NCBI GenBank assembly: GCA_002699165.1
Contig: PABO01000008.1
Location: forward strand, 12,044-68,389
Direction of reading: 5' to 3'
DNA from: Chloroflexota bacterium
GTDB taxonomy: Bacteria > Chloroflexota > Dehalococcoidia > Lucifugimonadales > Lucifugimonadaceae
Length of the DNA: 56,346 bases
Positions 1 through 56,346 of this stretch are shown here, piece after piece. A program made the translations under genes and the position numbers. The notes under the pieces are model-generated. The model had not been told where the DNA came from, made no database searches, and was given only the letters and a program-made list of their open reading frames with translations. Numbering within the stretch: position 1 is the stretch's first letter; each line of letters starts with the position of its first letter.

Positions 1-25
1 TTTAGATCCTTTACAAAAAACAAGT

Positions 26-979
26 TTGTTATCAAAGATTTTTGGGAATCAAAAAAAGTTGGATGATGCAAGAAAATCTTTTTTTTCATCTTATAAATTT
101 GAATCTAATATAAATCCTCTTAGATTAATCACTTTTTTACTTTTAATTTCAATATTTTTAGGATTTGGAATGTTTTTTATAGAAAGAAGCAATGAAAAAA
201 TTTACACAAACTGGAAATATCAAGGAATATCATCTGTTCCTCCTTCAAATATTTCAAATTTTGACCAAGTAATAGATTTTTCTAAAAAAGAAAATTTATC
301 TAATTGTGACTCTTTAGATCCTAAGCTTTTGCTTGAGGGAATATGTGATATACCATTGAAATATGTAGATGAGATGAATAGTACACAATCAAGATCTCAA
401 GTTTTATATATTTTTCAATTTTTATTAATGTTTATACTTTTTTTCCCTCTAGGAACTTTTTTTCATAGAGCATTAAGGAATATAAAAACTCTGAAATATG
501 AAACATCCATATCTCCTGAAAAGTCAATTGTATGGATTTATTTTGGAATTTTTTTGTATTTTTTGGCAGTTTTTGTATCAAAATTTATTTCAAAAGATTT
601 TAATATTTCTTTTGCAATTGTATTTTTATCTTTTATTTTTTTATCTTACAGGCTGTACAAAATTTTTATTGAAATTTATAAAGGTAGCCTCTTAGTTAAT
701 ACAGATAAATCATTTTCTATACTTACAAACAAGTTTAAGCTATGGTTCGTAAGTTATATTTCAATTATATTTTTCAATCCGTCTATTATTACGAGATTTT
801 GGGCTTATAATATTGGAAATGTAAACGATTTAGCAGATGCAACTAAACTAATGTACTATTCATCCGGAGTAATTATATTATTTTGTTTTTTTTCTGTAGT
901 TTTAGTAGCAGAAATTTATAAGTTACAAGAAATTAAGAATCTTAAATTTGGGTCTATAACTGTAGATCCTTTACAATAG
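26..979 (+). CDS. hypothetical multi-pass membrane protein (start uncertain; frame remains open to the left window edge)
   Basis: 317-aa ORF with TTG start in the track. Several long hydrophobic segments (LITFLLLISIFLGFGMFF, YIFQFLLMFILFFPLGTFF, VWIYFGIFLYFLAVFV, GVIILFCFFSVVLVAEIY). No family recognised by eye. Confidence 0.5.
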   Translation: MLSKIFGNQKKLDDARKSFFSSYKFESNINPLRLITFLLLISIFLGFGMFFIERSNEKIYTNWKYQGISSVPPSNISNFDQVIDFSKKENLSNCDSLDPKLLLEGICDIPLKYVDEMNSTQSRSQVLYIFQFLLMFILFFPLGTFFHRALRNIKTLKYETSISPEKSIVWIYFGIFLYFLAVFVSKFISKDFNISFAIVFLSFIFLSYRLYKIFIEIYKGSLLVNTDKSFSILTNKFKLWFVSYISIIFFNPSIITRFWAYNIGNVNDLADATKLMYYSSGVIILFCFFSVVLVAEIYKLQEIKNLKFGSITVDPLQ

Positions 980-994
980 TATTAGGAGAATATT

Positions 995-1579
995 ATGGAA
1001 AAATTTATTGAACATACGGGATTGGTAGCTCCATTAGATCGTGTAAATGTAGATACAGATCAAATTATACCTAAACAATTCCTAAAAAGAATTGAAAGGA
1101 CAGGATTTGGTGAATTTGCATTTTATGATTGGAGGTATTTAGAAGATGGAGTCCCTAATCCAGATTTTATACTAAACAATCCAAAATTTTCAGGGGCATC
1201 GATTCTAGTTGCTGGTCCAAATTTTGGTTCAGGTTCAAGTAGAGAACATGCGCCATGGGCTCTTTCTGAGTATGGATTTAAAGTAATTATTTCAAGCAGT
1301 TTTGCTGATATCTTTAGAAATAATTGTATGCAAAATGGGATTGTTACGGTTGTATTACCCACTGAAGAAATAGATGTAATTATGACAAACGCTTTACGTG
1401 TTCCAGGTTATAAAATGACTGTTAATTTAGAGAATCAAATACTAAAAGACAAGTTAGGATTCTCTTCTAAATTTGATTTTGATCCATTTAGAAAAGATTC
1501 AATCTTAAAAGGTTTAGATGATATTGGTATAACACTTCAAAATGAAGAAGATATATCTATATATGAGTCAAAAAAATAA
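995..1579 (+). CDS. leuD: 3-isopropylmalate dehydratase small subunit
   Basis: N-terminus MEKFIEHTGLVAPLDRVNVDTDQIIPKQFLK and GSGSSREHAPWAL are typical LeuD/aconitase swivel-domain motifs. AGGAG SD lies 6 nt upstream of the ATG. No leuC in the window. Confidence 0.9.
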   Translation: MEKFIEHTGLVAPLDRVNVDTDQIIPKQFLKRIERTGFGEFAFYDWRYLEDGVPNPDFILNNPKFSGASILVAGPNFGSGSSREHAPWALSEYGFKVIISSSFADIFRNNCMQNGIVTVVLPTEEIDVIMTNALRVPGYKMTVNLENQILKDKLGFSSKFDFDPFRKDSILKGLDDIGITLQNEEDISIYESKK

Positions 1580-1654
1580 AAAAATCTGATTAAATTCAAA
1601 ATTCATATAAATATTGATAGAATAGTATTTAGTGAAAAATTTTCTGGAGGAAAT

Positions 1655-2776
1655 ATGGAAGCAAGAGTTTGTGTTTTAGCTGGTGATGGAGTAGGTAAAG
1701 AAGTTACTACTGAATCTATGAAAGTTCTAGAAGCAATTTGTAGAAAATTCGATCATAACTTTGAATTTATTGATGCACTTGTTGGTGGAGCTGCTATTGA
1801 TAAATTTAATAATCCTCTTCCCCCAGAGTCAATGAATTTAGCGTTAGGTTCGGATGCAATACTTTTTGGAGCCGTTGGTGGCCCAAAATGGGATAATCCT
1901 AGTGCCGATGTAAGACCAGAAGATGCAATTTTAGCTTTACGAAAAAGGCTAGGTCTATATGCTAATATGAGGCCTGTTAAAGTATATCCAGAGCTTCTTC
2001 ATTCAAGCCCCTTAAAACCTGAATACCTTAAAGATGTTGATTTTGTTATTGTTAGAGAATTGACAGGTGGTCTATATTTTGGAAGACCTAAAAGACGAAG
2101 TGCAAGTACTAGAGGGAGAAGAGCTGTAGATACATTAGCTTATTCTGAGAAGGAAATTGCAAGAGTAGTTAGAGTTGCTTTTGAACTAGCGAAATCAAGA
2201 AGAAATAGACTTCATTCTCTTGATAAAATGAACGTTTTAGAAACGGGTAGACTATGGAGAGAAATTGCCAATGAAGTTTCAAGAGATTATCCTGAAGTAG
2301 AATTGATTCATATGTTAGCAGATAATGCAGCAATGAAAATAATTACAAGTCCTTCAGAATTTGATGTAATAGTCGCAGAAAATAGTATAGGTGATATTCT
2401 TTCTGACGAGGCATCAGTAATTACAGGATCTATGGGTATGCTACCATCTGCGAGCCTTGCTTCATCACCTCCTCCTCCAGGAAAGAGAAGAGGTAGAAGA
2501 GGTAGACCAGCTTTGTATGAACCAATTCATGGATCTGCACCTGATATTGCTGGACATAATGTTGCTAACCCTGTAGCTTCATTCTTATCTGCTGCTTTAA
2601 TGTTAAGATGGTCTTTTGGCCTTCATGAAGAAGCTGATGAAATAGAATTGGCAATTAATAAAATAATTACAGAAGGATATAGGACCGTTGATATAGCAGG
2701 TGAGGGCGATCACAAACTATCTACTAGTCAAATGGGTGATTTAGTAGCAGGAATTATTACTAGCGGTCCCAAGTAA
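1655..2776 (+). CDS. leuB: 3-isopropylmalate dehydrogenase
   Basis: VLAGDGVGKEV, LLFGAVGGPKWD, NMRPVK, IVRELTGGLYFG, MLPSASL...LYEPIHGSAPDIAG signatures. GGAGG SD present. Carries Arg-rich loop variants (see findings). Confidence 0.92.
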   Translation: MEARVCVLAGDGVGKEVTTESMKVLEAICRKFDHNFEFIDALVGGAAIDKFNNPLPPESMNLALGSDAILFGAVGGPKWDNPSADVRPEDAILALRKRLGLYANMRPVKVYPELLHSSPLKPEYLKDVDFVIVRELTGGLYFGRPKRRSASTRGRRAVDTLAYSEKEIARVVRVAFELAKSRRNRLHSLDKMNVLETGRLWREIANEVSRDYPEVELIHMLADNAAMKIITSPSEFDVIVAENSIGDILSDEASVITGSMGMLPSASLASSPPPPGKRRGRRGRPALYEPIHGSAPDIAGHNVANPVASFLSAALMLRWSFGLHEEADEIELAINKIITEGYRTVDIAGEGDHKLSTSQMGDLVAGIITSGPK

Positions 2777-2780
2777 ATTT

Positions 2781-5108
2781 ATGTTAGATCCAAAAAATTT
2801 TTTACCTGATTTAAATTCTGATTACAAGTCGAATGATTTAAATGAGAACGTAGAAATTTATAGAGATAATTGGGGAATTCCGCATATCTCAGCAAAAAAT
2901 GAAAGTGACTTGTTTTTTGCACAAGGATTCACTATTGCTCAAGATAGATTGTTTCAGATGGATCTAGATAGGTTAAGATGCCTTGGAAGATCTTCAGAAT
3001 ATTTGGGGAAAAAGGCAATATCTAATGATAAATTAAACTTAAAGCGTAACTTTGAAAAAGTAGCTAAATCAGACTTAAATAATGCTTCCAAAGAAGCAAA
3101 GAATATGATTAAAAATTTTACCAAAGGTATAAATTTTTTTCTTGATAAAACTTCAGTTTTGCCCTTAGAATATAATCTTTTAGAAACTGTTCCGGAATCT
3201 TGGGAAGATTGGCATTCTGTTTTGGTATATAAAATTAGAAATGCTGCAGAAGGTTCTTTTAATGGAAAGCTTTTTTATTCTCAATTGTCAAATGAAATAG
3301 GTCCTCAAAAAGCAGCAAAATTAATTCCAGGATATTTTCCTGGAGCATTGTTAACTTTGCCTCCAGGAGCTAATTATTCAGGTCAGGTGAAAAATGCTAT
3401 TGATGAATTATCCGAGGCTGCTGAAAACTTTAAATCTATTGGGGCAATAGACGGTGAATCTAACGGTTGGTCAATATCTGGAGAAAAAACTCATTCAGGA
3501 TTTCCTTTAATAGGAGGCGATTCTCATAGAACCTTAGATACTCCTAACGTTTATTATCAAATACACTTAAAATGTGACACTTTTGAAGGTATGGGTCATA
3601 CTATCCCTGGATATCCAGGATTCATGCATTTTTCTCATAATAAATATATTGGTTGGGGAATGACTCATGGTGGAGCTGATACTCAAGATATTTTTGTTGA
3701 AAGATTAAGAATTTCAAATGATAAAATTCAACAATTTTATGAAAATAAATGGATTAACACTGAACATTTTGTAAAAGAAATTTCTCCAAGAAATGAATCA
3801 AAAATTTCGATAAATGTTGTTAAGACAAAAAATGGAAATGTGATTTTTGGAGATCCTAGTGATGAGTATGTACTTTCACTTTCTGATCCGGGAGGATTAG
3901 ATGAAGGAACTTATTGGATTGATTCTGCCTATGAAGCTATGAAATCTAAAACAGCTGACGATTTAGAAAATGCTTTTGATAAATGGACCGATCGAACAAA
4001 TAATTATCCATATGCAGATGTGGAAAAAAACTTTGGATATAAATTTGCTGGTGCAGTTCCTGTTAGAGATAAACAACATGAATGGGGTATCGCAAAAGGA
4101 TGGGAAAAGAAATACGAAGTAAATAAAGAAATTCCTAGAGATGAATTACCTAAATCAAGAAATCCTAAAGAAGGATGGGTAGTGACTTGTAATCAACAAG
4201 TAGTTGATCATGATTATCCATATTTTATGTCTATTGCATTTGCTCCTGAATATAGAGCTAAAGTTTTGGCAAATTATATTAAAGAAAATCCAAAGAATCT
4301 AAAAATAGAAAATATGCTTGAAATGCACAATCAAAAGATTTCTATTCCAGCTGAAAAAATATTATCTTTTTGTAAAAATATAAATTTATCTGAAACTAAT
4401 TTATCTAAACTTGAGTCTAAGGCCTTAAATGTTCTTTATAACTGGGATTTCTTGATGGATAGAGAGAGTCCAGCAGCTTCAATATATACGGTAACAAAGG
4501 AAAAAATTATTGAACAAATAATAAAACTTAACTATGCAAATCTCGCAGAAGAAACTATACAGTGGAAAAATGCAGGAGCAGTTTCTCACGTTAGAAGATT
4601 TTTAGTCCCACTAATAAATGAAAATATTGGTGATAACAAGAGTTTCTTATTGAGTAATGATAAAAAGTGGGAGAAAATATTTGAAGAATCTTTTAAGTTA
4701 GCTATAGCTGATTTGAAATCAAAATTTGGAGATAATATTGATGATTGGGAGTGGGGTAATCTTCATAAAACTAACCACCAACATCCATTAAGTTCTATTT
4801 TCGAAAATTATTCTAAAATTTTAAACCCTAAACGAGCCCCTGCTAGTGGAGATGGAGATACTCCCTTAGCTGGATCATATGATAATAATTATAATGTTAC
4901 TGCTGCATCAGTGAATCGCTATGCACATGATCCCAGTAACTGGAAAAATAGTAGATGGATTGTTCCATTAGGATCATCAGGGAATCCAGGATCTGAAAAC
5001 TATTATGATCAATTAGATCTTTGGGCAAATGGAGAAACCATACCTCAAATATGGGATTGGGACGAAATACTTGAAAATTGTAATTTGCAAAGTATTTTAA
5101 AAATTTAA
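2781..5108 (+). CDS. penicillin acylase / acyl-homoserine-lactone acylase family Ntn-hydrolase, no signal peptide
   Basis: YRDNWGIPHI...AQGFTIAQDRLFQMDLDR alpha-subunit start motif. GESNGWSISG contains the expected Ser-Asn nucleophile of the beta chain. 775 aa is typical family length. Confidence 0.85.
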   Translation: MLDPKNFLPDLNSDYKSNDLNENVEIYRDNWGIPHISAKNESDLFFAQGFTIAQDRLFQMDLDRLRCLGRSSEYLGKKAISNDKLNLKRNFEKVAKSDLNNASKEAKNMIKNFTKGINFFLDKTSVLPLEYNLLETVPESWEDWHSVLVYKIRNAAEGSFNGKLFYSQLSNEIGPQKAAKLIPGYFPGALLTLPPGANYSGQVKNAIDELSEAAENFKSIGAIDGESNGWSISGEKTHSGFPLIGGDSHRTLDTPNVYYQIHLKCDTFEGMGHTIPGYPGFMHFSHNKYIGWGMTHGGADTQDIFVERLRISNDKIQQFYENKWINTEHFVKEISPRNESKISINVVKTKNGNVIFGDPSDEYVLSLSDPGGLDEGTYWIDSAYEAMKSKTADDLENAFDKWTDRTNNYPYADVEKNFGYKFAGAVPVRDKQHEWGIAKGWEKKYEVNKEIPRDELPKSRNPKEGWVVTCNQQVVDHDYPYFMSIAFAPEYRAKVLANYIKENPKNLKIENMLEMHNQKISIPAEKILSFCKNINLSETNLSKLESKALNVLYNWDFLMDRESPAASIYTVTKEKIIEQIIKLNYANLAEETIQWKNAGAVSHVRRFLVPLINENIGDNKSFLLSNDKKWEKIFEESFKLAIADLKSKFGDNIDDWEWGNLHKTNHQHPLSSIFENYSKILNPKRAPASGDGDTPLAGSYDNNYNVTAASVNRYAHDPSNWKNSRWIVPLGSSGNPGSENYYDQLDLWANGETIPQIWDWDEILENCNLQSILKI

Positions 5109-6280
5109 GTTAAGTTTCCAAAATTTCTTTTATTGCTTGTTTCATTAAAAGTTAATTCGTTCTCTAAAATTTCTGTTCCCAATCCAGGTAAATTTTTTAT
5201 CTCAATAAAGCTATCTTCTACTATAGGATGATTTTTTGTGATTTTTTGTGAAAATTCTTCAACATGTACCATATATTCATAGATTATAAAATTATTGATT
5301 ACAGATGAAACTTGAATTGCCGCTGATGCACCAATTCCAGTAGAGTTCCATCCATGTGGAGAAACTCCAATTGAAAATGTTTCAGCCATAGAGGAAATAT
5401 TAATTAGTTCTAGTATTCCTCCAGTATTACAAATATCAGGATTTATAATATCAGCAGCTCTTTTTTGAAATACATCTCTAAACATATTTCTTGAATATAA
5501 AGCTTCTCCAGTAACTATTGGAATATGAGTAATGTCTTTAACTTCTTTTATGCTGTCAATATTTTCTGAAATACAAGGCTCTTCAATCCAAAAAGGTCTA
5601 TATTTTTCAATTTCTTTTGTAAAAATTTGAGCTTTAGAAACAGCTAATCTCCTATGAACTTCTATTAATATATCTACATTTGGGCCAACTGATTCTCTAA
5701 CTACGCCGACTCTTTTTGCAGCTTCAAACAGAATTTCATTTTCTGGCCAGTCTTCCCAAGGACCTGTAAAAGGATCAAACTTTAATGCCTTAAAACCTCT
5801 TTTGTTCACCATTTCTAGAGCATTTTTAGATAGTTCTTCCTCTTCTAAGCTCGTGGCCCACCCATTAGCATAAACTTTAATCCTTTCTCTGATTTTTCCG
5901 CCAAGTAAATTAAATACAGGCTGTTCATAATACTTACCTAAAATATCCCACATGGCTATTTCTATACCACTTACTGCACACCAAAAATCCATGGAAGGCC
6001 TTTTATTTGCAAAATCTCTCTCTGCTCCTAAGATAAAGTTTCTTATGTTCATAGGATTATAATTAATAACATATTTTTTTAGTTTTTCTACATGTGAAGT
6101 AATTTGAGTATCTCTGTCAGTTTGTGAGTAACATTCTCCCCATCCTGTAATTCCAATATCAGTTTCTAGTTTTATAAAGATAAGGTTTTTACCAAAATAT
6201 TTAATTGATTCTGAAAAACTATCATCTAGGTCGTTTTTCCCTGGATTAGCAATAAATACTTCTAAATTAATTATTTTCAT
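5105..6280 (-). CDS. enolase-superfamily enzyme (mandelate racemase/muconate lactonizing family, acid-sugar dehydratase-like)
   Basis: MKIINLEVF...GITGWGEC capping-domain start. KFDPF..., IEVHRRL, WIEEP, TGE barrel motifs consistent with the metal ligands of the MR/galactonate dehydratase subgroup. Confidence 0.8.
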   Translation of the reverse strand: MKIINLEVFIANPGKNDLDDSFSESIKYFGKNLIFIKLETDIGITGWGECYSQTDRDTQITSHVEKLKKYVINYNPMNIRNFILGAERDFANKRPSMDFWCAVSGIEIAMWDILGKYYEQPVFNLLGGKIRERIKVYANGWATSLEEEELSKNALEMVNKRGFKALKFDPFTGPWEDWPENEILFEAAKRVGVVRESVGPNVDILIEVHRRLAVSKAQIFTKEIEKYRPFWIEEPCISENIDSIKEVKDITHIPIVTGEALYSRNMFRDVFQKRAADIINPDICNTGGILELINISSMAETFSIGVSPHGWNSTGIGASAAIQVSSVINNFIIYEYMVHVEEFSQKITKNHPIVEDSFIEIKNLPGLGTEILENELTFNETSNKRNFGNLT

Positions 6281-6292
6281 TTTCTTAATCTC

Positions 6293-7054
6293 CTACTTAA
6301 ATTGAACTTCTACTTTTCCTATTTTCTCTAAATCTATTTTTATTGTGTCATTTTGATTTACCCAATATGTTTGAACTATTGATCCCAAAGAAATTAAGTC
6401 TCCTGCCTTTGGAACATTATTATCTTTAAAATTGAATTCTAAAAACCATCTTAATGCATTTAAAGGGTCTTGAAGGATATCGGATCCTTTACCTTCTCCC
6501 AATTTTGAATTATTACAAGACATAAAACCTCTAATATTACTTAAATCTTTTATGTCATTTATGTTTATACCTTCGCCATAAACTATGGATGATGCAAAAA
6601 AATCATCTGCTATTAGAATTGCAGTTTTTTCTTTTTTATAATCAGGCCATCGGTCATCAACTATTTCGATTGATGGGACTATTTTTTCTATTATTTTCTC
6701 TAATGGTTTTTTTGTATTAATATCAAATTCTTTAGATAGAATAACTCCTATTTCACATTCTACTCCAGGTCTTATAAAGTTCATAAAATCTACTTTAGAA
6801 TCTCCTTTGAGTATATTTTTTTTCATTACTCTTCCCAAGCATGGAGAAGGTATTTTTAGATATTTTTGCATCACCTTAGTTGTACAACCAATTTTCCAAC
6901 CTGTAAATTCCTCAGATTTTGAATAGTGATTATAAATCTCATTTTGAATTTCATAACCATCAGAAATGCTTAAACCAGTTTTTTTTATTTTAGGGATATC
7001 AATTTTTTGCTTATTTTCCCTAAAATTGATAATGTTTTTAGAAATATTGTTCAT
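6293..7054 (-). CDS. 2-keto-4-pentenoate hydratase / MhpD-HpcG-like hydratase-decarboxylase (FAH superfamily)
   Basis: 253 aa. GYEIQNE...TGWKIGCTT...P.LGRV...ECEIGVIL...IEIVDDRW pattern matches the MhpD/COG3971 layout. 12-nt gap to the enolase-family gene downstream. Confidence 0.68.
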   Translation of the reverse strand: MNNISKNIINFRENKQKIDIPKIKKTGLSISDGYEIQNEIYNHYSKSEEFTGWKIGCTTKVMQKYLKIPSPCLGRVMKKNILKGDSKVDFMNFIRPGVECEIGVILSKEFDINTKKPLEKIIEKIVPSIEIVDDRWPDYKKEKTAILIADDFFASSIVYGEGININDIKDLSNIRGFMSCNNSKLGEGKGSDILQDPLNALRWFLEFNFKDNNVPKAGDLISLGSIVQTYWVNQNDTIKIDLEKIGKVEVQFK

Positions 7055-7078
7055 AAAAAAATAATTTATACTGTAATT

Positions 7079-7528
7079 ATGAAAATAATAATACCTAGAC
7101 TAATAATTTCAAAGTTAATTGAACACTCATTAATTGAAGATCCTAATGAATGTTGTGGATATCTAATGGGTTCCAATAACAAAGTAAGCCATATATTTAA
7201 TTGTAGAAATATTCATCAATCTCCAGTAACAAGATATGCTTTAGATCCATTAGACCAAATGAAAGCAGAAAAATATGCAGATGATAATAACTTAGATATT
7301 TTAGGAATTTACCATTCTCATACTTTATCGCAGGCATATCCGTCTCCAACCGATGTTTCTAATGCAGTTGAATCAGGCTGGATAGATCCTGCTTATATAC
7401 TGATTTCTCTAGTTGAAAAAACCAGACCAATTATAAGAGCATTTAAGATTACTCAAGATAAAAAAGTTGAAGAAATGATTATTGAACACGATGGACAGGC
7501 TTATATTAGCCCTACTGAGAATTCTTAA
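7079..7528 (+). CDS. JAMM/MPN+ (Mov34) zinc metalloprotease
   Basis: ECCGYLMG plus HSHTLSQAYPSPTD (E...HxHx7Sx2D JAMM motif). The track ORF starts at 7007 but that extension overlaps the divergent gene. ATG at 7079 gives a typical 149-aa protein. Confidence 0.8.
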   Translation: MKIIIPRLIISKLIEHSLIEDPNECCGYLMGSNNKVSHIFNCRNIHQSPVTRYALDPLDQMKAEKYADDNNLDILGIYHSHTLSQAYPSPTDVSNAVESGWIDPAYILISLVEKTRPIIRAFKITQDKKVEEMIIEHDGQAYISPTENS

Positions 7529-9134
7529 TCAAAAACCACTCAATAGAATCTGATAAAGCTAACCAACTAGCTTCAATAATATTTGAAGAAGCACCTACTG
7601 TTGTCCATACATCTTTTTCATCAGAAGATTCTATAATTACTCTTACAACGGCACCTGTACCAGTACCTTCTTCAACTACTCTAACTATATAATCTGTAAG
7701 CCTAATTTTATTAATTTCAGGAAAAGTATCTATTAAGCCTTTTCTAGTAGCTTTATCTAAAGCATCAACAGGTCCATTCCCTTCAGCGGCAGTATGAACA
7801 CTCTTTCCTTTAGTTCTTAATTTAATTGTTGCTTCAGAAAGCATAGGGTGCTCTTGATCATTTTGTCTCCAACCCGTTCCCATAGAACCTCTTCTTTTGT
7901 TTTCTATAATTACCATAAAATCTACTAATTCAAATTTTGGTTCATAATTAGGTAAGTACTTATAAATAAGTAAATCTAATGAAGAGCCTGCTAGTTCAAA
8001 TGCATATCCTTTAGATTCTTTATCTTTAATGACTTTTATTATTTTTTCGGCATCTTTATTATCTAGAATTTTTTCTAGTCCTAAATTTTTTATTCTAGTC
8101 ATAACGCTTTTTTTGCCAGACAATTCAGATATAGAAATTGATGATTCATTGCCTACATCTGTTGGTTCAATGTGTTGAAATGACTTTGGATCAATTAGAA
8201 AACCTGCAGCATGCATTCCTCCTTTATGGGTAAAGGCATTTTTACCAACAAATGGTTGGAAGGGAAAAGGTCTTTTGTTAGCTACCTCAGATACAAAATT
8301 TGATACATTAGTCAACTGACTTATATTTTTATCAGTTACAAGAGTTTTTTTATTCATTTTCAAGTTTAGATTTGCAATGACACTTATTAAGTTAGCATTT
8401 CCTGTTCTTTCTCCATATCCATTAATGCATCCTTGTACTTGAAAAATACCAGCCTCTACTGCAGATAATGTAGACGCTACAGCTGTATCAGTATCATTAT
8501 GCGTGTGTATTCCAAATAAATCATCTTGCTTAAATTCATTTAAAACCACTTTAGTAATTTCATAAATTTCACTTGGTAGTGTTCCTCCGTTTGTATCACA
8601 TAAAATTATTCTTTTAGCGCCTGCATTTATTGCAGTTTTTATAGATAAAAGAGAGTAGTCAGGATTTTCTTTATAGCCATCAAAAAAATGTTCAGCATCA
8701 AAAAACACTTCTTTATTTTTACTTCTTAGATACTCAATTGAATCAGCTATCATATTGATATTTTCTTCTAATGAGGTCTTAATAATTTTTTCTGTTTGAT
8801 ATGCACTAGCTTTTCCTACAATCGTTACAAAATCAGTCTCTGCAGACAGAAGAGCCTTTATGAAAGGATCTTCTTTAACATTTGAATTTGGTTTTCTTGT
8901 TTGACCGAAAGAAACGATTTTAGAGTGCTTTAATTCTAAATTTTTTATTCGCTTAAAATATTCTTCATCTTTTGGATTTGAACCTGCAAATCCTCCTTCA
9001 ATAAAATCTACACCTAATTCATCTAATTTTTTAGTTATTAGTATTTTTTCTTCCAAAGATAGGTTTATCCCACTCTGCTGAGTTCCATCTCTCAAAGTAG
9101 TGTCATAAATTTCAATTTTTTGTGATTTATTCAT
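7512..9134 (-). CDS. cimA: citramalate synthase (LeuA/CimA family with C-terminal LeuA-dimer regulatory domain)
   Basis: IEIYDTTLRDGTQ start, HTHNDTDTAVA, and 540-aa length typical of CimA-type rather than long LeuA. The CimA versus LeuA call is by length and layout only. Confidence 0.78.
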   Translation of the reverse strand: MNKSQKIEIYDTTLRDGTQQSGINLSLEEKILITKKLDELGVDFIEGGFAGSNPKDEEYFKRIKNLELKHSKIVSFGQTRKPNSNVKEDPFIKALLSAETDFVTIVGKASAYQTEKIIKTSLEENINMIADSIEYLRSKNKEVFFDAEHFFDGYKENPDYSLLSIKTAINAGAKRIILCDTNGGTLPSEIYEITKVVLNEFKQDDLFGIHTHNDTDTAVASTLSAVEAGIFQVQGCINGYGERTGNANLISVIANLNLKMNKKTLVTDKNISQLTNVSNFVSEVANKRPFPFQPFVGKNAFTHKGGMHAAGFLIDPKSFQHIEPTDVGNESSISISELSGKKSVMTRIKNLGLEKILDNKDAEKIIKVIKDKESKGYAFELAGSSLDLLIYKYLPNYEPKFELVDFMVIIENKRRGSMGTGWRQNDQEHPMLSEATIKLRTKGKSVHTAAEGNGPVDALDKATRKGLIDTFPEINKIRLTDYIVRVVEEGTGTGAVVRVIIESSDEKDVWTTVGASSNIIEASWLALSDSIEWFLIKNSQ

Positions 9135-9240
9135 ATAGAGCTAAAGTTTTTTTTTTCTAACAGTTCTAATATATCTATTATTAGGTGAATAATCTAATAT
9201 AAATCAGTTAAAATAAAATAATAAAACCTTAGAAAATATT

Positions 9241-9744
9241 TTGGAAGACAAAGATAAATATTTAAATTTTGGAGAGTGTTTAGGCCTTATTTCAAAATCT
9301 TTTGGAAAGCCTGGCGAAAGAACTTTTTCTATGGAGATAGAATGTAATGACAACTATATTCATCTGTGGCTTGAAAAACAGCAGTTAGCATTAATTTCTC
9401 AAAATATTATTAAATATAAATCCTTTAGTCCATCTGTGAAAAATATAAATTCATTATATGAAAAAGATGAAGTAAAGAACTATAAATTAATTGATTTTGC
9501 TCTTGAGTACAAAGAGTCTTCAAATGCTTTTGATTTTTATTTTGTAGGGGTTGATGATCAAGACAAAGGCATAGCTGCAACTTTTTCCTATCAAAATAAA
9601 TTTGCTCAATCTTTTGCTAATGAAAGCTTAAAAATTGTATCTCAAGGGCGACCTATTTGCTCACTTTGCTCTAATCCTATTAACAATGATGGCCATTTTT
9701 GTATTAAGTTGAATGGGCATATTGAGAATATAAAAATTGTCTAA
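9241..9744 (+). CDS. DUF3090-family protein
   Basis: FGKPGERTFSMEIE N-terminal motif and C-terminal GRPICSLCSNPINNDGHFC Cys/His cluster as in DUF3090. TTG start. Overlaps the next gene by 8 nt. Confidence 0.6.
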   Translation: MEDKDKYLNFGECLGLISKSFGKPGERTFSMEIECNDNYIHLWLEKQQLALISQNIIKYKSFSPSVKNINSLYEKDEVKNYKLIDFALEYKESSNAFDFYFVGVDDQDKGIAATFSYQNKFAQSFANESLKIVSQGRPICSLCSNPINNDGHFCIKLNGHIENIKIV

Positions 9745-10453
9745 ATTAGATATTGAAAAAAAATTACTTGATTTTTCTGTAGGAACAATAAGAGAAGTTA
9801 TAAATGGATCAAATAAAGTTTTTTTATGTGAGATGTGTGGGGATGAGAATGATAAATTTTTATCTATTTATAAGCCCATAAAAGGAGAAAGACCCCTTAG
9901 AGATTTTTTTGTTGGTAACTTAGCTTCTAGAGAGTTAGCATCATATGAGATATCAAAGTATTTTCAATGGCCTAGTTTACCTCCAGTCGTAATAAAGGAA
10001 GGTCCTTTTGGAGAAGGAAGTTTTCAAAAATTTATAGATCATGATCCTAAAAATAATTATTTCAATTTAATTAATGATTTTTATGATGAATTAAGCATGA
10101 TAATTATTTTTGATTTTATTATTTTGAATACTGATAGAAAAGCTGGTTCGATTATTCTAGATAATAAAAATAAAATATGGGCTATTGATCAAGCATTAAC
10201 ATTTAATCCATATACTAGATTTAGAACTGTAATGTTTGAATTTAATAAAATGAAGATAAAAGAGAAAATTTTGTTTCAAATAAAAAAATTTATAAAAGAT
10301 TTAGAAACTCAAAATAATTTATATCTCAAATTATCTAGTTTGATAACTGAGCAAGAAATAATCAGCTTAATTGAAAGATCTAAATTGTTATTGGAAAATA
10401 AAAAAATACCAACACTTGATCCTTATTCAAATGTTCCTTATCCTTTGATTTAA
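9737..10453 (+). CDS. SCO1664-family protein (PI3/PI4-kinase-like fold)
   Basis: IYKPIKGERPL (Lys motif), LNTDRKAGSIILD (DRxxxN-like catalytic loop), AIDQALTF (DFG-like). Usual partner of DUF3090. Confidence 0.6.
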   Translation: MSKLDIEKKLLDFSVGTIREVINGSNKVFLCEMCGDENDKFLSIYKPIKGERPLRDFFVGNLASRELASYEISKYFQWPSLPPVVIKEGPFGEGSFQKFIDHDPKNNYFNLINDFYDELSMIIIFDFIILNTDRKAGSIILDNKNKIWAIDQALTFNPYTRFRTVMFEFNKMKIKEKILFQIKKFIKDLETQNNLYLKLSSLITEQEIISLIERSKLLLENKKIPTLDPYSNVPYPLI

Positions 10454-10456
10454 TAT

Positions 10457-11368
10457 TTATCTTAAGAATAGATACTTTTTAAGCCTTCTAAAAAAATTTT
10501 TCTTTTGTCTTCCATTAGGTTTTATGTTTTGAAGTATAAAATTTTCAATTTCTTTGTTCGAAGCAAAGAATTTTCCTCTCCATTTTTTTAAATTTTCTAG
10601 ATCATAAAAACCATTATTGAAAAATGGTGCCCATGGATTTATATCTTCCCAAATATTTTTATTCATGTTCCCATAAAAAATACTTTTGTTAGCTTCCTTA
10701 ATTAAAATCCAAGCTGCTGCAAAATCCCATGTAAAAGCATAGCCTGAAAGTGATAATTGAGCATTCCCATTAGCTACTAGAGCAATTTCTGCAGCTGCAG
10801 ATCCTAGGTTTCTAAGCTCACCAGAATTTTTATAAAAAGAATTTTTTACTATGTATGACAAATTGAAATATGTTGGAGCAAATGACAAAATACCTGGTAC
10901 TGGAAAATCTTGAAGTCTTTGTGAATTTTTTTGAGCGAAATTTGATTTTATACCTTGATTTTTTATAGCGTAAATAACTGATTTTTTTTCCCAGGGTAAT
11001 CCTACTGCCCCTCCAATTATTTCTTTTTTATGCATAACAGCTATAGAAACACAATAAAAAGGTATTTGATTTATAAAGTTTTTTGTCCCATCAATAGGGT
11101 CAATAATCCATAAAAAATCTGACTTAACTTTTTTTTCTTCTTTACCTTCTTCTCCGAGTATTTCGTGATCTGGAAATTGTTTTTTTATCTTATTTACTAT
11201 TAAATCCTGAGAATTTAAGTCAATTTGAGTAACAGGGTTATCTCCTATGATTTCATTTTTATCAGTAATTTTAAATATTTCTTTTGATGACTTTTTTATA
11301 AGATCTAATGAATCATCTATACATTCAAGAAGTATATTTTTAATTTTATTTTCTAAATTTTTATCCAT
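10457..11368 (-). CDS. inositol monophosphatase family protein (IMPase/SuhB/HisN-like) with C-terminal extension
   Basis: ILGEEG and WIIDPIDGTKNF metal-binding motifs; WDFAAA motif. Confidence 0.8.
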   Translation of the reverse strand: MDKNLENKIKNILLECIDDSLDLIKKSSKEIFKITDKNEIIGDNPVTQIDLNSQDLIVNKIKKQFPDHEILGEEGKEEKKVKSDFLWIIDPIDGTKNFINQIPFYCVSIAVMHKKEIIGGAVGLPWEKKSVIYAIKNQGIKSNFAQKNSQRLQDFPVPGILSFAPTYFNLSYIVKNSFYKNSGELRNLGSAAAEIALVANGNAQLSLSGYAFTWDFAAAWILIKEANKSIFYGNMNKNIWEDINPWAPFFNNGFYDLENLKKWRGKFFASNKEIENFILQNIKPNGRQKKNFFRRLKKYLFLR

Positions 11369-11436
11369 TTTTTTTTATTACTAGTATATTCTTTATAATG
11401 ATAATTGATAAAAGTCTAATTTTAAAAGAGTAAATA

Positions 11437-12012
11437 GTGTTTAAATTATTTCAAAAAAATAACTTTCTTGATGAATTGTGGAAAAACTTTCAAATTCTCT
11501 TAAGTTTAGAATCTGATAAAAAACCTCAAATTCACATATTAAATACTTCTGGACTATTGATTTCTACTCATAGTAAGAATGATTTCACAAAAAATATAAA
11601 AGATAATATTGAATCTATTCTTAACGACGGAGAATCTTCAACAAATACAAATGTTGAAGTGATTGAAGATAGCTCAGATATGTATTGGTTGATACTTAAA
11701 GATAGTGATAGGCATGATTTGTTGTCTTCAAGTTATACAACATTGAATGCATTGCATTCTAACGGTTCTCTTCCAAATATTTTGGCATTAGTAGTAAAAA
11801 TAGAATTTTTTACAGATAATGAAAAAAATATTATTTCCTTAATTTTTAGAGCAGATACAAAAACTATTTATCCTTTTATGCCAATTTCTGAAAATCCTAA
11901 ATCTAGAAATAAAGATTTAGAAATTCTATTTGCCAAATTCTTAAGAAAAAACAAAATCAAGATAGAAAATTCACAAAATAAATGGCTCGGTGTGTGGGGG
12001 ATGCCTTTTTGA
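11437..12012 (+). CDS. hypothetical protein
   Basis: 191-aa ORF with GTG start after an AAAGAG SD. No recognisable motif. 3' end overlaps or abuts the next ORF. Confidence 0.4.
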   Translation: MFKLFQKNNFLDELWKNFQILLSLESDKKPQIHILNTSGLLISTHSKNDFTKNIKDNIESILNDGESSTNTNVEVIEDSSDMYWLILKDSDRHDLLSSSYTTLNALHSNGSLPNILALVVKIEFFTDNEKNIISLIFRADTKTIYPFMPISENPKSRNKDLEILFAKFLRKNKIKIENSQNKWLGVWGMPF

Positions 12013-12551
12013 AAATAGGAATAATTGGAGATATAGAAAAAAAATTTTCACAGAAGATTATAAATATTTACGATGAAAGTTTAGAGTTTACATGTGAATC
12101 GAAGCATGATTTCAGTGGATTGATAATACTATCTAAAGAATTGAATTTTGAAGAAAAAGAACTTATTTATAAGTCAGAAGAATTAAGTGCTCCCATTATT
12201 GGTATTCAAGATGGGTTTGATGGATTAAATTTATTTTTTGGAGGAAATGATAGTACATTAACTTCAGACTCTGTTAATCAACTTTTTCTTAGTCCAGGAG
12301 CAAAACTTTCTCATATTGTAGGAGGCTCTGGATGGGTAAAAGGAGATATTAAATTGGACAAAACAATTTTTAGTAAAGATTTATCTGATGCTTTCTTTTC
12401 TTCAATGATTTCTGATAAAGGTGAGATTTTAGGATTTGAAAAACCAGGAGTTGATTGGCAATTCGGTTTAAGATTTGATGTTTTTTCTCCAGATATTCCA
12501 AGAGGATTTGAAAATATCATAAAGGTTTTTCTTGACAAATGTAATGAATAG
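11982..12551 (+). CDS. class-I glutamine amidotransferase-like (peptidase C26-like) protein lacking the catalytic triad
   Basis: PIIGIQDGFDGLNLFFGG aligns with the P-LGICRG-Q-LN---GG nucleophile elbow (Cys->Gln). WQFGLRFDVF aligns with LGVQWHPE (His/Glu lost). Start ambiguous: ATG 11982, GTG 11994 or TTG 12009. Confidence 0.45.
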   Translation: MARCVGDAFLKIGIIGDIEKKFSQKIINIYDESLEFTCESKHDFSGLIILSKELNFEEKELIYKSEELSAPIIGIQDGFDGLNLFFGGNDSTLTSDSVNQLFLSPGAKLSHIVGGSGWVKGDIKLDKTIFSKDLSDAFFSSMISDKGEILGFEKPGVDWQFGLRFDVFSPDIPRGFENIIKVFLDKCNE

Positions 12552-12576
12552 TAAAAAATACTTGTAAGAAACTCCT

Positions 12577-12596
12577 CGCGCGCTTGCGCGCGCGCG
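12577..12596. repeat. alternating CG tract / GC-only palindrome (CG)3C-TT-(GC)5G, REP-like, between an upstream ORF and gyrA
   Basis: Read directly: cgcgcgcttgcgcgcgcgcg. The 26-bp GC-rich core (12574-12599) has 9/10 matching terminal inverted repeats and is flanked by GAAACT direct repeats at 12568-12573 and 12600-12605. Confidence 0.85.
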
Positions 12597-12641
12597 TGGG
12601 AAACTATAGTTTATTTATAAATAGATAATTGGGGTAAATAT

Positions 12642-15221
12642 ATGGTTGCTGATAATAACTTAGGCGACATTAGAGATGTAAGTATACAAGATGAGATGAA
12701 AAGCTCTTATCTTGACTATGCAATGAGCGTGATAGTTTCTAGGGCGCTTCCTGATGTAAGAGATGGCTTGAAGCCTGTTCAAAGGAGAGTTCTTTATGCA
12801 ATGCATGATCAAGGGATGCGACCAGGATCCTCTTATAAAAAAAGCGCAAGGCTTGTAGGTGAAGTGTTGGGTAAATACCATCCTCATGGGGATAGTTCTG
12901 TTTATGCAGCTCAAGTTAGGATGGCTCAACCTTTTTCAATGAGATACCCATTGGTTGATGGGCAGGGAAATTATGGAAGTGTTGATGGAGATCCTGCAGC
13001 GGCTATGAGGTACACAGAATGTAAACTTTCTCCTATAACTGAATCTTTGCTTAGTGACATTGAAAAAGAGACTGTGGATTGGACTGATAACTTTGATCAA
13101 TCGCTAAAAGAACCATCTGTTTTGCCCGCAATTCTTCCTAATTTGCTAGTAAATGGAGCCTCAGGGATTGCTGTTGGAATGGCTACTAATATCCCTCCTC
13201 ATAATCTAAGTGAAATATGTGATGGAATTGCAATGGTTATAGATGATCCAACATCAAATGTTGATGATTTAATGAAAGTAGTAAAGGGGCCTGATTTTCC
13301 TACCGGAGCAGAAATATGGGGATTGTCTGGAGTAAGGGATGCTTTTGCAACAGGGAGAGGAAGAGTTGTTGTTCAAGCTAAGCATATTCTTGAGGATGTC
13401 AAAAAACAAGAGAGACAAAGAATCGTATTTACCGAAATACCATATCAAGTTAACAAAGCATCCTTAATTATGAAAATTGCGGAAATGATAAAGACTAAAA
13501 AATTAGAAGGTGTATCTGAAGTTAGAGATGAATCTGATAGAAAAGGAATGAGGGTTGTTCTTGAACTAAGAAGAGGGACTTCATCTAGTTTGATACTAAA
13601 TAATTTATATAAACAAACTCAATTGAGATCTTCTTTTTCAGTCAACATGATAGCTCTAGTAGATGGTACTCCACAAATATTAAATTTAAAGCAAACAATT
13701 AACCATTATATTGCTTTTAGAGAAGAAGTTATTCGAAGAAGAGCTGAGTATGAATTGAGACGTGCAAAAGCAAGATTACATGTTTTGGAGGGATTAAGAA
13801 TTGCAATTCAAAATCTTGATAAAGTAATTGAGCTAATTAGGGCTTCCGAAGATGTAGTGGCCGCAAGAAATTCCTTAATGTCAGAATTTAAATTAACTGA
13901 AATTCAATCTCAAGCTATTTTAGATATGCAATTAAGAAGACTTGCCGCCCTAGAAATAGAAAAAATAGAAAATGAATTTAAGGAATTGACAGAGACTGTT
14001 GCTGATTTAGAAGATTTACTTTCGAATCAATCAAGAATATTAAATGTCATAAAAACAGAAACTCTTCAATTGAAAAGAAAATATGGAGAAGATCGAAGGA
14101 CTCTAATAAATGAAACAGATTTAAGGGAATGGAAAAGAGAAGACATGGAACCACATTTAGAAGTAGTTATTACTCTTTCTAAAGGTGGATACGTAAAAAG
14201 AATCCTGTCTAGTACTTATAGAGCACAGCATAGAGGTGGGAAGGGTGTAAAGGGTCAGAGAATGACTAAGGATGGAGACATAGTTCCTTATATCCAAGTT
14301 GCAGACACGCATGACACACTGTTATTTTTTACCGACAAAGGAAGAGTATTTTCATTAAGGGTTTTTGAAATGTCGGCTGACCAGTCAAGAACTTCTAGAG
14401 GTACGCCTATAGCAAACATTATTAATCTTGGTCCTAATGAAAAAGTTACTGCTATGATTACTGTTTCAAGCTTGCTTGAAGATACATATTTAATAATGGT
14501 AACTAAGACAGGTAAAGTTAAGAGAATGCATTTGCCTCTTCTTAGGAATATGAATAAAGCTGGTTTAAACACTTTTAAATTGGGTAAAGATGAGTTAGTT
14601 TCTGTATCTTTGGCTGATGAGAATGAAGATGTAGTAATTGTTACCAGAGAAGGTTTATCAATAAGGTTTCCTTCAGATCAAATTAGACCAACTCAAAGAG
14701 GGGCAGGAGGAATCAGAGGAATTAGAATGAAAACCTCTCAAGATGTAGTTGTCTATAGCGATGTTGTAAATGACGATGGATATTTGTTGATTGTTGGAAG
14801 AAGAGGAAAAGGTAAATTAAGTGCATTTAGACATTACAGATCTCAAAATAGAGGTGGTTCAGGACTATTGACTCTGAAGGTTACTTCAAATACTGGTAAA
14901 GTTGCTGCTGGAGCTATAGTAAGTGAAGAACTTGTAGAAGATTCTGAAGGAAAGTTGTTTTTATTGACAGATAAAGCTCAAGTATTAAGGACAAGGCTAG
15001 GTGAAATACGAAGAACAGGCAGAGTTGCTCAAGGAGTCAAAATTGTTGATCCTGGTCCAGGAGATGCGATTAGCGGTATTCGAGTTCTTGAAGATAGAAG
15101 AAAAGCGAGGAAAGAGGTTGATTTAGAATCACTTTCTATACAATCAGAAAACATTGAGGAATCAGAAAACATTGAGGAATCAGAAAACATTGAGGAATCA
15201 GAAAACTCTGAAGAAAAATAA
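12642..15221 (+). CDS. gyrA: DNA gyrase subunit A
   Basis: [50 protein letters not shown] (active-site Tyr), and a C-terminal beta-pinwheel with a QRGGKGV GyrA-box-like motif. 859 aa. Confidence 0.96.
15144..15215 (+). repeat. 18-bp coding tandem repeat (3 perfect + 1 diverged copy) forming the acidic GyrA tail (SENIEE)3-SENSEE
   Basis: tcagaaaacattgaggaa at 15144, 15162 and 15180. Variant tcagaaaactctgaagaa at 15198. Confidence 0.9.
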
Positions 15222-15683
15222 ATGATTGATGAGATGGACTTTAGAAAATCTTGGAGTTTTTTCCCTACAGGGGTTTCTATACTAGCTGCAAAAAATCAAA
15301 AAGATAGTATTCATGGAATGACGGCTAGCTCAGTTATGAGCATTTCATTAGATCCTCCTATAATAATGGTTTCTATAGGTATAGAAAGATCAATTCTTGA
15401 AAACATTGAAAGAAGTGAATTTGTTTCGGTTTCATTGTTATCAAATAATCAATCAAATATAGCTACCTATTTTTCAAAACCACATGCCTCTAATCATGAT
15501 TTTTTTTATAATAATAATGATGTTTTTTTTATAAAAGATTGTCTTGGTTATTTTTTTTGTAAGAAGAATGATTTTATTAAAGTTGGAGATCATATAGTTT
15601 ATTTTCTTGAAGTGAAAGAAATAGAATTTGATGATAAACCTCCATTGGTTTGGTATAAAGGGAAATTTGAAAATAGTTTATGA
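15222..15683 (+). CDS. flavin reductase-like FMN-binding (split-barrel) protein
   Basis: FRKSWSFFPTGVSILAA...GMTASSVMSISLDPPIIMVSI pattern of the HpaC/flavin reductase family. ATG immediately follows the gyrA stop. Confidence 0.72.
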   Translation: MIDEMDFRKSWSFFPTGVSILAAKNQKDSIHGMTASSVMSISLDPPIIMVSIGIERSILENIERSEFVSVSLLSNNQSNIATYFSKPHASNHDFFYNNNDVFFIKDCLGYFFCKKNDFIKVGDHIVYFLEVKEIEFDDKPPLVWYKGKFENSL

Positions 15684-17026
15684 AAGTTGCATGTTTATCT
15701 ATGGCCCCACTTTATGGGGAATTTGTTTTGGGAGGATCTCAGAAAGTTCTAAATGATATTATTTTGGGATTAAGAAAAAATAATATCGAGATGAGAGTAT
15801 TTTCTCCTAAAGAATCAAATATAACTAAGGATTCATATATAGGAGATGTAAAGATAGAAAAATCTTTACATTTATCAGGTAGTTTTCCTTCCCCTTTTGA
15901 AATACCTTTATATGAAATTCAGGATTTGAGTAATAAATTATTAGAAATTACTGATTGGGCTGACAGGATTTATCTTCATGGAGATGGATGGTTTCTAAGA
16001 GATGAATTTTCTAACAAAATGATTATTAGTGGGATTCATGATTTGGTATATCAAGAATCGTTATCTTCGGTATTTTCTTTTTTATCAAACAACACTATAG
16101 TTCCTTCTAACTATTTATTAGAAACAATTCATTCTTCAATAGATAATAAAAAATTTAGTTCAAATAATTTTTCAGTTATTCCGAATTCAATATCTTTAGA
16201 TACAAATAAAAATATTAAGAACAAAGAATTAGATGAAAATTTGGTAATTCTATTTCCGCACCGCCCTGATCCTAGAAAAGGATTTAATAAAGCAATTGAG
16301 ATAGCAAATGAATTTGCAAAAACTAAAAATTGGAAAAATGTCATCTTAAAGTCATGCACTTTTAATAAATCTCTTAATAAGGATAAAAAAAACACAGAAT
16401 TCTTAGAAGATAAAAATTATAAAGAATTTCTTTCCAATAATGGTGAGGTGATTTTTAATGATTGGATTCCATTCAATAAAATGGGAGACTTTTACTCCTC
16501 GGGAGACTTAACTCTGTGCCCAGGAGACTTTATAGAATCATTTGGATTAGTCCCCCTAGAATCATTAGCTAATAATACTCCTGCACTTTGTAGTTCAGTA
16601 GGTGCTTTTAGAGATCTAAGAAATATTCCAGGAATAGAACTTATTTCTTATGGGTATATAAAAGATTTTGTGGAAAAAGGAATGGAGATAATTAATAATA
16701 AAGATGAAATTTCTAAAGGAAAAAATTTTATCTTAAGTGAATTCTCTAATCAAAAAATGATTGATTCCTACGTAGAAAAAATTACAAATCCTAATAATAA
16801 GGAAGATCATGATTTTAAGTATATTAAATCAGGATCAGATAATTTATATCTAGCCCCATGGTGCTCTGTAGAAAATGATATTATTTATCATGACTATTTA
16901 GGTTGGATGCCAAAAACTAAGGACAAAATAACAGTAAATGATTCTGGTGAATTATTAGTAGACAGCACAATTGTCCAATATGGAATAAATAAAAGAATTT
17001 TAATCCCTACTTATATTGATGAATAA
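15680..17026 (+). CDS. GT-B glycosyltransferase (GT4-like) with C-terminal extension
   Basis: PHRPDPRKGF and ESFGLVPLESLANNTPALCSSVGAF (E-x7-E-type donor-binding motif). 4-nt overlap with the upstream gene. Confidence 0.6.
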   Translation: MKVACLSMAPLYGEFVLGGSQKVLNDIILGLRKNNIEMRVFSPKESNITKDSYIGDVKIEKSLHLSGSFPSPFEIPLYEIQDLSNKLLEITDWADRIYLHGDGWFLRDEFSNKMIISGIHDLVYQESLSSVFSFLSNNTIVPSNYLLETIHSSIDNKKFSSNNFSVIPNSISLDTNKNIKNKELDENLVILFPHRPDPRKGFNKAIEIANEFAKTKNWKNVILKSCTFNKSLNKDKKNTEFLEDKNYKEFLSNNGEVIFNDWIPFNKMGDFYSSGDLTLCPGDFIESFGLVPLESLANNTPALCSSVGAFRDLRNIPGIELISYGYIKDFVEKGMEIINNKDEISKGKNFILSEFSNQKMIDSYVEKITNPNNKEDHDFKYIKSGSDNLYLAPWCSVENDIIYHDYLGWMPKTKDKITVNDSGELLVDSTIVQYGINKRILIPTYIDE

Positions 17027-17092
17027 AGCAAAGAAAAAATTACTTTTTTTGTGTACAATTAAGTTTTGTACTTCCTTTGATAAGGTGAAATT

Positions 17093-17437
17093 ATGGACTA
17101 TGCAATTATAAAAACAGGTGGAAAACAATATAGAGTTAGAGAAGGCGATTCCTTAACTGTCGAAAAACTAGAAGGTAATTCTGGTGATAGTGTTTTATTT
17201 GAAGATGTTTTGATGACTTCCTTAAAAGGGAAAATTAGTGTTGGAGAACCTGTTGTTACAGGTGCTGTTGTTAAGGCTAAAATTGAAGATCAAGCTAAAG
17301 CAAAAAAAGTTATTTCTCTTAGATATAAAAACAAAACCAGACACAGAGTAAAAACTGGACATAGACAACATATCACTAACGTTGTTATAGAAAGTATATC
17401 TATAAAAAAGGCAAGGAGTAAATCTAGTGGCACATAA
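17093..17437 (+). CDS. rplU: 50S ribosomal protein L21
   Basis: [19 protein letters not shown] start and [16 protein letters not shown]. Confidence 0.92.
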
Positions 17438-17696
17438 AAAAGGTGGAGGAACCAGTAGGAATGGTAGAGATAGTGCCGGTAAAAGGCTTGGTGTAAAAGC
17501 TTTTGGTGGTAAATTCGTAACTGCTGGATCTATTATAGTTAGACAACGTGGAACTAGATTTTTACCTGGAGTCAATGTTGGTCTTGGAAGAGATCATACT
17601 CTCTTTTCAAAAATTGATGGGATCGTATCTTTCGATTGGGCATCCAAGGGTAAAAGAAGACTAAGTGTTTATTCCGATGAAAAGGTGAAACAATGA
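17427..17696 (+). CDS. rpmA: 50S ribosomal protein L27
   Basis: (M)[23 protein letters not shown]...[11 protein letters not shown] start overlapping the rplU end by 11 nt. Confidence 0.93.
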
Positions 17697-17896
17697 AAAA
17701 AGATACTCATCCAACTATTTTTCAAGCTGATGTTGTTTGTTCGGGATGTTCTGAAACCTGGAAAACATTATCTACTCGTGAAAAAATAGCAGTGGAAATT
17801 TGTAGTAGTTGTCATCCTGCATGGACTGGTGAACAAAGAATAGTTGACACAGAAGGTAGAGTTGATCGAATGAAGAGAAGATACAACCTTCAGTAA
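17693..17896 (+). CDS. rpmE: 50S ribosomal protein L31 (Zn-ribbon type)
   Basis: MKKDTHP..., CSGC...CSSCHP Cys pairs. ATGA overlap with rpmA. Confidence 0.9.
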
Positions 17897-17907
17897 ACTC
17901 ATAGATA

Positions 17908-18795
17908 ATGAAAAAGCATTTTTATGGTGGACAAGCTGTTATAGAAGGTGTAATGATACGGGGTATGAAAAACTGTGTTGTTGCAGTTCGAAATAAAAAT
18001 CAAGAAATCATTATAAATCAAATAAAATTACCTTCATTTACAAATTCATATTTTAAAAAAATCCCATTTATAAGAGGACTTTTTATATTAGTTGAAATGA
18101 TGGTAATAGGTTTTAGAGCTCTTTCTAAGTCTTCTGAAATTATTGACCAAACTGAAGAAAATAATCTTTCTAATCTAGAAAAGTTCTTTTCATATCTTTT
18201 TAGTACTTTTTTTCTTTTATTTGTATTGTCTATTTTTTTATTATTACCTCTTTTTTTGTCTGATAGAATAATTTTTGTTGAAGATAATTTTATTATTAAT
18301 AATATTATTGAAGGTTTAGTAAGATTAGTTTTTTTTATAGCCTATGTATATCTAATTGGACTAAATAAAGATATCAAGAGAGTCTTTGCTTATCATGGAG
18401 CTGAACATAAGACGATTGCGGCCTATGAGGATAATCTAGAATTAAATTCTAATAGTATAGATAAAATTCAAAAGTATAATAAAGAGCATCCAAGATGTGG
18501 AACAAGTTTTATTATGACTGTGATTTTAGTATCAATAATTCTTCATGTTTTTATTCCCAGAGAGCCCTTATTACTTTTATATTCTTCAAGATTATTTTTA
18601 TTCCCTTTTATAGCAGGAATAGCATACGAATTGATAAGATTTTCGAGTGTAACATCTGAAAATCTTTTTTCTAGGCTTCTATCATATCCAAATATACTAA
18701 TGCAAAAATTAACTACTGCAGAACCAGACAAAGAAATGGTTGAAGTTGCAATAGAGGCTATAAATGAATCAATAAGGCTAGATAACTTAAATTAA
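17908..18795 (+). CDS. DUF1385-family membrane protein
   Basis: YGGQAVIEGVMIRG and YHGAEHKTI motifs; internal TM helices. Confidence 0.8.
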   Translation: MKKHFYGGQAVIEGVMIRGMKNCVVAVRNKNQEIIINQIKLPSFTNSYFKKIPFIRGLFILVEMMVIGFRALSKSSEIIDQTEENNLSNLEKFFSYLFSTFFLLFVLSIFLLLPLFLSDRIIFVEDNFIINNIIEGLVRLVFFIAYVYLIGLNKDIKRVFAYHGAEHKTIAAYEDNLELNSNSIDKIQKYNKEHPRCGTSFIMTVILVSIILHVFIPREPLLLLYSSRLFLFPFIAGIAYELIRFSSVTSENLFSRLLSYPNILMQKLTTAEPDKEMVEVAIEAINESIRLDNLN

Positions 18796-18801
18796 AATAA
18801 A

Positions 18802-19404
18802 TTATTTTTTGTGTCTTTTTGATAATTCAATTACAACTTCATTGAAATTTATCTCTTCATTTGCGAGCAAAACTAAAAGGTGAAATATTAAGTCTGCAGA
18901 CTCATAAACTAAATCACTTCTTTTTTCTGCTAGAGAGGCTATTATAACTTCAGATGCTTCCTCTCCTAATTTTTTACTAATTTTTGTTATTCCTTTGTTG
19001 AAAAGTTCAGTTGTATATGAATTGTCAGGTTTTTGAATCTTTCTTGACTGGATTATTTTTTCTAAGTATTCAATATTAAATTCATTCTTTTCATAGTCCT
19101 CTAATGTAGTGTCAAAACACGACTCATTTAGAGTGTGGCATGTAGGTCCTTCAGGATTTGCAGATATAAGTATAGTATCATTATCGCAATCTAGTTTTAT
19201 CTCATTTACTCTTAAGTAATTCTTACTTTCTTCTCCTTTTTCCCAAAGCTTATTTCTAGATCTAGAAAAAAACCAAACATTTTTTGTTTCTAAAGTTTTT
19301 TCATATGCTTCAGAGTTCATCCAGCCCAGCATTAAGACTTTTTTTGAGGAAGAATTTTGAATAATTGCTGGAATTAAATCTGTTTTATTAAAATCTGGTT
19401 TCAT
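18802..19404 (-). CDS. hisIE: bifunctional phosphoribosyl-AMP cyclohydrolase / phosphoribosyl-ATP pyrophosphatase
   Basis: N-half LIPAIIQ...WFFSRSR..LW.KGE....DCDNDT...GP.CH (HisI). C-half LGEEASEV...ESADLIFHLLVLL (HisE). Confidence 0.87.
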   Translation of the reverse strand: MKPDFNKTDLIPAIIQNSSSKKVLMLGWMNSEAYEKTLETKNVWFFSRSRNKLWEKGEESKNYLRVNEIKLDCDNDTILISANPEGPTCHTLNESCFDTTLEDYEKNEFNIEYLEKIIQSRKIQKPDNSYTTELFNKGITKISKKLGEEASEVIIASLAEKRSDLVYESADLIFHLLVLLANEEINFNEVVIELSKRHKK

Positions 19405-19408
19405 AACA

Positions 19409-20125
19409 TTATTTTTTTAAGATTTCATATAGTTGAATTAAGTTAGAAATTTTTATAAATTTATTTTTAATTTCTATTTCATTATATACCGATCGATCAA
19501 TAAGAAATGGTTTCATACCAACTGAACTTGATCCCAAAACATCATCATATTCTTTATCTCCTACATACCAGCAATCTTCTGGATCTAATTTATTTTCTTC
19601 CAAAAATCTTAAAAAGATTCTTGGGTCAGGTTTATATAATCTTGCTGACTCTGAGGATAGAATATAGTCAAATTTAAAATCTATTTTTTTCAATACAGGA
19701 TTTAAGAAATCGTTATCTGCATTTGAGATTACTCCCAATTTACAATGCTCCGACATTTTGTTTAAGTATACTGAAGATTCTTCATAAGGCTTATTTTTGC
19801 CCATATTAATTATGCATTTTTTTGATAAATCTTTAGGATTACCTTTTAAATTTAATTCATCTAGTACTTTTTCAAAGCAGTTTGACCATGCTTGTTCATA
19901 AGTCTTGAAATCTGGATTAAGAGTTAAATCATTAAGATTTGTTCTTATTTCTCTAAATAAAACTTCTTCTTTTTTCCATATTTTCCATAGATTATTTGGA
20001 TTTATATTCCAATTATTATCTTTAACTAATGTGCTAAATAAATCTATCCAACTAGACCTATCATTTTCTACAATTGTTTCAAAACAATCAAATATTATTA
20101 TCGATGGATTATCTTTCTGAATCAT
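19409..20125 (-). CDS. HAD-IA superfamily hydrolase (Asp+2 replaced: FDCFET)
   Basis: Motif I IIIFDCFETIV, motif II VISNAD, motif III LYKPDPRIF, motif IV VGDKEYDDV. 4-nt overlap with hisF and a 4-nt gap to hisIE. Confidence 0.7.
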   Translation of the reverse strand: MIQKDNPSIIIFDCFETIVENDRSSWIDLFSTLVKDNNWNINPNNLWKIWKKEEVLFREIRTNLNDLTLNPDFKTYEQAWSNCFEKVLDELNLKGNPKDLSKKCIINMGKNKPYEESSVYLNKMSEHCKLGVISNADNDFLNPVLKKIDFKFDYILSSESARLYKPDPRIFLRFLEENKLDPEDCWYVGDKEYDDVLGSSSVGMKPFLIDRSVYNEIEIKNKFIKISNLIQLYEILKK

Positions 20126-20877
20126 AATCTTACCTGTATTTTATTTTTATTTAAGAATTCTTTTGCTTGTTTTATAGAATATTCTCCATAATGAAAAATA
20201 CTAGCTGCGAGTACTGCATCTGCATTTCCTAAGGATAAAGCTTCAACTAAATGGTCTAATTTTCCAGCTCCTCCTGAAGCTATAAGTGGTATTGAAATTT
20301 TTTCATTTATTTTAGATAAAAGCTCAATGTCATATCCGTCATAAGAACCATCTTTATCCATACTAGTTAGCAATATTTCTCCAGCTCCATTTTCTTCAAC
20401 AATTCTAGCCCAATCCATTACATCTATATTAGTAATTTTTCTCCCTCCATGTGTGAAAACAATCCATTTACTATCTATCTTTTTTACATCAATTGCACTA
20501 ACAACACATTGAGTTCCAAATTCTTTTGAACATTCTGTGATCAAACTTGGATTATTTATTGCAGATGAATTTATAGAAACTTTATCAGCTCCGGCTTCTA
20601 ACATTATTTTCATATCTTCAACTTCTCTTATGCCTCCTCCAACTGTAAGAGGAATAAAAACCTGTGAAGAAACCTTTTTTACAACATCTACAATCGTTTT
20701 TCTGTCTTCGTGAGTGGCTGTTATATCAAGAAAAACTAATTCATCGGCCCCTTCTTTATTATAAAAAGTAGCTAATTCTGAAGGGTCTCCAGCATCTCTT
20801 ATATTTATAAAGTTTGTTCCTTTAACAACTCTACCGTTATCAATATCTAAACAAGGAATGATTCGTTTACTTAACAT
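20122..20877 (-). CDS. hisF: imidazole glycerol phosphate synthase cyclase subunit
   Basis: MLSKRIIPCLDI..GRVVKG, ADELVFLDITA, PLTVGGGI, ADKVSINS, GAGEILLTSMDKDG. Confidence 0.94.
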   Translation of the reverse strand: MLSKRIIPCLDIDNGRVVKGTNFINIRDAGDPSELATFYNKEGADELVFLDITATHEDRKTIVDVVKKVSSQVFIPLTVGGGIREVEDMKIMLEAGADKVSINSSAINNPSLITECSKEFGTQCVVSAIDVKKIDSKWIVFTHGGRKITNIDVMDWARIVEENGAGEILLTSMDKDGSYDGYDIELLSKINEKISIPLIASGGAGKLDHLVEALSLGNADAVLAASIFHYGEYSIKQAKEFLNKNKIQVRL

Positions 20878-20880
20878 ATT

Positions 20881-21591
20881 TTATTCTTGATTTAAAAGGT
20901 TCCTTAGATCAATTTTACCAGTATAAATTGACATTCCTAATATAGCACCATCAATACCTATACTTTTTAATTTTGTTATATCGTTTATATCTGAAATACC
21001 TCCAGCTATATATAATTCTGATTTACAAATACTTCTCAAATTAGAAATATACTTAAAATTTGGGTGAGATAATGTGCCATCTTTTTCTATATCTGTATAT
21101 ATGAAATTTTTACAACCATTATCTTGTAATTCACCAACAAGATCATTTACCTCAATTCTGGAATCTTTTAACCAACCTTTAGTTTTAATTTTTCCATTTA
21201 ATGCATCTATACTAACAATTACTCTAGATTGAAATTTTTGTATTGTTTTTATGACATCATTTTTATTCTCAAGAGCAGCAGTTCCAAAAATTATTTTATC
21301 TACTCCTAAATTCAGGAGTGTTTCTGCATTTTCAAATGATCTAATCCCACCTCCTATTTGAATCTTTAAATTTGTTTGTTTTATAATTTTTAAGATATTA
21401 TTTTTATTATTTGATTTACCCTCTTTTGCTCCATCTAGATCAATAATATGAACATATTTACTACCTATTTTTTCAAAACTTTTTGCGACTTCAAATGGAT
21501 CTTCATTAAAAACTATTTCATCTTCATAATTGCCTTTGATTAAACGAACACATTTTCCATTTCTTATATCTATAGCTGGAAATATTTTCAT
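20881..21591 (-). CDS. hisA: ProFAR isomerase
   Basis: MKIFPAIDI.NGKCVRL.KG, HIIDLDGA, IQIGGGIR, IYTDIEKDGTL. Confidence 0.9.
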   Translation of the reverse strand: MKIFPAIDIRNGKCVRLIKGNYEDEIVFNEDPFEVAKSFEKIGSKYVHIIDLDGAKEGKSNNKNNILKIIKQTNLKIQIGGGIRSFENAETLLNLGVDKIIFGTAALENKNDVIKTIQKFQSRVIVSIDALNGKIKTKGWLKDSRIEVNDLVGELQDNGCKNFIYTDIEKDGTLSHPNFKYISNLRSICKSELYIAGGISDINDITKLKSIGIDGAILGMSIYTGKIDLRNLLNQE

Positions 21592-21592
21592 A

Positions 21593-22225
21593 CTAATCCT
21601 TTCTAATTAGGTTGATAAAATTTTCATATACTTTTAAACCTATATTTGAACTTTTTTCAGGATGAAATTGAACAGCAAACAAATTTTCTTGCTCAATGGA
21701 AGCTACTATATCAACTGAGTAGTTTGCTTTACTTGTAATTATCTTTTCATCAACCGGAATACACTGAAATGAATGTACAAAATAAAAATTACTTTTATTT
21801 TTAATTTTTGAAAAAATCTTTGAATTTTTTGAAGTTTCTATTTGGTTCCAGCCCATATGAGGAATTTTATATTTATTTTTATTTTTGTCATAATCAGGGA
21901 TCTTAATTACATTTCCTTTAATAATTCCTAATCCAGGTAAATTTCCTTCTTCAGAATTTTCAAATAATATTTGCATACCAACACAAATACAAAGTATAGG
22001 TTTTCCTGATTTATAGAAATCTAAAATTGTTTTATCTAGATTTTGGTCATAAATATTTCTTAGCACAGTATCTGTGGAGCTTACTCCTGGAATAATTAGT
22101 GCTTCACTCTTCATAACTTCGTTATTCAAGGAAGTTATAGTGTTATCTTTTTCAAATAAATCTACTGCTTTTTTTACACTATGAAAATTAGCAGATTTTG
22201 TATCAAGTATTGAAATAATTGCCAT
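21593..22225 (-). CDS. hisH: imidazole glycerol phosphate synthase glutaminase subunit
   Basis: PILCICVGMQIL (nucleophile Cys), IPHMGWN, FAVQFHPEKS. Confidence 0.9.
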   Translation of the reverse strand: MAIISILDTKSANFHSVKKAVDLFEKDNTITSLNNEVMKSEALIIPGVSSTDTVLRNIYDQNLDKTILDFYKSGKPILCICVGMQILFENSEEGNLPGLGIIKGNVIKIPDYDKNKNKYKIPHMGWNQIETSKNSKIFSKIKNKSNFYFVHSFQCIPVDEKIITSKANYSVDIVASIEQENLFAVQFHPEKSSNIGLKVYENFINLIRKD

Positions 22226-22228
22226 AAT

Positions 22229-22789
22229 TTATTCCGTTGCTTTAATATATTCACTATCTTTATCTATGTATCTAGCAATAATAAAAAGTAAATCACTCAG
22301 TCTATTTAGCAGTATAAGATTGAGCTCATTATTAAGAAGATCTTTTTCTTTTACTTTTACGCATAATCTTTCAGCTTTTCTACATATAGTTCTAGAAATA
22401 TCTATGTATGAAGAAGCTAGACTGGTTCCTGGAAGGACAAAAAACTTTATTTCTGGTGAATTTATTTGAAAATGGTCGATATAATTTTCTATTTCTTCTA
22501 TCATTTCTTTAGTTATAAATTTGTAATTATCTCTTAATCTTTCATATTTATTTTTAGGGCATGCTATTTCTGTTGAAATAATAAATAATTTTCTTTGAAT
22601 ATTAAGAACTACATTCTCAATTTCAGTTGATTTTTGTTTATTAAGAATTGATTTTGCTGCACCTAAATTAGACATGCATTCGTCTATAACTCCATAACAT
22701 TCTACTCTTATATCATTTTTAGAAACCTTTTCACCATAAAGTAAAGATGTTTCTCCTTGATCACCATTTTTTGTATATAGTTTTGCCAA
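22229..22789 (-). CDS. ATP:cob(I)alamin adenosyltransferase, PduO type
   Basis: YTKNGDQGETSLLYGEKVSKND N-terminus and a four-helix-bundle-length protein (186 aa). 3-nt gap to hisH. Confidence 0.8.
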   Translation of the reverse strand: MAKLYTKNGDQGETSLLYGEKVSKNDIRVECYGVIDECMSNLGAAKSILNKQKSTEIENVVLNIQRKLFIISTEIACPKNKYERLRDNYKFITKEMIEEIENYIDHFQINSPEIKFFVLPGTSLASSYIDISRTICRKAERLCVKVKEKDLLNNELNLILLNRLSDLLFIIARYIDKDSEYIKATE

Positions 22790-22886
22790 ATCTTTTATTT
22801 TTTAATTATTTTTATATAATAAATAGTACATTTAATTTTGAAATTAAATATAAATTAAATATATATAAAAGCTTTTCTTAAAAAAA

Positions 22887-23234
22887 ATGGAAACAAATAT
22901 ACCTATTAATACAATAAAAATTTCTGAAAAAGCTTGCGAGAAAGTTAAGGAATTTGCTGTTAATGAATCTAGGGAAAAATTTGGATTGAAAGTTGCAGTT
23001 AAGGGTGGAGGATGCTCGGGATTACAATACATTCTAGAAATTGTAGATGGTCCTGAAGATACTGATAAGGTTATTTCTCAAAATGGTCTTGAAGTTTATA
23101 TACCCAAAAAAGCATACGTATATCTAGCTGGTACCTATTTAGACTATTCTGATGGATTAAATGGTAAAGGTTTTGAATTCAGGAATCCAAACGCTACATC
23201 TTCGTGTGGTTGTGGTGATTCTTTTTCTGTATAA
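22887..23234 (+). CDS. HesB/IscA/ErpA-family iron-sulfur cluster insertion protein
   Basis: GLKVAVKGGGCSGLQY and C-terminal CGCGDSF. Confidence 0.87.
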   Translation: METNIPINTIKISEKACEKVKEFAVNESREKFGLKVAVKGGGCSGLQYILEIVDGPEDTDKVISQNGLEVYIPKKAYVYLAGTYLDYSDGLNGKGFEFRNPNATSSCGCGDSFSV

Positions 23235-24053
23235 ATGAAGTTTATAAATATCAATATGGATAATTCATCTATTTTTTTTGATCGAACTTATACCTTCTTT
23301 TCCATGGTTGGAGACGATGCAATTTCTTTTTTAGACAGGATGACTACAAACAATATTGCTAGTATCAAATCTTCAAAAACAGTTATAACAAATAATAAAG
23401 CTTCAATAATAGATTTATTAACTTACAGAGTTTTAGATGAGAAAAAAATTATTTTTGTATCTGAAACTGAAAGTAATAGATCTATAGATTATATGAAAAA
23501 ATACTTTCTGATTGATGATGTGGAAATCAATCATTTAGGGGAACTAAAGAAATTAGTGATTTTCTCGGGTGAAGAAATATCAAATAAGAGTTTAGAAAAA
23601 TTTAGTTTATACAATTCATATGAAAATAAAGATTTGTTTAGGTATGAGCTTTTTGTTGAAGATAGAGAAATTGAAAAATTAAATGATTTTAAAAAAATAT
23701 CTTCTGTAGAAAAAAATTTATTAGATATACGGATGAAATATGTAAATTTTAATGAATCAATGCTAAAAGCTAATCCTTTAGAATTAGGATTTGGAAATAT
23801 AATCTCATTTGATAAAGGTTGTTATGTTGGTCAAGAAGTAATTGCGCGGCTTCAAAATTATAAAAAAGTAAGTAGGGAAGTTCTTCCTTTTAATTCAAAA
23901 TCTGAACTAAGACCTAATTCCAAAATTATCTTTAAATCTAAAAATATAGGGAATGTATTAAGTGTTCAAAAGAACTCTGATGAATTTTTAGGCCTTTGTT
24001 TAGTAAAGAAAAGATTTTCTAATTTATTTGATGATGAATTTATAAAAATCTAA
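23235..24053 (+). CDS. ygfZ: YgfZ/GcvT-like folate-binding protein
   Basis: FDKGCYVGQEVIARL (K-G-C-Y/F-x-G-Q-E signature). ATG directly after the preceding stop. Confidence 0.7.
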   Translation: MKFININMDNSSIFFDRTYTFFSMVGDDAISFLDRMTTNNIASIKSSKTVITNNKASIIDLLTYRVLDEKKIIFVSETESNRSIDYMKKYFLIDDVEINHLGELKKLVIFSGEEISNKSLEKFSLYNSYENKDLFRYELFVEDREIEKLNDFKKISSVEKNLLDIRMKYVNFNESMLKANPLELGFGNIISFDKGCYVGQEVIARLQNYKKVSREVLPFNSKSELRPNSKIIFKSKNIGNVLSVQKNSDEFLGLCLVKKRFSNLFDDEFIKI

Positions 24054-24802
24054 CTTAGTAATAATGTGTCACCACCATCTACTAGAATATTTTGTCCTAT
24101 TATCATTTCAGATTCTTCAGTACATAACATTATAGCTACTTTAGCTATATGGTCTGTAAGTAGTTTTTTTTGAGTAGGATTTTTTCTATTCAAGATTTTC
24201 TTTATTTCTGATTGATTAGGAAAATGCTGAATAGCATCTGTTTCGAGTAAAGATGCAGATATAGAATTTACATTTATTCCTTTTGGAGCTAGATCATAAG
24301 CCATATATCTTGTGATTGACTCAAGAGCAGCTTTTGAAACGCCTATAGAAAAATAATTTTTAAGTACTTTTGATGATCCTGGAGAAGATATATTTATTAT
24401 CCTAGAGTTTTTATTCATAATTTCTGATAACTTTTTTGATAAAATCCACGGTCCTTTTGCATTGATTTGCATAGTCCAATCCCAATGTTTTTCTGTAGTT
24501 TCTATGGAGTTTTTCATAACTCCTGAAGCTGCATTATTTATAAGGAAATCTATTTTGACATTTAATTTTTTTATCTCATCAGCAAATTTATTGATATCAT
24601 TATTGGAATTTAGGTTTAGTTTCTTGGATATCGCATTTACACCTAGTTTCTTTAGTTCGGTTTCAATTTTTTTTGCTTCTGTTGAACTTCTAACATAGGT
24701 AAAAATTATATTTGCTCCTCTTTGTGCAAATTCGTAGCAAATTTTTTTCCCAATTCCTCTAGATCCGCCTGTGACAAGCAACATTTTATTTTTAAATATC
24801 AT
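24050..24802 (-). CDS. fabL: enoyl-ACP reductase, FabL type (SDR)
   Basis: VTGGSRGIGK, NNAASGV, HWDWTMQINAKG, IGVSKAALESITRYMA, ETDAIQHFPN closely match remembered B. subtilis FabL motifs (HWDWTMNINAKA, VGVSKAALEALTRYLA, DTDALKHFPN). Confidence 0.78.
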   Translation of the reverse strand: MIFKNKMLLVTGGSRGIGKKICYEFAQRGANIIFTYVRSSTEAKKIETELKKLGVNAISKKLNLNSNNDINKFADEIKKLNVKIDFLINNAASGVMKNSIETTEKHWDWTMQINAKGPWILSKKLSEIMNKNSRIINISSPGSSKVLKNYFSIGVSKAALESITRYMAYDLAPKGINVNSISASLLETDAIQHFPNQSEIKKILNRKNPTQKKLLTDHIAKVAIMLCTEESEMIIGQNILVDGGDTLLLS

Positions 24803-25542
24803 ATAGCCATTCCACCATCTACTCTAATTATTTCACCCGTAATATATCTTGCTTCTTCTTTAGCTAAAAATGCTGCAATTGGAGCAATTTCCTCTGGTTC
24901 TCCAAATCTCTGCATTGGAATCCATGACATAACTTCTTTCTTAACCTTTTCAGATAGAACATTAGTTGTCGCAGTTGAAACATATCCAGGTGCAATGACA
25001 TTTACAGTTATGTTTCTAGTAGCTACTTCTTTTGCAATTGATTTTGTAAAAGAATGAATACCAGCTTTTGATGCAGAATAATTTGATTGACCTATATTCC
25101 CTCTAATACCAACTACAGAAGAAATATTTATTACTCTTCCCCATCTATTTTTTATCATATTATTTATGCATAATTTTGTACAATAAAAAGTCCCCTTAAG
25201 GTTTGTATCAATTACGCGATCAAAATCTTCAGGTTTCATTCTCATAAGTAATGAGTCAGATATAATACCCGCATTATTATATAAAATTTCTATATTACCT
25301 AAGTTTTCTTCTACAAAGTTAATCATTTCCTGAACTTCATTAAGTTTGGATACATTTGCTTTTACAATAATTCCTTCAGAGCCTAATGATTCTACTTCTT
25401 TTAATACTTTCTCCGCATCCTCTTTATGAGAGTTATAGTTTATAGCAATTTTATGACCAGATTCAGCTAGCTTTAAAGCAATAGACCTTCCAATTCCTCG
25501 CGAAGCACCAGTTATTAGAGCTATTCTTGGTAAATCTTCCAT
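24799..25542 (-). CDS. fabG: 3-oxoacyl-ACP reductase
   Basis: ALITGASRGIGRSIA, NNAGI, NISSVVG..GN.GQSNYSASKAG, PGYV. Confidence 0.88.
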   Translation of the reverse strand: MEDLPRIALITGASRGIGRSIALKLAESGHKIAINYNSHKEDAEKVLKEVESLGSEGIIVKANVSKLNEVQEMINFVEENLGNIEILYNNAGIISDSLLMRMKPEDFDRVIDTNLKGTFYCTKLCINNMIKNRWGRVINISSVVGIRGNIGQSNYSASKAGIHSFTKSIAKEVATRNITVNVIAPGYVSTATTNVLSEKVKKEVMSWIPMQRFGEPEEIAPIAAFLAKEEARYITGEIIRVDGGMAI

Positions 25543-25545
25543 TTT

Positions 25546-26544
25546 TTAGTCCTTAATTTCTAATCTGATTTTTTTTATTGCATTTTGCTGTTTTTCCACC
25601 CAATTATTTTCAATAGTTAATTTAGCTGTCTTAATTGCGTTTACTATTGTTGAAACTTGTGAAGATCCGTGACCGATTATTGCAATTCCATTTATTCCAA
25701 AAATTGGACCTCCACCAAATGATTGTGATATTACATTTGTCTTATTAAAAATATTTTCTGAAATATCTTTATTTCCAGTTTTATCTAAAATTTCAGTAGC
25801 AATTTTTTTCCCTAGGCTTTCAGTTGTCTTTAGTAAAATATTACCCACAAATCCATCACATATTACAACATCAACTTTCTGTTCAAATAAATCTTCAGGT
25901 TCTATATTCCCTACAAAATTTAATGAACTTTTTGATAATAGTTCAAATGATTCTTTAACTAAAATATTTCCTTTTCCTTCTTCGGATCCTACAGACAACA
26001 AAGCAATTTTTGGATTTTCTTTGTTGAACATTAATTTTGATACTTGGTCACCTATTGCTGCAAAATCTACAAGTTGTACAGCTTTTGTATCTACATTTGA
26101 TCCTAGATCTAAAAGAATCATTTCAGGTGAATAACCAATAATTGGACCTCCAATTGATCCTCTTTCAATCCCATCCATAGTTCCAAATAAAATTGATGCT
26201 GCAGCTAATGTCGCTCCGGATGATCCCATACTGACTACTCCGTTTGCATAACCTTTTTTTACCAAACCTGCTGAAACAAAAATTGATGCGTTTGGTTTGT
26301 TTCTATAAGCACTTACAGGGCTTTCTCCTTCTTCTACGATACCTTCTGAAGGAATAACTTTCATTTTTTCTGAAATTTCTTTTGGGAATTTTGAGAGTTC
26401 TACATTAATTTCATCTGGATTTCCAACTAATATTACTTTGATCCCAAAATCTTTTATAGCAGTAATTGCAGCCGGAACTGTTATGGCAGGTCCAAAATCA
26501 CCCCCCATAGCATCCAGGGCAATTATTCCATCAAATTGTTTCAT
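25546..26544 (-). CDS. plsX: phosphate acyltransferase PlsX
   Basis: IALDAMGGDFGP, CDGFVGNILLKT, IIGHGSS. Confidence 0.9.
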   Translation of the reverse strand: MKQFDGIIALDAMGGDFGPAITVPAAITAIKDFGIKVILVGNPDEINVELSKFPKEISEKMKVIPSEGIVEEGESPVSAYRNKPNASIFVSAGLVKKGYANGVVSMGSSGATLAAASILFGTMDGIERGSIGGPIIGYSPEMILLDLGSNVDTKAVQLVDFAAIGDQVSKLMFNKENPKIALLSVGSEEGKGNILVKESFELLSKSSLNFVGNIEPEDLFEQKVDVVICDGFVGNILLKTTESLGKKIATEILDKTGNKDISENIFNKTNVISQSFGGGPIFGINGIAIIGHGSSQVSTIVNAIKTAKLTIENNWVEKQQNAIKKIRLEIKD

Positions 26545-26553
26545 ATATTTCTC

Positions 26554-26922
26554 CTATTTAAATATTAATGAAGCAGATACTGCCTCGTCTCCGTTATCTT
26601 TTTTACAAACAATATTAATTTTTTCTTTAGTTTTTTCCTCAAAATAAATTTTAATCTTCTCTTCAGAATATACTGGATTTTTTAATCTCGCTTCAAAAAG
26701 AGTGTTTTCAAGTATTTTTTCTGAGTAAACATTATACAAACACTCCATTATCAATGAAAGTGTAAGCATTCCATGAGCTATCCTTGATTTGAAAATAGAT
26801 TTTTTTGCAAATTCTTCATTTATATGTATGGGATTAAAATCTTTAGATGCTTCAGCATAATCATTTATCATTTGTTGAGTTATTTTAAGTTCTATATAAT
26901 TTGAAATTTTATCCCCCCTCAC
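26554..26922 (-). CDS. MaoC-like (R)-specific hydratase/dehydratase, catalytic hot-dog subunit (HadB-like)
   Basis: ASKDFNPIHINEEFA...IAHGML = hydratase-2 motif (D-x-N-P-[LIV]-H). 122 aa. Confidence 0.75.
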   Translation of the reverse strand: MRGDKISNYIELKITQQMINDYAEASKDFNPIHINEEFAKKSIFKSRIAHGMLTLSLIMECLYNVYSEKILENTLFEARLKNPVYSEEKIKIYFEEKTKEKINIVCKKDNGDEAVSASLIFK

Positions 26923-27292
26923 TAGCTATTAAAATTGTACTTATTGATTCTCCTAATTTAATGTTAGATTCATCTGAATAATAGATTTTAATCTTAATGA
27001 AAATATTATTTTTTCTTTCAGTCTTAGATTCTATTTTTGGGATAGCAATAATTTTTTGTTTTTCATCAAATATTTTTTCCCATTTTATTGATTGGCTTAG
27101 ATGAATGGCTCCCTCTTCAAGTTCAACATCTTTAAGAAGCTTACCGAAAGTAATAGAAACAATTGCAAAAGGGGTATGATTATTTATGTCTCTATTGATT
27201 ATAGCCTTAGAATATAACCTTGATGTTTTTTCATCTAAAGAAATTTTATAAGGGCCAAACTTATGACCGGATTCAAATGAACTGAAACCCAT
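26909..27292 (-). CDS. MaoC-N/UPF0336-like hot-dog protein, non-catalytic partner (HadA/HadC-like)
   Basis: 127 aa, no hydratase motif. 14-nt overlap with the catalytic hot-dog gene. The arrangement mirrors the mycobacterial hadA-hadB pair. Confidence 0.58.
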   Translation of the reverse strand: MGFSSFESGHKFGPYKISLDEKTSRLYSKAIINRDINNHTPFAIVSITFGKLLKDVELEEGAIHLSQSIKWEKIFDEKQKIIAIPKIESKTERKNNIFIKIKIYYSDESNIKLGESISTILIASEGG

Positions 27293-27293
27293 A

Positions 27294-27869
27294 TTATTTT
27301 TTTTCCTCTTCTAGAAGTCTAGAGATATATTTATCTAATGATTTTGTATCTAAAGGACCATTTATTTTAAATGCAAAACTTCCATCACTCTTCACAAAAA
27401 ATTTTTCTGGAACAGCTATTACTCCAAAGTTTACGGCAGTGAAACCCTCTTTATCAATCAAAATTTCATACTGAATATCGTAATTTTTGATAAATTTATC
27501 TATACTGTTTTTTTCATCCCAAATAGCTATGCCTACAAATTCAACTCCTCTAAAATTCCATTCTTTATATCCATCAGACAAAATACTTGCTTCTTTTATG
27601 CAAGGCCCGCACCATGAAGACCAAAAATCAATTACGAGAGGTTTACCTTTAAAATCTTCTAAATTTATAATTTCTCCCTTTAGATTTTTTAATTCAAATA
27701 ATGTTCCTTCTGGAGCTGAGATTCCTACTTCTCCCATTATGGTATTTACACCTCTATCTATTTTTGGAGCTTTTTCACTTAAGGTTCCAAGAATTAAAAA
27801 TATGAAAAATAATAAGAAAAAAATAATAGTTACTGAAATTGAAAAATTTCTTATGTTAAATTTAGGCAT
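27294..27869 (-). CDS. TlpA/ResA/CcmG-like membrane-anchored thiol:disulfide oxidoreductase
   Basis: N-terminal TM helix, FWSSWCGPC thioredoxin motif, GVIAVPEKFF cis-Pro loop. Confidence 0.82.
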   Translation of the reverse strand: MPKFNIRNFSISVTIIFFLLFFIFLILGTLSEKAPKIDRGVNTIMGEVGISAPEGTLFELKNLKGEIINLEDFKGKPLVIDFWSSWCGPCIKEASILSDGYKEWNFRGVEFVGIAIWDEKNSIDKFIKNYDIQYEILIDKEGFTAVNFGVIAVPEKFFVKSDGSFAFKINGPLDTKSLDKYISRLLEEEKK

Positions 27870-28623
27870 TTTTTTTTCTTATATTTTTAAAATACTTAAT
27901 GCCAAAAAATAGAATTATTATATTTACCATAATAATAATAACTATCAAATTTATTATTTGAAAATTTAAAGAAGTTGAGATTTTCTTTAGAAAACTTGAA
28001 GGAATATTTTCCATTTCTAGGTTTAAGTACTCACCATTTGAATATTCAATTCCGGTATATTCATTAAATCTCTTTGAAGAAATTTCAATATTTTTATCAA
28101 AATAAAGTTTTTCTCCTTTTATGATTCCTGATTCTTCTGGAATTATAATTTTAAAAGATTCTGCACCATGAGGAAAATGTAGCGGGAAATTAAACTTAGA
28201 GGAATTATAGTTTACATAATAGCTGAATATTAAATTAAAGCCTCCAGAAGGGATATCTGAAGTTAGAGCAAAACCATTAGGCATCTCTATAAGATTCCCA
28301 CTTGGTAAATCTGTTTCAACATAAAGATCATAAAAACCTTCAGGTAGACTAAATCTTATAAAATTCATACCAGTTTTAGCAACATCAGAAAAATTAGGAA
28401 CAAAAGGACTTTCACTTTTATTTAAAATTTTTACAGCAGTAATGATTGATAATGATTGATCATTTTGATCTACAGACAAGATCGACATATTATATTCGTT
28501 TATTAATATATCCTCTATTTTGCCTTCAGACTCGGCTTTTAATATACTCCCGTTGATAAAAAAAGATATCAGTAGAATATAAAATAATTTATTTGATATT
28601 GCTTTTATTAATTTATTTTTCAT
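27862..28623 (-). CDS. hypothetical exported protein with C-terminal TM anchor
   Basis: Signal-like N-terminus (LFYILLISFFINGSILKA), C-terminal helix (IINLIVIIIMVNIIILFFGI) followed by a basic tail. No family recognised. Embedded between ccmF and tlpA with overlaps. Confidence 0.45.
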   Translation of the reverse strand: MKNKLIKAISNKLFYILLISFFINGSILKAESEGKIEDILINEYNMSILSVDQNDQSLSIITAVKILNKSESPFVPNFSDVAKTGMNFIRFSLPEGFYDLYVETDLPSGNLIEMPNGFALTSDIPSGGFNLIFSYYVNYNSSKFNFPLHFPHGAESFKIIIPEESGIIKGEKLYFDKNIEISSKRFNEYTGIEYSNGEYLNLEMENIPSSFLKKISTSLNFQIINLIVIIIMVNIIILFFGIKYFKNIRKKNA

Positions 28624-28706
28624 TTTTTATCTATAAATGGCTTAAGTATTAATATTGTTGAAAATATAGTTATTATTAAGAATATTATTGATAATACAAT
28701 TTCCAT
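28620..28706 (-). CDS. 28-aa single-TM micro-ORF (MEIVLSIIFLIITIFSTILILKPFIDKK), absent from the ORF track
   Basis: Hand translation of the minus strand. ATG lies 2 nt after the ccmF TAA and is preceded by AGGAAAG. Its TGA overlaps the ATG of the next gene (ATGA), which has no SD of its own. Confidence 0.45.
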   Translation of the reverse strand: MEIVLSIIFLIITIFSTILILKPFIDKK

Positions 28707-28708
28707 AA

Positions 28709-30655
28709 TTATTCTTTCCTTAATTTAGATGGCCAAAGAGTTACAACTGTCCCTATTAATAGTATAGGGCCTGAAGCCCATATCCACCAAGCTAAGGGGT
28801 TTACTGCAATTCTTACTGTCATACGATTTTCATCAATAAAATCCTTTGGGATTATATATAAGTCTTCTATTGGATTTGTTAGGATACCAGACCTAACACT
28901 TATTTGGTTATAATTTGGGTAATATGAATGCATTGCTTCTATTTTTCCAATAAATTTTTTCTCATTGTTATATATTGAGAAATTTGCCTTTGTAACTGAG
29001 TTACCGTTATTTATTTCTTGATCGATACTTTCAAAATAAATATTGTAATTTTTGAAAGTAACTTCTTCTGAGATACTAATATTAGTATCTATTCTTTGAT
29101 CGTAAAATTTTGTACCTACAACACCAAAAGCTAAAGCTAAAATAGCAAGATGAACTATATATCCTCCATTTCTTCCTCTATTAGAAAATATCATCTTAAT
29201 GAAAGCGGAGAATGGATTTATAGAACCATTCATCCTTGATCTAGTACCACCAATCCACTCCCTAATAATGATTGTAAGAACAAAGAAAATTGAACATATA
29301 GAAACTACAGCGAAAAATTTATTTATGCCAATTAATAATAAATAAATTAAGAAGAATATACTCAATATTATTGAGGGTAAAATTCTTGCAATAGTTGATT
29401 TAATTGTAGTTTTTCTCCAAGATAAAATTGGACCTATGCCCATTAGTAAAATTATTGCTAATAAAATAGGACCTGCGGTTTTATTGAAATAAGGAGCTGA
29501 AACACTAATTTCTGTTCCCGTGAAAATTATAGAAACAACAGGAAATAAAACTCCCCATAAAATAATTAAGGATGTTAAGACCAGTAAAACATTATTTAGT
29601 AAAAAAGCAGTTTCTCTAGATAAGTAAGATTCAATTTTATTTTTGCTTTCTCTAATATTTTTATATTTATATATTATTGTAAATAGACTATAAGACGTCA
29701 TTACTATCATAAATCCTAAAAATAAAAATCCTAATGAAGATGCAGCAAAGGAATGAACAGAAACAACTGGGCCTCCTCTGTTAATAAATGTTCCTAATAA
29801 AGCAAGAATAAATGTCAAAGAAACAAGAATTATATTCCATAATCTAAACATGCCTCTTCTTTCTTCAACCATGATTGAATGGATCAATGCTGTTAATACT
29901 AGCCATGGCATTAATCCTACATTTTCTATTGGATCCCAACTCCAATATCCACCCCAGCCTAAAATTGTATAAGCCCACCAAGCACCTATTAGTAGACCTG
30001 CTCCCAGAAGGGCCCAAGAAATCAAACTCCATATTCTTAGTAATTTGAACCAATTATTTCCTTTTTTATAATCAAATAATGCACCTTGAGAAATAACAAA
30101 AGGGATAGAAATTGATGCTAAACCTGACATTAGTAATGGAGGGTGAATATACATTCCAGGGTGTCTTAGCAAGGGATTAATTCCTTTACCATCGGAATGA
30201 ATTTGATTAGTAACCTCAAAGGGGTTTGCAAAAAAAAGTAAAACAAAAATATAAAAGGAACTTATTAAAGAAAGTATTCCACAAGAATAGGCTAAACTAG
30301 ATTTGATTTTTTCTGAAGAAAAAAATAGCAAGCATCCACTTAGAGTTGCATGAACTAGCAAAATATATAATAAAGAACCTTCATTCCCTGCATAAAAAGC
30401 TACAAAAGTTAAGGCTCTATTCATATCTAAGCTTGAGTTATTAAACACATATATATTAGTGAAATCATTCGATAAAAATAGAGTTATTAATGACACACAA
30501 GAAATAAAGATCATAAGTATTGAAAGATAGTAACTTCTTGATGCACTTCTAATCATTGTTCTGTTTTCTTTATAGAATCCAGATATGAATAATACACTTG
30601 AATATAGGGATAATATAAACCCCAAAATAAGTATGTAGAATCCAAATGTATTCAT
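28709..30655 (-). CDS. ccmF: cytochrome c-type biogenesis heme lyase CcmF
   Basis: WGGYWSWDPIEN (WWD motif), about 15 TM segments, 648 aa. Confidence 0.88.
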   Translation of the reverse strand: MNTFGFYILILGFILSLYSSVLFISGFYKENRTMIRSASRSYYLSILMIFISCVSLITLFLSNDFTNIYVFNNSSLDMNRALTFVAFYAGNEGSLLYILLVHATLSGCLLFFSSEKIKSSLAYSCGILSLISSFYIFVLLFFANPFEVTNQIHSDGKGINPLLRHPGMYIHPPLLMSGLASISIPFVISQGALFDYKKGNNWFKLLRIWSLISWALLGAGLLIGAWWAYTILGWGGYWSWDPIENVGLMPWLVLTALIHSIMVEERRGMFRLWNIILVSLTFILALLGTFINRGGPVVSVHSFAASSLGFLFLGFMIVMTSYSLFTIIYKYKNIRESKNKIESYLSRETAFLLNNVLLVLTSLIILWGVLFPVVSIIFTGTEISVSAPYFNKTAGPILLAIILLMGIGPILSWRKTTIKSTIARILPSIILSIFFLIYLLLIGINKFFAVVSICSIFFVLTIIIREWIGGTRSRMNGSINPFSAFIKMIFSNRGRNGGYIVHLAILALAFGVVGTKFYDQRIDTNISISEEVTFKNYNIYFESIDQEINNGNSVTKANFSIYNNEKKFIGKIEAMHSYYPNYNQISVRSGILTNPIEDLYIIPKDFIDENRMTVRIAVNPLAWWIWASGPILLIGTVVTLWPSKLRKE

Positions 30656-31041
30656 TTTATTTTATCTCTTTTTATATATAAAAATAAAATCACTATAGCT
30701 ATCAGAACAGATATAGCTGGAACTATGTAAGCTATAGAATTAAAGCCATTCATTGAGGGATACGCTAAAACAGAATCTCCATATCTCTTGACGAAATATT
30801 CCTTGATTTCTTCTTCGTTATATCCATCTTCTATTTTTTTCTTAATAGTATCTTTCATATTATTTGCAATCAATGATTGAGATTGGTCTAGTGTTTGACC
30901 ATCACATACAGGACACATTATTTCTTTTTCAAGTTTTATGTATAAATTTTCTTCTAGGTTACTTTGAGAAGCTAGGCAAGCATTAACTAAAAATAAAAAG
31001 AATATAACAAAGCTTATTTTGGATGCTTTATTGTAAATCAT
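30652..31041 (-). CDS. ccmH: cytochrome c-type biogenesis protein CcmH/CycL
   Basis: IMCPVCDGQTLDQSQS (CxxC), RYGDSVLAYP, C-terminal TM helix. Confidence 0.8.
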   Translation of the reverse strand: MIYNKASKISFVIFFLFLVNACLASQSNLEENLYIKLEKEIMCPVCDGQTLDQSQSLIANNMKDTIKKKIEDGYNEEEIKEYFVKRYGDSVLAYPSMNGFNSIAYIVPAISVLIAIVILFLYIKRDKIK

Positions 31042-31546
31042 CCCAGATATAATTTACGATTGCTTTAATTTCATCTTCAGTAAGCATATTATCGTATGCT
31101 GGCATAAGTCCTGCTCCACCTTTTATAAAAACTACAGCATTATCTTTAGATAGTTGAGATGTTAATAAGTTAGCTGGATTTTTATGTTTTTCTCCTGTAA
31201 CTTTGTACCAGTAATTTTCTTCATCAGTTATTTTACTAGCTGCTGGCCCCATTCCATTACCATTGTCTCCATGACAAAAAGCACAATTTACAGTATATAA
31301 ATATTGTGCATCATAATTATCTGAATTGTCAGAATCCATATCTAGATTATTTTCATTCCCTAATTCAGCAAATGTGACACTATCTGGGTGCGCTGGTACC
31401 CTTGGAGGTTCTTGATACTTATTAGCTTGGTTGTAATGCATCTCACTAAATATTTCTACAGGATATGTATTATTTTGCTGTACACATGCTGTAAGCATTA
31501 GAAATAGAAACGAAAAAAGAATTATTATTTTTTTATTTATTTTCAT
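31028..31546 (-). CDS. actE: alternative complex III monoheme cytochrome c subunit ActE (lipoprotein-like)
   Basis: Lipobox-like LMLTAC, single CAFCHG heme motif, MPAY distal Met region. Positioned after actD. Confidence 0.72.
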   Translation of the reverse strand: MKINKKIIILFSFLFLMLTACVQQNNTYPVEIFSEMHYNQANKYQEPPRVPAHPDSVTFAELGNENNLDMDSDNSDNYDAQYLYTVNCAFCHGDNGNGMGPAASKITDEENYWYKVTGEKHKNPANLLTSQLSKDNAVVFIKGGAGLMPAYDNMLTEDEIKAIVNYIWDDLQ

Positions 31547-31575
31547 ATATTTAATTTTACTCTTTTAAGCCTCTT

Positions 31576-32076
31576 TTAAGCTTCTTTTATTTCTTCTGAA
31601 CCAGTTTTAGATAAAATTTCTTTTGCTTTATTTAAGTCTGAATCTTCAACTGATATTACAACTCCAATATAACCTTCAGTAATTCTAGGGTCATAAACAC
31701 CTGGACTTATATTAGGTAACCTTGATTCAAATATAATTCCTATTACACTAAAAATCACCGCCGATAACATAGTCATCTCATACATAATAATTAACATAGC
31801 AAAGATAGAGAGAATTGGTTTACCTCCAGTGATTAGAGGATATGCTAATTGAGTAGCAGTTGTTAGGAATAGAGATAAGCTAAATCCCACTATTGCTCCA
31901 AATGCAGGAAATCTAAATAATCTATGTTGTGGCACATACTCACCAAATGCTCCTTCCGGATATGGAGTTCCAGTTAGAACATCAAATGTACCTTGTTCAA
32001 AACCTCCATCTTTAAATCCATCCATTGCATCTGCAGCATCATTTGGATCTATGTATAAACCTAATAAGCTTTTCAT
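31576..32076 (-). CDS. actD: alternative complex III subunit ActD (DUF3341)
   Basis: 166 aa with a soluble N-terminus then two TM helices. Position between actC and actE. Confidence 0.72.
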   Translation of the reverse strand: MKSLLGLYIDPNDAADAMDGFKDGGFEQGTFDVLTGTPYPEGAFGEYVPQHRLFRFPAFGAIVGFSLSLFLTTATQLAYPLITGGKPILSIFAMLIIMYEMTMLSAVIFSVIGIIFESRLPNISPGVYDPRITEGYIGVVISVEDSDLNKAKEILSKTGSEEIKEA

Positions 32077-32079
32077 TTT

Positions 32080-33471
32080 TTACTCCTCTTCCTCTCTAAA
32101 TATAGTAGGAACTGTTGCGCGACCTATTTTTATATCATCGCTAAAAACTTCACTTTCTTTTTGTTCAAACAATGGAACTAGGGGAAAAACCCTGGAAAAT
32201 ATTAACATTAATAATGTAACCCAGCAAAATGACCAAAAAAGAACATACCATTCAAACCAGCTAGGAGAGTATGCTTCCCAAGTAAACACAAATGGAGTTC
32301 TTCGGGCTAATCCTGGAACAATAATTAAGAATCTTTCAAGCCACATACCTATATTTACCAAAATTGAACTCCAGAACATTAGTGCAATATTTGTTCTTAT
32401 TCTTTTAAAAAGCCACATTGGGACAGGTAATATGTAACCAGTTAACAAGAATGTTAAAAATAGCATATTCCATGGATATTGAAAAATTTGCATTTCCCTT
32501 AATGCAATTTCAGGTGCATCTAATCCATATAAAGCAAATAATAGCTCTAAAAATGTAAACCCTAACCATGCAGTTGCAACTACAGTCAATAATCTTGCAA
32601 GTGCATCAAAGTGCTCTGGTCTGATAAATTCATTCCATCCCCACCCCCATCTCATTAATGCCATCATAGTAACTACTGCAGAAACCCCTGAATGAACAGC
32701 TCCAATAACAAAATAAGGTGCAAAAATTGTTGAGTGCCAACCTTCAACGGCAGTAGTAACAGCAAAGTCCCAAGAAACGATTGAATGAACTGAAACGAAA
32801 ATTGGAAGCATTAAGGCTGACAATAGAATTCCTCCCACTACTTGCATTTTCCATTGTCGTGGATTCCCTCTCCATCCCAGTGCAAGAATAGTATAAAATC
32901 CTTTTCGAAAGCCAGTAGTTCTATCTCTTAAAACTGCCAAATCTGGCAGAAGAGCTACAAACAAGAAAAGGGTAGAACCTGTTAAATAAGTAGAAATAGC
33001 TATAGGATCCATAAATAACGGAGATCTTATATTTGGCCAGATTCCTCTTGAAGCATCATATGGTATTAACCAATAAACTATTCTCCAAGTTCTTCCTGCG
33101 TGTATAAGAGGGAACACTAAAGCTGTGGCTAATGAAAAAATAGTTAATATTTCAGCTGCCCTAGTTACGGGTCTTCTCCATTCAGCTTGAGTTAGCCTAA
33201 GTATAGCTGAAATCATTATTCCAGCATGAGATATCCCAACCCAAAAAACGAATGTGGTGATATAAAGCCCCCAATAGATAGGTCTATTAAGGCCTGTTAC
33301 TCCAAGTCCATACTTAATTTGTATTCCAAATAATATGAATCCAATAATTACAAAAAATGCCAATACTGATACTAAGTAAGGCCACCATCTAGGCGTTTGT
33401 AAAGTTCCATTTAAAAGTACTGAGTTTGTATACTCTTGACTTAATCTATTTTTATTATCTCTTTGTTGCAT
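32080..33471 (-). CDS. actC: alternative complex III quinol-interacting membrane subunit ActC (NrfD/PsrC fold)
   Basis: NRPIYWGLYITTFVFWVGISHAGIMISAILRLTQAEWRRPVTRAAEILTIF is the typical ActC/NrfD N-terminal signature. About 10 TM helices. Confidence 0.85.
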   Translation of the reverse strand: MQQRDNKNRLSQEYTNSVLLNGTLQTPRWWPYLVSVLAFFVIIGFILFGIQIKYGLGVTGLNRPIYWGLYITTFVFWVGISHAGIMISAILRLTQAEWRRPVTRAAEILTIFSLATALVFPLIHAGRTWRIVYWLIPYDASRGIWPNIRSPLFMDPIAISTYLTGSTLFLFVALLPDLAVLRDRTTGFRKGFYTILALGWRGNPRQWKMQVVGGILLSALMLPIFVSVHSIVSWDFAVTTAVEGWHSTIFAPYFVIGAVHSGVSAVVTMMALMRWGWGWNEFIRPEHFDALARLLTVVATAWLGFTFLELLFALYGLDAPEIALREMQIFQYPWNMLFLTFLLTGYILPVPMWLFKRIRTNIALMFWSSILVNIGMWLERFLIIVPGLARRTPFVFTWEAYSPSWFEWYVLFWSFCWVTLLMLIFSRVFPLVPLFEQKESEVFSDDIKIGRATVPTIFREEEE

Positions 33472-33483
33472 AATACTCCTCTA

Positions 33484-34869
33484 TTAATCTGGCTTTGCAA
33501 CCCTAACACCATGAGCTTTTATATATTTTACAGGCTTAGCTAATAAATTAAATTGTTGTATTTCCCATATGCCAATAAAAGGAACTACTCTTGAAATAAT
33601 AATTACAATTAAAAATACTGAGCTAACAGCGCCAACTAAAACTAATATATCCCATATATCTGGATATAAAGTTTTAGGTATGATTTTCAACCATTTATCA
33701 TGAATGAGAGAAGGGTCTACTGACCAAGCAGGTACATATAGTCTTATTCTTTCAAAAAATACCCCTAAAATAGCTAAGATAGCACCATAAAAAGGTCCAT
33801 TTACCGAGTTTCTAACTTTGTTCCATATCAACCACCACCAAGGAAAAACAAAACTAAATAACATTCCTAAAATAAATACATACATCATAGGACCTCTGAT
33901 TAATAAATCTAACCATGCTGTATCTGACATTGATCTTCCATACCAAAAAACAATAAAAGCTGAATAAAAAAAGTATATCCACATTAGACTTGCTGCAAAC
34001 ATGAGTCTACCCAATGCCCAGAATTGGTTTATAGTAATGTAATTTTCATAACCAAAATATTTTCTGACTATCCAAGCAACAATTATTACAGAAGCAATTC
34101 CCCCTTGTATTCCTCCCATTGCATGAGCCATAGGATAGATTGCATCTCTCCAGCCTGGTACCATACTCAAGCTTAGATCTATTGAAATTAATGTATGAAC
34201 AAAGATAAGGGTAAAGAAGTAGAATGTACTCATAATTCCAATTCTCATTCGAAGTGTACTCCATTGAACTGTTGATCCAACAAATCCACTTGCTAAAAAC
34301 TTTGCTATTCTTTGTTTAGTTCCATTCGAATTATCTCTCATTGTTGCGAAATCTGGTAGAGCAGAGGAATAAAGCAAAGCAAGCCCAACTATTGCTAACA
34401 TAACTAAGCTCAGGGTATCCCAAAAATGAGGACTATAGTTTGGGGCTTCAAACCAAATAGATCTTCTCCTAGCTCCATCAACCATAAGTGGTGGTAAAAC
34501 CCAAAGTAATGGGATCATAATAATTACATTGATAATTCCAACTGCTCCAATTATGTGGGCAATTCTTGATATAGGGCGAGCCCAATTTGCTTTTGCTATA
34601 AGTGGGGCAACTGCTACCATTGGAGCACCAGCAGTTGTACTAAGAATAAATGCTAAAATCGCAGCTATATATCCCCATTGAGTTTGATCATCACTTTCTA
34701 AAAACAACTTACCTAAAAGTCCAACTATTCCTAACAAACTTAATAGAGAAAGAACCCAAATACTTTTCTTAATAAATTTCCCTCCTCTGGAGGTACTAGA
34801 AATAAGTTCATTTTTTACAACTTTGGGATCACTAGGAGGCCAATGAAAATGTTCTTCGTTAGTGCTCAT
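33484..34869 (-). CDS. second NrfD-like polytopic membrane subunit (ActF-like), in a non-canonical position before actC
   Basis: 461 aa, about 10 TM, same general architecture as ActC. 11-nt overlap with actB2. Confidence 0.6.
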   Translation of the reverse strand: MSTNEEHFHWPPSDPKVVKNELISSTSRGGKFIKKSIWVLSLLSLLGIVGLLGKLFLESDDQTQWGYIAAILAFILSTTAGAPMVAVAPLIAKANWARPISRIAHIIGAVGIINVIIMIPLLWVLPPLMVDGARRRSIWFEAPNYSPHFWDTLSLVMLAIVGLALLYSSALPDFATMRDNSNGTKQRIAKFLASGFVGSTVQWSTLRMRIGIMSTFYFFTLIFVHTLISIDLSLSMVPGWRDAIYPMAHAMGGIQGGIASVIIVAWIVRKYFGYENYITINQFWALGRLMFAASLMWIYFFYSAFIVFWYGRSMSDTAWLDLLIRGPMMYVFILGMLFSFVFPWWWLIWNKVRNSVNGPFYGAILAILGVFFERIRLYVPAWSVDPSLIHDKWLKIIPKTLYPDIWDILVLVGAVSSVFLIVIIISRVVPFIGIWEIQQFNLLAKPVKYIKAHGVRVAKPD

Positions 34870-35611
34870 TAATCTTTGCTTTCTCTCCTAATTTTTTATC
34901 TTTATATGGATCAACTGTGGCTAAATATACTACATTTGGATTAGTATTTAATTGTGGCATTAGTGAATATTTTCTATCACTTTTTGCTAATATTGAAACT
35001 TTACTTTCTGGGTCATTGAGGTCTCCAAAAGTTATTGCACCAGTAGGACATGCTTCTTGACATGCAGTTTTTATTTCTCCATCTTCTAATTGGTCTCCAG
35101 CATTCCTTGTACCCCTTCTAATCCTTTGGATACACATACTACATTTTTCCATAATTCCTCGGCTTCTGATTGTAACGTCTGGATTGAGATGATTTCTTAT
35201 TTCTTCAGGCCAAGTAGGTTCCCAATAATTGAACATTCTTACAATATATGGGCAACCGTTAGCACAATATCTTGTTCCAACACATCTATTATATATTTGA
35301 ACATTTAATCCTTCATTATTATGATATGAGGCGTATACAGGGCACACTGGTTCACATGGCGCGTTTTCACAATGTTGACACATTATAGGAATAAATCTTG
35401 CTTTGACATTAGGGAATTCTCCCTCCCAATATCTTTCTATTCTAATCCAAGACATAACTCTGCCACGTTCAAATTTATTTTGATCATTTAAGGGAATATT
35501 ATTTTCAACCTGACAAGCTGTAACGCATCCACTGCACCCATTACATTTATCTGTATCTATTACCATCCCCCAGCTTCTATTTTTTTCAGCTACCATAACA
35601 TTCCTCTTCAA
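34859..35611 (-). CDS. actB2: alternative complex III iron-sulfur subunit ActB2 (4-cluster ferredoxin-like)
   Basis: CNGCSGCVTAC, CQHCENAPCEPVC, CVGTRYCANGC, CSMC, CQEACPTGA cluster motifs. Confidence 0.86.
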   Translation of the reverse strand: MKRNVMVAEKNRSWGMVIDTDKCNGCSGCVTACQVENNIPLNDQNKFERGRVMSWIRIERYWEGEFPNVKARFIPIMCQHCENAPCEPVCPVYASYHNNEGLNVQIYNRCVGTRYCANGCPYIVRMFNYWEPTWPEEIRNHLNPDVTIRSRGIMEKCSMCIQRIRRGTRNAGDQLEDGEIKTACQEACPTGAITFGDLNDPESKVSILAKSDRKYSLMPQLNTNPNVVYLATVDPYKDKKLGEKAKINEH

Positions 35612-35643
35612 CTTTAATTAGAATTTTTTTCTTTATTGTCATC

Positions 35644-37965
35644 TCAATGATCATCTCCATGGTCATCTCCATGGTCATCTCCATGACTTTCTCTGAAATT
35701 TATTGATTCTTGATATTTATGATGATTTTCTTCCTCTGCTTCGTGAGCTGTTTGTCCAGGTTTTACTACAAGAACAGGTATTCCAGGCTCAACAGGGAAT
35801 GCTGTAACATCTCCTTCAAATTTCGGCATTTTTTCATTTCCACCAGCTCTTTTCAATGAAACTTTTGTTGATGCCCATGCAAATGAACCAGATTCTTCAT
35901 CAGATAGTCCTGATAAAATTTTAAGGACATTTGAACCTCTTTTTTCAGAATATCTTCCACCTTTTTCCGTTCCTTGTCCAGTTGGGACACAAAGCGTGCC
36001 AGGTTGAACAGCAGGATGAGGATATGCAAGACATTTTATTTCTCCTGAATCAGATTTCAAGTAAATAATATCACCTTCTTTGATATCCATTTCTTCAGCT
36101 TGATGGCTATTTATTTCTACCCATGTTTGCCACGCTGCAGTTGTTATGCCCTCATAAGCTTCTTGAGCTAATGGTACATTGGCATATTTCCCATCACCTA
36201 AGTTATTTGTAAAAGGGATAAGAAAAAACTCATCACCATAATTAGCATCTGTTTCTGAAAAGAGATTTTTTCCTTCAAAATCAAAAGGGTTTTTTAGTCT
36301 TATTTTTTTTTGGTCTGCAGTTACTGCTTTATTCCAGTATCCGCCTCTTTGTTGTACTCCATTCATGAAAGAGTTTTTGTCAGTTGCAATTACTGACCCT
36401 GAACTATTTGATTCATTAAATTCATTATCAAAAACCTTTTTGACTAAAGATTTATTGGATCCGCTTATAGAGGGTTCTAAATCAAGCAATGTATCAACAT
36501 AACTTATTGCTCCCGAAGCACCAGGCCCTTCTTTAACAACAACTGGCTGTTGTAGGGAAACGGTTAGATATCCAGGAAGTGGATTTGGAATTTCAGAGCC
36601 CCACTCCTCAAAAAAAGTAGTATCAGGAATTACAATATCAGATGCATTTAATGTTTCATTCATCATGCTTCCAAATGAAATAACATTCTCTACATTTTTT
36701 AGCGCACCTAGCACATCTAGAGAATTAGGCATTGAATATGCGAGATCTACACCTTTTATGATTACTGTATCAACATATCCTGCTCTCCATTGAGCAATCT
36801 CATCTTGCCAATCCTTTAAGTTATTAGACTGATTTGATCCTCCAATAAATTCTTTTTCTACTTCAGGGTTAAGTATTACTCCACCCGTCTTTCCAATAGA
36901 CCCGAGAAGTATATTTAATGCGAAAACTACATAAGTATTGAATTTTCCATTAGTATAGGCAGAAGTAGAACCTCCTGCTAAAACTATACTTTTACCTTTA
37001 GAAATTTTATGTGCTATTTCTATGATTTTGTCTTTAGATACACCTGTTCTTTTTTCAACATCTTCGGGATTATATCCAAATTCAACTTTACCATTTGGAA
37101 ATTTATTAATGAATTCATCGATCTGAGTCTCTGGAACCAATTTTTCTTTAATTATTACATTTGCTATTGATAAAGCTATATCTGATTCTGTTCCAGGATA
37201 TGGGGATAACCATAAGTCAGCATTCGCAGATGTTAGTGAAAATCTTGGTTCTACATGTCCGATGAAGCCTCTGTTTCCAGATCTTAATTCTCCAAACGCA
37301 GTCCCATATTGTGCAGGTGAAACCCAGTTTTCTATCCAGTCGGCTCCAAAAGATAGCACGTTATCTGCATTAGCTATATCAAAATGAGGGATTTCATTAG
37401 TTTCAAAAAGTTCAAATAAAGCCTCATGAAGGTTTGTTTGATCTAAGGCTTCATATGTGAGGTATCTTCCTCCTCTACTCTCAGCAAACTTTTGAGATAT
37501 CCAACCTTCTGAGCTTCTTGTAGGATTAGAAACTACAACTATTTTCTTACCTTTTGCAGTAGCTTCTATTAAGTATTTGTTCATTTCATCAGCTGAAGTC
37601 TTTGCTAGTATTCCATCTTTAGATCTTCTCAATCTTGGTTCATGTAATCTATCAGGATTATAATGAAGCTGAAGAGCAAAATCTAAATTAGATCGTGCGC
37701 CACCCCTATTTACAGGATGATCAGGATTCCCTTTTAGCTTCTTAATTCTTCCTTCAAGAATTCTAACTAGAACTCCATCTCCAGAAGCACCCTCTGACCA
37801 TGAGGTAGCATACCATGAATCTATTCCTCTAACTAGGTCTTCAGGCATATCAACGGGACTTTGTACAATTAGCTCTTTTTCAGGAATTGAACACGCAGCA
37901 AATATAACAGCTCCAGCTGCAGATTTTCCACTTAGTGATAAAAATTCTCTCCTGTTAATTTTCAT
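35644..37965 (-). CDS. actB1: alternative complex III molybdopterin-oxidoreductase-like subunit ActB1 (Tat signal, lipobox, no FS0 cysteines)
   Basis: MKINRREFLSL twin-Arg signal followed by IFAAC. Complex-iron-sulfur-molybdoenzyme fold length (773 aa) without the N-terminal CxxCxxxC cluster, as expected for ActB1. Confidence 0.85.
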   Translation of the reverse strand: MKINRREFLSLSGKSAAGAVIFAACSIPEKELIVQSPVDMPEDLVRGIDSWYATSWSEGASGDGVLVRILEGRIKKLKGNPDHPVNRGGARSNLDFALQLHYNPDRLHEPRLRRSKDGILAKTSADEMNKYLIEATAKGKKIVVVSNPTRSSEGWISQKFAESRGGRYLTYEALDQTNLHEALFELFETNEIPHFDIANADNVLSFGADWIENWVSPAQYGTAFGELRSGNRGFIGHVEPRFSLTSANADLWLSPYPGTESDIALSIANVIIKEKLVPETQIDEFINKFPNGKVEFGYNPEDVEKRTGVSKDKIIEIAHKISKGKSIVLAGGSTSAYTNGKFNTYVVFALNILLGSIGKTGGVILNPEVEKEFIGGSNQSNNLKDWQDEIAQWRAGYVDTVIIKGVDLAYSMPNSLDVLGALKNVENVISFGSMMNETLNASDIVIPDTTFFEEWGSEIPNPLPGYLTVSLQQPVVVKEGPGASGAISYVDTLLDLEPSISGSNKSLVKKVFDNEFNESNSSGSVIATDKNSFMNGVQQRGGYWNKAVTADQKKIRLKNPFDFEGKNLFSETDANYGDEFFLIPFTNNLGDGKYANVPLAQEAYEGITTAAWQTWVEINSHQAEEMDIKEGDIIYLKSDSGEIKCLAYPHPAVQPGTLCVPTGQGTEKGGRYSEKRGSNVLKILSGLSDEESGSFAWASTKVSLKRAGGNEKMPKFEGDVTAFPVEPGIPVLVVKPGQTAHEAEEENHHKYQESINFRESHGDDHGDDHGDDH
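35647..35685 (-). repeat. 12-bp coding tandem repeat giving the C-terminal H(GDDH)3 tail of ActB1
   Basis: atgatcatctcc / atggtcatctcc / atggtcatctcc / atg on the plus strand, read directly. Confidence 0.9.
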
Positions 37966-37995
37966 GATTTCCTCAAAATATTTCTCTTCTTAATA

Positions 37996-38679
37996 CTAAT
38001 GATGACAAGCAGCACAATCAGTAGGTCCTCCATTTTTTCTATGGCAATTAACACATTGCCCCATTTTTAAAGGTTCTACTTGATAAACTTTCTCCATACT
38101 TGCCACATCTCCGTGACAGGTTGAACATACTTGTGATGCAGGTACAGTTTCTTTCCCTTCTAAATCAAGCCTTTCAGGGACATTTCCGATCGCTGAGGGA
38201 TGATTTGTTAAATAATCTATGTGAGCTGAGTGTACAAATCGTACATGATCGGGGAGCCTATGAACTCTTCTCCAGTTAATTGGTGACGCCATTTCAGAAT
38301 CTACAATAACCTGCTTATCTTCAGCATTTTCAAAAATACCGGAAGCTTCTCTCAATTTTATTAGATCTTCACTATCATAACTTCCCACAGCTCTGTGACA
38401 GCTAGCACATAATTCTACTGCTGGAACATGAGCAGAAGAAGCTTTTGCAACTGTTCTATGGCAATATGTACAATCCATTCCAATTCCGCCTTCAGATACT
38501 GGAGCAGCATGTTTGGTATGAGGGAAATTAATAGGTTGATCAAAAGTTTGCTCAAATCCAAGTACAGGCAACGGTTGCCCTAACCAAGCATTAAACAAGC
38601 CCGCTAATAATATAGAAAAAATAGCAAGAGTCGTTAATCCACCTAATCCAACTAGCGGAACAAGAACCTTAACCCACAA
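37996..38679 (-). CDS. actA: alternative complex III pentaheme cytochrome c subunit ActA (N-terminal TM anchor)
   Basis: Five CxxCH motifs: CTYCH, CASCH, CSTCH, CVNCH, CAACH. TTG start from the track has no obvious SD, so the start is uncertain. Confidence 0.83.
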   Translation of the reverse strand: MWVKVLVPLVGLGGLTTLAIFSILLAGLFNAWLGQPLPVLGFEQTFDQPINFPHTKHAAPVSEGGIGMDCTYCHRTVAKASSAHVPAVELCASCHRAVGSYDSEDLIKLREASGIFENAEDKQVIVDSEMASPINWRRVHRLPDHVRFVHSAHIDYLTNHPSAIGNVPERLDLEGKETVPASQVCSTCHGDVASMEKVYQVEPLKMGQCVNCHRKNGGPTDCAACHH

Positions 38680-38745
38680 AGGAGTTGTTCTATCTAATTC
38701 TTTTATTTTATTTATTATTTTTTTAATTATTTTTAATCTCCAATA

Positions 38746-39039
38746 TTATTGCCAAAATCTTGGATAAATTCTTTCTAACACAGGATATATATTGAAAAAA
38801 GCTAATAGAAAGAAAGTAATTATTGACGATAGTCCCAAAAATCCAATAACGTATAGAATTGGTCTAAGTTTATTGAATTTATCGCTTATAGTTTTTGAAT
38901 CAACAGCAGATGGAATAATTGCATGAGCTACTAGAAGTATAGGTCCTGTGATAATAGCAGATGCTAAAGCTAACGTTAAAAACGTTATTGATCTAGCTAT
39001 TTCGCTCCACTCTCCAGCTGTGGGTGCAAAAGGATCCAA
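38746..39039 (-). CDS. small two-TM membrane protein heading the ACIII operon
   Basis: 97 aa. TTG start preceded by a perfect AGGAGG 9 nt upstream. Two clear hydrophobic helices. No family recognised. Confidence 0.5.
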   Translation of the reverse strand: MDPFAPTAGEWSEIARSITFLTLALASAIITGPILLVAHAIIPSAVDSKTISDKFNKLRPILYVIGFLGLSSIITFFLLAFFNIYPVLERIYPRFWQ

Positions 39040-39199
39040 AGTAATAGCCCTCCTGATGTTTTTTTTCGAATTACATTAATCTTAGATCATTCTACTATTT
39101 TTTTCTTTAAAAGGGACCTTATTTTTATGCAAATATTTTAATTTAATTGCAATATTCTTTTAAAGGTTTTTTATTTTATATATTTTTGAAAGGGACAAT

Positions 39200-40195
39200 T
39201 TGATAACTAAGGATAAATTAATATGGATTTATGAGACTATGTGCAGGATAAGGTTTTTCGAAGAATCTATGCTTGAGCAAACTTATAAAGGAAATTCTAT
39301 GGGAGTTACTCATCCCTCTGATGGGCAAGAAGCCGTTCCAACAGGAATCTGTGCGCACTTAACTGAAAAAGACTGGATTGGATCAACTCATAGAGGACAC
39401 GGACATTGTATTGCAAAAGGTTTAGAAACTGACAAAATGATGGCTGAGATTATGGGGAAATATACGGGAAACTGCAAAGGAAAGGGTGGATCAATGCATA
39501 TTGCAGACTTCTCTAAAGGAATGCTAGGAGCAAATGCAATAGTTGGTGCTTCAATTCCTTTGGCTGTTGGTGCTGCTTTAACTGCTAAATATCAAAAAAA
39601 AGAAAAAGATTCTATTGGTGTTGCATTTTTTGGAGATGGAGCCTCCTCGCAAGGAGTATTACATGAGTCGATGAATTTAGCATCTATTTGGAAATTACCA
39701 GTTATTTTTGCATGCGAAAATAATCAATATGCTGAAGCTACTCCTTCTTGGTACGCAGTCTCGGTAGAAGATATAGCTGATAGAGCTGCATCCTACAATA
39801 TTCCAGGAGTTATAGTGGATGGGATGGATGTTTTTCAAGTTTATGAAGCTGCTGAAGAAGCAGTATTACGAGCCAGAAAAGGTTTAGGTCCAACATTATT
39901 AGAGCTTAAGACTTACAGATATCATGGCCATTTTCATGCAGATCAACCAGAAAAATATAGAACTAGCGAAGAAGAAAAAATTTGGAAGAATAGAGATTGT
40001 ATTAAGACTTTTGAAAAAAAAGTTCTTGATCAAAAATTAATGACCAAGAAAAAATTAGACTCGATTAAAAAAAATATTGAAAAAGAAATAGAAGCAGCTG
40101 TTGAATTTGGGTTGTCTAGTCCCTTGCCTCCAACAGAGACTCTCTATGAGGACGTTTATGTAAATTATTCAAATGATCTAAAAGGTTTAAGATAA
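39200..40195 (+). CDS. thiamine-diphosphate-dependent 2-oxoacid (pyruvate/acetoin) dehydrogenase E1 alpha subunit
   Basis: GDGASSQGVLHESMNLASIWKLPVIFACENNQYA TPP-binding motif; YRYHGHF. Confidence 0.85.
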   Translation: MITKDKLIWIYETMCRIRFFEESMLEQTYKGNSMGVTHPSDGQEAVPTGICAHLTEKDWIGSTHRGHGHCIAKGLETDKMMAEIMGKYTGNCKGKGGSMHIADFSKGMLGANAIVGASIPLAVGAALTAKYQKKEKDSIGVAFFGDGASSQGVLHESMNLASIWKLPVIFACENNQYAEATPSWYAVSVEDIADRAASYNIPGVIVDGMDVFQVYEAAEEAVLRARKGLGPTLLELKTYRYHGHFHADQPEKYRTSEEEKIWKNRDCIKTFEKKVLDQKLMTKKKLDSIKKNIEKEIEAAVEFGLSSPLPPTETLYEDVYVNYSNDLKGLR

Positions 40196-40210
40196 AATTT
40201 AAAGGAAAAG

Positions 40211-41272
40211 ATGACTATAGAAAACAAAAATAGCCTAGGTCCAGGTTTTGAAGTAAAAGGATCACAAATGAGATACAGAGATGCTTTTAACAATACACTA
40301 AGGGCAGAACTAGAGCATGATGAAAATGTATTGATAATTGGAGAAGACATTTCAGGTGGGTTCGACAAAAAGACAAAAGAACCTTTAGATGCTTGGGGAG
40401 GTCCTTTTGCAGCTACTAAAGGTCTTGTACAAGATTTTGGAGTAGAGAGAATAATGGATGCACCAATTTCAGAAGCCGGATTTGTTGGCGCGGCTATTGG
40501 AGCTGCATTGACAGGTTTGAGGCCTGTAGTAGATTTAATGTACTTTGATTTTACTACAGTAGCATTTGATCAATTATTATCTAACGCTGCGAAAAGCCGA
40601 TACATGTTTGGAGGTCAAACGAAAGTCCCTCTTACTCTTTTTGCTAGATCTGGTGGTGGAACTGGTCATGCAGCGCAACATTCAAGTGCTTTTTATTCAA
40701 TTCTAGCCCATATCCCAGGCTTAAAAGTAGTTACTCCTTCTGATGCTTATTCCGTAAAAGGTTTACTTTCAGCTGCGATTAGGGATGATGATCCTGTATT
40801 TGTGGTAAATGATAAAAAATTAATTAATATGACAGGATTTGTACCCGATGAAGAATATCAGATTGAGCTTGGTAAAGGCAGATGTTTGAAAGAAGGAAAT
40901 GATATCACATTAGTTGGGATGAGTTATACATCAGTCGTTTGTAAGGAAGCTTCAGAAAAATTAGAAAAAATAGGAATAAGTGCAGAGGTCATTGATCTCA
41001 TGTCTTTATCTCCACTAGATGAAGATATAGTTATTAATTCAGTGAAGAAGACTAATAGAATTGTCATTGTTGATGAAGATAATCCCAAAGCAAGTATAGC
41101 CAGTGAAATTGCTGCCATAGTTTCTGATAAGGCCTTTGATTTTCTTGATGCACCGGTAAAAAGGGTTACTGCTCCTCATACTCCAGTACCTTACAGCAAA
41201 GGTTTAGAAGAAGAGTTTATGCCTGATAGTGACGATGTCTTTGAAACGGTCAAGAAACTTTTAGATATTTGA
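40211..41272 (+). CDS. 2-oxoacid dehydrogenase E1 beta subunit
   Basis: IIGEDI, RIMDAPISEAGFVGAAIGAALTGLRPV, and a transketolase C-terminal-like domain. An alternative ATG at 40268 also has an AAGGA SD. Confidence 0.87.
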   Translation: MTIENKNSLGPGFEVKGSQMRYRDAFNNTLRAELEHDENVLIIGEDISGGFDKKTKEPLDAWGGPFAATKGLVQDFGVERIMDAPISEAGFVGAAIGAALTGLRPVVDLMYFDFTTVAFDQLLSNAAKSRYMFGGQTKVPLTLFARSGGGTGHAAQHSSAFYSILAHIPGLKVVTPSDAYSVKGLLSAAIRDDDPVFVVNDKKLINMTGFVPDEEYQIELGKGRCLKEGNDITLVGMSYTSVVCKEASEKLEKIGISAEVIDLMSLSPLDEDIVINSVKKTNRIVIVDEDNPKASIASEIAAIVSDKAFDFLDAPVKRVTAPHTPVPYSKGLEEEFMPDSDDVFETVKKLLDI

Positions 41273-41611
41273 TTTTTTGATTTCTTCCACAAGTTCTTTT
41301 TTGTTCACGCAAATTACTGCATCATCATTTATCGCATACGACAGCAAGCTATTATACGGATAAATTCCGCTTTCATGTCCGTCAGACCATAATGGTTGAA
41401 TAGCATATTTTCCTACTATAAGAAAATCAACTACAATTATATCTTCAGAAACCTCCGCTACTTTTAATAATTTTCTACCTGTTAGCTCTTCCACGCAATT
41501 GGCACATGCACACTGAAGTCGGAGATATTTATAAGGATAGAGGCAAGAGATATCCTTTTGCCAAATAATTTCTAAGCCATCACTTAATCTATTTACAGCT
41601 TTTGGTTCCAT
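41261..41611 (-). CDS. DUF971 (gamma-butyrobetaine hydroxylase N-terminal-like) zinc-binding protein
   Basis: LRLQCACANC...VGKYAIQPLWSDGHESGIYPYNSL matches the DUF971 pattern. Confidence 0.68.
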   Translation of the reverse strand: MEPKAVNRLSDGLEIIWQKDISCLYPYKYLRLQCACANCVEELTGRKLLKVAEVSEDIIVVDFLIVGKYAIQPLWSDGHESGIYPYNSLLSYAINDDAVICVNKKELVEEIKKSNI

Positions 41612-41710
41612 AAAATAATATGATTCTAATATGATTTTCTAACATTAGAAATAATGTTACTGAAATTCTTAGAAAAATTTATAGATAAATGAATACTTAT
41701 AGGTGAAAAA

Positions 41711-42772
41711 ATGAGAGATATTATAAAGGTTGGAATTGTAGGAGCTGGGGGAAATACTGTATTAAAACATATTCCTCTTCTTCAAAAAATTGATGGAGTT
41801 GAAATAGTTTCAGTTGCAAATAGGTCTATTAAGTCATCTAGTGCTGTTGCTTCTCAATTTGAAATAAAAAATTACTACGATAATTGGCATGAGGTAGTTT
41901 ATGATAATGGATTAGATGCAGTGGTAATTGGTACATGGCCATATATGCATAAAAAACTCACATTAGAATCCTTGCAATCAGGAAAACATGTTTTATGTGA
42001 AGCTAGAATGTGTATGAATGCTGAGGAAGCAATGGAGATGTATGATTGTGCTCAAAACTATCCAAATTTAGTTTCTCAAATTGTACCTGCTCCCCATACT
42101 TTACCAATTGATAAAACAATCATAAGACTAATATCTTCAGGTTTTATAGGAGATTTGATAAATCTAAGAGGAATGGTAACAGCCGGGAATGATTTTCCTA
42201 AAGATCAACAAGAGTTTCATTGGAGAAATAATAGAGATTTGTCAGGAAATAACATCATGCAAATGGGTATTTGGTATGAAGCAATAATGAGATGGCTAGG
42301 CCCAGCGAAATCTGTTAGTGCGAATGCCCAAACTATAATGAATCCAAGAATAGATTATGATGGTAACTATGCCTACACAGATATCCCTGATCATCTTGAT
42401 TTATTATGTGAAATGGTCAGTGGAGGTACTGCTAATCTGCAATTCACAATGGTTTCTGGTATGGCACCTGAATCTGAAATGTGGATTCATGGAACTAAAG
42501 GTACAATAGTAGTAAAAACTGAGACTACTGATGATCCTGGTGCACCTGCATTGAAGTTATATGGAGCAGAAAAAGGTCAGAAAAGGCTGGAAGAAATAAA
42601 AGTTCCTGATGAAGAAAAAGGATCATGGCGAGTAGAAGAAGAATTTATAAATGCAATTCGCGGCGAAGAAATTATTACTCATACTAACTTTACAGATGGA
42701 GTAAAGTATATGAAATTTACAGATGCAATTTTTGATTCATATTCAACAGGGCAAAAAATTTATCTTACATAA
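41711..42772 (+). CDS. Gfo/Idh/MocA-family NAD(P)-dependent oxidoreductase
   Basis: IKVGIVGAGGNTVLKHIP Rossmann start; HVLCEARM (EKP-like motif region). Confidence 0.8.
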   Translation: MRDIIKVGIVGAGGNTVLKHIPLLQKIDGVEIVSVANRSIKSSSAVASQFEIKNYYDNWHEVVYDNGLDAVVIGTWPYMHKKLTLESLQSGKHVLCEARMCMNAEEAMEMYDCAQNYPNLVSQIVPAPHTLPIDKTIIRLISSGFIGDLINLRGMVTAGNDFPKDQQEFHWRNNRDLSGNNIMQMGIWYEAIMRWLGPAKSVSANAQTIMNPRIDYDGNYAYTDIPDHLDLLCEMVSGGTANLQFTMVSGMAPESEMWIHGTKGTIVVKTETTDDPGAPALKLYGAEKGQKRLEEIKVPDEEKGSWRVEEEFINAIRGEEIITHTNFTDGVKYMKFTDAIFDSYSTGQKIYLT

Positions 42773-42773
42773 T

Positions 42774-43538
42774 ATGAAAAGAGTAGATTTAAATGCAGAT
42801 ATTGGAGAATCTTTTGGATCATATAAGCTTGGTTATGATGAAGAAATTGTAAAATATATTTCATCAGCAAATATAGCTATGGGCTTTCATGCTGGAGATC
42901 ACAATTGGATCAAAAAAACTGTAGATTTATCTCTAGAACATAAAGTTTCAATAGGTGCTCATCCTTCATATCCTGATCTTGCAGGATTTGGAAGAAGAGA
43001 AATGTCTATGACTTATGAAGAAATTGAAAATTTGATTAAATACCAAGTCGGCGCTTTGATTGGATTTGTTGGTTTAGAAAATATTTCACATGTAAAACCA
43101 CATGGAGCTCTATACAATAAAGCAGTAAAGGATGAAATTACTGCTAAAGCTATAATTAGTTCTATAAAATCTATTAGTAAAAATCTTATTCATGTTGTCC
43201 TTGCAGGTTCTTTATGGGAGCAAATCGCCTTGGATTCAGGTGTAAAAATTTCCAGAGAAACATATGCTGATAGAGAAATTATGTCTGATGGATCTCTTTG
43301 TCCTAGATCTGTGAAAGGATCAGTGATTGAGGATCCACAAAGAATAGTTAAAAGGACTCTTCAAATGGTAAAAAATAATGAAGTTGAAACTTTCGATGGA
43401 AAAAAGATTGAAATTGATTTTGATTCAATATGTCTGCATGGAGATACTAAAGGTTCAGTTCAAATAGCTAAAAGTATAAAAAAATCATTTGAAGAAAATA
43501 ATATAATTATTTCCTCAATGTCTGATGTCATTCTATGA
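42774..43538 (+). CDS. pxpA: LamB/YcsF-family protein (5-oxoprolinase subunit A homologue)
   Basis: MKRVDLNADIGESFG..., HAGD, VKPHGALYN. ATG at 42774, 1 nt after the upstream stop. The track start at 42723 overlaps the upstream gene. Confidence 0.85.
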   Translation: MKRVDLNADIGESFGSYKLGYDEEIVKYISSANIAMGFHAGDHNWIKKTVDLSLEHKVSIGAHPSYPDLAGFGRREMSMTYEEIENLIKYQVGALIGFVGLENISHVKPHGALYNKAVKDEITAKAIISSIKSISKNLIHVVLAGSLWEQIALDSGVKISRETYADREIMSDGSLCPRSVKGSVIEDPQRIVKRTLQMVKNNEVETFDGKKIEIDFDSICLHGDTKGSVQIAKSIKKSFEENNIIISSMSDVIL

Positions 43539-44203
43539 AAAAAAAATTTCTTTTAAGTTTTCATGGTGACTCTACTTTAGTAATAAAATTTGGTGAACTA
43601 ATTGATAATGATACCAATCAATTAGTTCATAGTTTAATTGATAAGTTAGAAGGAGATTTTATATCTAAAAGTTATATTTTAGATATTTATCCTACATTTA
43701 ATAATATTGTTATTAATTATGATAATTTACTGATTGATTTTGAAGCTTTGCGCATAGAAATAAATAAAAAAATATTACTTTATTTAGAAGATTATAAACC
43801 TGATTTACAACGAAATAATATAATTGAAATTCCTGTGAAATATGGAGGCGAATATGGTCCAGATTTAATTGATATGTCTAAAGAACTGAAAATTTCTGAG
43901 GATAAAATAATTGATATTCATACTGAGAGTTTATATAGGATTTTTATGATAGGTTTTATGCCTGGCTTCCCCTATTTAGGAGGATTAGATGAAAAAATAT
44001 CTTTTCCAAGACTTTCTACTCACAGAATTTCTGTTCCTGAAGGATCAGTTGGTATTGCAGGAATGCAAACAGGAATATATCCATTTGCATCACCAGGAGG
44101 ATGGAATATTATTGGAAGAACAGAAAAAATCTTATTTGATCCAAAGGAAAATCCTCCAGCTTTATTAAGAAGTGGATCTAGTCTAAGGTTTATAAGTATA
44201 TGA
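43535..44203 (+). CDS. pxpB: KipI/AHS1 (CT_C_D)-family protein (5-oxoprolinase subunit B homologue)
   Basis: IEIPVKYGGEYGPDL, MIGFMPGFPYLGGLD, VGIAGMQTGIYP. ATGA overlap with pxpA. Confidence 0.8.
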   Translation: MKKKFLLSFHGDSTLVIKFGELIDNDTNQLVHSLIDKLEGDFISKSYILDIYPTFNNIVINYDNLLIDFEALRIEINKKILLYLEDYKPDLQRNNIIEIPVKYGGEYGPDLIDMSKELKISEDKIIDIHTESLYRIFMIGFMPGFPYLGGLDEKISFPRLSTHRISVPEGSVGIAGMQTGIYPFASPGGWNIIGRTEKILFDPKENPPALLRSGSSLRFISI

Positions 44204-45240
44204 TTAAGGTTATAAATTCTGGATTGCTATCGAGCTTTCAAGATAAAGGGAGATATGGTTATAAAAAATTTGGAGTTTCTAGATCAGGTTCTTTAGATTT
44301 TTTTTCCTTTGATTTAGCTAATAAATTGACAGGTAATTATTTCAATGAGCCCTGCTTAGAAATAATTGGAGGCTTCTCATGTTTGTTCTTAGAAAATACT
44401 ATAATTTCAATAACAGGCCCTTTAGATTTTTTTTCTGTAAATGAAAATTTTATTTATAGAACTAATTCTTCAATAAGATTAAATGCTGGAGATAAGCTGG
44501 ATATACCTAATAGCCAAAAAGGTAATATATTTTATTTATCTGTTGCAGGTGGTTTTAGAATACAAGAAGTTTTAGGATCTTACTCTTATCATCAACCTTC
44601 AAATATAACTAATTCATTGAAAGTATCTAATGGAGATATGATTAAATTAAAAATTAATAACCAAAATAATTTATTCATTTCTCAAGATGATTTTTTTGAA
44701 AAAAATATATTTAATGAGCAAAGTATTAACATAATTTATGATCAAGAATCTAAGTCAGAGAATATTAAAAGTTTTTTTGAAGATAAAGAATTTATAATTT
44801 CAGATCAATTTAGCCGTCAGGGAATTAGACTAATTGGAGAACAGGCTAATTTTTTTAAGGATCAAGATGAAATTTCTTCAGAGGTTTCTGCTGGAACTAT
44901 TCAGCTTCCTCCTGATGGTAATCCAATTATTTTATTGAATGATTCTCAAACGACTGGAGGGTATAAGAAAATTGGAGCTATCCCTAAATTTGAATTATCT
45001 AAGCTTTGTCAAAAAAAAATTTCTTCTAAGGTTAAATTTTCTGAAATTTCGTTGAGTGATTCTATTTCTAAATTTCGTAAATTGAAATCAGAATTTGAGA
45101 ATATAAATATTCAAAATTATACAAATAAAGTACTTGAAATAAATGGTAGATTGATTTCCGTTCAAATTTTAGAAAATAATAGTATAATATCGATATCTGA
45201 TGGTGAGCAATTTGAAGTAATCGAGGATAGTTTTGAATAA
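44200..45240 (+). CDS. pxpC: KipA/AHS2 (CT_A_B)-family protein (5-oxoprolinase subunit C / biotin-dependent carboxyltransferase family)
   Basis: MIKVINSGLLSSFQDKGRYGYKKFGVSRSG, SRQGIRL, GTIQLPPDGNPIILLNDSQTTGGYKKIG. ATGA overlap with pxpB. Confidence 0.8.
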   Translation: MIKVINSGLLSSFQDKGRYGYKKFGVSRSGSLDFFSFDLANKLTGNYFNEPCLEIIGGFSCLFLENTIISITGPLDFFSVNENFIYRTNSSIRLNAGDKLDIPNSQKGNIFYLSVAGGFRIQEVLGSYSYHQPSNITNSLKVSNGDMIKLKINNQNNLFISQDDFFEKNIFNEQSINIIYDQESKSENIKSFFEDKEFIISDQFSRQGIRLIGEQANFFKDQDEISSEVSAGTIQLPPDGNPIILLNDSQTTGGYKKIGAIPKFELSKLCQKKISSKVKFSEISLSDSISKFRKLKSEFENINIQNYTNKVLEINGRLISVQILENNSIISISDGEQFEVIEDSFE

Positions 45241-45613
45241 TTCATTAATTGATGGTTTTAATTTATTTTGGATAGGAACCAGTGTTGTTTTTGTAGTTTT
45301 AATTGTACTTTTGGTTTCTATAAATATTCTTACTTTCATTGAAACTAAATTTTTTCAAAAAGATAGCGCTAATAATAAAATAATCAATCAAGAAAATGAT
45401 GATAATCTTATGGATATAGCAGCAGCAATTGCAGTTTCAATTTATAAAAAAAGTAAAAGTAGAACAAATGAAATAGCAGCAGCAGTTGCAGTTTCTTTGT
45501 ATCAAAATAATAAAAATAAAATAGATAACGCTAATAAAATAAATACAATTGAATCATCTTGGATTACAATTAATCGTTCTAGGATGATGCATAAAAAAAC
45601 TAAAAGGGTGTAA
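45233..45613 (+). CDS. OadG-like (decarboxylase gamma/delta) single-TM protein with duplicated AAA(I/V)AVS(I/L)Y motif
   Basis: N-terminus LIDGFNLFWIGTSVVFVVLIVLLV resembles OadG (L-EG-NLM--GMG-VF-FL). Cytoplasmic tail has two 19-aa repeats. TTG start overlaps pxpC by 8 nt. Confidence 0.55.
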   Translation: MNNSLIDGFNLFWIGTSVVFVVLIVLLVSINILTFIETKFFQKDSANNKIINQENDDNLMDIAAAIAVSIYKKSKSRTNEIAAAVAVSLYQNNKNKIDNANKINTIESSWITINRSRMMHKKTKRV

Positions 45614-45614
45614 T

Positions 45615-46079
45615 TTGAGTAAGTATAAATTAAGTATAAATGGTCAAAGCTTTGATGTAGAAATTATTTCAGAAAATAATAACTCATTTGAAGTTATGGT
45701 AAATGGCGAAATTTTAGAAGTAGAGAAAGACAAAGAATCATCAACTAAACTTACTAGTTCAAATACTCCAAAAGAAATTGTTAGCAATACATCTAATTCT
45801 AAAAATGACTCAAGTATTACTAAAACTCAAAAAACTAAATCTGATCCTATAGATTCTAAGATAAAAGGAAATTCAATTAATGCTCTTATGCCTGGAAAGG
45901 TATTAAAAGTTTTAGTATCTGAGGGACAAATAGTTGATTCAGATGCACCTTTATTAGTTATTGAATCAATGAAAATGGAAAATGTTATCTCGTCTAGCAA
46001 ATCAGGAAAAATAACAAAAATACATGTCAATGTTGATGACAATGTTCAGTATGACCAACCATTGATTGAAATAAATTAA
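45615..46079 (+). CDS. biotinyl carrier protein of MmdC/GcdC/OadA-C type
   Basis: YKLSINGQSFDVEI N-domain, long S/T/N/K-rich linker, C-terminal PLLVIESMKMENVI biotinyl-lysine motif. TTG start 1 nt after the previous stop. Confidence 0.8.
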   Translation: MSKYKLSINGQSFDVEIISENNNSFEVMVNGEILEVEKDKESSTKLTSSNTPKEIVSNTSNSKNDSSITKTQKTKSDPIDSKIKGNSINALMPGKVLKVLVSEGQIVDSDAPLLVIESMKMENVISSSKSGKITKIHVNVDDNVQYDQPLIEIN

Positions 46080-46096
46080 ATTTTGAGAATATATAA

Positions 46097-47296
46097 ATGA
46101 TAGATTACATAGAACCTTTAATTGAAGGAATTAATGACTTAATTTCTAATCCAAAAATGATAATAATGTGGATTATTTCAGGTCTTCTTTTCTATGTAGG
46201 TATATACAAAAAGAAAGAACCTTTATTACTAGTTCCAATTTCGAGTGGAATTTTATTGGCAAATCTTCCCATGGGTGAATTAATTCGAATTGGAGGTAAT
46301 GGAGAGCCTGATGGCTTTCTTAGGATTTTTCAAAATATAGGAATGACAAATGATCTACTTCCATTATTGATTTTCTTAGGAATGGGTGCATTGACAGACT
46401 TTGAACCGGTTCTTTCTAATCCTAAAACATTACTTTTAGGAGCCGCAGCTCAAATTGGAGTTTTTGCCGCATTATTAGGGGCATTATTTATAAGTATGAC
46501 TCCCTTTTTTGATTTTGGGTTACTTGAGGCTGCGTCAATAGGAATTATTGGTGGTGCAGATGGTCCTACCACAATTTTTATATCTACAAGAATGAGAGAA
46601 ATTGGGAATAGTTTACCTTTATACCAAATGAGCGATATTGTGGGTGCAACTGCTGTTGCAGCATATTCTTACATGGCTTTAGTTCCAATAATTCAGCCTC
46701 CAATCATAAGATTGTTTACCACGAGAAATGAACGTAGAATCAGAATGGATTATTCTGATAAAAAGATTTCTAAAAGAACAAAAATTTTGTTTCCAATATT
46801 AACGATTATCATAGTTAGTATTTTAGTCCCAGATGCATCTCCGCTTATTTCAATTATGATGTTTGGAAATATTTTGAGAGAATCTGGGGTTGTTGATAGA
46901 CTTGCAAAAACTGCACAAAATGAACTTATGAATATAGTAATTATTTTGCTTGGATTATCAGTTGGGGCTACAATGCCAGCTAGTGTCTTCTTGAAAATAG
47001 AAACAATTTCAATTTTTATTCTTGGACTTGTATCTTTTATATTTGCAACAATTTCTGGTATTTTACTCGCAAAAATAATGAATCTATTTTTGAAAAAACC
47101 AATAAATCCTATGATAGGTGCGGCTGGAGTATCAGCCGTTCCTATGGCGGCAAGAGTAGTACAAAATGAAGCATTCAAGGAAGATCCCGAAAACTATATT
47201 CTTATGCATGCTATGGGTCCCAATATAGCTGGAGTAATTGGTACAGCAACTGTTGCAGGTGTTCTTTTGGCTATCGTTCCACAACTGGTGGGATAA
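46097..47296 (+). CDS. sodium-ion-translocating decarboxylase beta subunit (OadB/GcdB/MmdB family)
   Basis: 399 aa, polytopic. GILLANLP, GMGALTDF, GIIGGADGPT, GAAGVSAVPMAARV segments are typical of the OAD_beta family. Confidence 0.87.
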   Translation: MIDYIEPLIEGINDLISNPKMIIMWIISGLLFYVGIYKKKEPLLLVPISSGILLANLPMGELIRIGGNGEPDGFLRIFQNIGMTNDLLPLLIFLGMGALTDFEPVLSNPKTLLLGAAAQIGVFAALLGALFISMTPFFDFGLLEAASIGIIGGADGPTTIFISTRMREIGNSLPLYQMSDIVGATAVAAYSYMALVPIIQPPIIRLFTTRNERRIRMDYSDKKISKRTKILFPILTIIIVSILVPDASPLISIMMFGNILRESGVVDRLAKTAQNELMNIVIILLGLSVGATMPASVFLKIETISIFILGLVSFIFATISGILLAKIMNLFLKKPINPMIGAAGVSAVPMAARVVQNEAFKEDPENYILMHAMGPNIAGVIGTATVAGVLLAIVPQLVG

Positions 47297-47299
47297 ATA

Positions 47300-48055
47300 A
47301 TGGAATACTCTATATATATTTATTTAATTTTATCTATACTCTGCTTACTTATTGGATTCTTGGGAGGTTTTTTAGGAATTGCTTTAGGAGCAGTTAGATT
47401 ACCAATTATTATTATTTTAGGTATAGAACCTATAATTGCTGCATCTACAAATTTATTAGCAGTCATATTTGGATCTTTTGCTGGTTTGATCCCCGCAATA
47501 AAACAAAATAGAGTTCCTCTAAGATCTTCTTTTATAATTTCAATTCCATCAATGATTGCAGCTTTTTTAGGAGGTTATTTCGCACTTCAGATACCAGAAT
47601 TAGTATTGCTCATTATAATGATTTTTTGTCTAGTTTTATCAGGCTTAGTTATGACTTTTTATCAGTTAAGTGAGTCTGAGGACAAAAATTCAAAGATAAG
47701 TTCTTACAAAGAAATTATTGTAGGGATTTTAATATCATATTTTGGAGGAACCGTTGGTTTAGCTTTAGGTGTTTTGAGAGTTCCAGCATTCGTATATTTT
47801 CTTAAGATGAATATTAAAACTGCTGGAGGCATAAACCTATTATTGTCAATTTTAGTAGGGATTTCAGCTTATCTTGGTCATTCTTTCTCAGGAGGAATTG
47901 ATTATTATCTTGTGGTAGTAATTGTCTTTCCAACTATAATAGGAATGTACTTTGGTTCGCGATTTGTAACAATTGCTAATGATAATCAGCTTAGAAAAAT
48001 CCTAGGATTTACTTTACTTGTTTTAGCCTTAGTGTTACTGGTAAGAGAGATTTAG
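47300..48055 (+). CDS. TauE/SafE (DUF81) family anion permease
   Basis: 251 aa, about 7-8 TM, internal duplication with G-rich helices (GGFLGIALGAVRLP / GGTVGLALGVLRVP). 3-nt gap after the beta subunit. Confidence 0.72.
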   Translation: MEYSIYIYLILSILCLLIGFLGGFLGIALGAVRLPIIIILGIEPIIAASTNLLAVIFGSFAGLIPAIKQNRVPLRSSFIISIPSMIAAFLGGYFALQIPELVLLIIMIFCLVLSGLVMTFYQLSESEDKNSKISSYKEIIVGILISYFGGTVGLALGVLRVPAFVYFLKMNIKTAGGINLLLSILVGISAYLGHSFSGGIDYYLVVVIVFPTIIGMYFGSRFVTIANDNQLRKILGFTLLVLALVLLVREI

Positions 48056-48077
48056 GCAGAATCTATTGACTCTGCCT
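48054..48077. terminator. 7-bp stem / 10-nt loop hairpin between convergent tauE-like and sodN genes (possible bidirectional terminator)
   Basis: AGGCAGA (48054-48060) pairs with TCTGCCT (48071-48077), with T/A-rich flanks. It is the only convergent junction in the window with a hairpin. Confidence 0.4.
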
Positions 48078-48087
48078 ATAAAATCTA

Positions 48088-48507
48088 TTATTTTTTAGTT
48101 TCCCAAAAAATATCTCCAATTTCTTCTAAAGCAGCCTTAAATTCTTTAGCTTTTTCAAGATCTACATTAACTTTTACGTGAGATCCAAGCTTACAAGCAT
48201 TCCAAACTTTTTCGTGAAGATCAGGATACTTTTCTAGGTGTTCAGGTTTAAAGTAATCTGTCCAAATTACTAAAATATCATCTTTAGCTTTCTTTGCATG
48301 TTCTTCTTTTGCTGTAACGTATCTAATCATAGAATTAGCCCCAGAAACTCCAGATGGATATTCTAGTTCAAGCATTAATTCAGTCATTCTTACAACTGTT
48401 TGAGCTGCTTGTATTGCATCTTTTGGATCGTATATTCCACACGGAATATCACAATGACTGGTAGCTTCATGCACATTGAATACTTTTTCAAAAATATTAC
48501 TTAACAT
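48088..48507 (-). CDS. sodN: nickel superoxide dismutase precursor
   Basis: Propeptide MLSNIFEKVFNVHEATS followed by the HCDIPCGIYDP Ni-hook. ATG at 48507 has a GGAGAA SD. The 45-codon upstream extension in the track is rejected. Confidence 0.9.
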   Translation of the reverse strand: MLSNIFEKVFNVHEATSHCDIPCGIYDPKDAIQAAQTVVRMTELMLELEYPSGVSGANSMIRYVTAKEEHAKKAKDDILVIWTDYFKPEHLEKYPDLHEKVWNACKLGSHVKVNVDLEKAKEFKAALEEIGDIFWETKK

Positions 48508-48631
48508 TTTTTCTCCTTGTTTGATTTTTTTATTGTAGCTATAGAATATATATATTATGCTAAATTTCCAAAGTTTGATAATACCTTTTATTAAAAATTT
48601 TATAAATATACTTTTTTTTCGAAAGAAATAT

Positions 48632-49021
48632 ATGATTTTCAAAATCTCTGAAATTCATAGTAATAGTATGGAACCTAATTTTCATGAAGGAAACTATTAC
48701 ATAGTAAAAAAAAATTCAGATACTAAAAAAATAAAAAGGTTCGATGTTTTAGTATATTTTTGTAAAATACACAATCTTAATCACATAAAAAGGGTTATTG
48801 GATTACCCAATGAAAAATTATTATTTAAGGGAAAAGAATTCTTTATTGATAACAAATTTATCAAAACCTTTTCAATCTCAGATTCTATAAGATTAGAGTT
48901 TGAAATTGATGATAATTCACTGTTTTTATTATCAGATAATTTATCATTATTTGGAAAATCTTGTGATTCAATTAAGAATGGTCCCATTGAGAAAGAAAAT
49001 ATTATAGGTTTTATTATTTGA
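48632..49021 (+). CDS. sodX: S26-family signal-peptidase-like Ni-SOD maturation protease
   Basis: HSNSMEPNF (S-M-x-P nucleophile box) and IKRVIGLPNEKL (K-R box). Divergent from sodN. Start taken at ATG 48632. Confidence 0.7.
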   Translation: MIFKISEIHSNSMEPNFHEGNYYIVKKNSDTKKIKRFDVLVYFCKIHNLNHIKRVIGLPNEKLLFKGKEFFIDNKFIKTFSISDSIRLEFEIDDNSLFLLSDNLSLFGKSCDSIKNGPIEKENIIGFII

Positions 49022-50291
49022 AATATTTTTCTACTAACTTCTTTGATGATAAGACTGCTGTTTCCATTGTGTTTGGTAAATCTTTTATAGTCCAATCTCC
49101 AACGTAATACATTTTTTTATTCTTTTGATTTAAATCTTTATATCCAGTTTGAGTCTGAGTAGCTTTTGGGGATCTGATTAGTAGTGATTTTATAGTTTTA
49201 GTTTTTTGAGAAATATTAAGTTCTTTTCGTAAAGTTTTTTCGTAGTCTGATATTAGTTTTTCATTGGATAACTTAATTAGATTTCCTACTGCACTTAAAG
49301 AGATTACGATTCTAAATTCTTTATTTTTACTTCTAAATTTATTATCAGAAAATATCCATTCTAATTTTGAGTTACTAAAGCTAATAAAATCTTCATCTAT
49401 TACTTTCTTATCAAACCAAAAATATATGTTGATAATCCCATCTGTAGAAAGTTTTATTTTTTTACTATTCAAACCACCTAAATTAATAGCATTACTAATA
49501 TTTGTAGCTAAAATAACTTTGTCATATTTTAGATTTTGATTTTTTCCTTCAAGTAAATATTTTTTTTTAGAATAATGTATATTTACTATTTTTTCTCCAA
49601 GAAATAAATTTGAATTATTTTTCTTTATATAATTTCTGTAATTCTCACTTAATATTTCACTAAAAGGTTTTTTGAAAAAGCAAATACCAATATTTTTTTT
49701 ATAATTGAAAATCATGGTTTTGAATAAATTTACGGCATGATTTATTGGAATTTTGTTAAGTTTTGAATTAAATGCAGGGATACAAATGATTTCCCAAAAC
49801 TTTTTTATCATTTCATTATTTTGATTATTTTTTTTCAACCAAGATTCCAATGATATTTTAGATTTATGATTATCTAGTTTTGATAGCTTGTATAAAGCAA
49901 ATATTATTTTCAATCTCTCATAAAACTTTAAGTTTTTATAGTTTAATACTGAAAAAATTAAATTTAGAGGGTATATTGAGACATTTGATTTAAGGTGGTA
50001 TTTTTTTGAATTTTCTTGAATTACGATTTTTAATTTTTTCCCAATACTTAGATATTTTGTGCTGCTTAATTTTTCTAATATTTCAATAAAATTTTTGTAT
50101 GACGGTAAAAAAACATGCTGACCTATATCAATACTTTTTTCATCTTTATTTATTGAACCGGCTCTTCCCCCTAAGTTTTTTTTGGATTCATAAATATCTA
50201 CTTTATAACCTTTTTCAATAAGATATACAGATGTAGCTATCCCAGAAATACCTCCGCCAATAATTGCTATTTTTTCTTTATTTTTTTTCAA
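49014..50291 (-). CDS. FAD-dependent amine-oxidase-fold desaturase/oxidoreductase (HpnE / CrtI-CrtN-like)
   Basis: IAIIGGGISGIATSVYL...YESKKNLGGRAGS dinucleotide-binding signature, C-terminal YYVGDW. 425 aa is closer to HpnE length than to CrtI. Confidence 0.65.
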   Translation of the reverse strand: MKKNKEKIAIIGGGISGIATSVYLIEKGYKVDIYESKKNLGGRAGSINKDEKSIDIGQHVFLPSYKNFIEILEKLSSTKYLSIGKKLKIVIQENSKKYHLKSNVSIYPLNLIFSVLNYKNLKFYERLKIIFALYKLSKLDNHKSKISLESWLKKNNQNNEMIKKFWEIICIPAFNSKLNKIPINHAVNLFKTMIFNYKKNIGICFFKKPFSEILSENYRNYIKKNNSNLFLGEKIVNIHYSKKKYLLEGKNQNLKYDKVILATNISNAINLGGLNSKKIKLSTDGIINIYFWFDKKVIDEDFISFSNSKLEWIFSDNKFRSKNKEFRIVISLSAVGNLIKLSNEKLISDYEKTLRKELNISQKTKTIKSLLIRSPKATQTQTGYKDLNQKNKKMYYVGDWTIKDLPNTMETAVLSSKKLVEKYFK

Positions 50292-51193
50292 TTTTTAAAA
50301 AGGGATTTGAGTATTGATTTGATTATTATTATAAATTTTTCAAAAGAATTTGTTTTAGGTTTTTTCTGGAGTATTTCTGATTTATTTTTTTTTATTTTAT
50401 TAAGAATAATTTCACCCGAGCTAATGAATATTTGTATTATAATTGAGTCTTTTCTACTTAAATGTGATGTTAGTTTTTGTCCTTCGATATATAGATTTTT
50501 ATTAATATCCACTAATTCAATTATCAAGTTCTCAAATTGTTTTTTTATATCATTATCATCAGTTATTCTTTGATCAATTGAGTTTGAAATATTAACTTTG
50601 TGCTTTTTTAGTAAATCTTCAGGTATGTATATTCTGTTTTTTTCTAGGTCGATTTTAATATCTTGAATAAAATTTGTTATTTGCAAACCTGTACAAATTT
50701 TATTAGATAATTCAATAAGATTTTTATCAGTATAGCCTAAAATTCTTAAGACAATTTCTCCTACTGGATTTGCAGAATGATCACAATAATAATAAAGCTC
50801 TTCCAGTGATTTGTATTTATTTTTTTTTTGATCTATTGAGTTTGCTTTTATTAATTTTTGAAATGGAACCTTTGATAAATTATATTTTTTTATTGTTTTT
50901 TCTAATGCTATAAAAATGGGGTTTGTAGATTTGCTTTTAAAGGCAAGCTCTAATTGGTTTTTCCAAATTTCTAAACTAGGAAATATTTCTTCTTGAGGAA
51001 GCTCATCTCCTATATAATCTATTCCTCTTGAAAATGCATATATGCTTGCAAAGTCATCCATAAGGTTTTTATTTAGAAAAAACATAAATATTGGAAAGTT
51101 TTCATAGTTTTTATTTATGATTTCATAACAAATCTTAATTGATGCTTTATACGTTAATTTTGATTGATTTTTGTTAAAAATTAAATTTTTCAT
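50288..51193 (-). CDS. squalene/phytoene synthase family enzyme (HpnC/HpnD/CrtB-CrtM-like)
   Basis: YAFSRGIDYIGDE (first Asp-rich motif) and LQITNFIQDIKIDLEKNRIYIP (second motif, NF-QD form as in HpnC-type). ATGA overlap with the downstream gene. Confidence 0.75.
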   Translation of the reverse strand: MKNLIFNKNQSKLTYKASIKICYEIINKNYENFPIFMFFLNKNLMDDFASIYAFSRGIDYIGDELPQEEIFPSLEIWKNQLELAFKSKSTNPIFIALEKTIKKYNLSKVPFQKLIKANSIDQKKNKYKSLEELYYYCDHSANPVGEIVLRILGYTDKNLIELSNKICTGLQITNFIQDIKIDLEKNRIYIPEDLLKKHKVNISNSIDQRITDDNDIKKQFENLIIELVDINKNLYIEGQKLTSHLSRKDSIIIQIFISSGEIILNKIKKNKSEILQKKPKTNSFEKFIIIIKSILKSLFKN

Positions 51194-51194
51194 A

Positions 51195-51857
51195 TCAATT
51201 TATTTTTGAAAATTCTAATATCAATTTTTTTTGAATTATTTCATTCTTGATTTTTCTTGAAGTTATATTATAGAAATATAATTCTTTGAAAAATCTTTTT
51301 ATTACATTCCAGGTACCAGAATTTTGACTCTGGTTCTGATTTATAGGGAAACTTGAATGTATTATTCTAACTAAAGATATTTTGAGAGAATTATTTTGGA
51401 TAAATTGATTTAATTTTGAAGAATAATTATCAATATAAGTTCCACTCAGATTGTCATTAATCCATTTTTTTGCTTTTAATCTTTTATGTATATTTTGTGA
51501 ATTTTCTAATTCTATTCCAGATCCTATGTAATGTTCAAAGGTATGTTTCTCTAATATGTCACAAATAGACTTATTTAATTCTTCATATGTTTCCATCCAT
51601 CTGTCTTCTCTTGGAATGGACCAATTGATTGGCTTAGAATTGTAACTAATAGTTTCTTTTGCAACTACGATACTACCATTGTTAATATGACTAGTAGTTT
51701 GAAGGGCAAAATCTAGAGAAATAATTTTTTCAGGTTTCGAATCATTAATTATTTTTTTTAGTTCACCGAAATCATCATTTTTTTTTGTATAGTAAACTAT
51801 GAAATTTTTACTGTCAGATTTATCTTTAAGGTACTTATTGATTATTAATAGATTCAT
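51195..51857 (-). CDS. hypothetical protein, weak resemblance to PNP/UDP-type phosphorylase fold (HpnG-like) with altered motif
   Basis: By eye only. EKIISLDFALQ...NGSIVVAKE resembles ISFG-AGGL...GD-VVA. TYIDNYSSKL...LVRIIHS resembles AVDMES...LRVV-D. 1-nt overlap with the upstream gene. Confidence 0.35.
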   Translation of the reverse strand: MNLLIINKYLKDKSDSKNFIVYYTKKNDDFGELKKIINDSKPEKIISLDFALQTTSHINNGSIVVAKETISYNSKPINWSIPREDRWMETYEELNKSICDILEKHTFEHYIGSGIELENSQNIHKRLKAKKWINDNLSGTYIDNYSSKLNQFIQNNSLKISLVRIIHSSFPINQNQSQNSGTWNVIKRFFKELYFYNITSRKIKNEIIQKKLILEFSKIN

Positions 51858-52876
51858 TACTTTGTTCGATGCATCAAGAAAAAGTTTGTATCCAAAAGCA
51901 TTAGCTTGTATTTATCATTTATATCTAATTTTTCAATTAATGATATCGTAAGTTTGTATTTATCATTCAGTATTGAGTTACAGTAAGATTCAATTTTATA
52001 TTTATCCATCAGGTTTAGAATAATCGTTTTATCCTCTTCGCTAATTTTTTTGTTAAAAATTTCATTAATCTTTTCTTTATCTGTGACATCACAAGTTTGG
52101 ATAAGTTTTAATATTGGGAATGATTTCTTTTTCTTTAATATATCGCTTCCTATAGGTTTTCCGAAATCTTTATTCCCCCATATACCTAATACATCATCTT
52201 TTATCTGGAACATATGACCAAAAGTATTTCCTATTTCTTTAAAAATCTCAGTTGTTTTTTTATTACTTGGTTCTAATACAGAACCTAATATAACTGAAGT
52301 TTTAATTAGTGCTCCTGTTTTCTTCTCAATCATGCTTAAGTAATTCTCTACACTGATTTCTTTTGATGATTCAAAATCAATATCTAAATATTGACCTTCA
52401 ATTACTTCTATGCATGTTTTATTAATTATTTTTCTAAGTTCTACTAATTTATTTTTATCCTTAATATCAATATTTTCAATTGCTTTACTTGCCAATGCAT
52501 GCATAGAACTGCCAGAAATTATTCCAACCTCTTCTCCCCAAATTTTCCATACTGTTTTACGATTTCTTCTAAATTCATCTCTATCTTCAATATCATCATG
52601 AATTAATGAAAAGTTATGAAATAATTCTATAGACATTGCCAAAGGTAGGATATTTTTTTCTTTACCTCCCAATGCTTCATTTATAAGCATCATTATAGAA
52701 GGCCTAAAAGCCTTCCCTGTGGCATTATCATCCTTTCCATTCTCTTTTATCCAACCTAAAAAATATTTATGAGTTATGTACAAAGGATCATCAAGCTTTT
52801 TGTAAAAATCTTTTGTAAATTTATTTAATTCTAATTGATATTTATTAAATAATTGTGGTAGTTGGGGTTTTCTCAT
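51857..52876 (-). CDS. polyprenyl diphosphate synthase (FPP/GGPP synthase family)
   Basis: LIHDDIEDRDEFRRNRKTVW (FARM) and FQIKDDVLG (SARM). Confidence 0.85.
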   Translation of the reverse strand: MRKPQLPQLFNKYQLELNKFTKDFYKKLDDPLYITHKYFLGWIKENGKDDNATGKAFRPSIMMLINEALGGKEKNILPLAMSIELFHNFSLIHDDIEDRDEFRRNRKTVWKIWGEEVGIISGSSMHALASKAIENIDIKDKNKLVELRKIINKTCIEVIEGQYLDIDFESSKEISVENYLSMIEKKTGALIKTSVILGSVLEPSNKKTTEIFKEIGNTFGHMFQIKDDVLGIWGNKDFGKPIGSDILKKKKSFPILKLIQTCDVTDKEKINEIFNKKISEEDKTIILNLMDKYKIESYCNSILNDKYKLTISLIEKLDINDKYKLMLLDTNFFLMHRTK

Positions 52877-52940
52877 TTATTAAAATTGAATTTATTTCTC
52901 AATTATATCTTCCTAAAATCTTTTCGAAAACTATTTGGAT

Positions 52941-52971
52941 ATCTTATAATATTGATATAAGATTATCTTAT
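52941..52971. promoter_or_regulatory. 8-N7-8 perfect inverted repeat ATCTTATA-atattga-TATAAGAT plus a third half-site ATCTTAT; candidate HspR operator (HAIR-like architecture)
   Basis: Read directly: arms 52941-52948 and 52956-52963, third half-site 52965-52971. Lies about 60-90 nt upstream of the hspR-like coding region and overlaps the putative -35. Confidence 0.4.
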
Positions 52972-52981
52972 TAGGTATAAT
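52952..52981 (+). promoter_or_regulatory. putative sigma-70-type promoter: TTGATA (-35), 18 nt, TATAAT (-10)
   Basis: TTGATA at 52952-52957 and TATAAT at 52976-52981. AT-rich context contains other TATAAT-like hexamers, so low confidence. Confidence 0.3.
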
Positions 52982-53031
52982 AATATAATTTATTTATTAT
53001 GATATAATTTTATTATACGAGTAAAGGTAAT

Positions 53032-53385
53032 ATTATAAGTTTTTCTAGAGAAGAGCCGGTTTATGCAATAGGTATAGTCTCTAAGATTGTAGGTTTGCAT
53101 CAACAGACCTTAAGAAATTATGAGAGATGGAATTTAGTTATACCTTTTCGTTCACCTGGTGGAACAAGATACTATTCGATTGTAGATATTGAAAAAATTG
53201 AAAAAGTTAAGGATTGGATTGAAAAATTTGGTATCAATAGAGCTGGCATTGAAATAATTACAGATTTACTAAAAGAGATTAATGAACTAGAGAAAAAAAA
53301 TAATTTTCTCGAGTCAGAGTTAATAAGGTATAAGAGCAGGGGTTCTATGATGGAATTACCTGAAAATAATAGGAGGCAATTATGA
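53032..53385 (+). CDS. hspR: MerR-family heat-shock repressor HspR-like (start non-canonical/uncertain)
   Basis: EEPVYAIGIVSKIVGLHQQTLRNYERWNLVIPFRSPGGTRYYS matches the HspR N-terminal wHTH, followed by a coiled-coil tail. The first canonical start (TTG 53095) would delete helix 1-2. ATT 53032 / ATA 53035 follow an AAAGG SD. Confidence 0.65.
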   Translation: MISFSREEPVYAIGIVSKIVGLHQQTLRNYERWNLVIPFRSPGGTRYYSIVDIEKIEKVKDWIEKFGINRAGIEIITDLLKEINELEKKNNFLESELIRYKSRGSMMELPENNRRQL

Positions 53386-55910
53386 TTTCCACTGAGATTT
53401 GGTCGAGAGAAATTATGGATAAAGAACTTATTGATGTTTTTGATCAGGCTGATCATTTAGCAACAAGTGCTTATAGAGAAGAATTTTTTACTATTAATCA
53501 TCTTATGTTATCGCTATTAAGAACACCATCCGTGATTAAAATCTTAAGTAATTTAGTTACAGCTTCTTCCTTAAAAAACTGGGAAACAGAACTTATGAAA
53601 GGATTTAAGGATAATAAATTCCCTATAATTGAAATTGCTTATGAAAGCTTAATGCAAAAACTGTATTCTTTATCTCTAGATATTGCAAACACCACTCAGA
53701 GTGAAAAAATTAAAATTATACATGTTTTGTTAGGGATTGCAGAATTATCTAATAATGCTTCTATAACAAGAGTTATTAATAGAAGGTCTTTACAAGAATA
53801 TCGAACAACAAATAATATTACTTTTGATTTATTTCTAAGTAATAGACTAACTGTAGATAATGTGCAATTTGCTTATTTAGTTGCTAATCCTAACTCTAAA
53901 TTAAAAACTAAAAGTGAAGAAGTTGAATTTTCAGAAAAAAAAGATCAAGAATCTGAAAATAATTCAAAATATGAATTTTTAGATAAATATTCTATTGATT
54001 TGACTAGTCTTGCAAAGCAAAACTTGATTGATCCTATCATAGGTAGAGATTCAGAAATAAAAAAAGTACAACAAATTCTCTTAAGAAGAACTAAAAATAA
54101 CCCTGTATTAATTGGTGATGCTGGAGTGGGTAAAACGGCGATAGCTGAGGGGCTAGCCTTAAATATCATTGGAGGTAATGTTCACCCTTTTCTAAAAGAC
54201 AAAAGAGTGTTGTCTCTACAATTAGGACAGCTATTAGCAGGTACAGGTGTAAGGGGAGAATTTGAAGAAAGAATGCAGACAATAATTAAAGAAATGGAAG
54301 ATTCAAATGGGGAGATCATTTTGTTTATTGATGAAATCCATACTGTAGTTGGTGCTGGTTCTGGTGGGGGTGCATTAGATGCATCAAATATGATGAAACC
54401 GGCTCTTGCTCGCGGTAAATTACAAACTATAGGAGCCACAACTCCCGATGAATTTAGAAAATATATTGAATCCGACCAAGCTTTGGAAAGAAGATTTTCT
54501 CCGGTTTTCATAAATGAACCAACAAAAAAAGCATCAATTAAAATGCTTCAGGGTTTAAGATACAAATATGAAAAACATCATGATTTGAAAATTTCTGATG
54601 AAGCAATTGAATCAGCTGTAAATTTATCTGATAGATATATAAAAAATCGTTTTTTACCTGATAAGGCTATAGATTTAATGGATGAGTCATTATCAAAAGT
54701 AAAAATAGAAAATCCGCTAACTCCTGATCAAATTTCTGATATAGAAAATGAAATAGATCAATTAAAAGAGGAGGAAAATAAGCTATTTCAAGAGGGAAAA
54801 AAGATTGAATCAGAAGAAGTAGTTGAAAAAAGATATCAAAAAGAAGAAAATTTAAAACTTCAAAGAGAACAATGGGGATTTAGTGAAAAACAAATAGAGA
54901 TAGTCGAACCCAAGCATATAGCAAAGGTTATTTCTGAAAAAACAGGAATTCCTATTGATAATTTAATTCAGAGTGAAGCAAAAAAACTACTAAAATTAGA
55001 GGAAAAATTACATAAGAGAGTTATAGGTCAATCTAAAGCTGTTGAGGGGATTTCAAATGCTATTAGAAGAAGTAGGGCAGGATTACAAGATCCCACTAGA
55101 CCAATAGGTTCTTTTATATTTTTAGGGCCTACTGGTGTTGGAAAAACAGAGCTTGCAAAATCATTAGCTGAATTTTTGTTTGATGATGAAAATAGCATAG
55201 TTCGAGTTGATATGTCTGAGTATAGAGAAAGCTATTCAATGGCAAGGCTAATTGGTGCACCTCCAGGATATGTGGGATATGACGAAGCAGGCCAGTTAAC
55301 AGAATCTGTAAGGCGTAATCCTTATAGTGTTATATTATTTGATGAGGTAGAGAAAGCTCACCCAGATATATTTAATGTTTTACTTCAAGTATTGGATGAT
55401 GGAAGATTAACAGATGGGCAAGGCAGGACTGTAGATTTTACAAATACAATTATTATCATGACTTCAAATTTGGGTAGTGATTTTGTAAGTAAAGAATCTA
55501 TAGGCTTTATGAATAATTCAGATAAAAAGATTGAAGAACAGCATAATAATGTATCTGAATCTTTGAAATCACATTTTAGACCTGAGTTCTTAAATAGAAT
55601 TGATGAAATAATTATTTTTGAATCTTTGACTAAGCAAAATTTGTTACTAATAGTTGATAAAGTACTCGATGATCTTTCAGAAAAATTAAAATCAAAAAAT
55701 CTTCAAATAAAAATAAATAAGAAAGTTAAAGAATTTATAGCTAGTAAAGGATTTGATAAATATTATGGTGCAAGACCATTAAGAAGATTATTACAAAAAG
55801 AAGTAGAGAATAAAATTTCTAAAATGATTATTTCTAAAGAAATTAAAAATGGTGATGTTTTAAAACTTACTTTAAGAGAAAATGAAATAATAATTAATAT
55901 AAAAAAATAA
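53382..55910 (+). CDS. clpC: Clp/Hsp100 double-AAA+ ATPase, ClpC-like (short M-domain, IGF ClpP-docking loop)
   Basis: Walker A GDAGVGKTAIAEGLA and GPTGVGKTELAKSLA. Only about 70 aa between NBD1 end (DKAIDLMDES) and VEPKHIAKVISEKTGIP. KESIGFMN tripeptide loop in NBD2. ATGA overlap with hspR-like. Confidence 0.85.
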   Translation: MISTEIWSREIMDKELIDVFDQADHLATSAYREEFFTINHLMLSLLRTPSVIKILSNLVTASSLKNWETELMKGFKDNKFPIIEIAYESLMQKLYSLSLDIANTTQSEKIKIIHVLLGIAELSNNASITRVINRRSLQEYRTTNNITFDLFLSNRLTVDNVQFAYLVANPNSKLKTKSEEVEFSEKKDQESENNSKYEFLDKYSIDLTSLAKQNLIDPIIGRDSEIKKVQQILLRRTKNNPVLIGDAGVGKTAIAEGLALNIIGGNVHPFLKDKRVLSLQLGQLLAGTGVRGEFEERMQTIIKEMEDSNGEIILFIDEIHTVVGAGSGGGALDASNMMKPALARGKLQTIGATTPDEFRKYIESDQALERRFSPVFINEPTKKASIKMLQGLRYKYEKHHDLKISDEAIESAVNLSDRYIKNRFLPDKAIDLMDESLSKVKIENPLTPDQISDIENEIDQLKEEENKLFQEGKKIESEEVVEKRYQKEENLKLQREQWGFSEKQIEIVEPKHIAKVISEKTGIPIDNLIQSEAKKLLKLEEKLHKRVIGQSKAVEGISNAIRRSRAGLQDPTRPIGSFIFLGPTGVGKTELAKSLAEFLFDDENSIVRVDMSEYRESYSMARLIGAPPGYVGYDEAGQLTESVRRNPYSVILFDEVEKAHPDIFNVLLQVLDDGRLTDGQGRTVDFTNTIIIMTSNLGSDFVSKESIGFMNNSDKKIEEQHNNVSESLKSHFRPEFLNRIDEIIIFESLTKQNLLLIVDKVLDDLSEKLKSKNLQIKINKKVKEFIASKGFDKYYGARPLRRLLQKEVENKISKMIISKEIKNGDVLKLTLRENEIIINIKK

Positions 55911-55918
55911 AAAATTAA

Positions 55919-56346
55919 ATGATACAAACTGATAAAAAAGTTTCTGCTATATTACTTGCAGCTGGTAAATCAAAAAGATTTGAACAAGATAAAACTTTTT
56001 TTGAAATTGATGGTACTCCTATCGCAATTAAATCTTTAGAAACACTATTAGAACTTAAGATTTTGAAGAATATTTTTATAGTATCATCTGATGAAAATTA
56101 TGAAAATTTTAAAAATTATTTAATCAATTCAAAATATTCAAATAAAATTGAAATTATAATTGGTTCTACATCCAGATCTGCTTCATTAATCAATGCAGTG
56201 AAATTTATAAAAAAGAATAATATAGATTTTGATTACTTGATTATCCATGATGCTGCAAGGCCTTACGCTTCTAAAAAACTTTTTCAAAAAGGCGTTGATT
56301 TATTGGAAAAATATGATGCAGTAATTCCTGGACTAACTCCAACTGA
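55919..56346 (+). CDS. ispD: 2-C-methyl-D-erythritol 4-phosphate cytidylyltransferase (partial, runs off the right edge)
   Basis: Hand translation: MIQTDKKVSAILLAAGKSKRF...IIHDAARP. Not in the ORF track because there is no stop before the window end. Confidence 0.8.
   Translation, partial: MIQTDKKVSAILLAAGKSKRFEQDKTFFEIDGTPIAIKSLETLLELKILKNIFIVSSDENYENFKNYLINSKYSNKIEIIIGSTSRSASLINAVKFIKKNNIDFDYLIIHDAARPYASKKLFQKGVDLLEKYDAVIPGLTPT

Follow-up and report, generated by a model that had tools for sequence, protein, structure and literature searches.

The sensing of DNA relaxation by gyrase promoters is still incompletely explained. Its determinants reportedly lie in the −10/discriminator region in E. 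coli or in distal elements in mycobacteria, as Menzel and Gellert, Straney et al. and Unniraman and Nagaraja are said to have found. To our knowledge, a regulatory function of Z-DNA in bacteria is a long-standing question, and the examples that we know of are synthetic inserts or eukaryotic. Torsional sensors made of Z-DNA include the synthetic (CG)n and (TG)n tracts that have been cloned into E. coli plasmids and, in eukaryotes, TG repeats close to promoters. In an archaeal promoter, that of bop, Yang et al. are said to have described in 1996 a short box of alternating purines and pyrimidines, located 3′ of the upstream element and 5′ of the start site, the promoter reportedly being sensitive to a gyrase inhibitor.

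Here we describe an alternating-CG tract in the promoter region of gyrA in a 56-kb stretch of DNA (referred to as the window; positions are counted from its first letter). Judged from its sequence and comparative pattern, the tract is a good candidate for a DNA-twist sensor that may control gyrase in a very AT-rich marine Chloroflexota bacterium of the Dehalococcoidia and its relatives. The tract belongs to the same sequence class as the Z-DNA torsional sensors, alternating CG with CA/TG variants, and its position is also alike, in or 5′ of a promoter, in a region where negative supercoils generated by transcription build up. It differs from them in being natural, phylogenetically conserved, bacterial and associated with one gene, and in being short (14–22 bp in the window and up to about 45 bp in relatives). 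The bop promoter, as far as reported, is also a prokaryotic promoter with a short alternating box, but it is archaeal, belongs to an unrelated gene and is stimulated by supercoiling, whereas inhibition is proposed for gyrA. Enterobacterial REP/BIME elements share with the tract the form of an intergenic GC-rich imperfect palindrome (about 35 bp for REP; here a 9/10 repeat in a 26-bp core) and a link to gyrase in the literature. REP elements, however, are scattered in hundreds of copies, most of them in 3′ regions that are transcribed, whereas the gyrA tract is present once, is specific to gyrA and forms part of a promoter. Relaxation of DNA is a general inducer of gyrase genes (PMC5055605). 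Like the gyrA, gyrB and gyrBA promoters of E. coli, Mycobacterium and Streptomyces, the locus described here carries a cis-acting feature in its gyrase promoter, and it would be expected to follow the same logic of homeostatic negative feedback on supercoiling (PMC5055605). A literature search found no paper linking Z-DNA or an alternating-CG tract to a gyrase promoter.

Alternating-CG tract and promoter of gyrA in the window

The tract, cgcgcgcTTgcgcgcgcgcg, was located at 12577–12596 and is made up of CGCGCGC (12577–12583), TT (12584–12585) and GCGCGCGCGCG (12586–12596). The features of the locus are given below, group A being the low-GC species and groups B to E other lineages.

11982–12551, + strand: upstream co-directional gene, 189 aa, without a Pfam match, in conserved synteny with gyrA
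12568–12573, + strand: left GAAACT, a chance repeat outside the element, absent in L010–L018, L080 and all other group A haplotypes apart from strains of the same species
12574–12580, + strand: CCTCGCG, left boundary of the tract, conserved in groups A, B, C and E as well as in a Thermoflexus MAG
12577–12583, + strand: upstream alternating arm (CG)3C, at about −44 to −38
12584–12589, + strand: TTGCGC, the −35 hexamer, 17 nt ahead of a TAnnnT hexamer in groups A, B and E
12585–12598, + strand: TG(CG)5TG, 14 bp of perfect purine/pyrimidine alternation covering the −35 hexamer and the upstream half of the spacer
12598–12603, + strand: GGGAAA spacer motif, kept 3–4 nt 5′ of the −10 hexamer in groups A, B, C and D
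12608–12613, + strand: TAGTTT, the probable −10 hexamer, aligning with TAGTGT, TAGAAT and TACGGT (groups B–E)
12620–12624, + strand: likely transcription start region of gyrA, from the 5′ ends of metatranscriptome contigs
12642–15221, + strand: gyrA coding sequence, 859 aa, with Pfam DNA_topoisoIV (E 2.9e-163) and DNA_gyraseA_C repeats

The ATG of gyrA at 12642 is preceded by a GGGG Shine-Dalgarno sequence at 12631–12634. The C-terminal coding sequence of the 189-aa gene is still recognisable 5′ of gyrA in many other groups. Neither gyrB nor topA was found in the window or in any fetched locus when conserved peptide motifs were used for the search.

The window has 30.0% GC and is CpG-depleted (482 CG vs 1450 GC dinucleotides). 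Outside the tract it contains no alternating CG/GC run of 6 nt or more, and TG(CG)5TG is its highest-scoring alternating segment. The 26-nt core includes 22 G+C, the highest value elsewhere in the window being 17. No further match to the 20-mer was found in the window at up to 3 mismatches, nor across 100 shuffles. The coordinates and the uniqueness of the tract, first described in a reading of the DNA made from the sequence only, are thus confirmed, the tract being the sole alternating-CG run in the window. The sequence-only reading had also stated that no other G/C run longer than about 6 nt exists in the 56 kb; five further pure G/C runs of 7–8 nt are in fact present, and the statement holds with respect to alternation, which none of the five shows. 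The 9/10 inverted repeat at the ends of the 26-bp core, CCTCGCGCGC (12574–12583) and GCGCGCGTGG (12590–12599), and the two copies of GAAACT (12568–12573 and 12600–12605) are as described there. As a DNA hairpin, the tract of the window folds at −11.9 kcal/mol (z-score −2.0).

An assembly artefact or chimera, a concern raised along with the tract, was ruled out, as the 90-nt intergenic region has the same sequence in nine contigs from separate metagenome assemblies and is present in many sequencing runs. No Rfam covariance model matched anywhere in the window at the gathering threshold, and no known RNA family, tRNA or tmRNA was found at the tract. A second CCTCGCG at 25496 lies inside a coding region and was regarded as a chance match.

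The tract overlaps the promoter TTGCGC-N17-TAGTTT, which holds GGGAAA within its spacer. Overlap with a promoter and the choice of TTGCGC as −35 hexamer go back to the sequence-only reading and are upheld; its −10 assignment (N15-TATAGT, 12605–12610) fits less well, the relatives and the RNA ends favouring N17-TAGTTT. TATA (12605–12608), directly ahead of TAGTTT, is invariant in group A. Each of the two hexamers agrees with the consensus at 3/6 positions, which is below the threshold of the promoter scan, and TTGCGC was missing from the consensus scan because only 3/6 of its positions agree with TTGACA.

The 5′ ends of gyrA mRNA contigs were found at 12622 (X25, depth 92; X29) and 12624 (X28), 9–11 nt past the last base of TAGTTT, contig ends being only an approximation of the start site. 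A further class of gyrA 5′ ends was located at 12633 and 12634, and no gyrA mRNA contig in the metatranscriptomes started 5′ of 12622. With contigs starting at 12622–12624 or further downstream, the position of the tract is about −44 to −24. In the group B genome L037, the gyrA 5′ end was located 25 nt after the presumed −10 hexamer, and a transcript of the upstream gene crosses the tract, which makes the promoter assignment in L037 tentative. The upstream-gene contig, from one group B metatranscriptome, ends 15 nt past the tract. In the window organism, the tract is covered by one contig of read length.

Other readings of the promoter region were considered. GGGAAANNNTANNNT was ruled out as a general promoter motif of the lineage, given its single occurrence in 56 kb. 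A sigma-54/ECF-type reading of TGGGAAA was dropped, as both the spacing and the downstream element misfit. A classic Rho-independent terminator was also ruled out, in line with the sequence-only reading: the stem is present, the sequence after it, GGGAAACTATAG, has no T-run, and no terminator-like site was found.

Conservation and variation of the tract among relatives

The 27-nt core CGCGCGCTTGCGCGCGCGCGTGGGAAA is identical across 11 low-GC species of group A, the flanks being scrambled. Among the same 11 species, 54–59% of the four-fold sites of gyrA differ, which means that synonymous sites are saturated. The core is under extreme purifying selection. The (CG)3C arm was invariant in 30 distinct group A haplotypes, with an extra CG unit in some lineages as the sole exception. 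This conservation is unbiased because the arm lay outside the pattern used for the metagenome search. No CA/TG variant was found in the tract of group A.

In higher-GC relatives (SAR202-like Dehalococcoidia and one Thermoflexus), a tract is present at the equivalent place and differs in sequence and length. The best alternating CG/CA/TG segment of the locus of about 8.5 kb fell at most 260 nt 5′ of gyrA in 42 of the 78 species loci, the expectation from length being about 2.6 of 78 loci, and this pattern was seen in genomes spanning 29–65% GC. The distance from CCTCGCG to the −35 hexamer was 10, 16, 21, 23, 35 or 36 nt depending on the group, and the interior sequence of the tract varied between groups. 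The group B set comprised 26 distinct sequences. In group B the 14 positions of TG(CG)5TG are occupied by TGCGCG-YRCRYR-TG, and 90% of the steps in the tract alternate vs about 50% in the flanks, the latter figure coming from a 19-sequence version of the alignment. On a minimum spanning tree of group B, the tract had 82 transitions and 32 transversions and the non-coding flanks had 170 and 152, respectively (Fisher p 4e-4). The alternation of 90% and the excess of transitions indicate that alternation itself is maintained by selection. The feature that is kept across lineages is purine/pyrimidine alternation, neither a common hairpin nor a fixed motif. The large clade of group D (L048–L081) retains GGGAAA-N3-TAGAAT and lacks the alternating tract, and the tract is therefore not universally required.

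Metagenomes were scanned with the pattern TTGCGCGYRCRYRTGGGAAA. The 100 loci obtained included 43 gyrA loci plus one truncated, 55 chance matches in high-GC DNA and 2 odd contexts. Many of the high-GC matches lay within coding sequence, e.g. reading LRARVGK, and 27 of the 29 low-GC matches were upstream of gyrA, the other two being in unrelated contexts. A scan of a viral collection gave 5 matches, all of them high-GC and due to chance. Within the data searched, the element is confined to gyrA. The link between the tract and gyrA drawn in the sequence-only reading therefore holds for all low-GC matches except the two in unrelated contexts, and the search for further copies that it had called for found the tract at gyrA in relatives and no dispersed copies. 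Its description of the tract as REP-like has to be given up: dispersed REP-like copies were ruled out by the single copy in 56 kb (3 mismatches allowed), to which the viral and metagenome scans add none. The data support the tract as a gyrA-specific cis element that overlaps the promoter and is under very strong selection.

Possible functions of the tract

The sequence-only reading had named, as an alternative, a tiny inserted palindromic element bracketed by GAAACT as if by a target-site duplication; such an element would be mobile and MITE- or REP-like. GAAACT does bracket the GC core of the window, and the core has terminal inverted repeats. However, all the other species have the core and lack the left GAAACT, and the right GAAACT belongs to the conserved promoter motif GGGAAAnTATA. 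The tract occupies the same locus in diverged groups across the whole class with no empty site seen, and the 56 kb hold one copy, at gyrA. The metagenome matches were either gyrA loci or unrelated, the latter nearly all in high-GC DNA, as were the five chance matches in viruses. An origin from a mobile element is already refuted by these comparative data, and its probability is negligible. A hairpin is another possibility. Such a structure might act as a promoter cruciform extruded by supercoiling, or as a 3′ RNA stem-loop that terminates, insulates or stabilises the transcript of the upstream operon. It would fit the 9/10 inverted repeat of the window, the perfect palindromes in L036 (37 bp, z −8.7), L015 and L017, the RNA fold of the intergenic region (−22.5 kcal/mol), the upstream-gene contig of group B that stops shortly beyond the tract and the read-length contig across the tract in the window organism. 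The tracts of L045, L041, L043, L024 and L035, however, fold no better than dinucleotide shuffles, and folding of the alignment gave a weak consensus (−7.3 kcal/mol) with 0 compensatory pairs. No T-run lies 3′ of the tract, and in group B a T-run comes before the tract, after the stop codon of the upstream gene. An alternation of 90% is not needed for a hairpin, and template switching that corrects a quasipalindrome accounts better for the perfect palindromes, the T-to-A change having had two or more independent origins. The extrusion of short GC-rich cruciforms is kinetically unfavourable, which also counts against this function. A conserved hairpin is not supported and a cruciform is inconsistently supported; we consider a hairpin function of either kind improbable.

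Two further explanations invoke a protein. The tract might be a strong binding or cleavage site of gyrase, through which gyrase would directly autoregulate its own promoter. The GC-rich palindromic BIME-2 sites of E. coli bind gyrase, which speaks for such a role, and the support found in this analysis is the position in the gyrA promoter together with the gene specificity. Known gyrase sites, however, are about 130 bp long, REP sites are dispersed in many copies, unlike the tract, and the variable length of the tract speaks against a fixed protein-DNA geometry, so that a gyrase site appears very improbable. The other explanation is an operator for a putative sequence-specific regulator, which would act as a repressor or, overlapping the −35 hexamer, as an activator, with the alternation as a by-product. 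The complete identity of the 27-nt core in 11 species despite saturated synonymous sites is what such a site would lead one to expect, as are the non-alternating edges CCTCGCG and TGGGAAA kept in several groups, the pairing of the tract ends as an inverted repeat CCTCGCG...CGCG(T/A)GG, and the retention of GGGAAA even in group D, which lacks the tract. By contrast, the interior sequence is not kept between groups, the conserved edges lie at distances that differ by as much as 26 bp and are no multiple of a helical turn, and the excess of transitions and the 90% alternation indicate selection on alternation itself. No second site was found in the window with 3 mismatches or in the metagenome scan, and no gene of a DNA-binding protein was found among the eight scanned genes around gyrA. 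An operator is thus unlikely, although it is an explanation to be taken seriously. If the tract is an operator after all, it would point to a gyrA-specific regulator in an abundant and poorly studied ocean lineage.

The best-fitting explanation is a supercoiling-sensing B–Z element, because the conserved property, alternation, is the defining requirement of Z-DNA. Both TG(CG)5TG and (CG)3C are CG-rich sequences of alternating purines and pyrimidines. The proposed element is an alternating CG-rich segment which begins at CCTCGCG, extends across TTGCGC into the 17-bp spacer, of which it takes up the upstream half, and stops at TGGGAAA ahead of the −10 hexamer, and which would sense the torsional stress of the DNA. 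At high negative supercoiling, the segment would flip from right-handed B-DNA to left-handed Z-DNA. The Z-form would deform the −35/spacer region and absorb local supercoils, and transcription of gyrA would drop. When the DNA is relaxed, the segment would return to the B-form and the promoter would be active. The outcome would be homeostatic, relaxation-stimulated transcription, as known for the gyrase genes of other bacteria. We infer the B–Z transition, its effect on RNA polymerase and the direction of regulation. A supercoiling-driven switch of this kind at the −35/spacer, giving relaxation-stimulated gyrA transcription, is a plausible explanation that falls just short of being probable. 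That a natural B–Z switch operates in the −35/spacer of the gyrase promoter in much of Dehalococcoidia, possibly in the wider Chloroflexota, with no protein sensor, is a tentative proposal. In plasmid studies in E. coli, only (CG)n runs of greater length reportedly flip under unconstrained supercoiling at steady state. The tract is short (14–22 bp), and local supercoiling driven by transcription might therefore be needed.

The alternating tract is kept at exactly one promoter, that of the enzyme which sets supercoiling. Its retention outlasts the saturation of synonymous sites and runs against a strong AT bias and CpG depletion, and in relatives the sequence has been replaced and the alternation retained. 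If the B–Z explanation is true, the torsional state of the chromosome would set the synthesis of gyrase, and this would be the first phylogenetically supported regulatory role of Z-DNA in bacteria. The element is small (about 50 bp) and concrete and can therefore be tested, and a cultured SAR202 relative, Ca. Lucifugimonas marina, exists.

The non-alternating edges CCTCGCG and TGGGAAA and the invariance of the tract in group A also fit a sequence-specific protein and count against a B–Z element.

The onset of the B–Z transition was predicted with a rough, simplified model that uses parameters attributed to Ho et al. 1986 and Peck & Wang 1983. For the gyrA tract, the predicted onset was at a sigma of −0.033 to −0.039 in 17 lineages (about −0.035 in the window), this uniformity being partly a property of the model. 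In the same model, the best site elsewhere in each locus had a predicted onset of −0.041 to −0.055.

The tract upstream of gyrA and its conservation

Positions 12560-12620 read acttgtaaGAAACTCCTCGCGCGCTTGCGCGCGCGCGTGGGAAACTatagtttattt. On re-reading, all coordinates assigned to the alternating tract (12577-12596) and its 26-nt GC core (12574-12599) in the sequence-only reading were correct. The window has a GC content of 30.0% and is depleted in CpG (482 CG vs 1450 GC dinucleotides; observed/expected about 0.4 by our arithmetic), and 9 of its 482 CpGs sit in the tract. Alternating CG runs of 6 nt or more were limited, within the 56 kb, to CGCGCGC and GCGCGCGCGCG, in line with that reading; its wider statement that longer G/C runs were lacking elsewhere did not stand, as five other G/C-only runs of 7-8 nt exist, none of them alternating. 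The core contained 22 G+C, whereas the richest 26-nt segment elsewhere in the stretch had 17, and GGGAAANNNTANNNT occurred once. Rfam families, tRNA and tmRNA gave no match in the window. The tract is neither a known RNA family nor a classic terminator. The 90-nt intergenic region was identical in nine contigs from different metagenome assemblies encoding the same GyrA and was present in full in 20 public DNA runs. The region is therefore real, and the assembly artefact of which the earlier reader had warned was ruled out.

The nearest species-level genomes were marine MAGs labelled Chloroflexota, Dehalococcoidia or SAR202. The low-GC class of gyrA promoters (group A) comprised the window and ten species (L010-L018, L080; 29-31% GC), whose GyrA was 79-94% identical to that of the window. 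The 27-nt core CGCGCGCTTGCGCGCGCGCGTGGGAAA was identical in 11 of 11 species, immediately upstream of gyrA, with both flanks unalignable. When metagenome contigs were included, 30 distinct 150-nt haplotypes shared the string C(T/A)CGCGCGC-TTGCGCGCGCGCGTGGGAAA-n-TATA; the invariance of its left arm and of TATA is unbiased because neither was in the search pattern. Four-fold degenerate gyrA sites were saturated, with 54-59% of them differing when the window was compared with each of the ten species. For 27 neutral positions to match throughout in even a single pair so diverged, the probability is about 1e-10 (our arithmetic). The tract is thus under very strong purifying selection in a genome otherwise shedding G, C and CpG.

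Only two core variants were found: an additional CG unit that some lineages carry in the left arm, and a T-to-A change (CCTC to CCAC) that perfects the inverted repeat. The latter had at least two independent origins, in the lineages of L015 and L017; sister species of both retain T. Quasipalindrome template-switch mutation is expected to leave such a pattern, and the change looks like a correction of this kind; it shows that pairing of the arms is possible in replication, but does not show such pairing to have a function.

Further copies, which the sequence-only reading had proposed to look for, did not reveal a wider family. The 20-mer 12577-12596 had no other match in the window with 3 mismatches allowed, and none in 100 shuffles. 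Five matches in a viral collection all lay in 60-69% GC DNA with unrelated flanks. A metagenome scan with TTGCGCGYRCRYRTGGGAAA returned 100 loci. Of these, 43 lay upstream of gyrA (26 in low-GC DNA, the other 17 at higher GC), with a truncated copy in addition; 55 were chance matches in high-GC DNA, many in coding sequence (e.g. reading LRARVGK), and L154 and L167 were two odd contexts. Among these 100 loci the motif was not seen at a second class of gene, and gyrB and topA were absent from the window and from every fetched locus. The tract is not a REP/BIME element. In the metagenome contig L167 (about 100-330, motif-oriented), CTTGCGCGCGCGCGTGGGAAATATAG lies inside AT-rich DNA not adjoining gyrA, with CTTAAAACT tandem repeats on one side and, on the other, a TTGACA-N17-TATAAT promoter close to consensus.

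Homologous promoters and gyrA transcript ends

With GGGAAA-N3/4-TAnnnT as the anchor, homologous gyrA promoters were found in higher-GC Dehalococcoidia.

Classes of gyrA promoters in higher-GC relatives
Group B, SAR202-like, 45-60% GC, including Ca. Lucifugimonas marina (L037): CCTCGCG-(alternating CG/CA/TG, variable length)-TTGCGCG-YRCRYR-TGGGAAAgcgTAGTGT
Group C, about 60% GC: CTCGCG...alternating...CGCGAGcGGGAAAggcgTAGAAT
Group D, L048-L081, about 55% GC: GGGAAAgttTAGAAT kept, alternating tract missing
Group E, about 60-62% GC: CCTCGCGCGCGCGCGaTTGCGCGCaggcgcg-...-TACGGT

The arrangements in L050 and a Thermoflexus MAG (L083) resemble groups B, C and E. Of 78 species loci, 42 had the top-scoring alternating segment of the whole locus (about 8.5 kb) in the 260 nt preceding gyrA, where about 2.6 were expected from length alone; these loci are phylogenetically non-independent, but they include at least five mutually unalignable sequence groups.

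Promoter and gyrA RNA 5' ends in the window
12584-12589 and 12608-12613: predicted gyrA promoter, TTGCGC-N17-TAGTTT, conserved spacing
12622: 5' end, metatranscriptome contigs of runs X25 (depth 92) and X29
12624: 5' end, metatranscriptome contig of run X28
12633: 5' end, metatranscriptome contig of run X30
12634: 5' end, run X27, adapter directly abutting the end
12642: start of gyrA, 859 aa, Pfam DNA_topoisoIV and DNA_gyraseA_C
12645 or further downstream: 5' ends in seven further runs

In groups A, B and E, the central TTGCGC is followed after 17 nt by a TAnnnT hexamer. Both hexamers are weak against consensus, and a simple promoter scan did not list them. The TTGCGC proposed in the earlier reading was retained, and its TATAGT (12605-12610, 15-nt spacer), which overlaps TAGTTT, was disfavoured as misaligned with the -10 of the other groups. 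No gyrA mRNA contig among the metatranscriptome contigs started upstream of 12622. Since they begin at 12622 or later, and with transcription taken to start near 12620, the tract occupies about -44 to -24 and so belongs to the promoter rather than the 5' UTR. A single contig spanned it (X27, 12484-12634, 151 nt, low depth), representing either read-through or DNA. The 12633/12634 ends fall inside the GGGG Shine-Dalgarno.

The L037-type genome of group B showed a sharp 5' end of gyrA RNA at 2954 in three runs, 25 nt past TAGTGT; a contig of the upstream gene crossed the tract and stopped at 2929, leaving a 24-nt uncovered gap. Together with 12633/12634, these ends suggest leader processing or a second promoter; in group B, the alternatives are processing of the leader and use of a second promoter, GGGAAA-N17-TAACTT. 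The tract was upstream of the gyrA 5' ends in every case, group B included.

The long gyrA leaders of higher-GC relatives hold conserved complementary segments, TTTTCGCG...CGCGAAAA in group D (L054-L088) and TTGCGCGCC-agtt-GGCG in group B. These suggest a structured 5' UTR, with no counterpart in the short leader of the window organism.

Alternation and candidate explanations

Among 26 distinct group B sequences, purines and pyrimidines alternated in 90% of tract steps, against about 50% in the flanks (flank figure from an earlier 19-sequence alignment). Transitions to transversions were 82:32 in the tract and 170:152 in non-coding flanks (minimum spanning tree, Fisher p 4e-4); over all pairs of the 19-sequence alignment the tract gave 627:231 vs 426:581 and 496:614. 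As judged from these alignments, selection for an alternating, CG-rich tract explains the group B pattern; neither a rigid dimeric operator nor a conserved hairpin does so.

Z-DNA forms most readily in alternating CG, followed by CA/TG alternation, and negative supercoiling drives the B-Z transition. A rough energy model of our own simplification was used, in which the energies of dinucleotides and junctions follow Ho et al. 1986 and Peck & Wang 1983. The modelled onset was at sigma about -0.035 for the 22-bp segment of the window. For the gyrA tracts of 17 lineages it fell between -0.033 and -0.039, although these tracts vary in sequence, in length (16-32 bp) and in the GC content of their genomes; elsewhere in each locus the best site gave -0.041 to -0.055, and group D promoters gave about -0.05. 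In group A the tract is short and uses CG alone, the dinucleotide of lowest cost; group B tracts are longer and tolerate CA/TG, as the energetics would require. Relaxation typically induces gyrase genes (PMC5055605). The best explanation, favoured tentatively, is a candidate B-Z switch over the -35 and spacer of the gyrA promoter: high negative supercoiling would turn the promoter down by the B-Z switch, and DNA relaxation would release it. Z-DNA would be further favoured if the organism methylates CpG or GCGC sites.

A sequence-specific protein acting at the tract is a less probable explanation, to be kept in view given the conserved non-alternating edges CCTCGCG and TGGGAAA and the total invariance within group A. 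However, the tract interior in group B had no fixed motif, and CCTCGCG lay 10, 16, 21, 23, 35 or 36 nt from the -35 TTG depending on lineage, which argues against a rigid dimeric operator. Function as a hairpin or cruciform is rather unlikely. Hairpin potential varied from lineage to lineage: the inverted repeats of L015 and L017 are perfect, but L045, L041, L043, L024 and L035 fold no better than shuffles, and the alignment fold of 24 group B sequences reached only -7.3 kcal/mol with zero compensatory pairs. In L036, a perfect 37-bp palindrome upstream of gyrA (CTTTCCCACGCGCACGCGaCGCGTGCGCGTGGGAAAG, about 2860-2900, z -8.7) extends the inverted repeat into the GGGAAAG motif, and it too looks like a quasipalindrome template-switch correction.

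Gyrase binding at the tract, considered by analogy, would be less likely still. The footprint of a mobile element, which the sequence-only reading had seen in the flanking GAAACT repeats, is very improbable. The left copy (12568-12573) was confined to strains of the window's own species, with unrelated sequence there in other species, the right copy belongs to the conserved GGGAAAnTATA motif, and no empty site was found among the relatives compared; the supposed target-site duplication is therefore a chance repeat, and the tract is not a MITE.

In its proposed working, the B-Z switch would come closest to two known classes: gyrase promoters stimulated by relaxation in other bacteria, and Z-DNA tracts, whether synthetic or eukaryotic, that respond to torsional stress. 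Among natural prokaryotic sequences, the closest precedent known to us is the Halobacterium bop promoter (Yang et al. 1996, a paper cited in PMC3184054). A full-text literature search gave no paper tying a Z-DNA tract to a gyrase promoter. We rate the tract as part of a candidate gyrase promoter sensitive to supercoiling, in which the Z-DNA-type determinant is unprecedented and has phylogenetic support.

Other features of the window

11437-12551, with equivalent positions in related loci: PspAB-family gene (PF22742) and a 189-aa gene without Pfam hit, the two overlapping by 31 nt
15142-15229: perfect 18-nt tandem repeat, 3.6 copies, at the gyrA 3' end, encoding an acidic tail
within 28709-37965: CcmF, cytochrome c maturation
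within 28709-37965: cluster of a molybdopterin-oxidoreductase-like protein and two NrfD-like membrane proteins
53382-55910: ClpB/ClpC-type AAA+ chaperone

In many other groups, the C-terminal coding end of the 189-aa gene (FLDKC... / ...FVERAGF) can be made out directly before gyrA, which makes its synteny with gyrA old. The molybdopterin/NrfD-like cluster may encode an alternative-complex-III-type respiratory module. GyrA lengths vary among relatives at the acidic-tail end; in E. coli GyrA, acidic C-terminal tails modulate DNA wrapping.

Follow-up and report, generated by a model that had tools for sequence, protein, structure and literature searches.

A Conserved SAR202 Operon Links PxpABC Homologs to a Biotin Carrier and a Na+-Translocating Decarboxylase Subunit

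In SAR202 bacteria the linkage of PxpABC homologs with a biotin carrier and sodium-pump module is old and conserved. The products of the operon probably form one complex, in which PxpB and PxpC would, judging from sequence, act as the carboxyl-transfer partner. The reading that we favor, and put forward tentatively as a whole, is that of a single membrane-associated, biotin-dependent complex acting as a Na+-driven, CO2-catalytic lactam (5-oxoproline) hydrolase, an activity that is undescribed.

Gene content and layout of the operon

The window analyzed was a stretch of 56,346 nucleotides from a low-GC SAR202 (Chloroflexota) host. Eight closely spaced plus-strand genes occupy positions 41711 to 48055, in the order GFO/IDH/MocA-PxpA-PxpB-PxpC-OadG-like-MKM biotin carrier-OAD_beta-TauE. 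All eight reading frames described in an earlier note on this DNA were present, with one correction: the most likely start of PxpA is 42774 rather than 42723, based on the annotation of a contig that carries the identical locus (L003, GCA_045562635.1; L numbers denote loci). With this start the successive junctions are +1, -4, -4, -8, +1, +17, and +3 nt. The domain assignments of the earlier note held in Pfam and NCBIfam profile searches, that of OAD_gamma being borderline. The features are as follows:

39200..41272, +, E1 alpha and E1 beta of a TPP-dependent 2-oxoacid dehydrogenase (Pfam E1_dh, Transket_pyr/Transketolase_C)
41261..41611, -, DUF971 / GBBH-like_N small protein between E1 beta and GFO (Pfam GBBH-like_N 1.1e-18)
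41711..42772, +, GFO/IDH/MocA-family NAD(P) oxidoreductase, operon gene 1 (Pfam GFO_IDH_MocA 1.6e-21 plus C-terminal domains)
42774..43538, +, PxpA-like (LamB/YcsF) metal-dependent lactam hydrolase subunit (Pfam LamB_YcsF 1.4e-89)
43535..44203, +, PxpB-like (KipI, CT subdomains C and D; Pfam CT_C_D 6.7e-63)
44200..45099, +, PxpC-like core (KipA, CT subdomains A and B; Pfam CT_A_B 7.7e-51)
45100..45237, +, PxpC C-terminal extension, residues 301-346, two-hairpin domain (hhalign, AF2)
45233..45613, +, OadG-like subunit (Pfam OAD_gamma 27.6 bits, cut-off 27)
45615..46079, +, biotin carboxyl carrier, MmdC/GcdC type (Pfam Biotin_lipoyl 2.1e-17)
46097..47296, +, Na+-translocating carboxybiotin decarboxylase beta subunit (Pfam OAD_beta 1.3e-141)
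47300..48055, +, TauE/SafE-family anion permease, final operon gene (Pfam TauE 1.2e-38)
48053..48078, no strand, hairpin with an 11-bp stem between the convergent TauE and NiSOD genes

The hairpin is a terminator-like end of the operon. For the GFO/IDH/MocA gene, every NCBIfam equivalog scored far below its cut-off; the TauE/SafE permease possibly transports a substrate or product. The E1 genes, which have no E2 or E3 partner nearby, are probably a separate transcript. Their upstream position is kept in L005, L010, L016, L097, and L098, and that of the DUF971 gene in L005, L097, and L098.

No OadA, MmdA, GcdA, or MadCD type carboxyltransferase and no biotin carboxylase was found by Pfam within the 56 kb, as the earlier note had proposed (positions 26 to 56346, from precomputed matches on identical contigs for 4430-56346 and our own scan of 26-5108). 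The only HMGL-like protein there, at 7512-9134 (-), was ruled out as OadA; its HCS_D2 and LeuA_dimer domains identify a LeuA/CimA-type synthase.

Conservation of the locus

The block PxpA-PxpB-PxpC-OadG-carrier-OadB is kept across SAR202/Dehalococcoidia lineages ranging in GC content from 30% to 63% (L005, L010-L014, L016, L096, and L097). It was in none of the non-Chloroflexi loci retrieved. Among the lineages that bear it, PxpC drops to approximately 30% identity and the beta subunit holds at 64-72%. In a neighbor-joining tree constructed without support values, the beta subunits group together as a single clade.

GFO lies directly upstream of PxpA in L005, L010, L013, L014, and L016; RadC lies between them in L097 and L098, the latter with one additional unassigned ORF. 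In L009-L016 and L097, TauE comes after OadB, a DHDPS-family gene separating the two; in L094 it comes after a biotin-free pxpABC cluster that is unrelated. The methylcitrate genes prpB, prpC, and prpD are downstream of TauE in L097.

Two kinds of partial loci were found. L098 retains PxpABC, an OadG tail, and the carrier, and has no OadB nearby; its tail is 69 aa long, lacks the TM helix, and begins at a GTG overlapping the PxpC stop by 8 nt. Because the tether tail and carrier are kept there without OadB, they go with Pxp. Conversely, an OadG-carrier-OadB trio without Pxp occurs in sister and nested Chloroflexi loci (L009 and L017-L019), with no transferase within 10 kb. There the trio can work with a partner encoded elsewhere, and a distal carboxyltransferase is possible. 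In Acidaminococcus, GcdA is encoded in an operon of its own apart from gcdDCB, a precedent for such a distal transferase.

The PxpA, PxpB, and PxpC cores

PxpA clears the NCBIfam PxpA subfamily cut-off (NF003814, 328 versus 226 bits), and its closest solved structures are PH0986, TTHB195, PA4511, and YbgL. PxpB clears the TIGR00370 PxpB equivalog cut-off (208.5 versus 145.6) and has PH0987, KipI, YbgJ, and MSMEG_0436 as relatives in the PDB. PxpC falls below both PxpC-type NCBIfam cut-offs (154 versus 500 and 197 versus 230). The AF2 model of its core (pLDDT 90.6) matched YbgK (4.7e-26), MSMEG_0435, TTHA0988, and urea carboxylase in Foldseek, and the core retains 21 of the 21 columns invariant in the family of the ATP-dependent enzyme. 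Its nearest relatives outside SAR202 are located in canonical pxp clusters. The characterized PxpABC family is ATP-dependent and has no known biotin requirement; we know of no stand-alone PxpBC with demonstrated carboxyl-transfer activity.

A precedent for contact between PxpC and biotin comes from mycobacteria, in which a 2026 cryo-EM study found the PxpC homolog MSMEG_0435 bound to biotinyl-BCCP domains, with biotin at the site equivalent to that of urea carboxylase and described as poised for taking part in carboxylation (PMC13012033). In that system PxpC sequesters biotin, the PxpB/PxpC pair reduces carboxylase activity, and the preparation had no detectable urea carboxylase activity (PMC13012033).

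A docking domain shared by PxpC and the carrier

Every carrier-linked PxpC has a two-hairpin C-terminal extension of approximately 45 aa (AF2 strands at 304-314, 317-324, 328-334, and 336-338), which by hhalign and HMM comparison is homologous both to the anchor at the N-terminus of the biotin carrier and to the OadA association domain. The extension and carrier N-domain profiles matched with an hhalign probability of 95.5-95.8% (P approximately 1e-8) and a score of 37.7, compared with 7.3 +/- 2.1 (maximum 16.2) for 100 column shuffles. When the extension HMM was run against approximately 5,500 sequences, the top ten non-self matches were carrier N-termini (best E 5e-4). In 55 canonical PxpC proteins the extension was absent (hhalign 0.1%), and E. 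coli YbgK, with 310 aa, is too short to contain it. The carrier-anchor HMM also matched residues 501-519 of a bona fide OadA/PycB-type protein, between PYC_OADA and Biotin_lipoyl; this segment is the association domain. The OadA association domain is bound by the gamma tail in a 1:2 ratio (PMC7274780), and the N-terminus of GcdC has been described as an anchor (PMC7145394).

In the PxpC loci tallied, a carrier was adjacent to the two-hairpin PxpC in 10 of 10 lineages, and biotin genes were near none of the seven PxpC genes with a single hairpin or no extension (L089-L091, L094, L095, L099, and L100). Single-hairpin tails occur in the biotin-free clusters of L091, L094, and L095, so a hairpin by itself is no proof of carrier coupling.

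The OadG-like subunit, carrier, and beta subunit

The OadG-like protein scored 28.3 with TIGR01195, below the cut-off of 36. In an alignment with the OadG-like proteins of L005-L097, it shows a single TM helix at the N-terminus, two amphipathic helices of the pattern AAAIAVSxY on the cytoplasmic side (nt 45413-45445 and 45470-45502), and, at the C-terminus, a basic SSW..R.R motif. Its first 8 nt are shared with the end of the PxpC gene, an overlap of the same length as in L098. The carrier consists of the anchor (45615-45728), a long polar linker, and a biotinyl domain with the motif ESMKME. It matches NF004173 over its full length, OadA models align its residues 19-153 to OadA 476-594, and in the PDB it is closest to the gamma chain of P. 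horikoshii MMD.

The beta subunit scored 465 versus 191 with TIGR01109 and matched Salmonella OadB (6iva) at 7.9e-105. Every residue that Salmonella OadB has been shown to require is retained: E41, D155, Y192, R268, N275, N337, G341, S346, and N376 correspond to OadB E40 (a correspondence read by hand from the 6iva alignment), D203, Y229, R304, N311, N373, G377, S382, and N412. The biotinyl MKM lysine (Lys120, nt 45972-45974) is likewise intact, so the loss of Na+-site or biotin-site residues considered in the earlier note did not occur.

Proposed mechanism

From its sequence, the TM helix of the OadG-like protein would keep it beside the beta subunit, and its cytoplasmic helices would bind two homologous beta-hairpin anchors, one at the carrier N-terminus and the other at the PxpC C-terminus, with PxpB coming along with PxpC. 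The biotinyl domain could then swing on its long linker from the beta subunit to the site on PxpBC matching the carboxyltransferase site of urea carboxylase, and back. Na+ influx through beta would drive the formation of carboxybiotin from CO2 and biotin; PxpBC would move the carboxyl group onto the ring nitrogen of a lactam, for which 5-oxoproline is the best guess by homology; PxpA would hydrolyze the N-carboxy-activated ring; and the carbamate product would shed CO2 spontaneously. Overall, lactam plus water would give amino acid, with CO2 catalytic and the cost met by the sodium gradient, not ATP. TauE may carry an anionic substrate or product, and GFO and the DHDPS-family enzyme of other lineages may belong to the same catabolic route. 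The scheme follows the same principle as urea carboxylase working with allophanate hydrolase.

This complex would most likely run opposite to the classical pumps, a direction less certain than the assembly itself. Conversion of 5-oxoproline to glutamate costs only about +8 kJ/mol (Keq 0.035), which we count in favor of the Na+-driven reading. Dimroth and Hilpert reportedly reversed OAD and MMD with a Na+ gradient in 1984; we know of no established case of physiological reversal of a beta subunit.

Alternative explanations

It is rather unlikely, in our judgment, that the locus holds two independent neighbors: an ordinary ATP-dependent PxpABC 5-oxoprolinase and the membrane part (delta, carrier, and beta) of a methylmalonyl-CoA-type Na+ decarboxylase, with an MmdA/PccB-like acyl-CoA carboxyltransferase encoded elsewhere and synteny inherited from a SAR202 ancestor. 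The trio-only loci and the separate gcdA and gcdDCB operons suit such an arrangement, and prpBCD in L097 would fit a methylmalonyl-CoA decarboxylase. The two-system reading is also favored by the canonical surroundings of the nearest non-SAR202 PxpC relatives, the PxpA cut-off pass, the PxpB equivalog pass, and the family-invariant PxpC residues; the last two count against a biotin- and Na+-coupled reading as well. Independent neighbors would not, however, explain why a carrier-type anchor is fused to PxpC in all linked lineages and not in canonical PxpC, why PxpC and OadG overlap by 8 nt in both the window and L098, why L098 keeps tether tail and carrier with PxpABC but not beta, or how the linkage survived while PxpC identity fell to approximately 30% and GC content doubled.

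Everything that argues for a single complex applies equally to the forward decarboxylase proposed in the earlier note, in which PxpBC would load biotin with a carboxyl group from an N-carboxylated substrate, or a related one, and beta would decarboxylate carboxybiotin and export Na+, thereby conserving energy. This is the direction of all characterized members of the beta family, and N-carboxy-ureido transfer between allophanate and biotin should be roughly isoenergetic, to judge from urea carboxylase chemistry. We nevertheless regard it as improbable: the operon suggests no plausible substrate with sufficient decarboxylation energy, the ring-opening hydrolase PxpA is hard to place in a decarboxylase, and in L098, which lacks beta, carboxybiotin would be left without a sink. 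SAR202 live aerobically in seawater and maintain a large inward Na+ gradient, against which pumping would have only 20-30 kJ/mol to draw on. Less probable still is that PxpBC is a regulator that docks on the tether, sequesters the biotin of the carrier, and throttles a Na+ decarboxylase whose true transferase is elsewhere. The docking domain fits this equally well, and in the only experiment to show PxpC binding BCCP, the binding was an inhibitory sequestration, and no urea carboxylase activity was detected (PMC13012033). Against it, PxpA is co-transcribed and conserved throughout, which points to catalysis; the active-site-type invariant residues of PxpC are all retained; and a stoichiometric inhibitor that is constitutively co-translated seems wasteful in a streamlined genome (the identical locus is on a 1.378 Mb contig).

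The proposal that PxpB and PxpC are the missing carboxyltransferase therefore stands as far as their tie to the carrier and pump module, for which conserved linkage, the docking domain, L098, MSMEG_0435 binding, and the intact Na+-site residues and biotinyl lysine all argue; their role in carboxyl transfer itself is putative. If the operon does encode one machine, the sodium gradient would take the place of ATP as the partner of a lactam or carboxyl-transfer reaction, a coupling that is undescribed, and the Pxp-pump operon belongs to SAR202, which are abundant ocean bacteria.

RESULTS

Operon content and host

Eight genes on one strand at 41711–48055 (+) combine homologues of the 5-oxoprolinase subunits PxpA, PxpB and PxpC with the membrane and carrier subunits of a Na+-translocating decarboxylase. 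The array is real: all eight ORFs and the domain assignments made for them in the earlier note were borne out by profile searches.

Genes of the operon in order, all on the + strand, with profile matches (Pfam/NCBIfam)
From 41711, first of the eight genes, GFO/IDH/MocA oxidoreductase: identified by Pfam/NCBIfam profile search
From 42774, PxpA: LamB_YcsF 1.4e-89; NCBIfam PxpA subfamily model 328 (cut-off 226)
PxpB: CT_C_D 6.7e-63; NCBIfam 208 (cut-off 146)
PxpC: CT_A_B 7.7e-51; two NCBIfam PxpC models missed, 154 (cut-off 500) and 197 (cut-off 230)
OadG-like single-TM protein: OAD_gamma 27.6 (cut-off 27); TIGR01195 28.3, under the cut-off of 36
MmdC/GcdC-type biotin carrier: Biotin_lipoyl 2.1e-17; ESMKME with Lys120; NF004173 match over the full length
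Beta subunit: OAD_beta 1.3e-141; TIGR01109 465 bits
Last of the eight genes, TauE permease: identified by Pfam/NCBIfam profile search

The start of PxpA is most likely 42774, as in the gene call on an identical NCBI contig (L003). With this start the successive junctions are +1, −4, −4, −8, +1, +17 and +3 nt, and a strong hairpin at 48053–48078 ends the unit. The call of an OadG-like protein held in part: its score was weak, with OAD_gamma only at the cut-off, but its place in the operon, its TM helix and its AAAIA helix motif agree with those of OadG-like genes at other loci. Its binding role is predicted.

Pfam annotation of identical contigs and our own scans, which together cover the whole window, found in the 56 kb neither a transferase of the OadA, MmdA, GcdA or MadCD type nor an ATP-grasp biotin carboxylase, whether as domain or as subunit. 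Together with the domain assignments, this confirms the original observation, the claim of absence being limited to those 56 kb. An HMGL-like protein at 7512–9134 was considered as a hidden OadA and ruled out, because its LeuA_dimer/HCS_D2 domains mark it as a LeuA-type synthase. A promoter scan was uninformative (41 sites versus 42.8 expected in such AT-rich DNA), and tRNA and Rfam scans of the window gave no matches.

The host is a streamlined surface-ocean SAR202 bacterium. Identical or near-identical beta proteins carry the labels SAR202, Dehalococcoidia or Chloroflexota and sit on hundreds of marine metagenome contigs, including a 1.378-Mb contig of GCA_045562635.1. The GC content of the window is approximately 30%.

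Integrity of the pump and carrier, and helices of the OadG-like protein

The beta subunit aligned with Salmonella OadB (PDB 6iva) at 7.9e-105. By alignment it retains counterparts of Salmonella E40 (E41 here, mapped by hand), D203, Y229, R304, N311, N373, G377, S382 and N412, all of which are essential for Na+ binding or activity in OadB (PMC7274780). The carrier has its biotinyl lysine K120 within ESMKME, a long polar linker and an N-terminal domain of about 38 aa. The loss of Na+-site or biotin-site residues on alignment, raised in the earlier note, was thus not seen. The number of AAAIA helices in OadG was tried as a mark of Pxp linkage and dropped: a pair of helices is confined to the low-GC clade, and other linked lineages have one.

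Conservation of the linkage

A scan for beta proteins, with one genome per species, gave 80 loci, against which the window proteins were searched by tblastn. The block PxpA-PxpB-PxpC-OadG-carrier-OadB recurred in L005–L008 (beta 86% and PxpC 48–49% identical), in L010–L014 and L016 (beta 64–72%, PxpC 31–33%), and in the high-GC loci L096 and L097, so the juxtaposition is not confined to this genome. The GC content of the block-bearing loci spans 30% to 63%, and the beta subunits of Pxp-linked loci form one Chloroflexi clade in a neighbor-joining tree without support values. This spread of GC content and the single beta clade argue that the linkage is old and is no fortuitous packing in one genome. 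It was seen in Chloroflexi only; no Pxp genes adjoined beta in about 70 Firmicutes, Bacteroidota, Desulfobacterota and archaeal loci searched by tblastn.

Other loci cut the other way. L009, nested within the clade, has OadG-carrier-OadB alone, as does the sister group L017–L019, with neither Pxp nor a transferase within 10 kb. The closest PxpC relatives outside SAR202 (35–37% identity) are encoded in pxpABC clusters of the ordinary kind, accompanied by genes for Nramp and D-Glu cyclase.

Rates of change within the operon differ strongly when the two low-GC clades are compared. Between the window and L005, identity by tblastn was 89% for E1, 86% for beta, 82% for GFO, 73% for TauE, 68% for PxpA and 57% for PxpB. 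The three proteins proposed to dock with one another (PxpC, OadG and carrier) were each 48–49% identical; they are the fastest-evolving proteins of the operon and change at an equal pace.

A predicted docking domain on PxpC

PxpC here has 346 aa, compared with 310 aa in E. coli YbgK and 306 positions in the PxpC model. The approximately 45 extra C-terminal residues (...KVLEINGRLISVQILENNSIISISDGEQFEVIE) look like the N terminus of the carrier (KYKLSINGQSFDVEIISENNNSFEVMVNGEILEVE), and all carrier-linked PxpC proteins have an extension of this kind. In profile-profile comparison (hhalign), the extensions matched carrier N-domains with 95.5–95.8% probability (P ~1e-8) and a score of 37.7, versus 7.3 ± 2.1 (maximum 16.2) in 100 column-shuffled controls; the C termini of 55 canonical PxpC proteins gave 0.1% probability. 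An HMM of the extension was searched against approximately 5,500 sequences, comprising the locus ORFs and the retrieved PxpC homologues. Its ten best non-self matches were carrier N termini, Bacteroidales carriers among them (best E 5e-4), and non-carrier matches were weak (E 0.46 and higher). A first HMM of the carrier anchor (its N-terminal domain), built mostly from one-hairpin Clostridia carriers, matched PxpC tails weakly; the homology was clear only with two-hairpin profiles.

In the AF2 model of PxpC (pLDDT 90.6), the extension is a predicted beta-meander of three to four strands. The core matched YbgK (4.7e-26), MSMEG_0435, TTHA0988 and urea carboxylase by Foldseek, and it retains every family-invariant residue.

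The carrier-anchor HMM also matched a genuine OadA/PycB-type protein (HMGL-like, PYC_OADA, Biotin_lipoyl) at residues 501–519, between the transferase and the biotinyl domain, the site of the "association domain". The gamma C-terminal helix, which binds this domain of OadA in a 1:2 ratio, is needed to keep alpha on the beta-gamma complex (PMC7274780). The anchor of the carrier is taken to be the GcdC N terminus, with GcdD/OadG regarded as the connector (PMC7145394). From the homology of extension and anchor, and from the anchor match to the OadA association domain, PxpC thus appears to have gained the module by which classical systems hang transferase and carrier on a small membrane subunit.

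Across all PxpC loci examined, a two-hairpin extension went with an adjoining carrier in 10 of 10 lineages, and none of 7 loci whose PxpC has no extension or a single hairpin had biotin genes nearby. Outside SAR202, a minority of PxpC proteins (P0140, P0141, P0143 (L091), P0235, P0239 (L095), P0319–P0330, P0342) end in one KYxVxVNGxxYEVxVE hairpin that resembles carrier N termini; biotin genes are absent near these pxpC genes. P0143 is a protein of Fusobacterium, a genus with a Na+-pumping glutaconyl-CoA decarboxylase (PMC7145394).

A variant locus without the pump

L098 is a 67% GC relative that shares the wider synteny of ACIII, E1 alpha/beta, DUF971 and GFO; its PxpC (P0270) is present on seven contigs. 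It retains PxpA-PxpB-PxpC, extension included, followed by a 69-aa ORF and then the carrier. The GTG start of the 69-aa ORF overlaps the PxpC stop by 8 nt, the same overlap as in the window. This ORF aligns to OadG over its cytoplasmic portion, comprising the AAAVAVVLALAEQ helix and a SAW..GRRR..R tail, and lacks the TM helix. Neither OadB nor TauE is near the Pxp-carrier genes at L098. Because PxpABC, a TM-less OadG tail and the carrier are kept with no OadB nearby, the tether (the OadG-like subunit or its cytoplasmic tail) and the carrier stay with Pxp even without the pump.

Neighboring genes

Other features of the window
2781–5108, +, penicillin-amidase-family (Ntn hydrolase) gene, 775 aa, adjoining leucine-biosynthesis genes (Aconitase_C, Iso_dh)
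28709–38679, −, cytochrome c maturation genes CcmF and CcmH, then an Alternative Complex III (ACIII)-like cluster
35644–37965, −, ACIII-like molybdopterin subunit
37996–38679, −, ACIII-like multihaem c7-like subunit
39200–41272, +, TPP-dependent 2-oxoacid dehydrogenase, E1 alpha and E1 beta genes without neighboring E2 or E3
41261–41611, −, DUF971/GBBH-like_N, overlapping the E1 beta stop
Within 48088–49021, −, nickel superoxide dismutase Sod_Ni, adjoining a divergent S26 signal-peptidase-like gene (SodX-type maturation protease)
49014–52876, −, isoprenoid cluster: amine-oxidase-type desaturase (425 aa), squalene/phytoene synthase (301 aa), polyprenyl synthetase (339 aa)

The rest of the ACIII-like cluster encodes Fer4_11, two NrfD, ActD and cytochrome c. 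It lies directly upstream of the E1/Pxp region, and the same neighborhood is kept in L098. E1 alpha/beta and DUF971 adjoin the Pxp operon in loci ranging from 30% to 67% GC (L005, L010, L016, L097, L098), and they may be part of the same pathway. The 184-aa SOD ORF is probably over-extended, as public gene calls give 139 aa. A 220-aa protein in the isoprenoid cluster had no Pfam match.

Every lineage outside the low-GC clade, including the Pxp-less L009, has a gene of the DHDPS family (pyruvate aldolase or dehydratase type) between OadB and TauE; the gene is absent from the window's clade.

DHDPS-family genes
L009, 11322–12218
L010, 11222–12112
L012, 11250–13126 (two copies)
L013, 7857–8729
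L016, 11218–12102
L097, 12352–13248

At L097 the methylcitrate genes prpB, prpC and prpD lie 3' of TauE. An unrelated, biotin-free cluster at L094 (6498–10694) combines LamB_YcsF, CT_C_D, CT_A_B (a PxpC with a single C-terminal hairpin), radical SAM and TauE genes. Given this cluster, TauE permeases may provide a different route of transport for the Pxp substrate, one that does not depend on the sodium pump.

DISCUSSION

Comparison with known systems

The Na+-translocating decarboxylases act on oxaloacetate, methylmalonyl-CoA, glutaconyl-CoA or malonate. The operon shares with them an OAD_beta subunit that keeps every essential Na+ and catalytic residue, a candidate gamma/delta subunit with a single TM and a cytoplasmic amphipathic helix, and an MmdC/GcdC-type carrier composed of N-terminal anchor, flexible linker and MKM biotinyl domain; the gene order delta, carrier, beta is that of the methylmalonyl-CoA and glutaconyl-CoA decarboxylase clusters. 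It differs in that the operon and the 56 kb hold no HMGL/PYC_OADA, Carboxyl_trans or MadCD transferase, whose place is taken by KipI/KipA-fold PxpB/PxpC with a docking domain, plus a LamB/YcsF hydrolase. The known pumps are from fermenters, whereas SAR202 is a clade of oxygenated seawater, and the direction here is likely reversed.

From the PxpABC 5-oxoprolinases (E. coli YbgJKL, B. subtilis KipI/KipA/YcsF, C. glutamicum PxpABC) come the same three clustered subunit families, with PxpA and PxpB above the NCBIfam cut-offs and PxpC alike in core fold (Foldseek 4.7e-26 to YbgK) and invariant residues. PxpC here falls under the equivalog cut-off, however, and bears an added anchor domain of the carrier type, about 45 aa long; the pxp genes show translational coupling with genes for a tether, for a biotin carrier and for a Na+ channel subunit; and the canonical companions (an Nramp/YcsG-type or PxpT transporter, D-Glu cyclase) are absent, with a TauE permease instead. 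In some proteobacteria, pxp clusters may be linked to accB/accC; two plasmid loci (Methylobacterium, Cupriavidus) had canonical pxpABC.

The combination of KipI/KipA fold and BCCP is that of urea carboxylase/urea amidolyase (K. lactis 3va7, 5i8i), matched by Foldseek at E ~1e-19 to 1e-20; TIGR02712 gave partial matches to PxpB, PxpC and the carrier. At the level of fold, its carboxyltransferase has the A-B and C-D subdomains found here, and this enzyme exchanges carboxyl between biotin N1' and an amide nitrogen. The order of transferase domain, hairpin, linker and BCCP is also shared. There a hydrolase acting downstream destroys the N-carboxylated product, CO2 being the activating group, as we propose for the operon. 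Unlike urea carboxylase, the operon has a membrane beta subunit in place of the ATP-grasp biotin carboxylase domain, separate polypeptides joined by a tether, and a LamB/YcsF-type rather than an amidase-signature allophanate hydrolase.

The stand-alone mycobacterial homologues MSMEG_0435-0436 bind BCCP domains in a 2026 cryo-EM structure (PDB 9yx5) and hold biotin "positioned to participate in a carboxylation reaction"; urea carboxylase activity was not detected, and the pair inhibited the carboxylase of the host (PMC13012033). Both systems have a stand-alone PxpC/PxpB pair, with physical binding of BCCP and biotin there and binding predicted from sequence here. The small helical tether AccE, which gathers the beta-hairpins of carrier-bearing subunits, compares with the OadG tail and anchor domains. 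The mycobacterial pair is not encoded with a carrier, lowers carboxylase activity and showed no catalysis, whereas the pair here is co-transcribed with carrier, tether and PxpA and has its own anchor domain.

Full-text literature searches found no description of Pxp-pump linkage, and public annotations name the parts "glutaconyl-CoA decarboxylase subunit beta", "antagonist of KipI" and "biotin-dependent carboxyltransferase family protein". We take the operon for an undescribed variant in which the membrane module of a Na+ decarboxylase would have a partner of the KipI/KipA type instead of a classical one.

Mechanism and alternatives

We consider it probable that PxpBC, tether, carrier and beta form one complex, the direction and substrate of which we infer. 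Na+ influx through beta would make carboxybiotin, with which PxpBC would N-carboxylate a lactam; PxpA would then open the N-carboxy-activated ring, and the resulting carbamate would lose CO2. This scheme parallels urea carboxylase plus allophanate hydrolase. It would give each part a job and is more fitting than a forward pump. It agrees with the modest energy that hydrolysis of 5-oxoproline requires (Keq 0.035, ~ +8 kJ/mol) and fits a seawater cell bathed in roughly 0.5 M Na+. The oxaloacetate and methylmalonyl-CoA enzymes were reportedly reversed in vitro by Dimroth and Hilpert in 1984. The beta-less L098 is easier to understand if another enzyme carboxylates biotin, the carboxyl then flowing to the Pxp substrate. 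Against reversal, the PxpC core keeps all family-invariant residues, and the characterized PxpABC family hydrolyzes ATP, with no known use of biotin. As substrate, 5-oxoproline is our default guess. A wider catabolic route is suggested by the conserved GFO, the DHDPS-family gene of other lineages and the upstream E1 alpha/beta pair. As a whole, the proposal that a reversed OadB-type subunit serves as a "sodium-driven biotin carboxylase", and that tethered PxpBC with PxpA forms an ATP-free, Na+-motive-force-powered 5-oxoprolinase or lactamase in SAR202, acting on 5-oxoproline or a DOM-derived analogue and re-releasing CO2, is a tentative one.

Alternatively, Pxp and the trio may be two independent neighbors, with an acyl-CoA transferase encoded distally. 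The trio-only relatives (L009, L017–L019) and prpBCD downstream in L097 speak for this arrangement, the retention of tether and carrier with Pxp at L098 speaks against it, and we regard independence as possible but doubtful. A forward decarboxylase on an unnamed substrate is unlikely: that substrate would have to pass its carboxyl via PxpBC to biotin with 20–30 kJ/mol to spare, the operon points to none, and no role would be left for PxpA. Least probable in our judgment is that PxpBC is a regulator sequestering the carrier; the mycobacterial pair does inhibit, but the pair here is encoded together with PxpA.

Implications

To our knowledge, the sodium-pump decarboxylase family has comprised four substrate types for decades and has been thought an anaerobe specialty. 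If the complex is real, it would add a fifth, structurally unrelated "alpha" module to that family, located in a bacterial clade that ranks among the most abundant of the oxygenated ocean. It would also give a concrete biotin role to the widespread and oddly annotated KipI/KipA (PxpB/C) family, whose role the 2026 mycobacterial structure has again brought into question. Should the reversed direction also be true, this would be the first physiological reversed Na+ decarboxylase and the first stand-alone KipI/KipA pair acting as a true carboxyltransferase, and a streamlined oligotroph would have swapped an ATP-consuming repair or catabolic step for a cheaper one coupled to an ion gradient.
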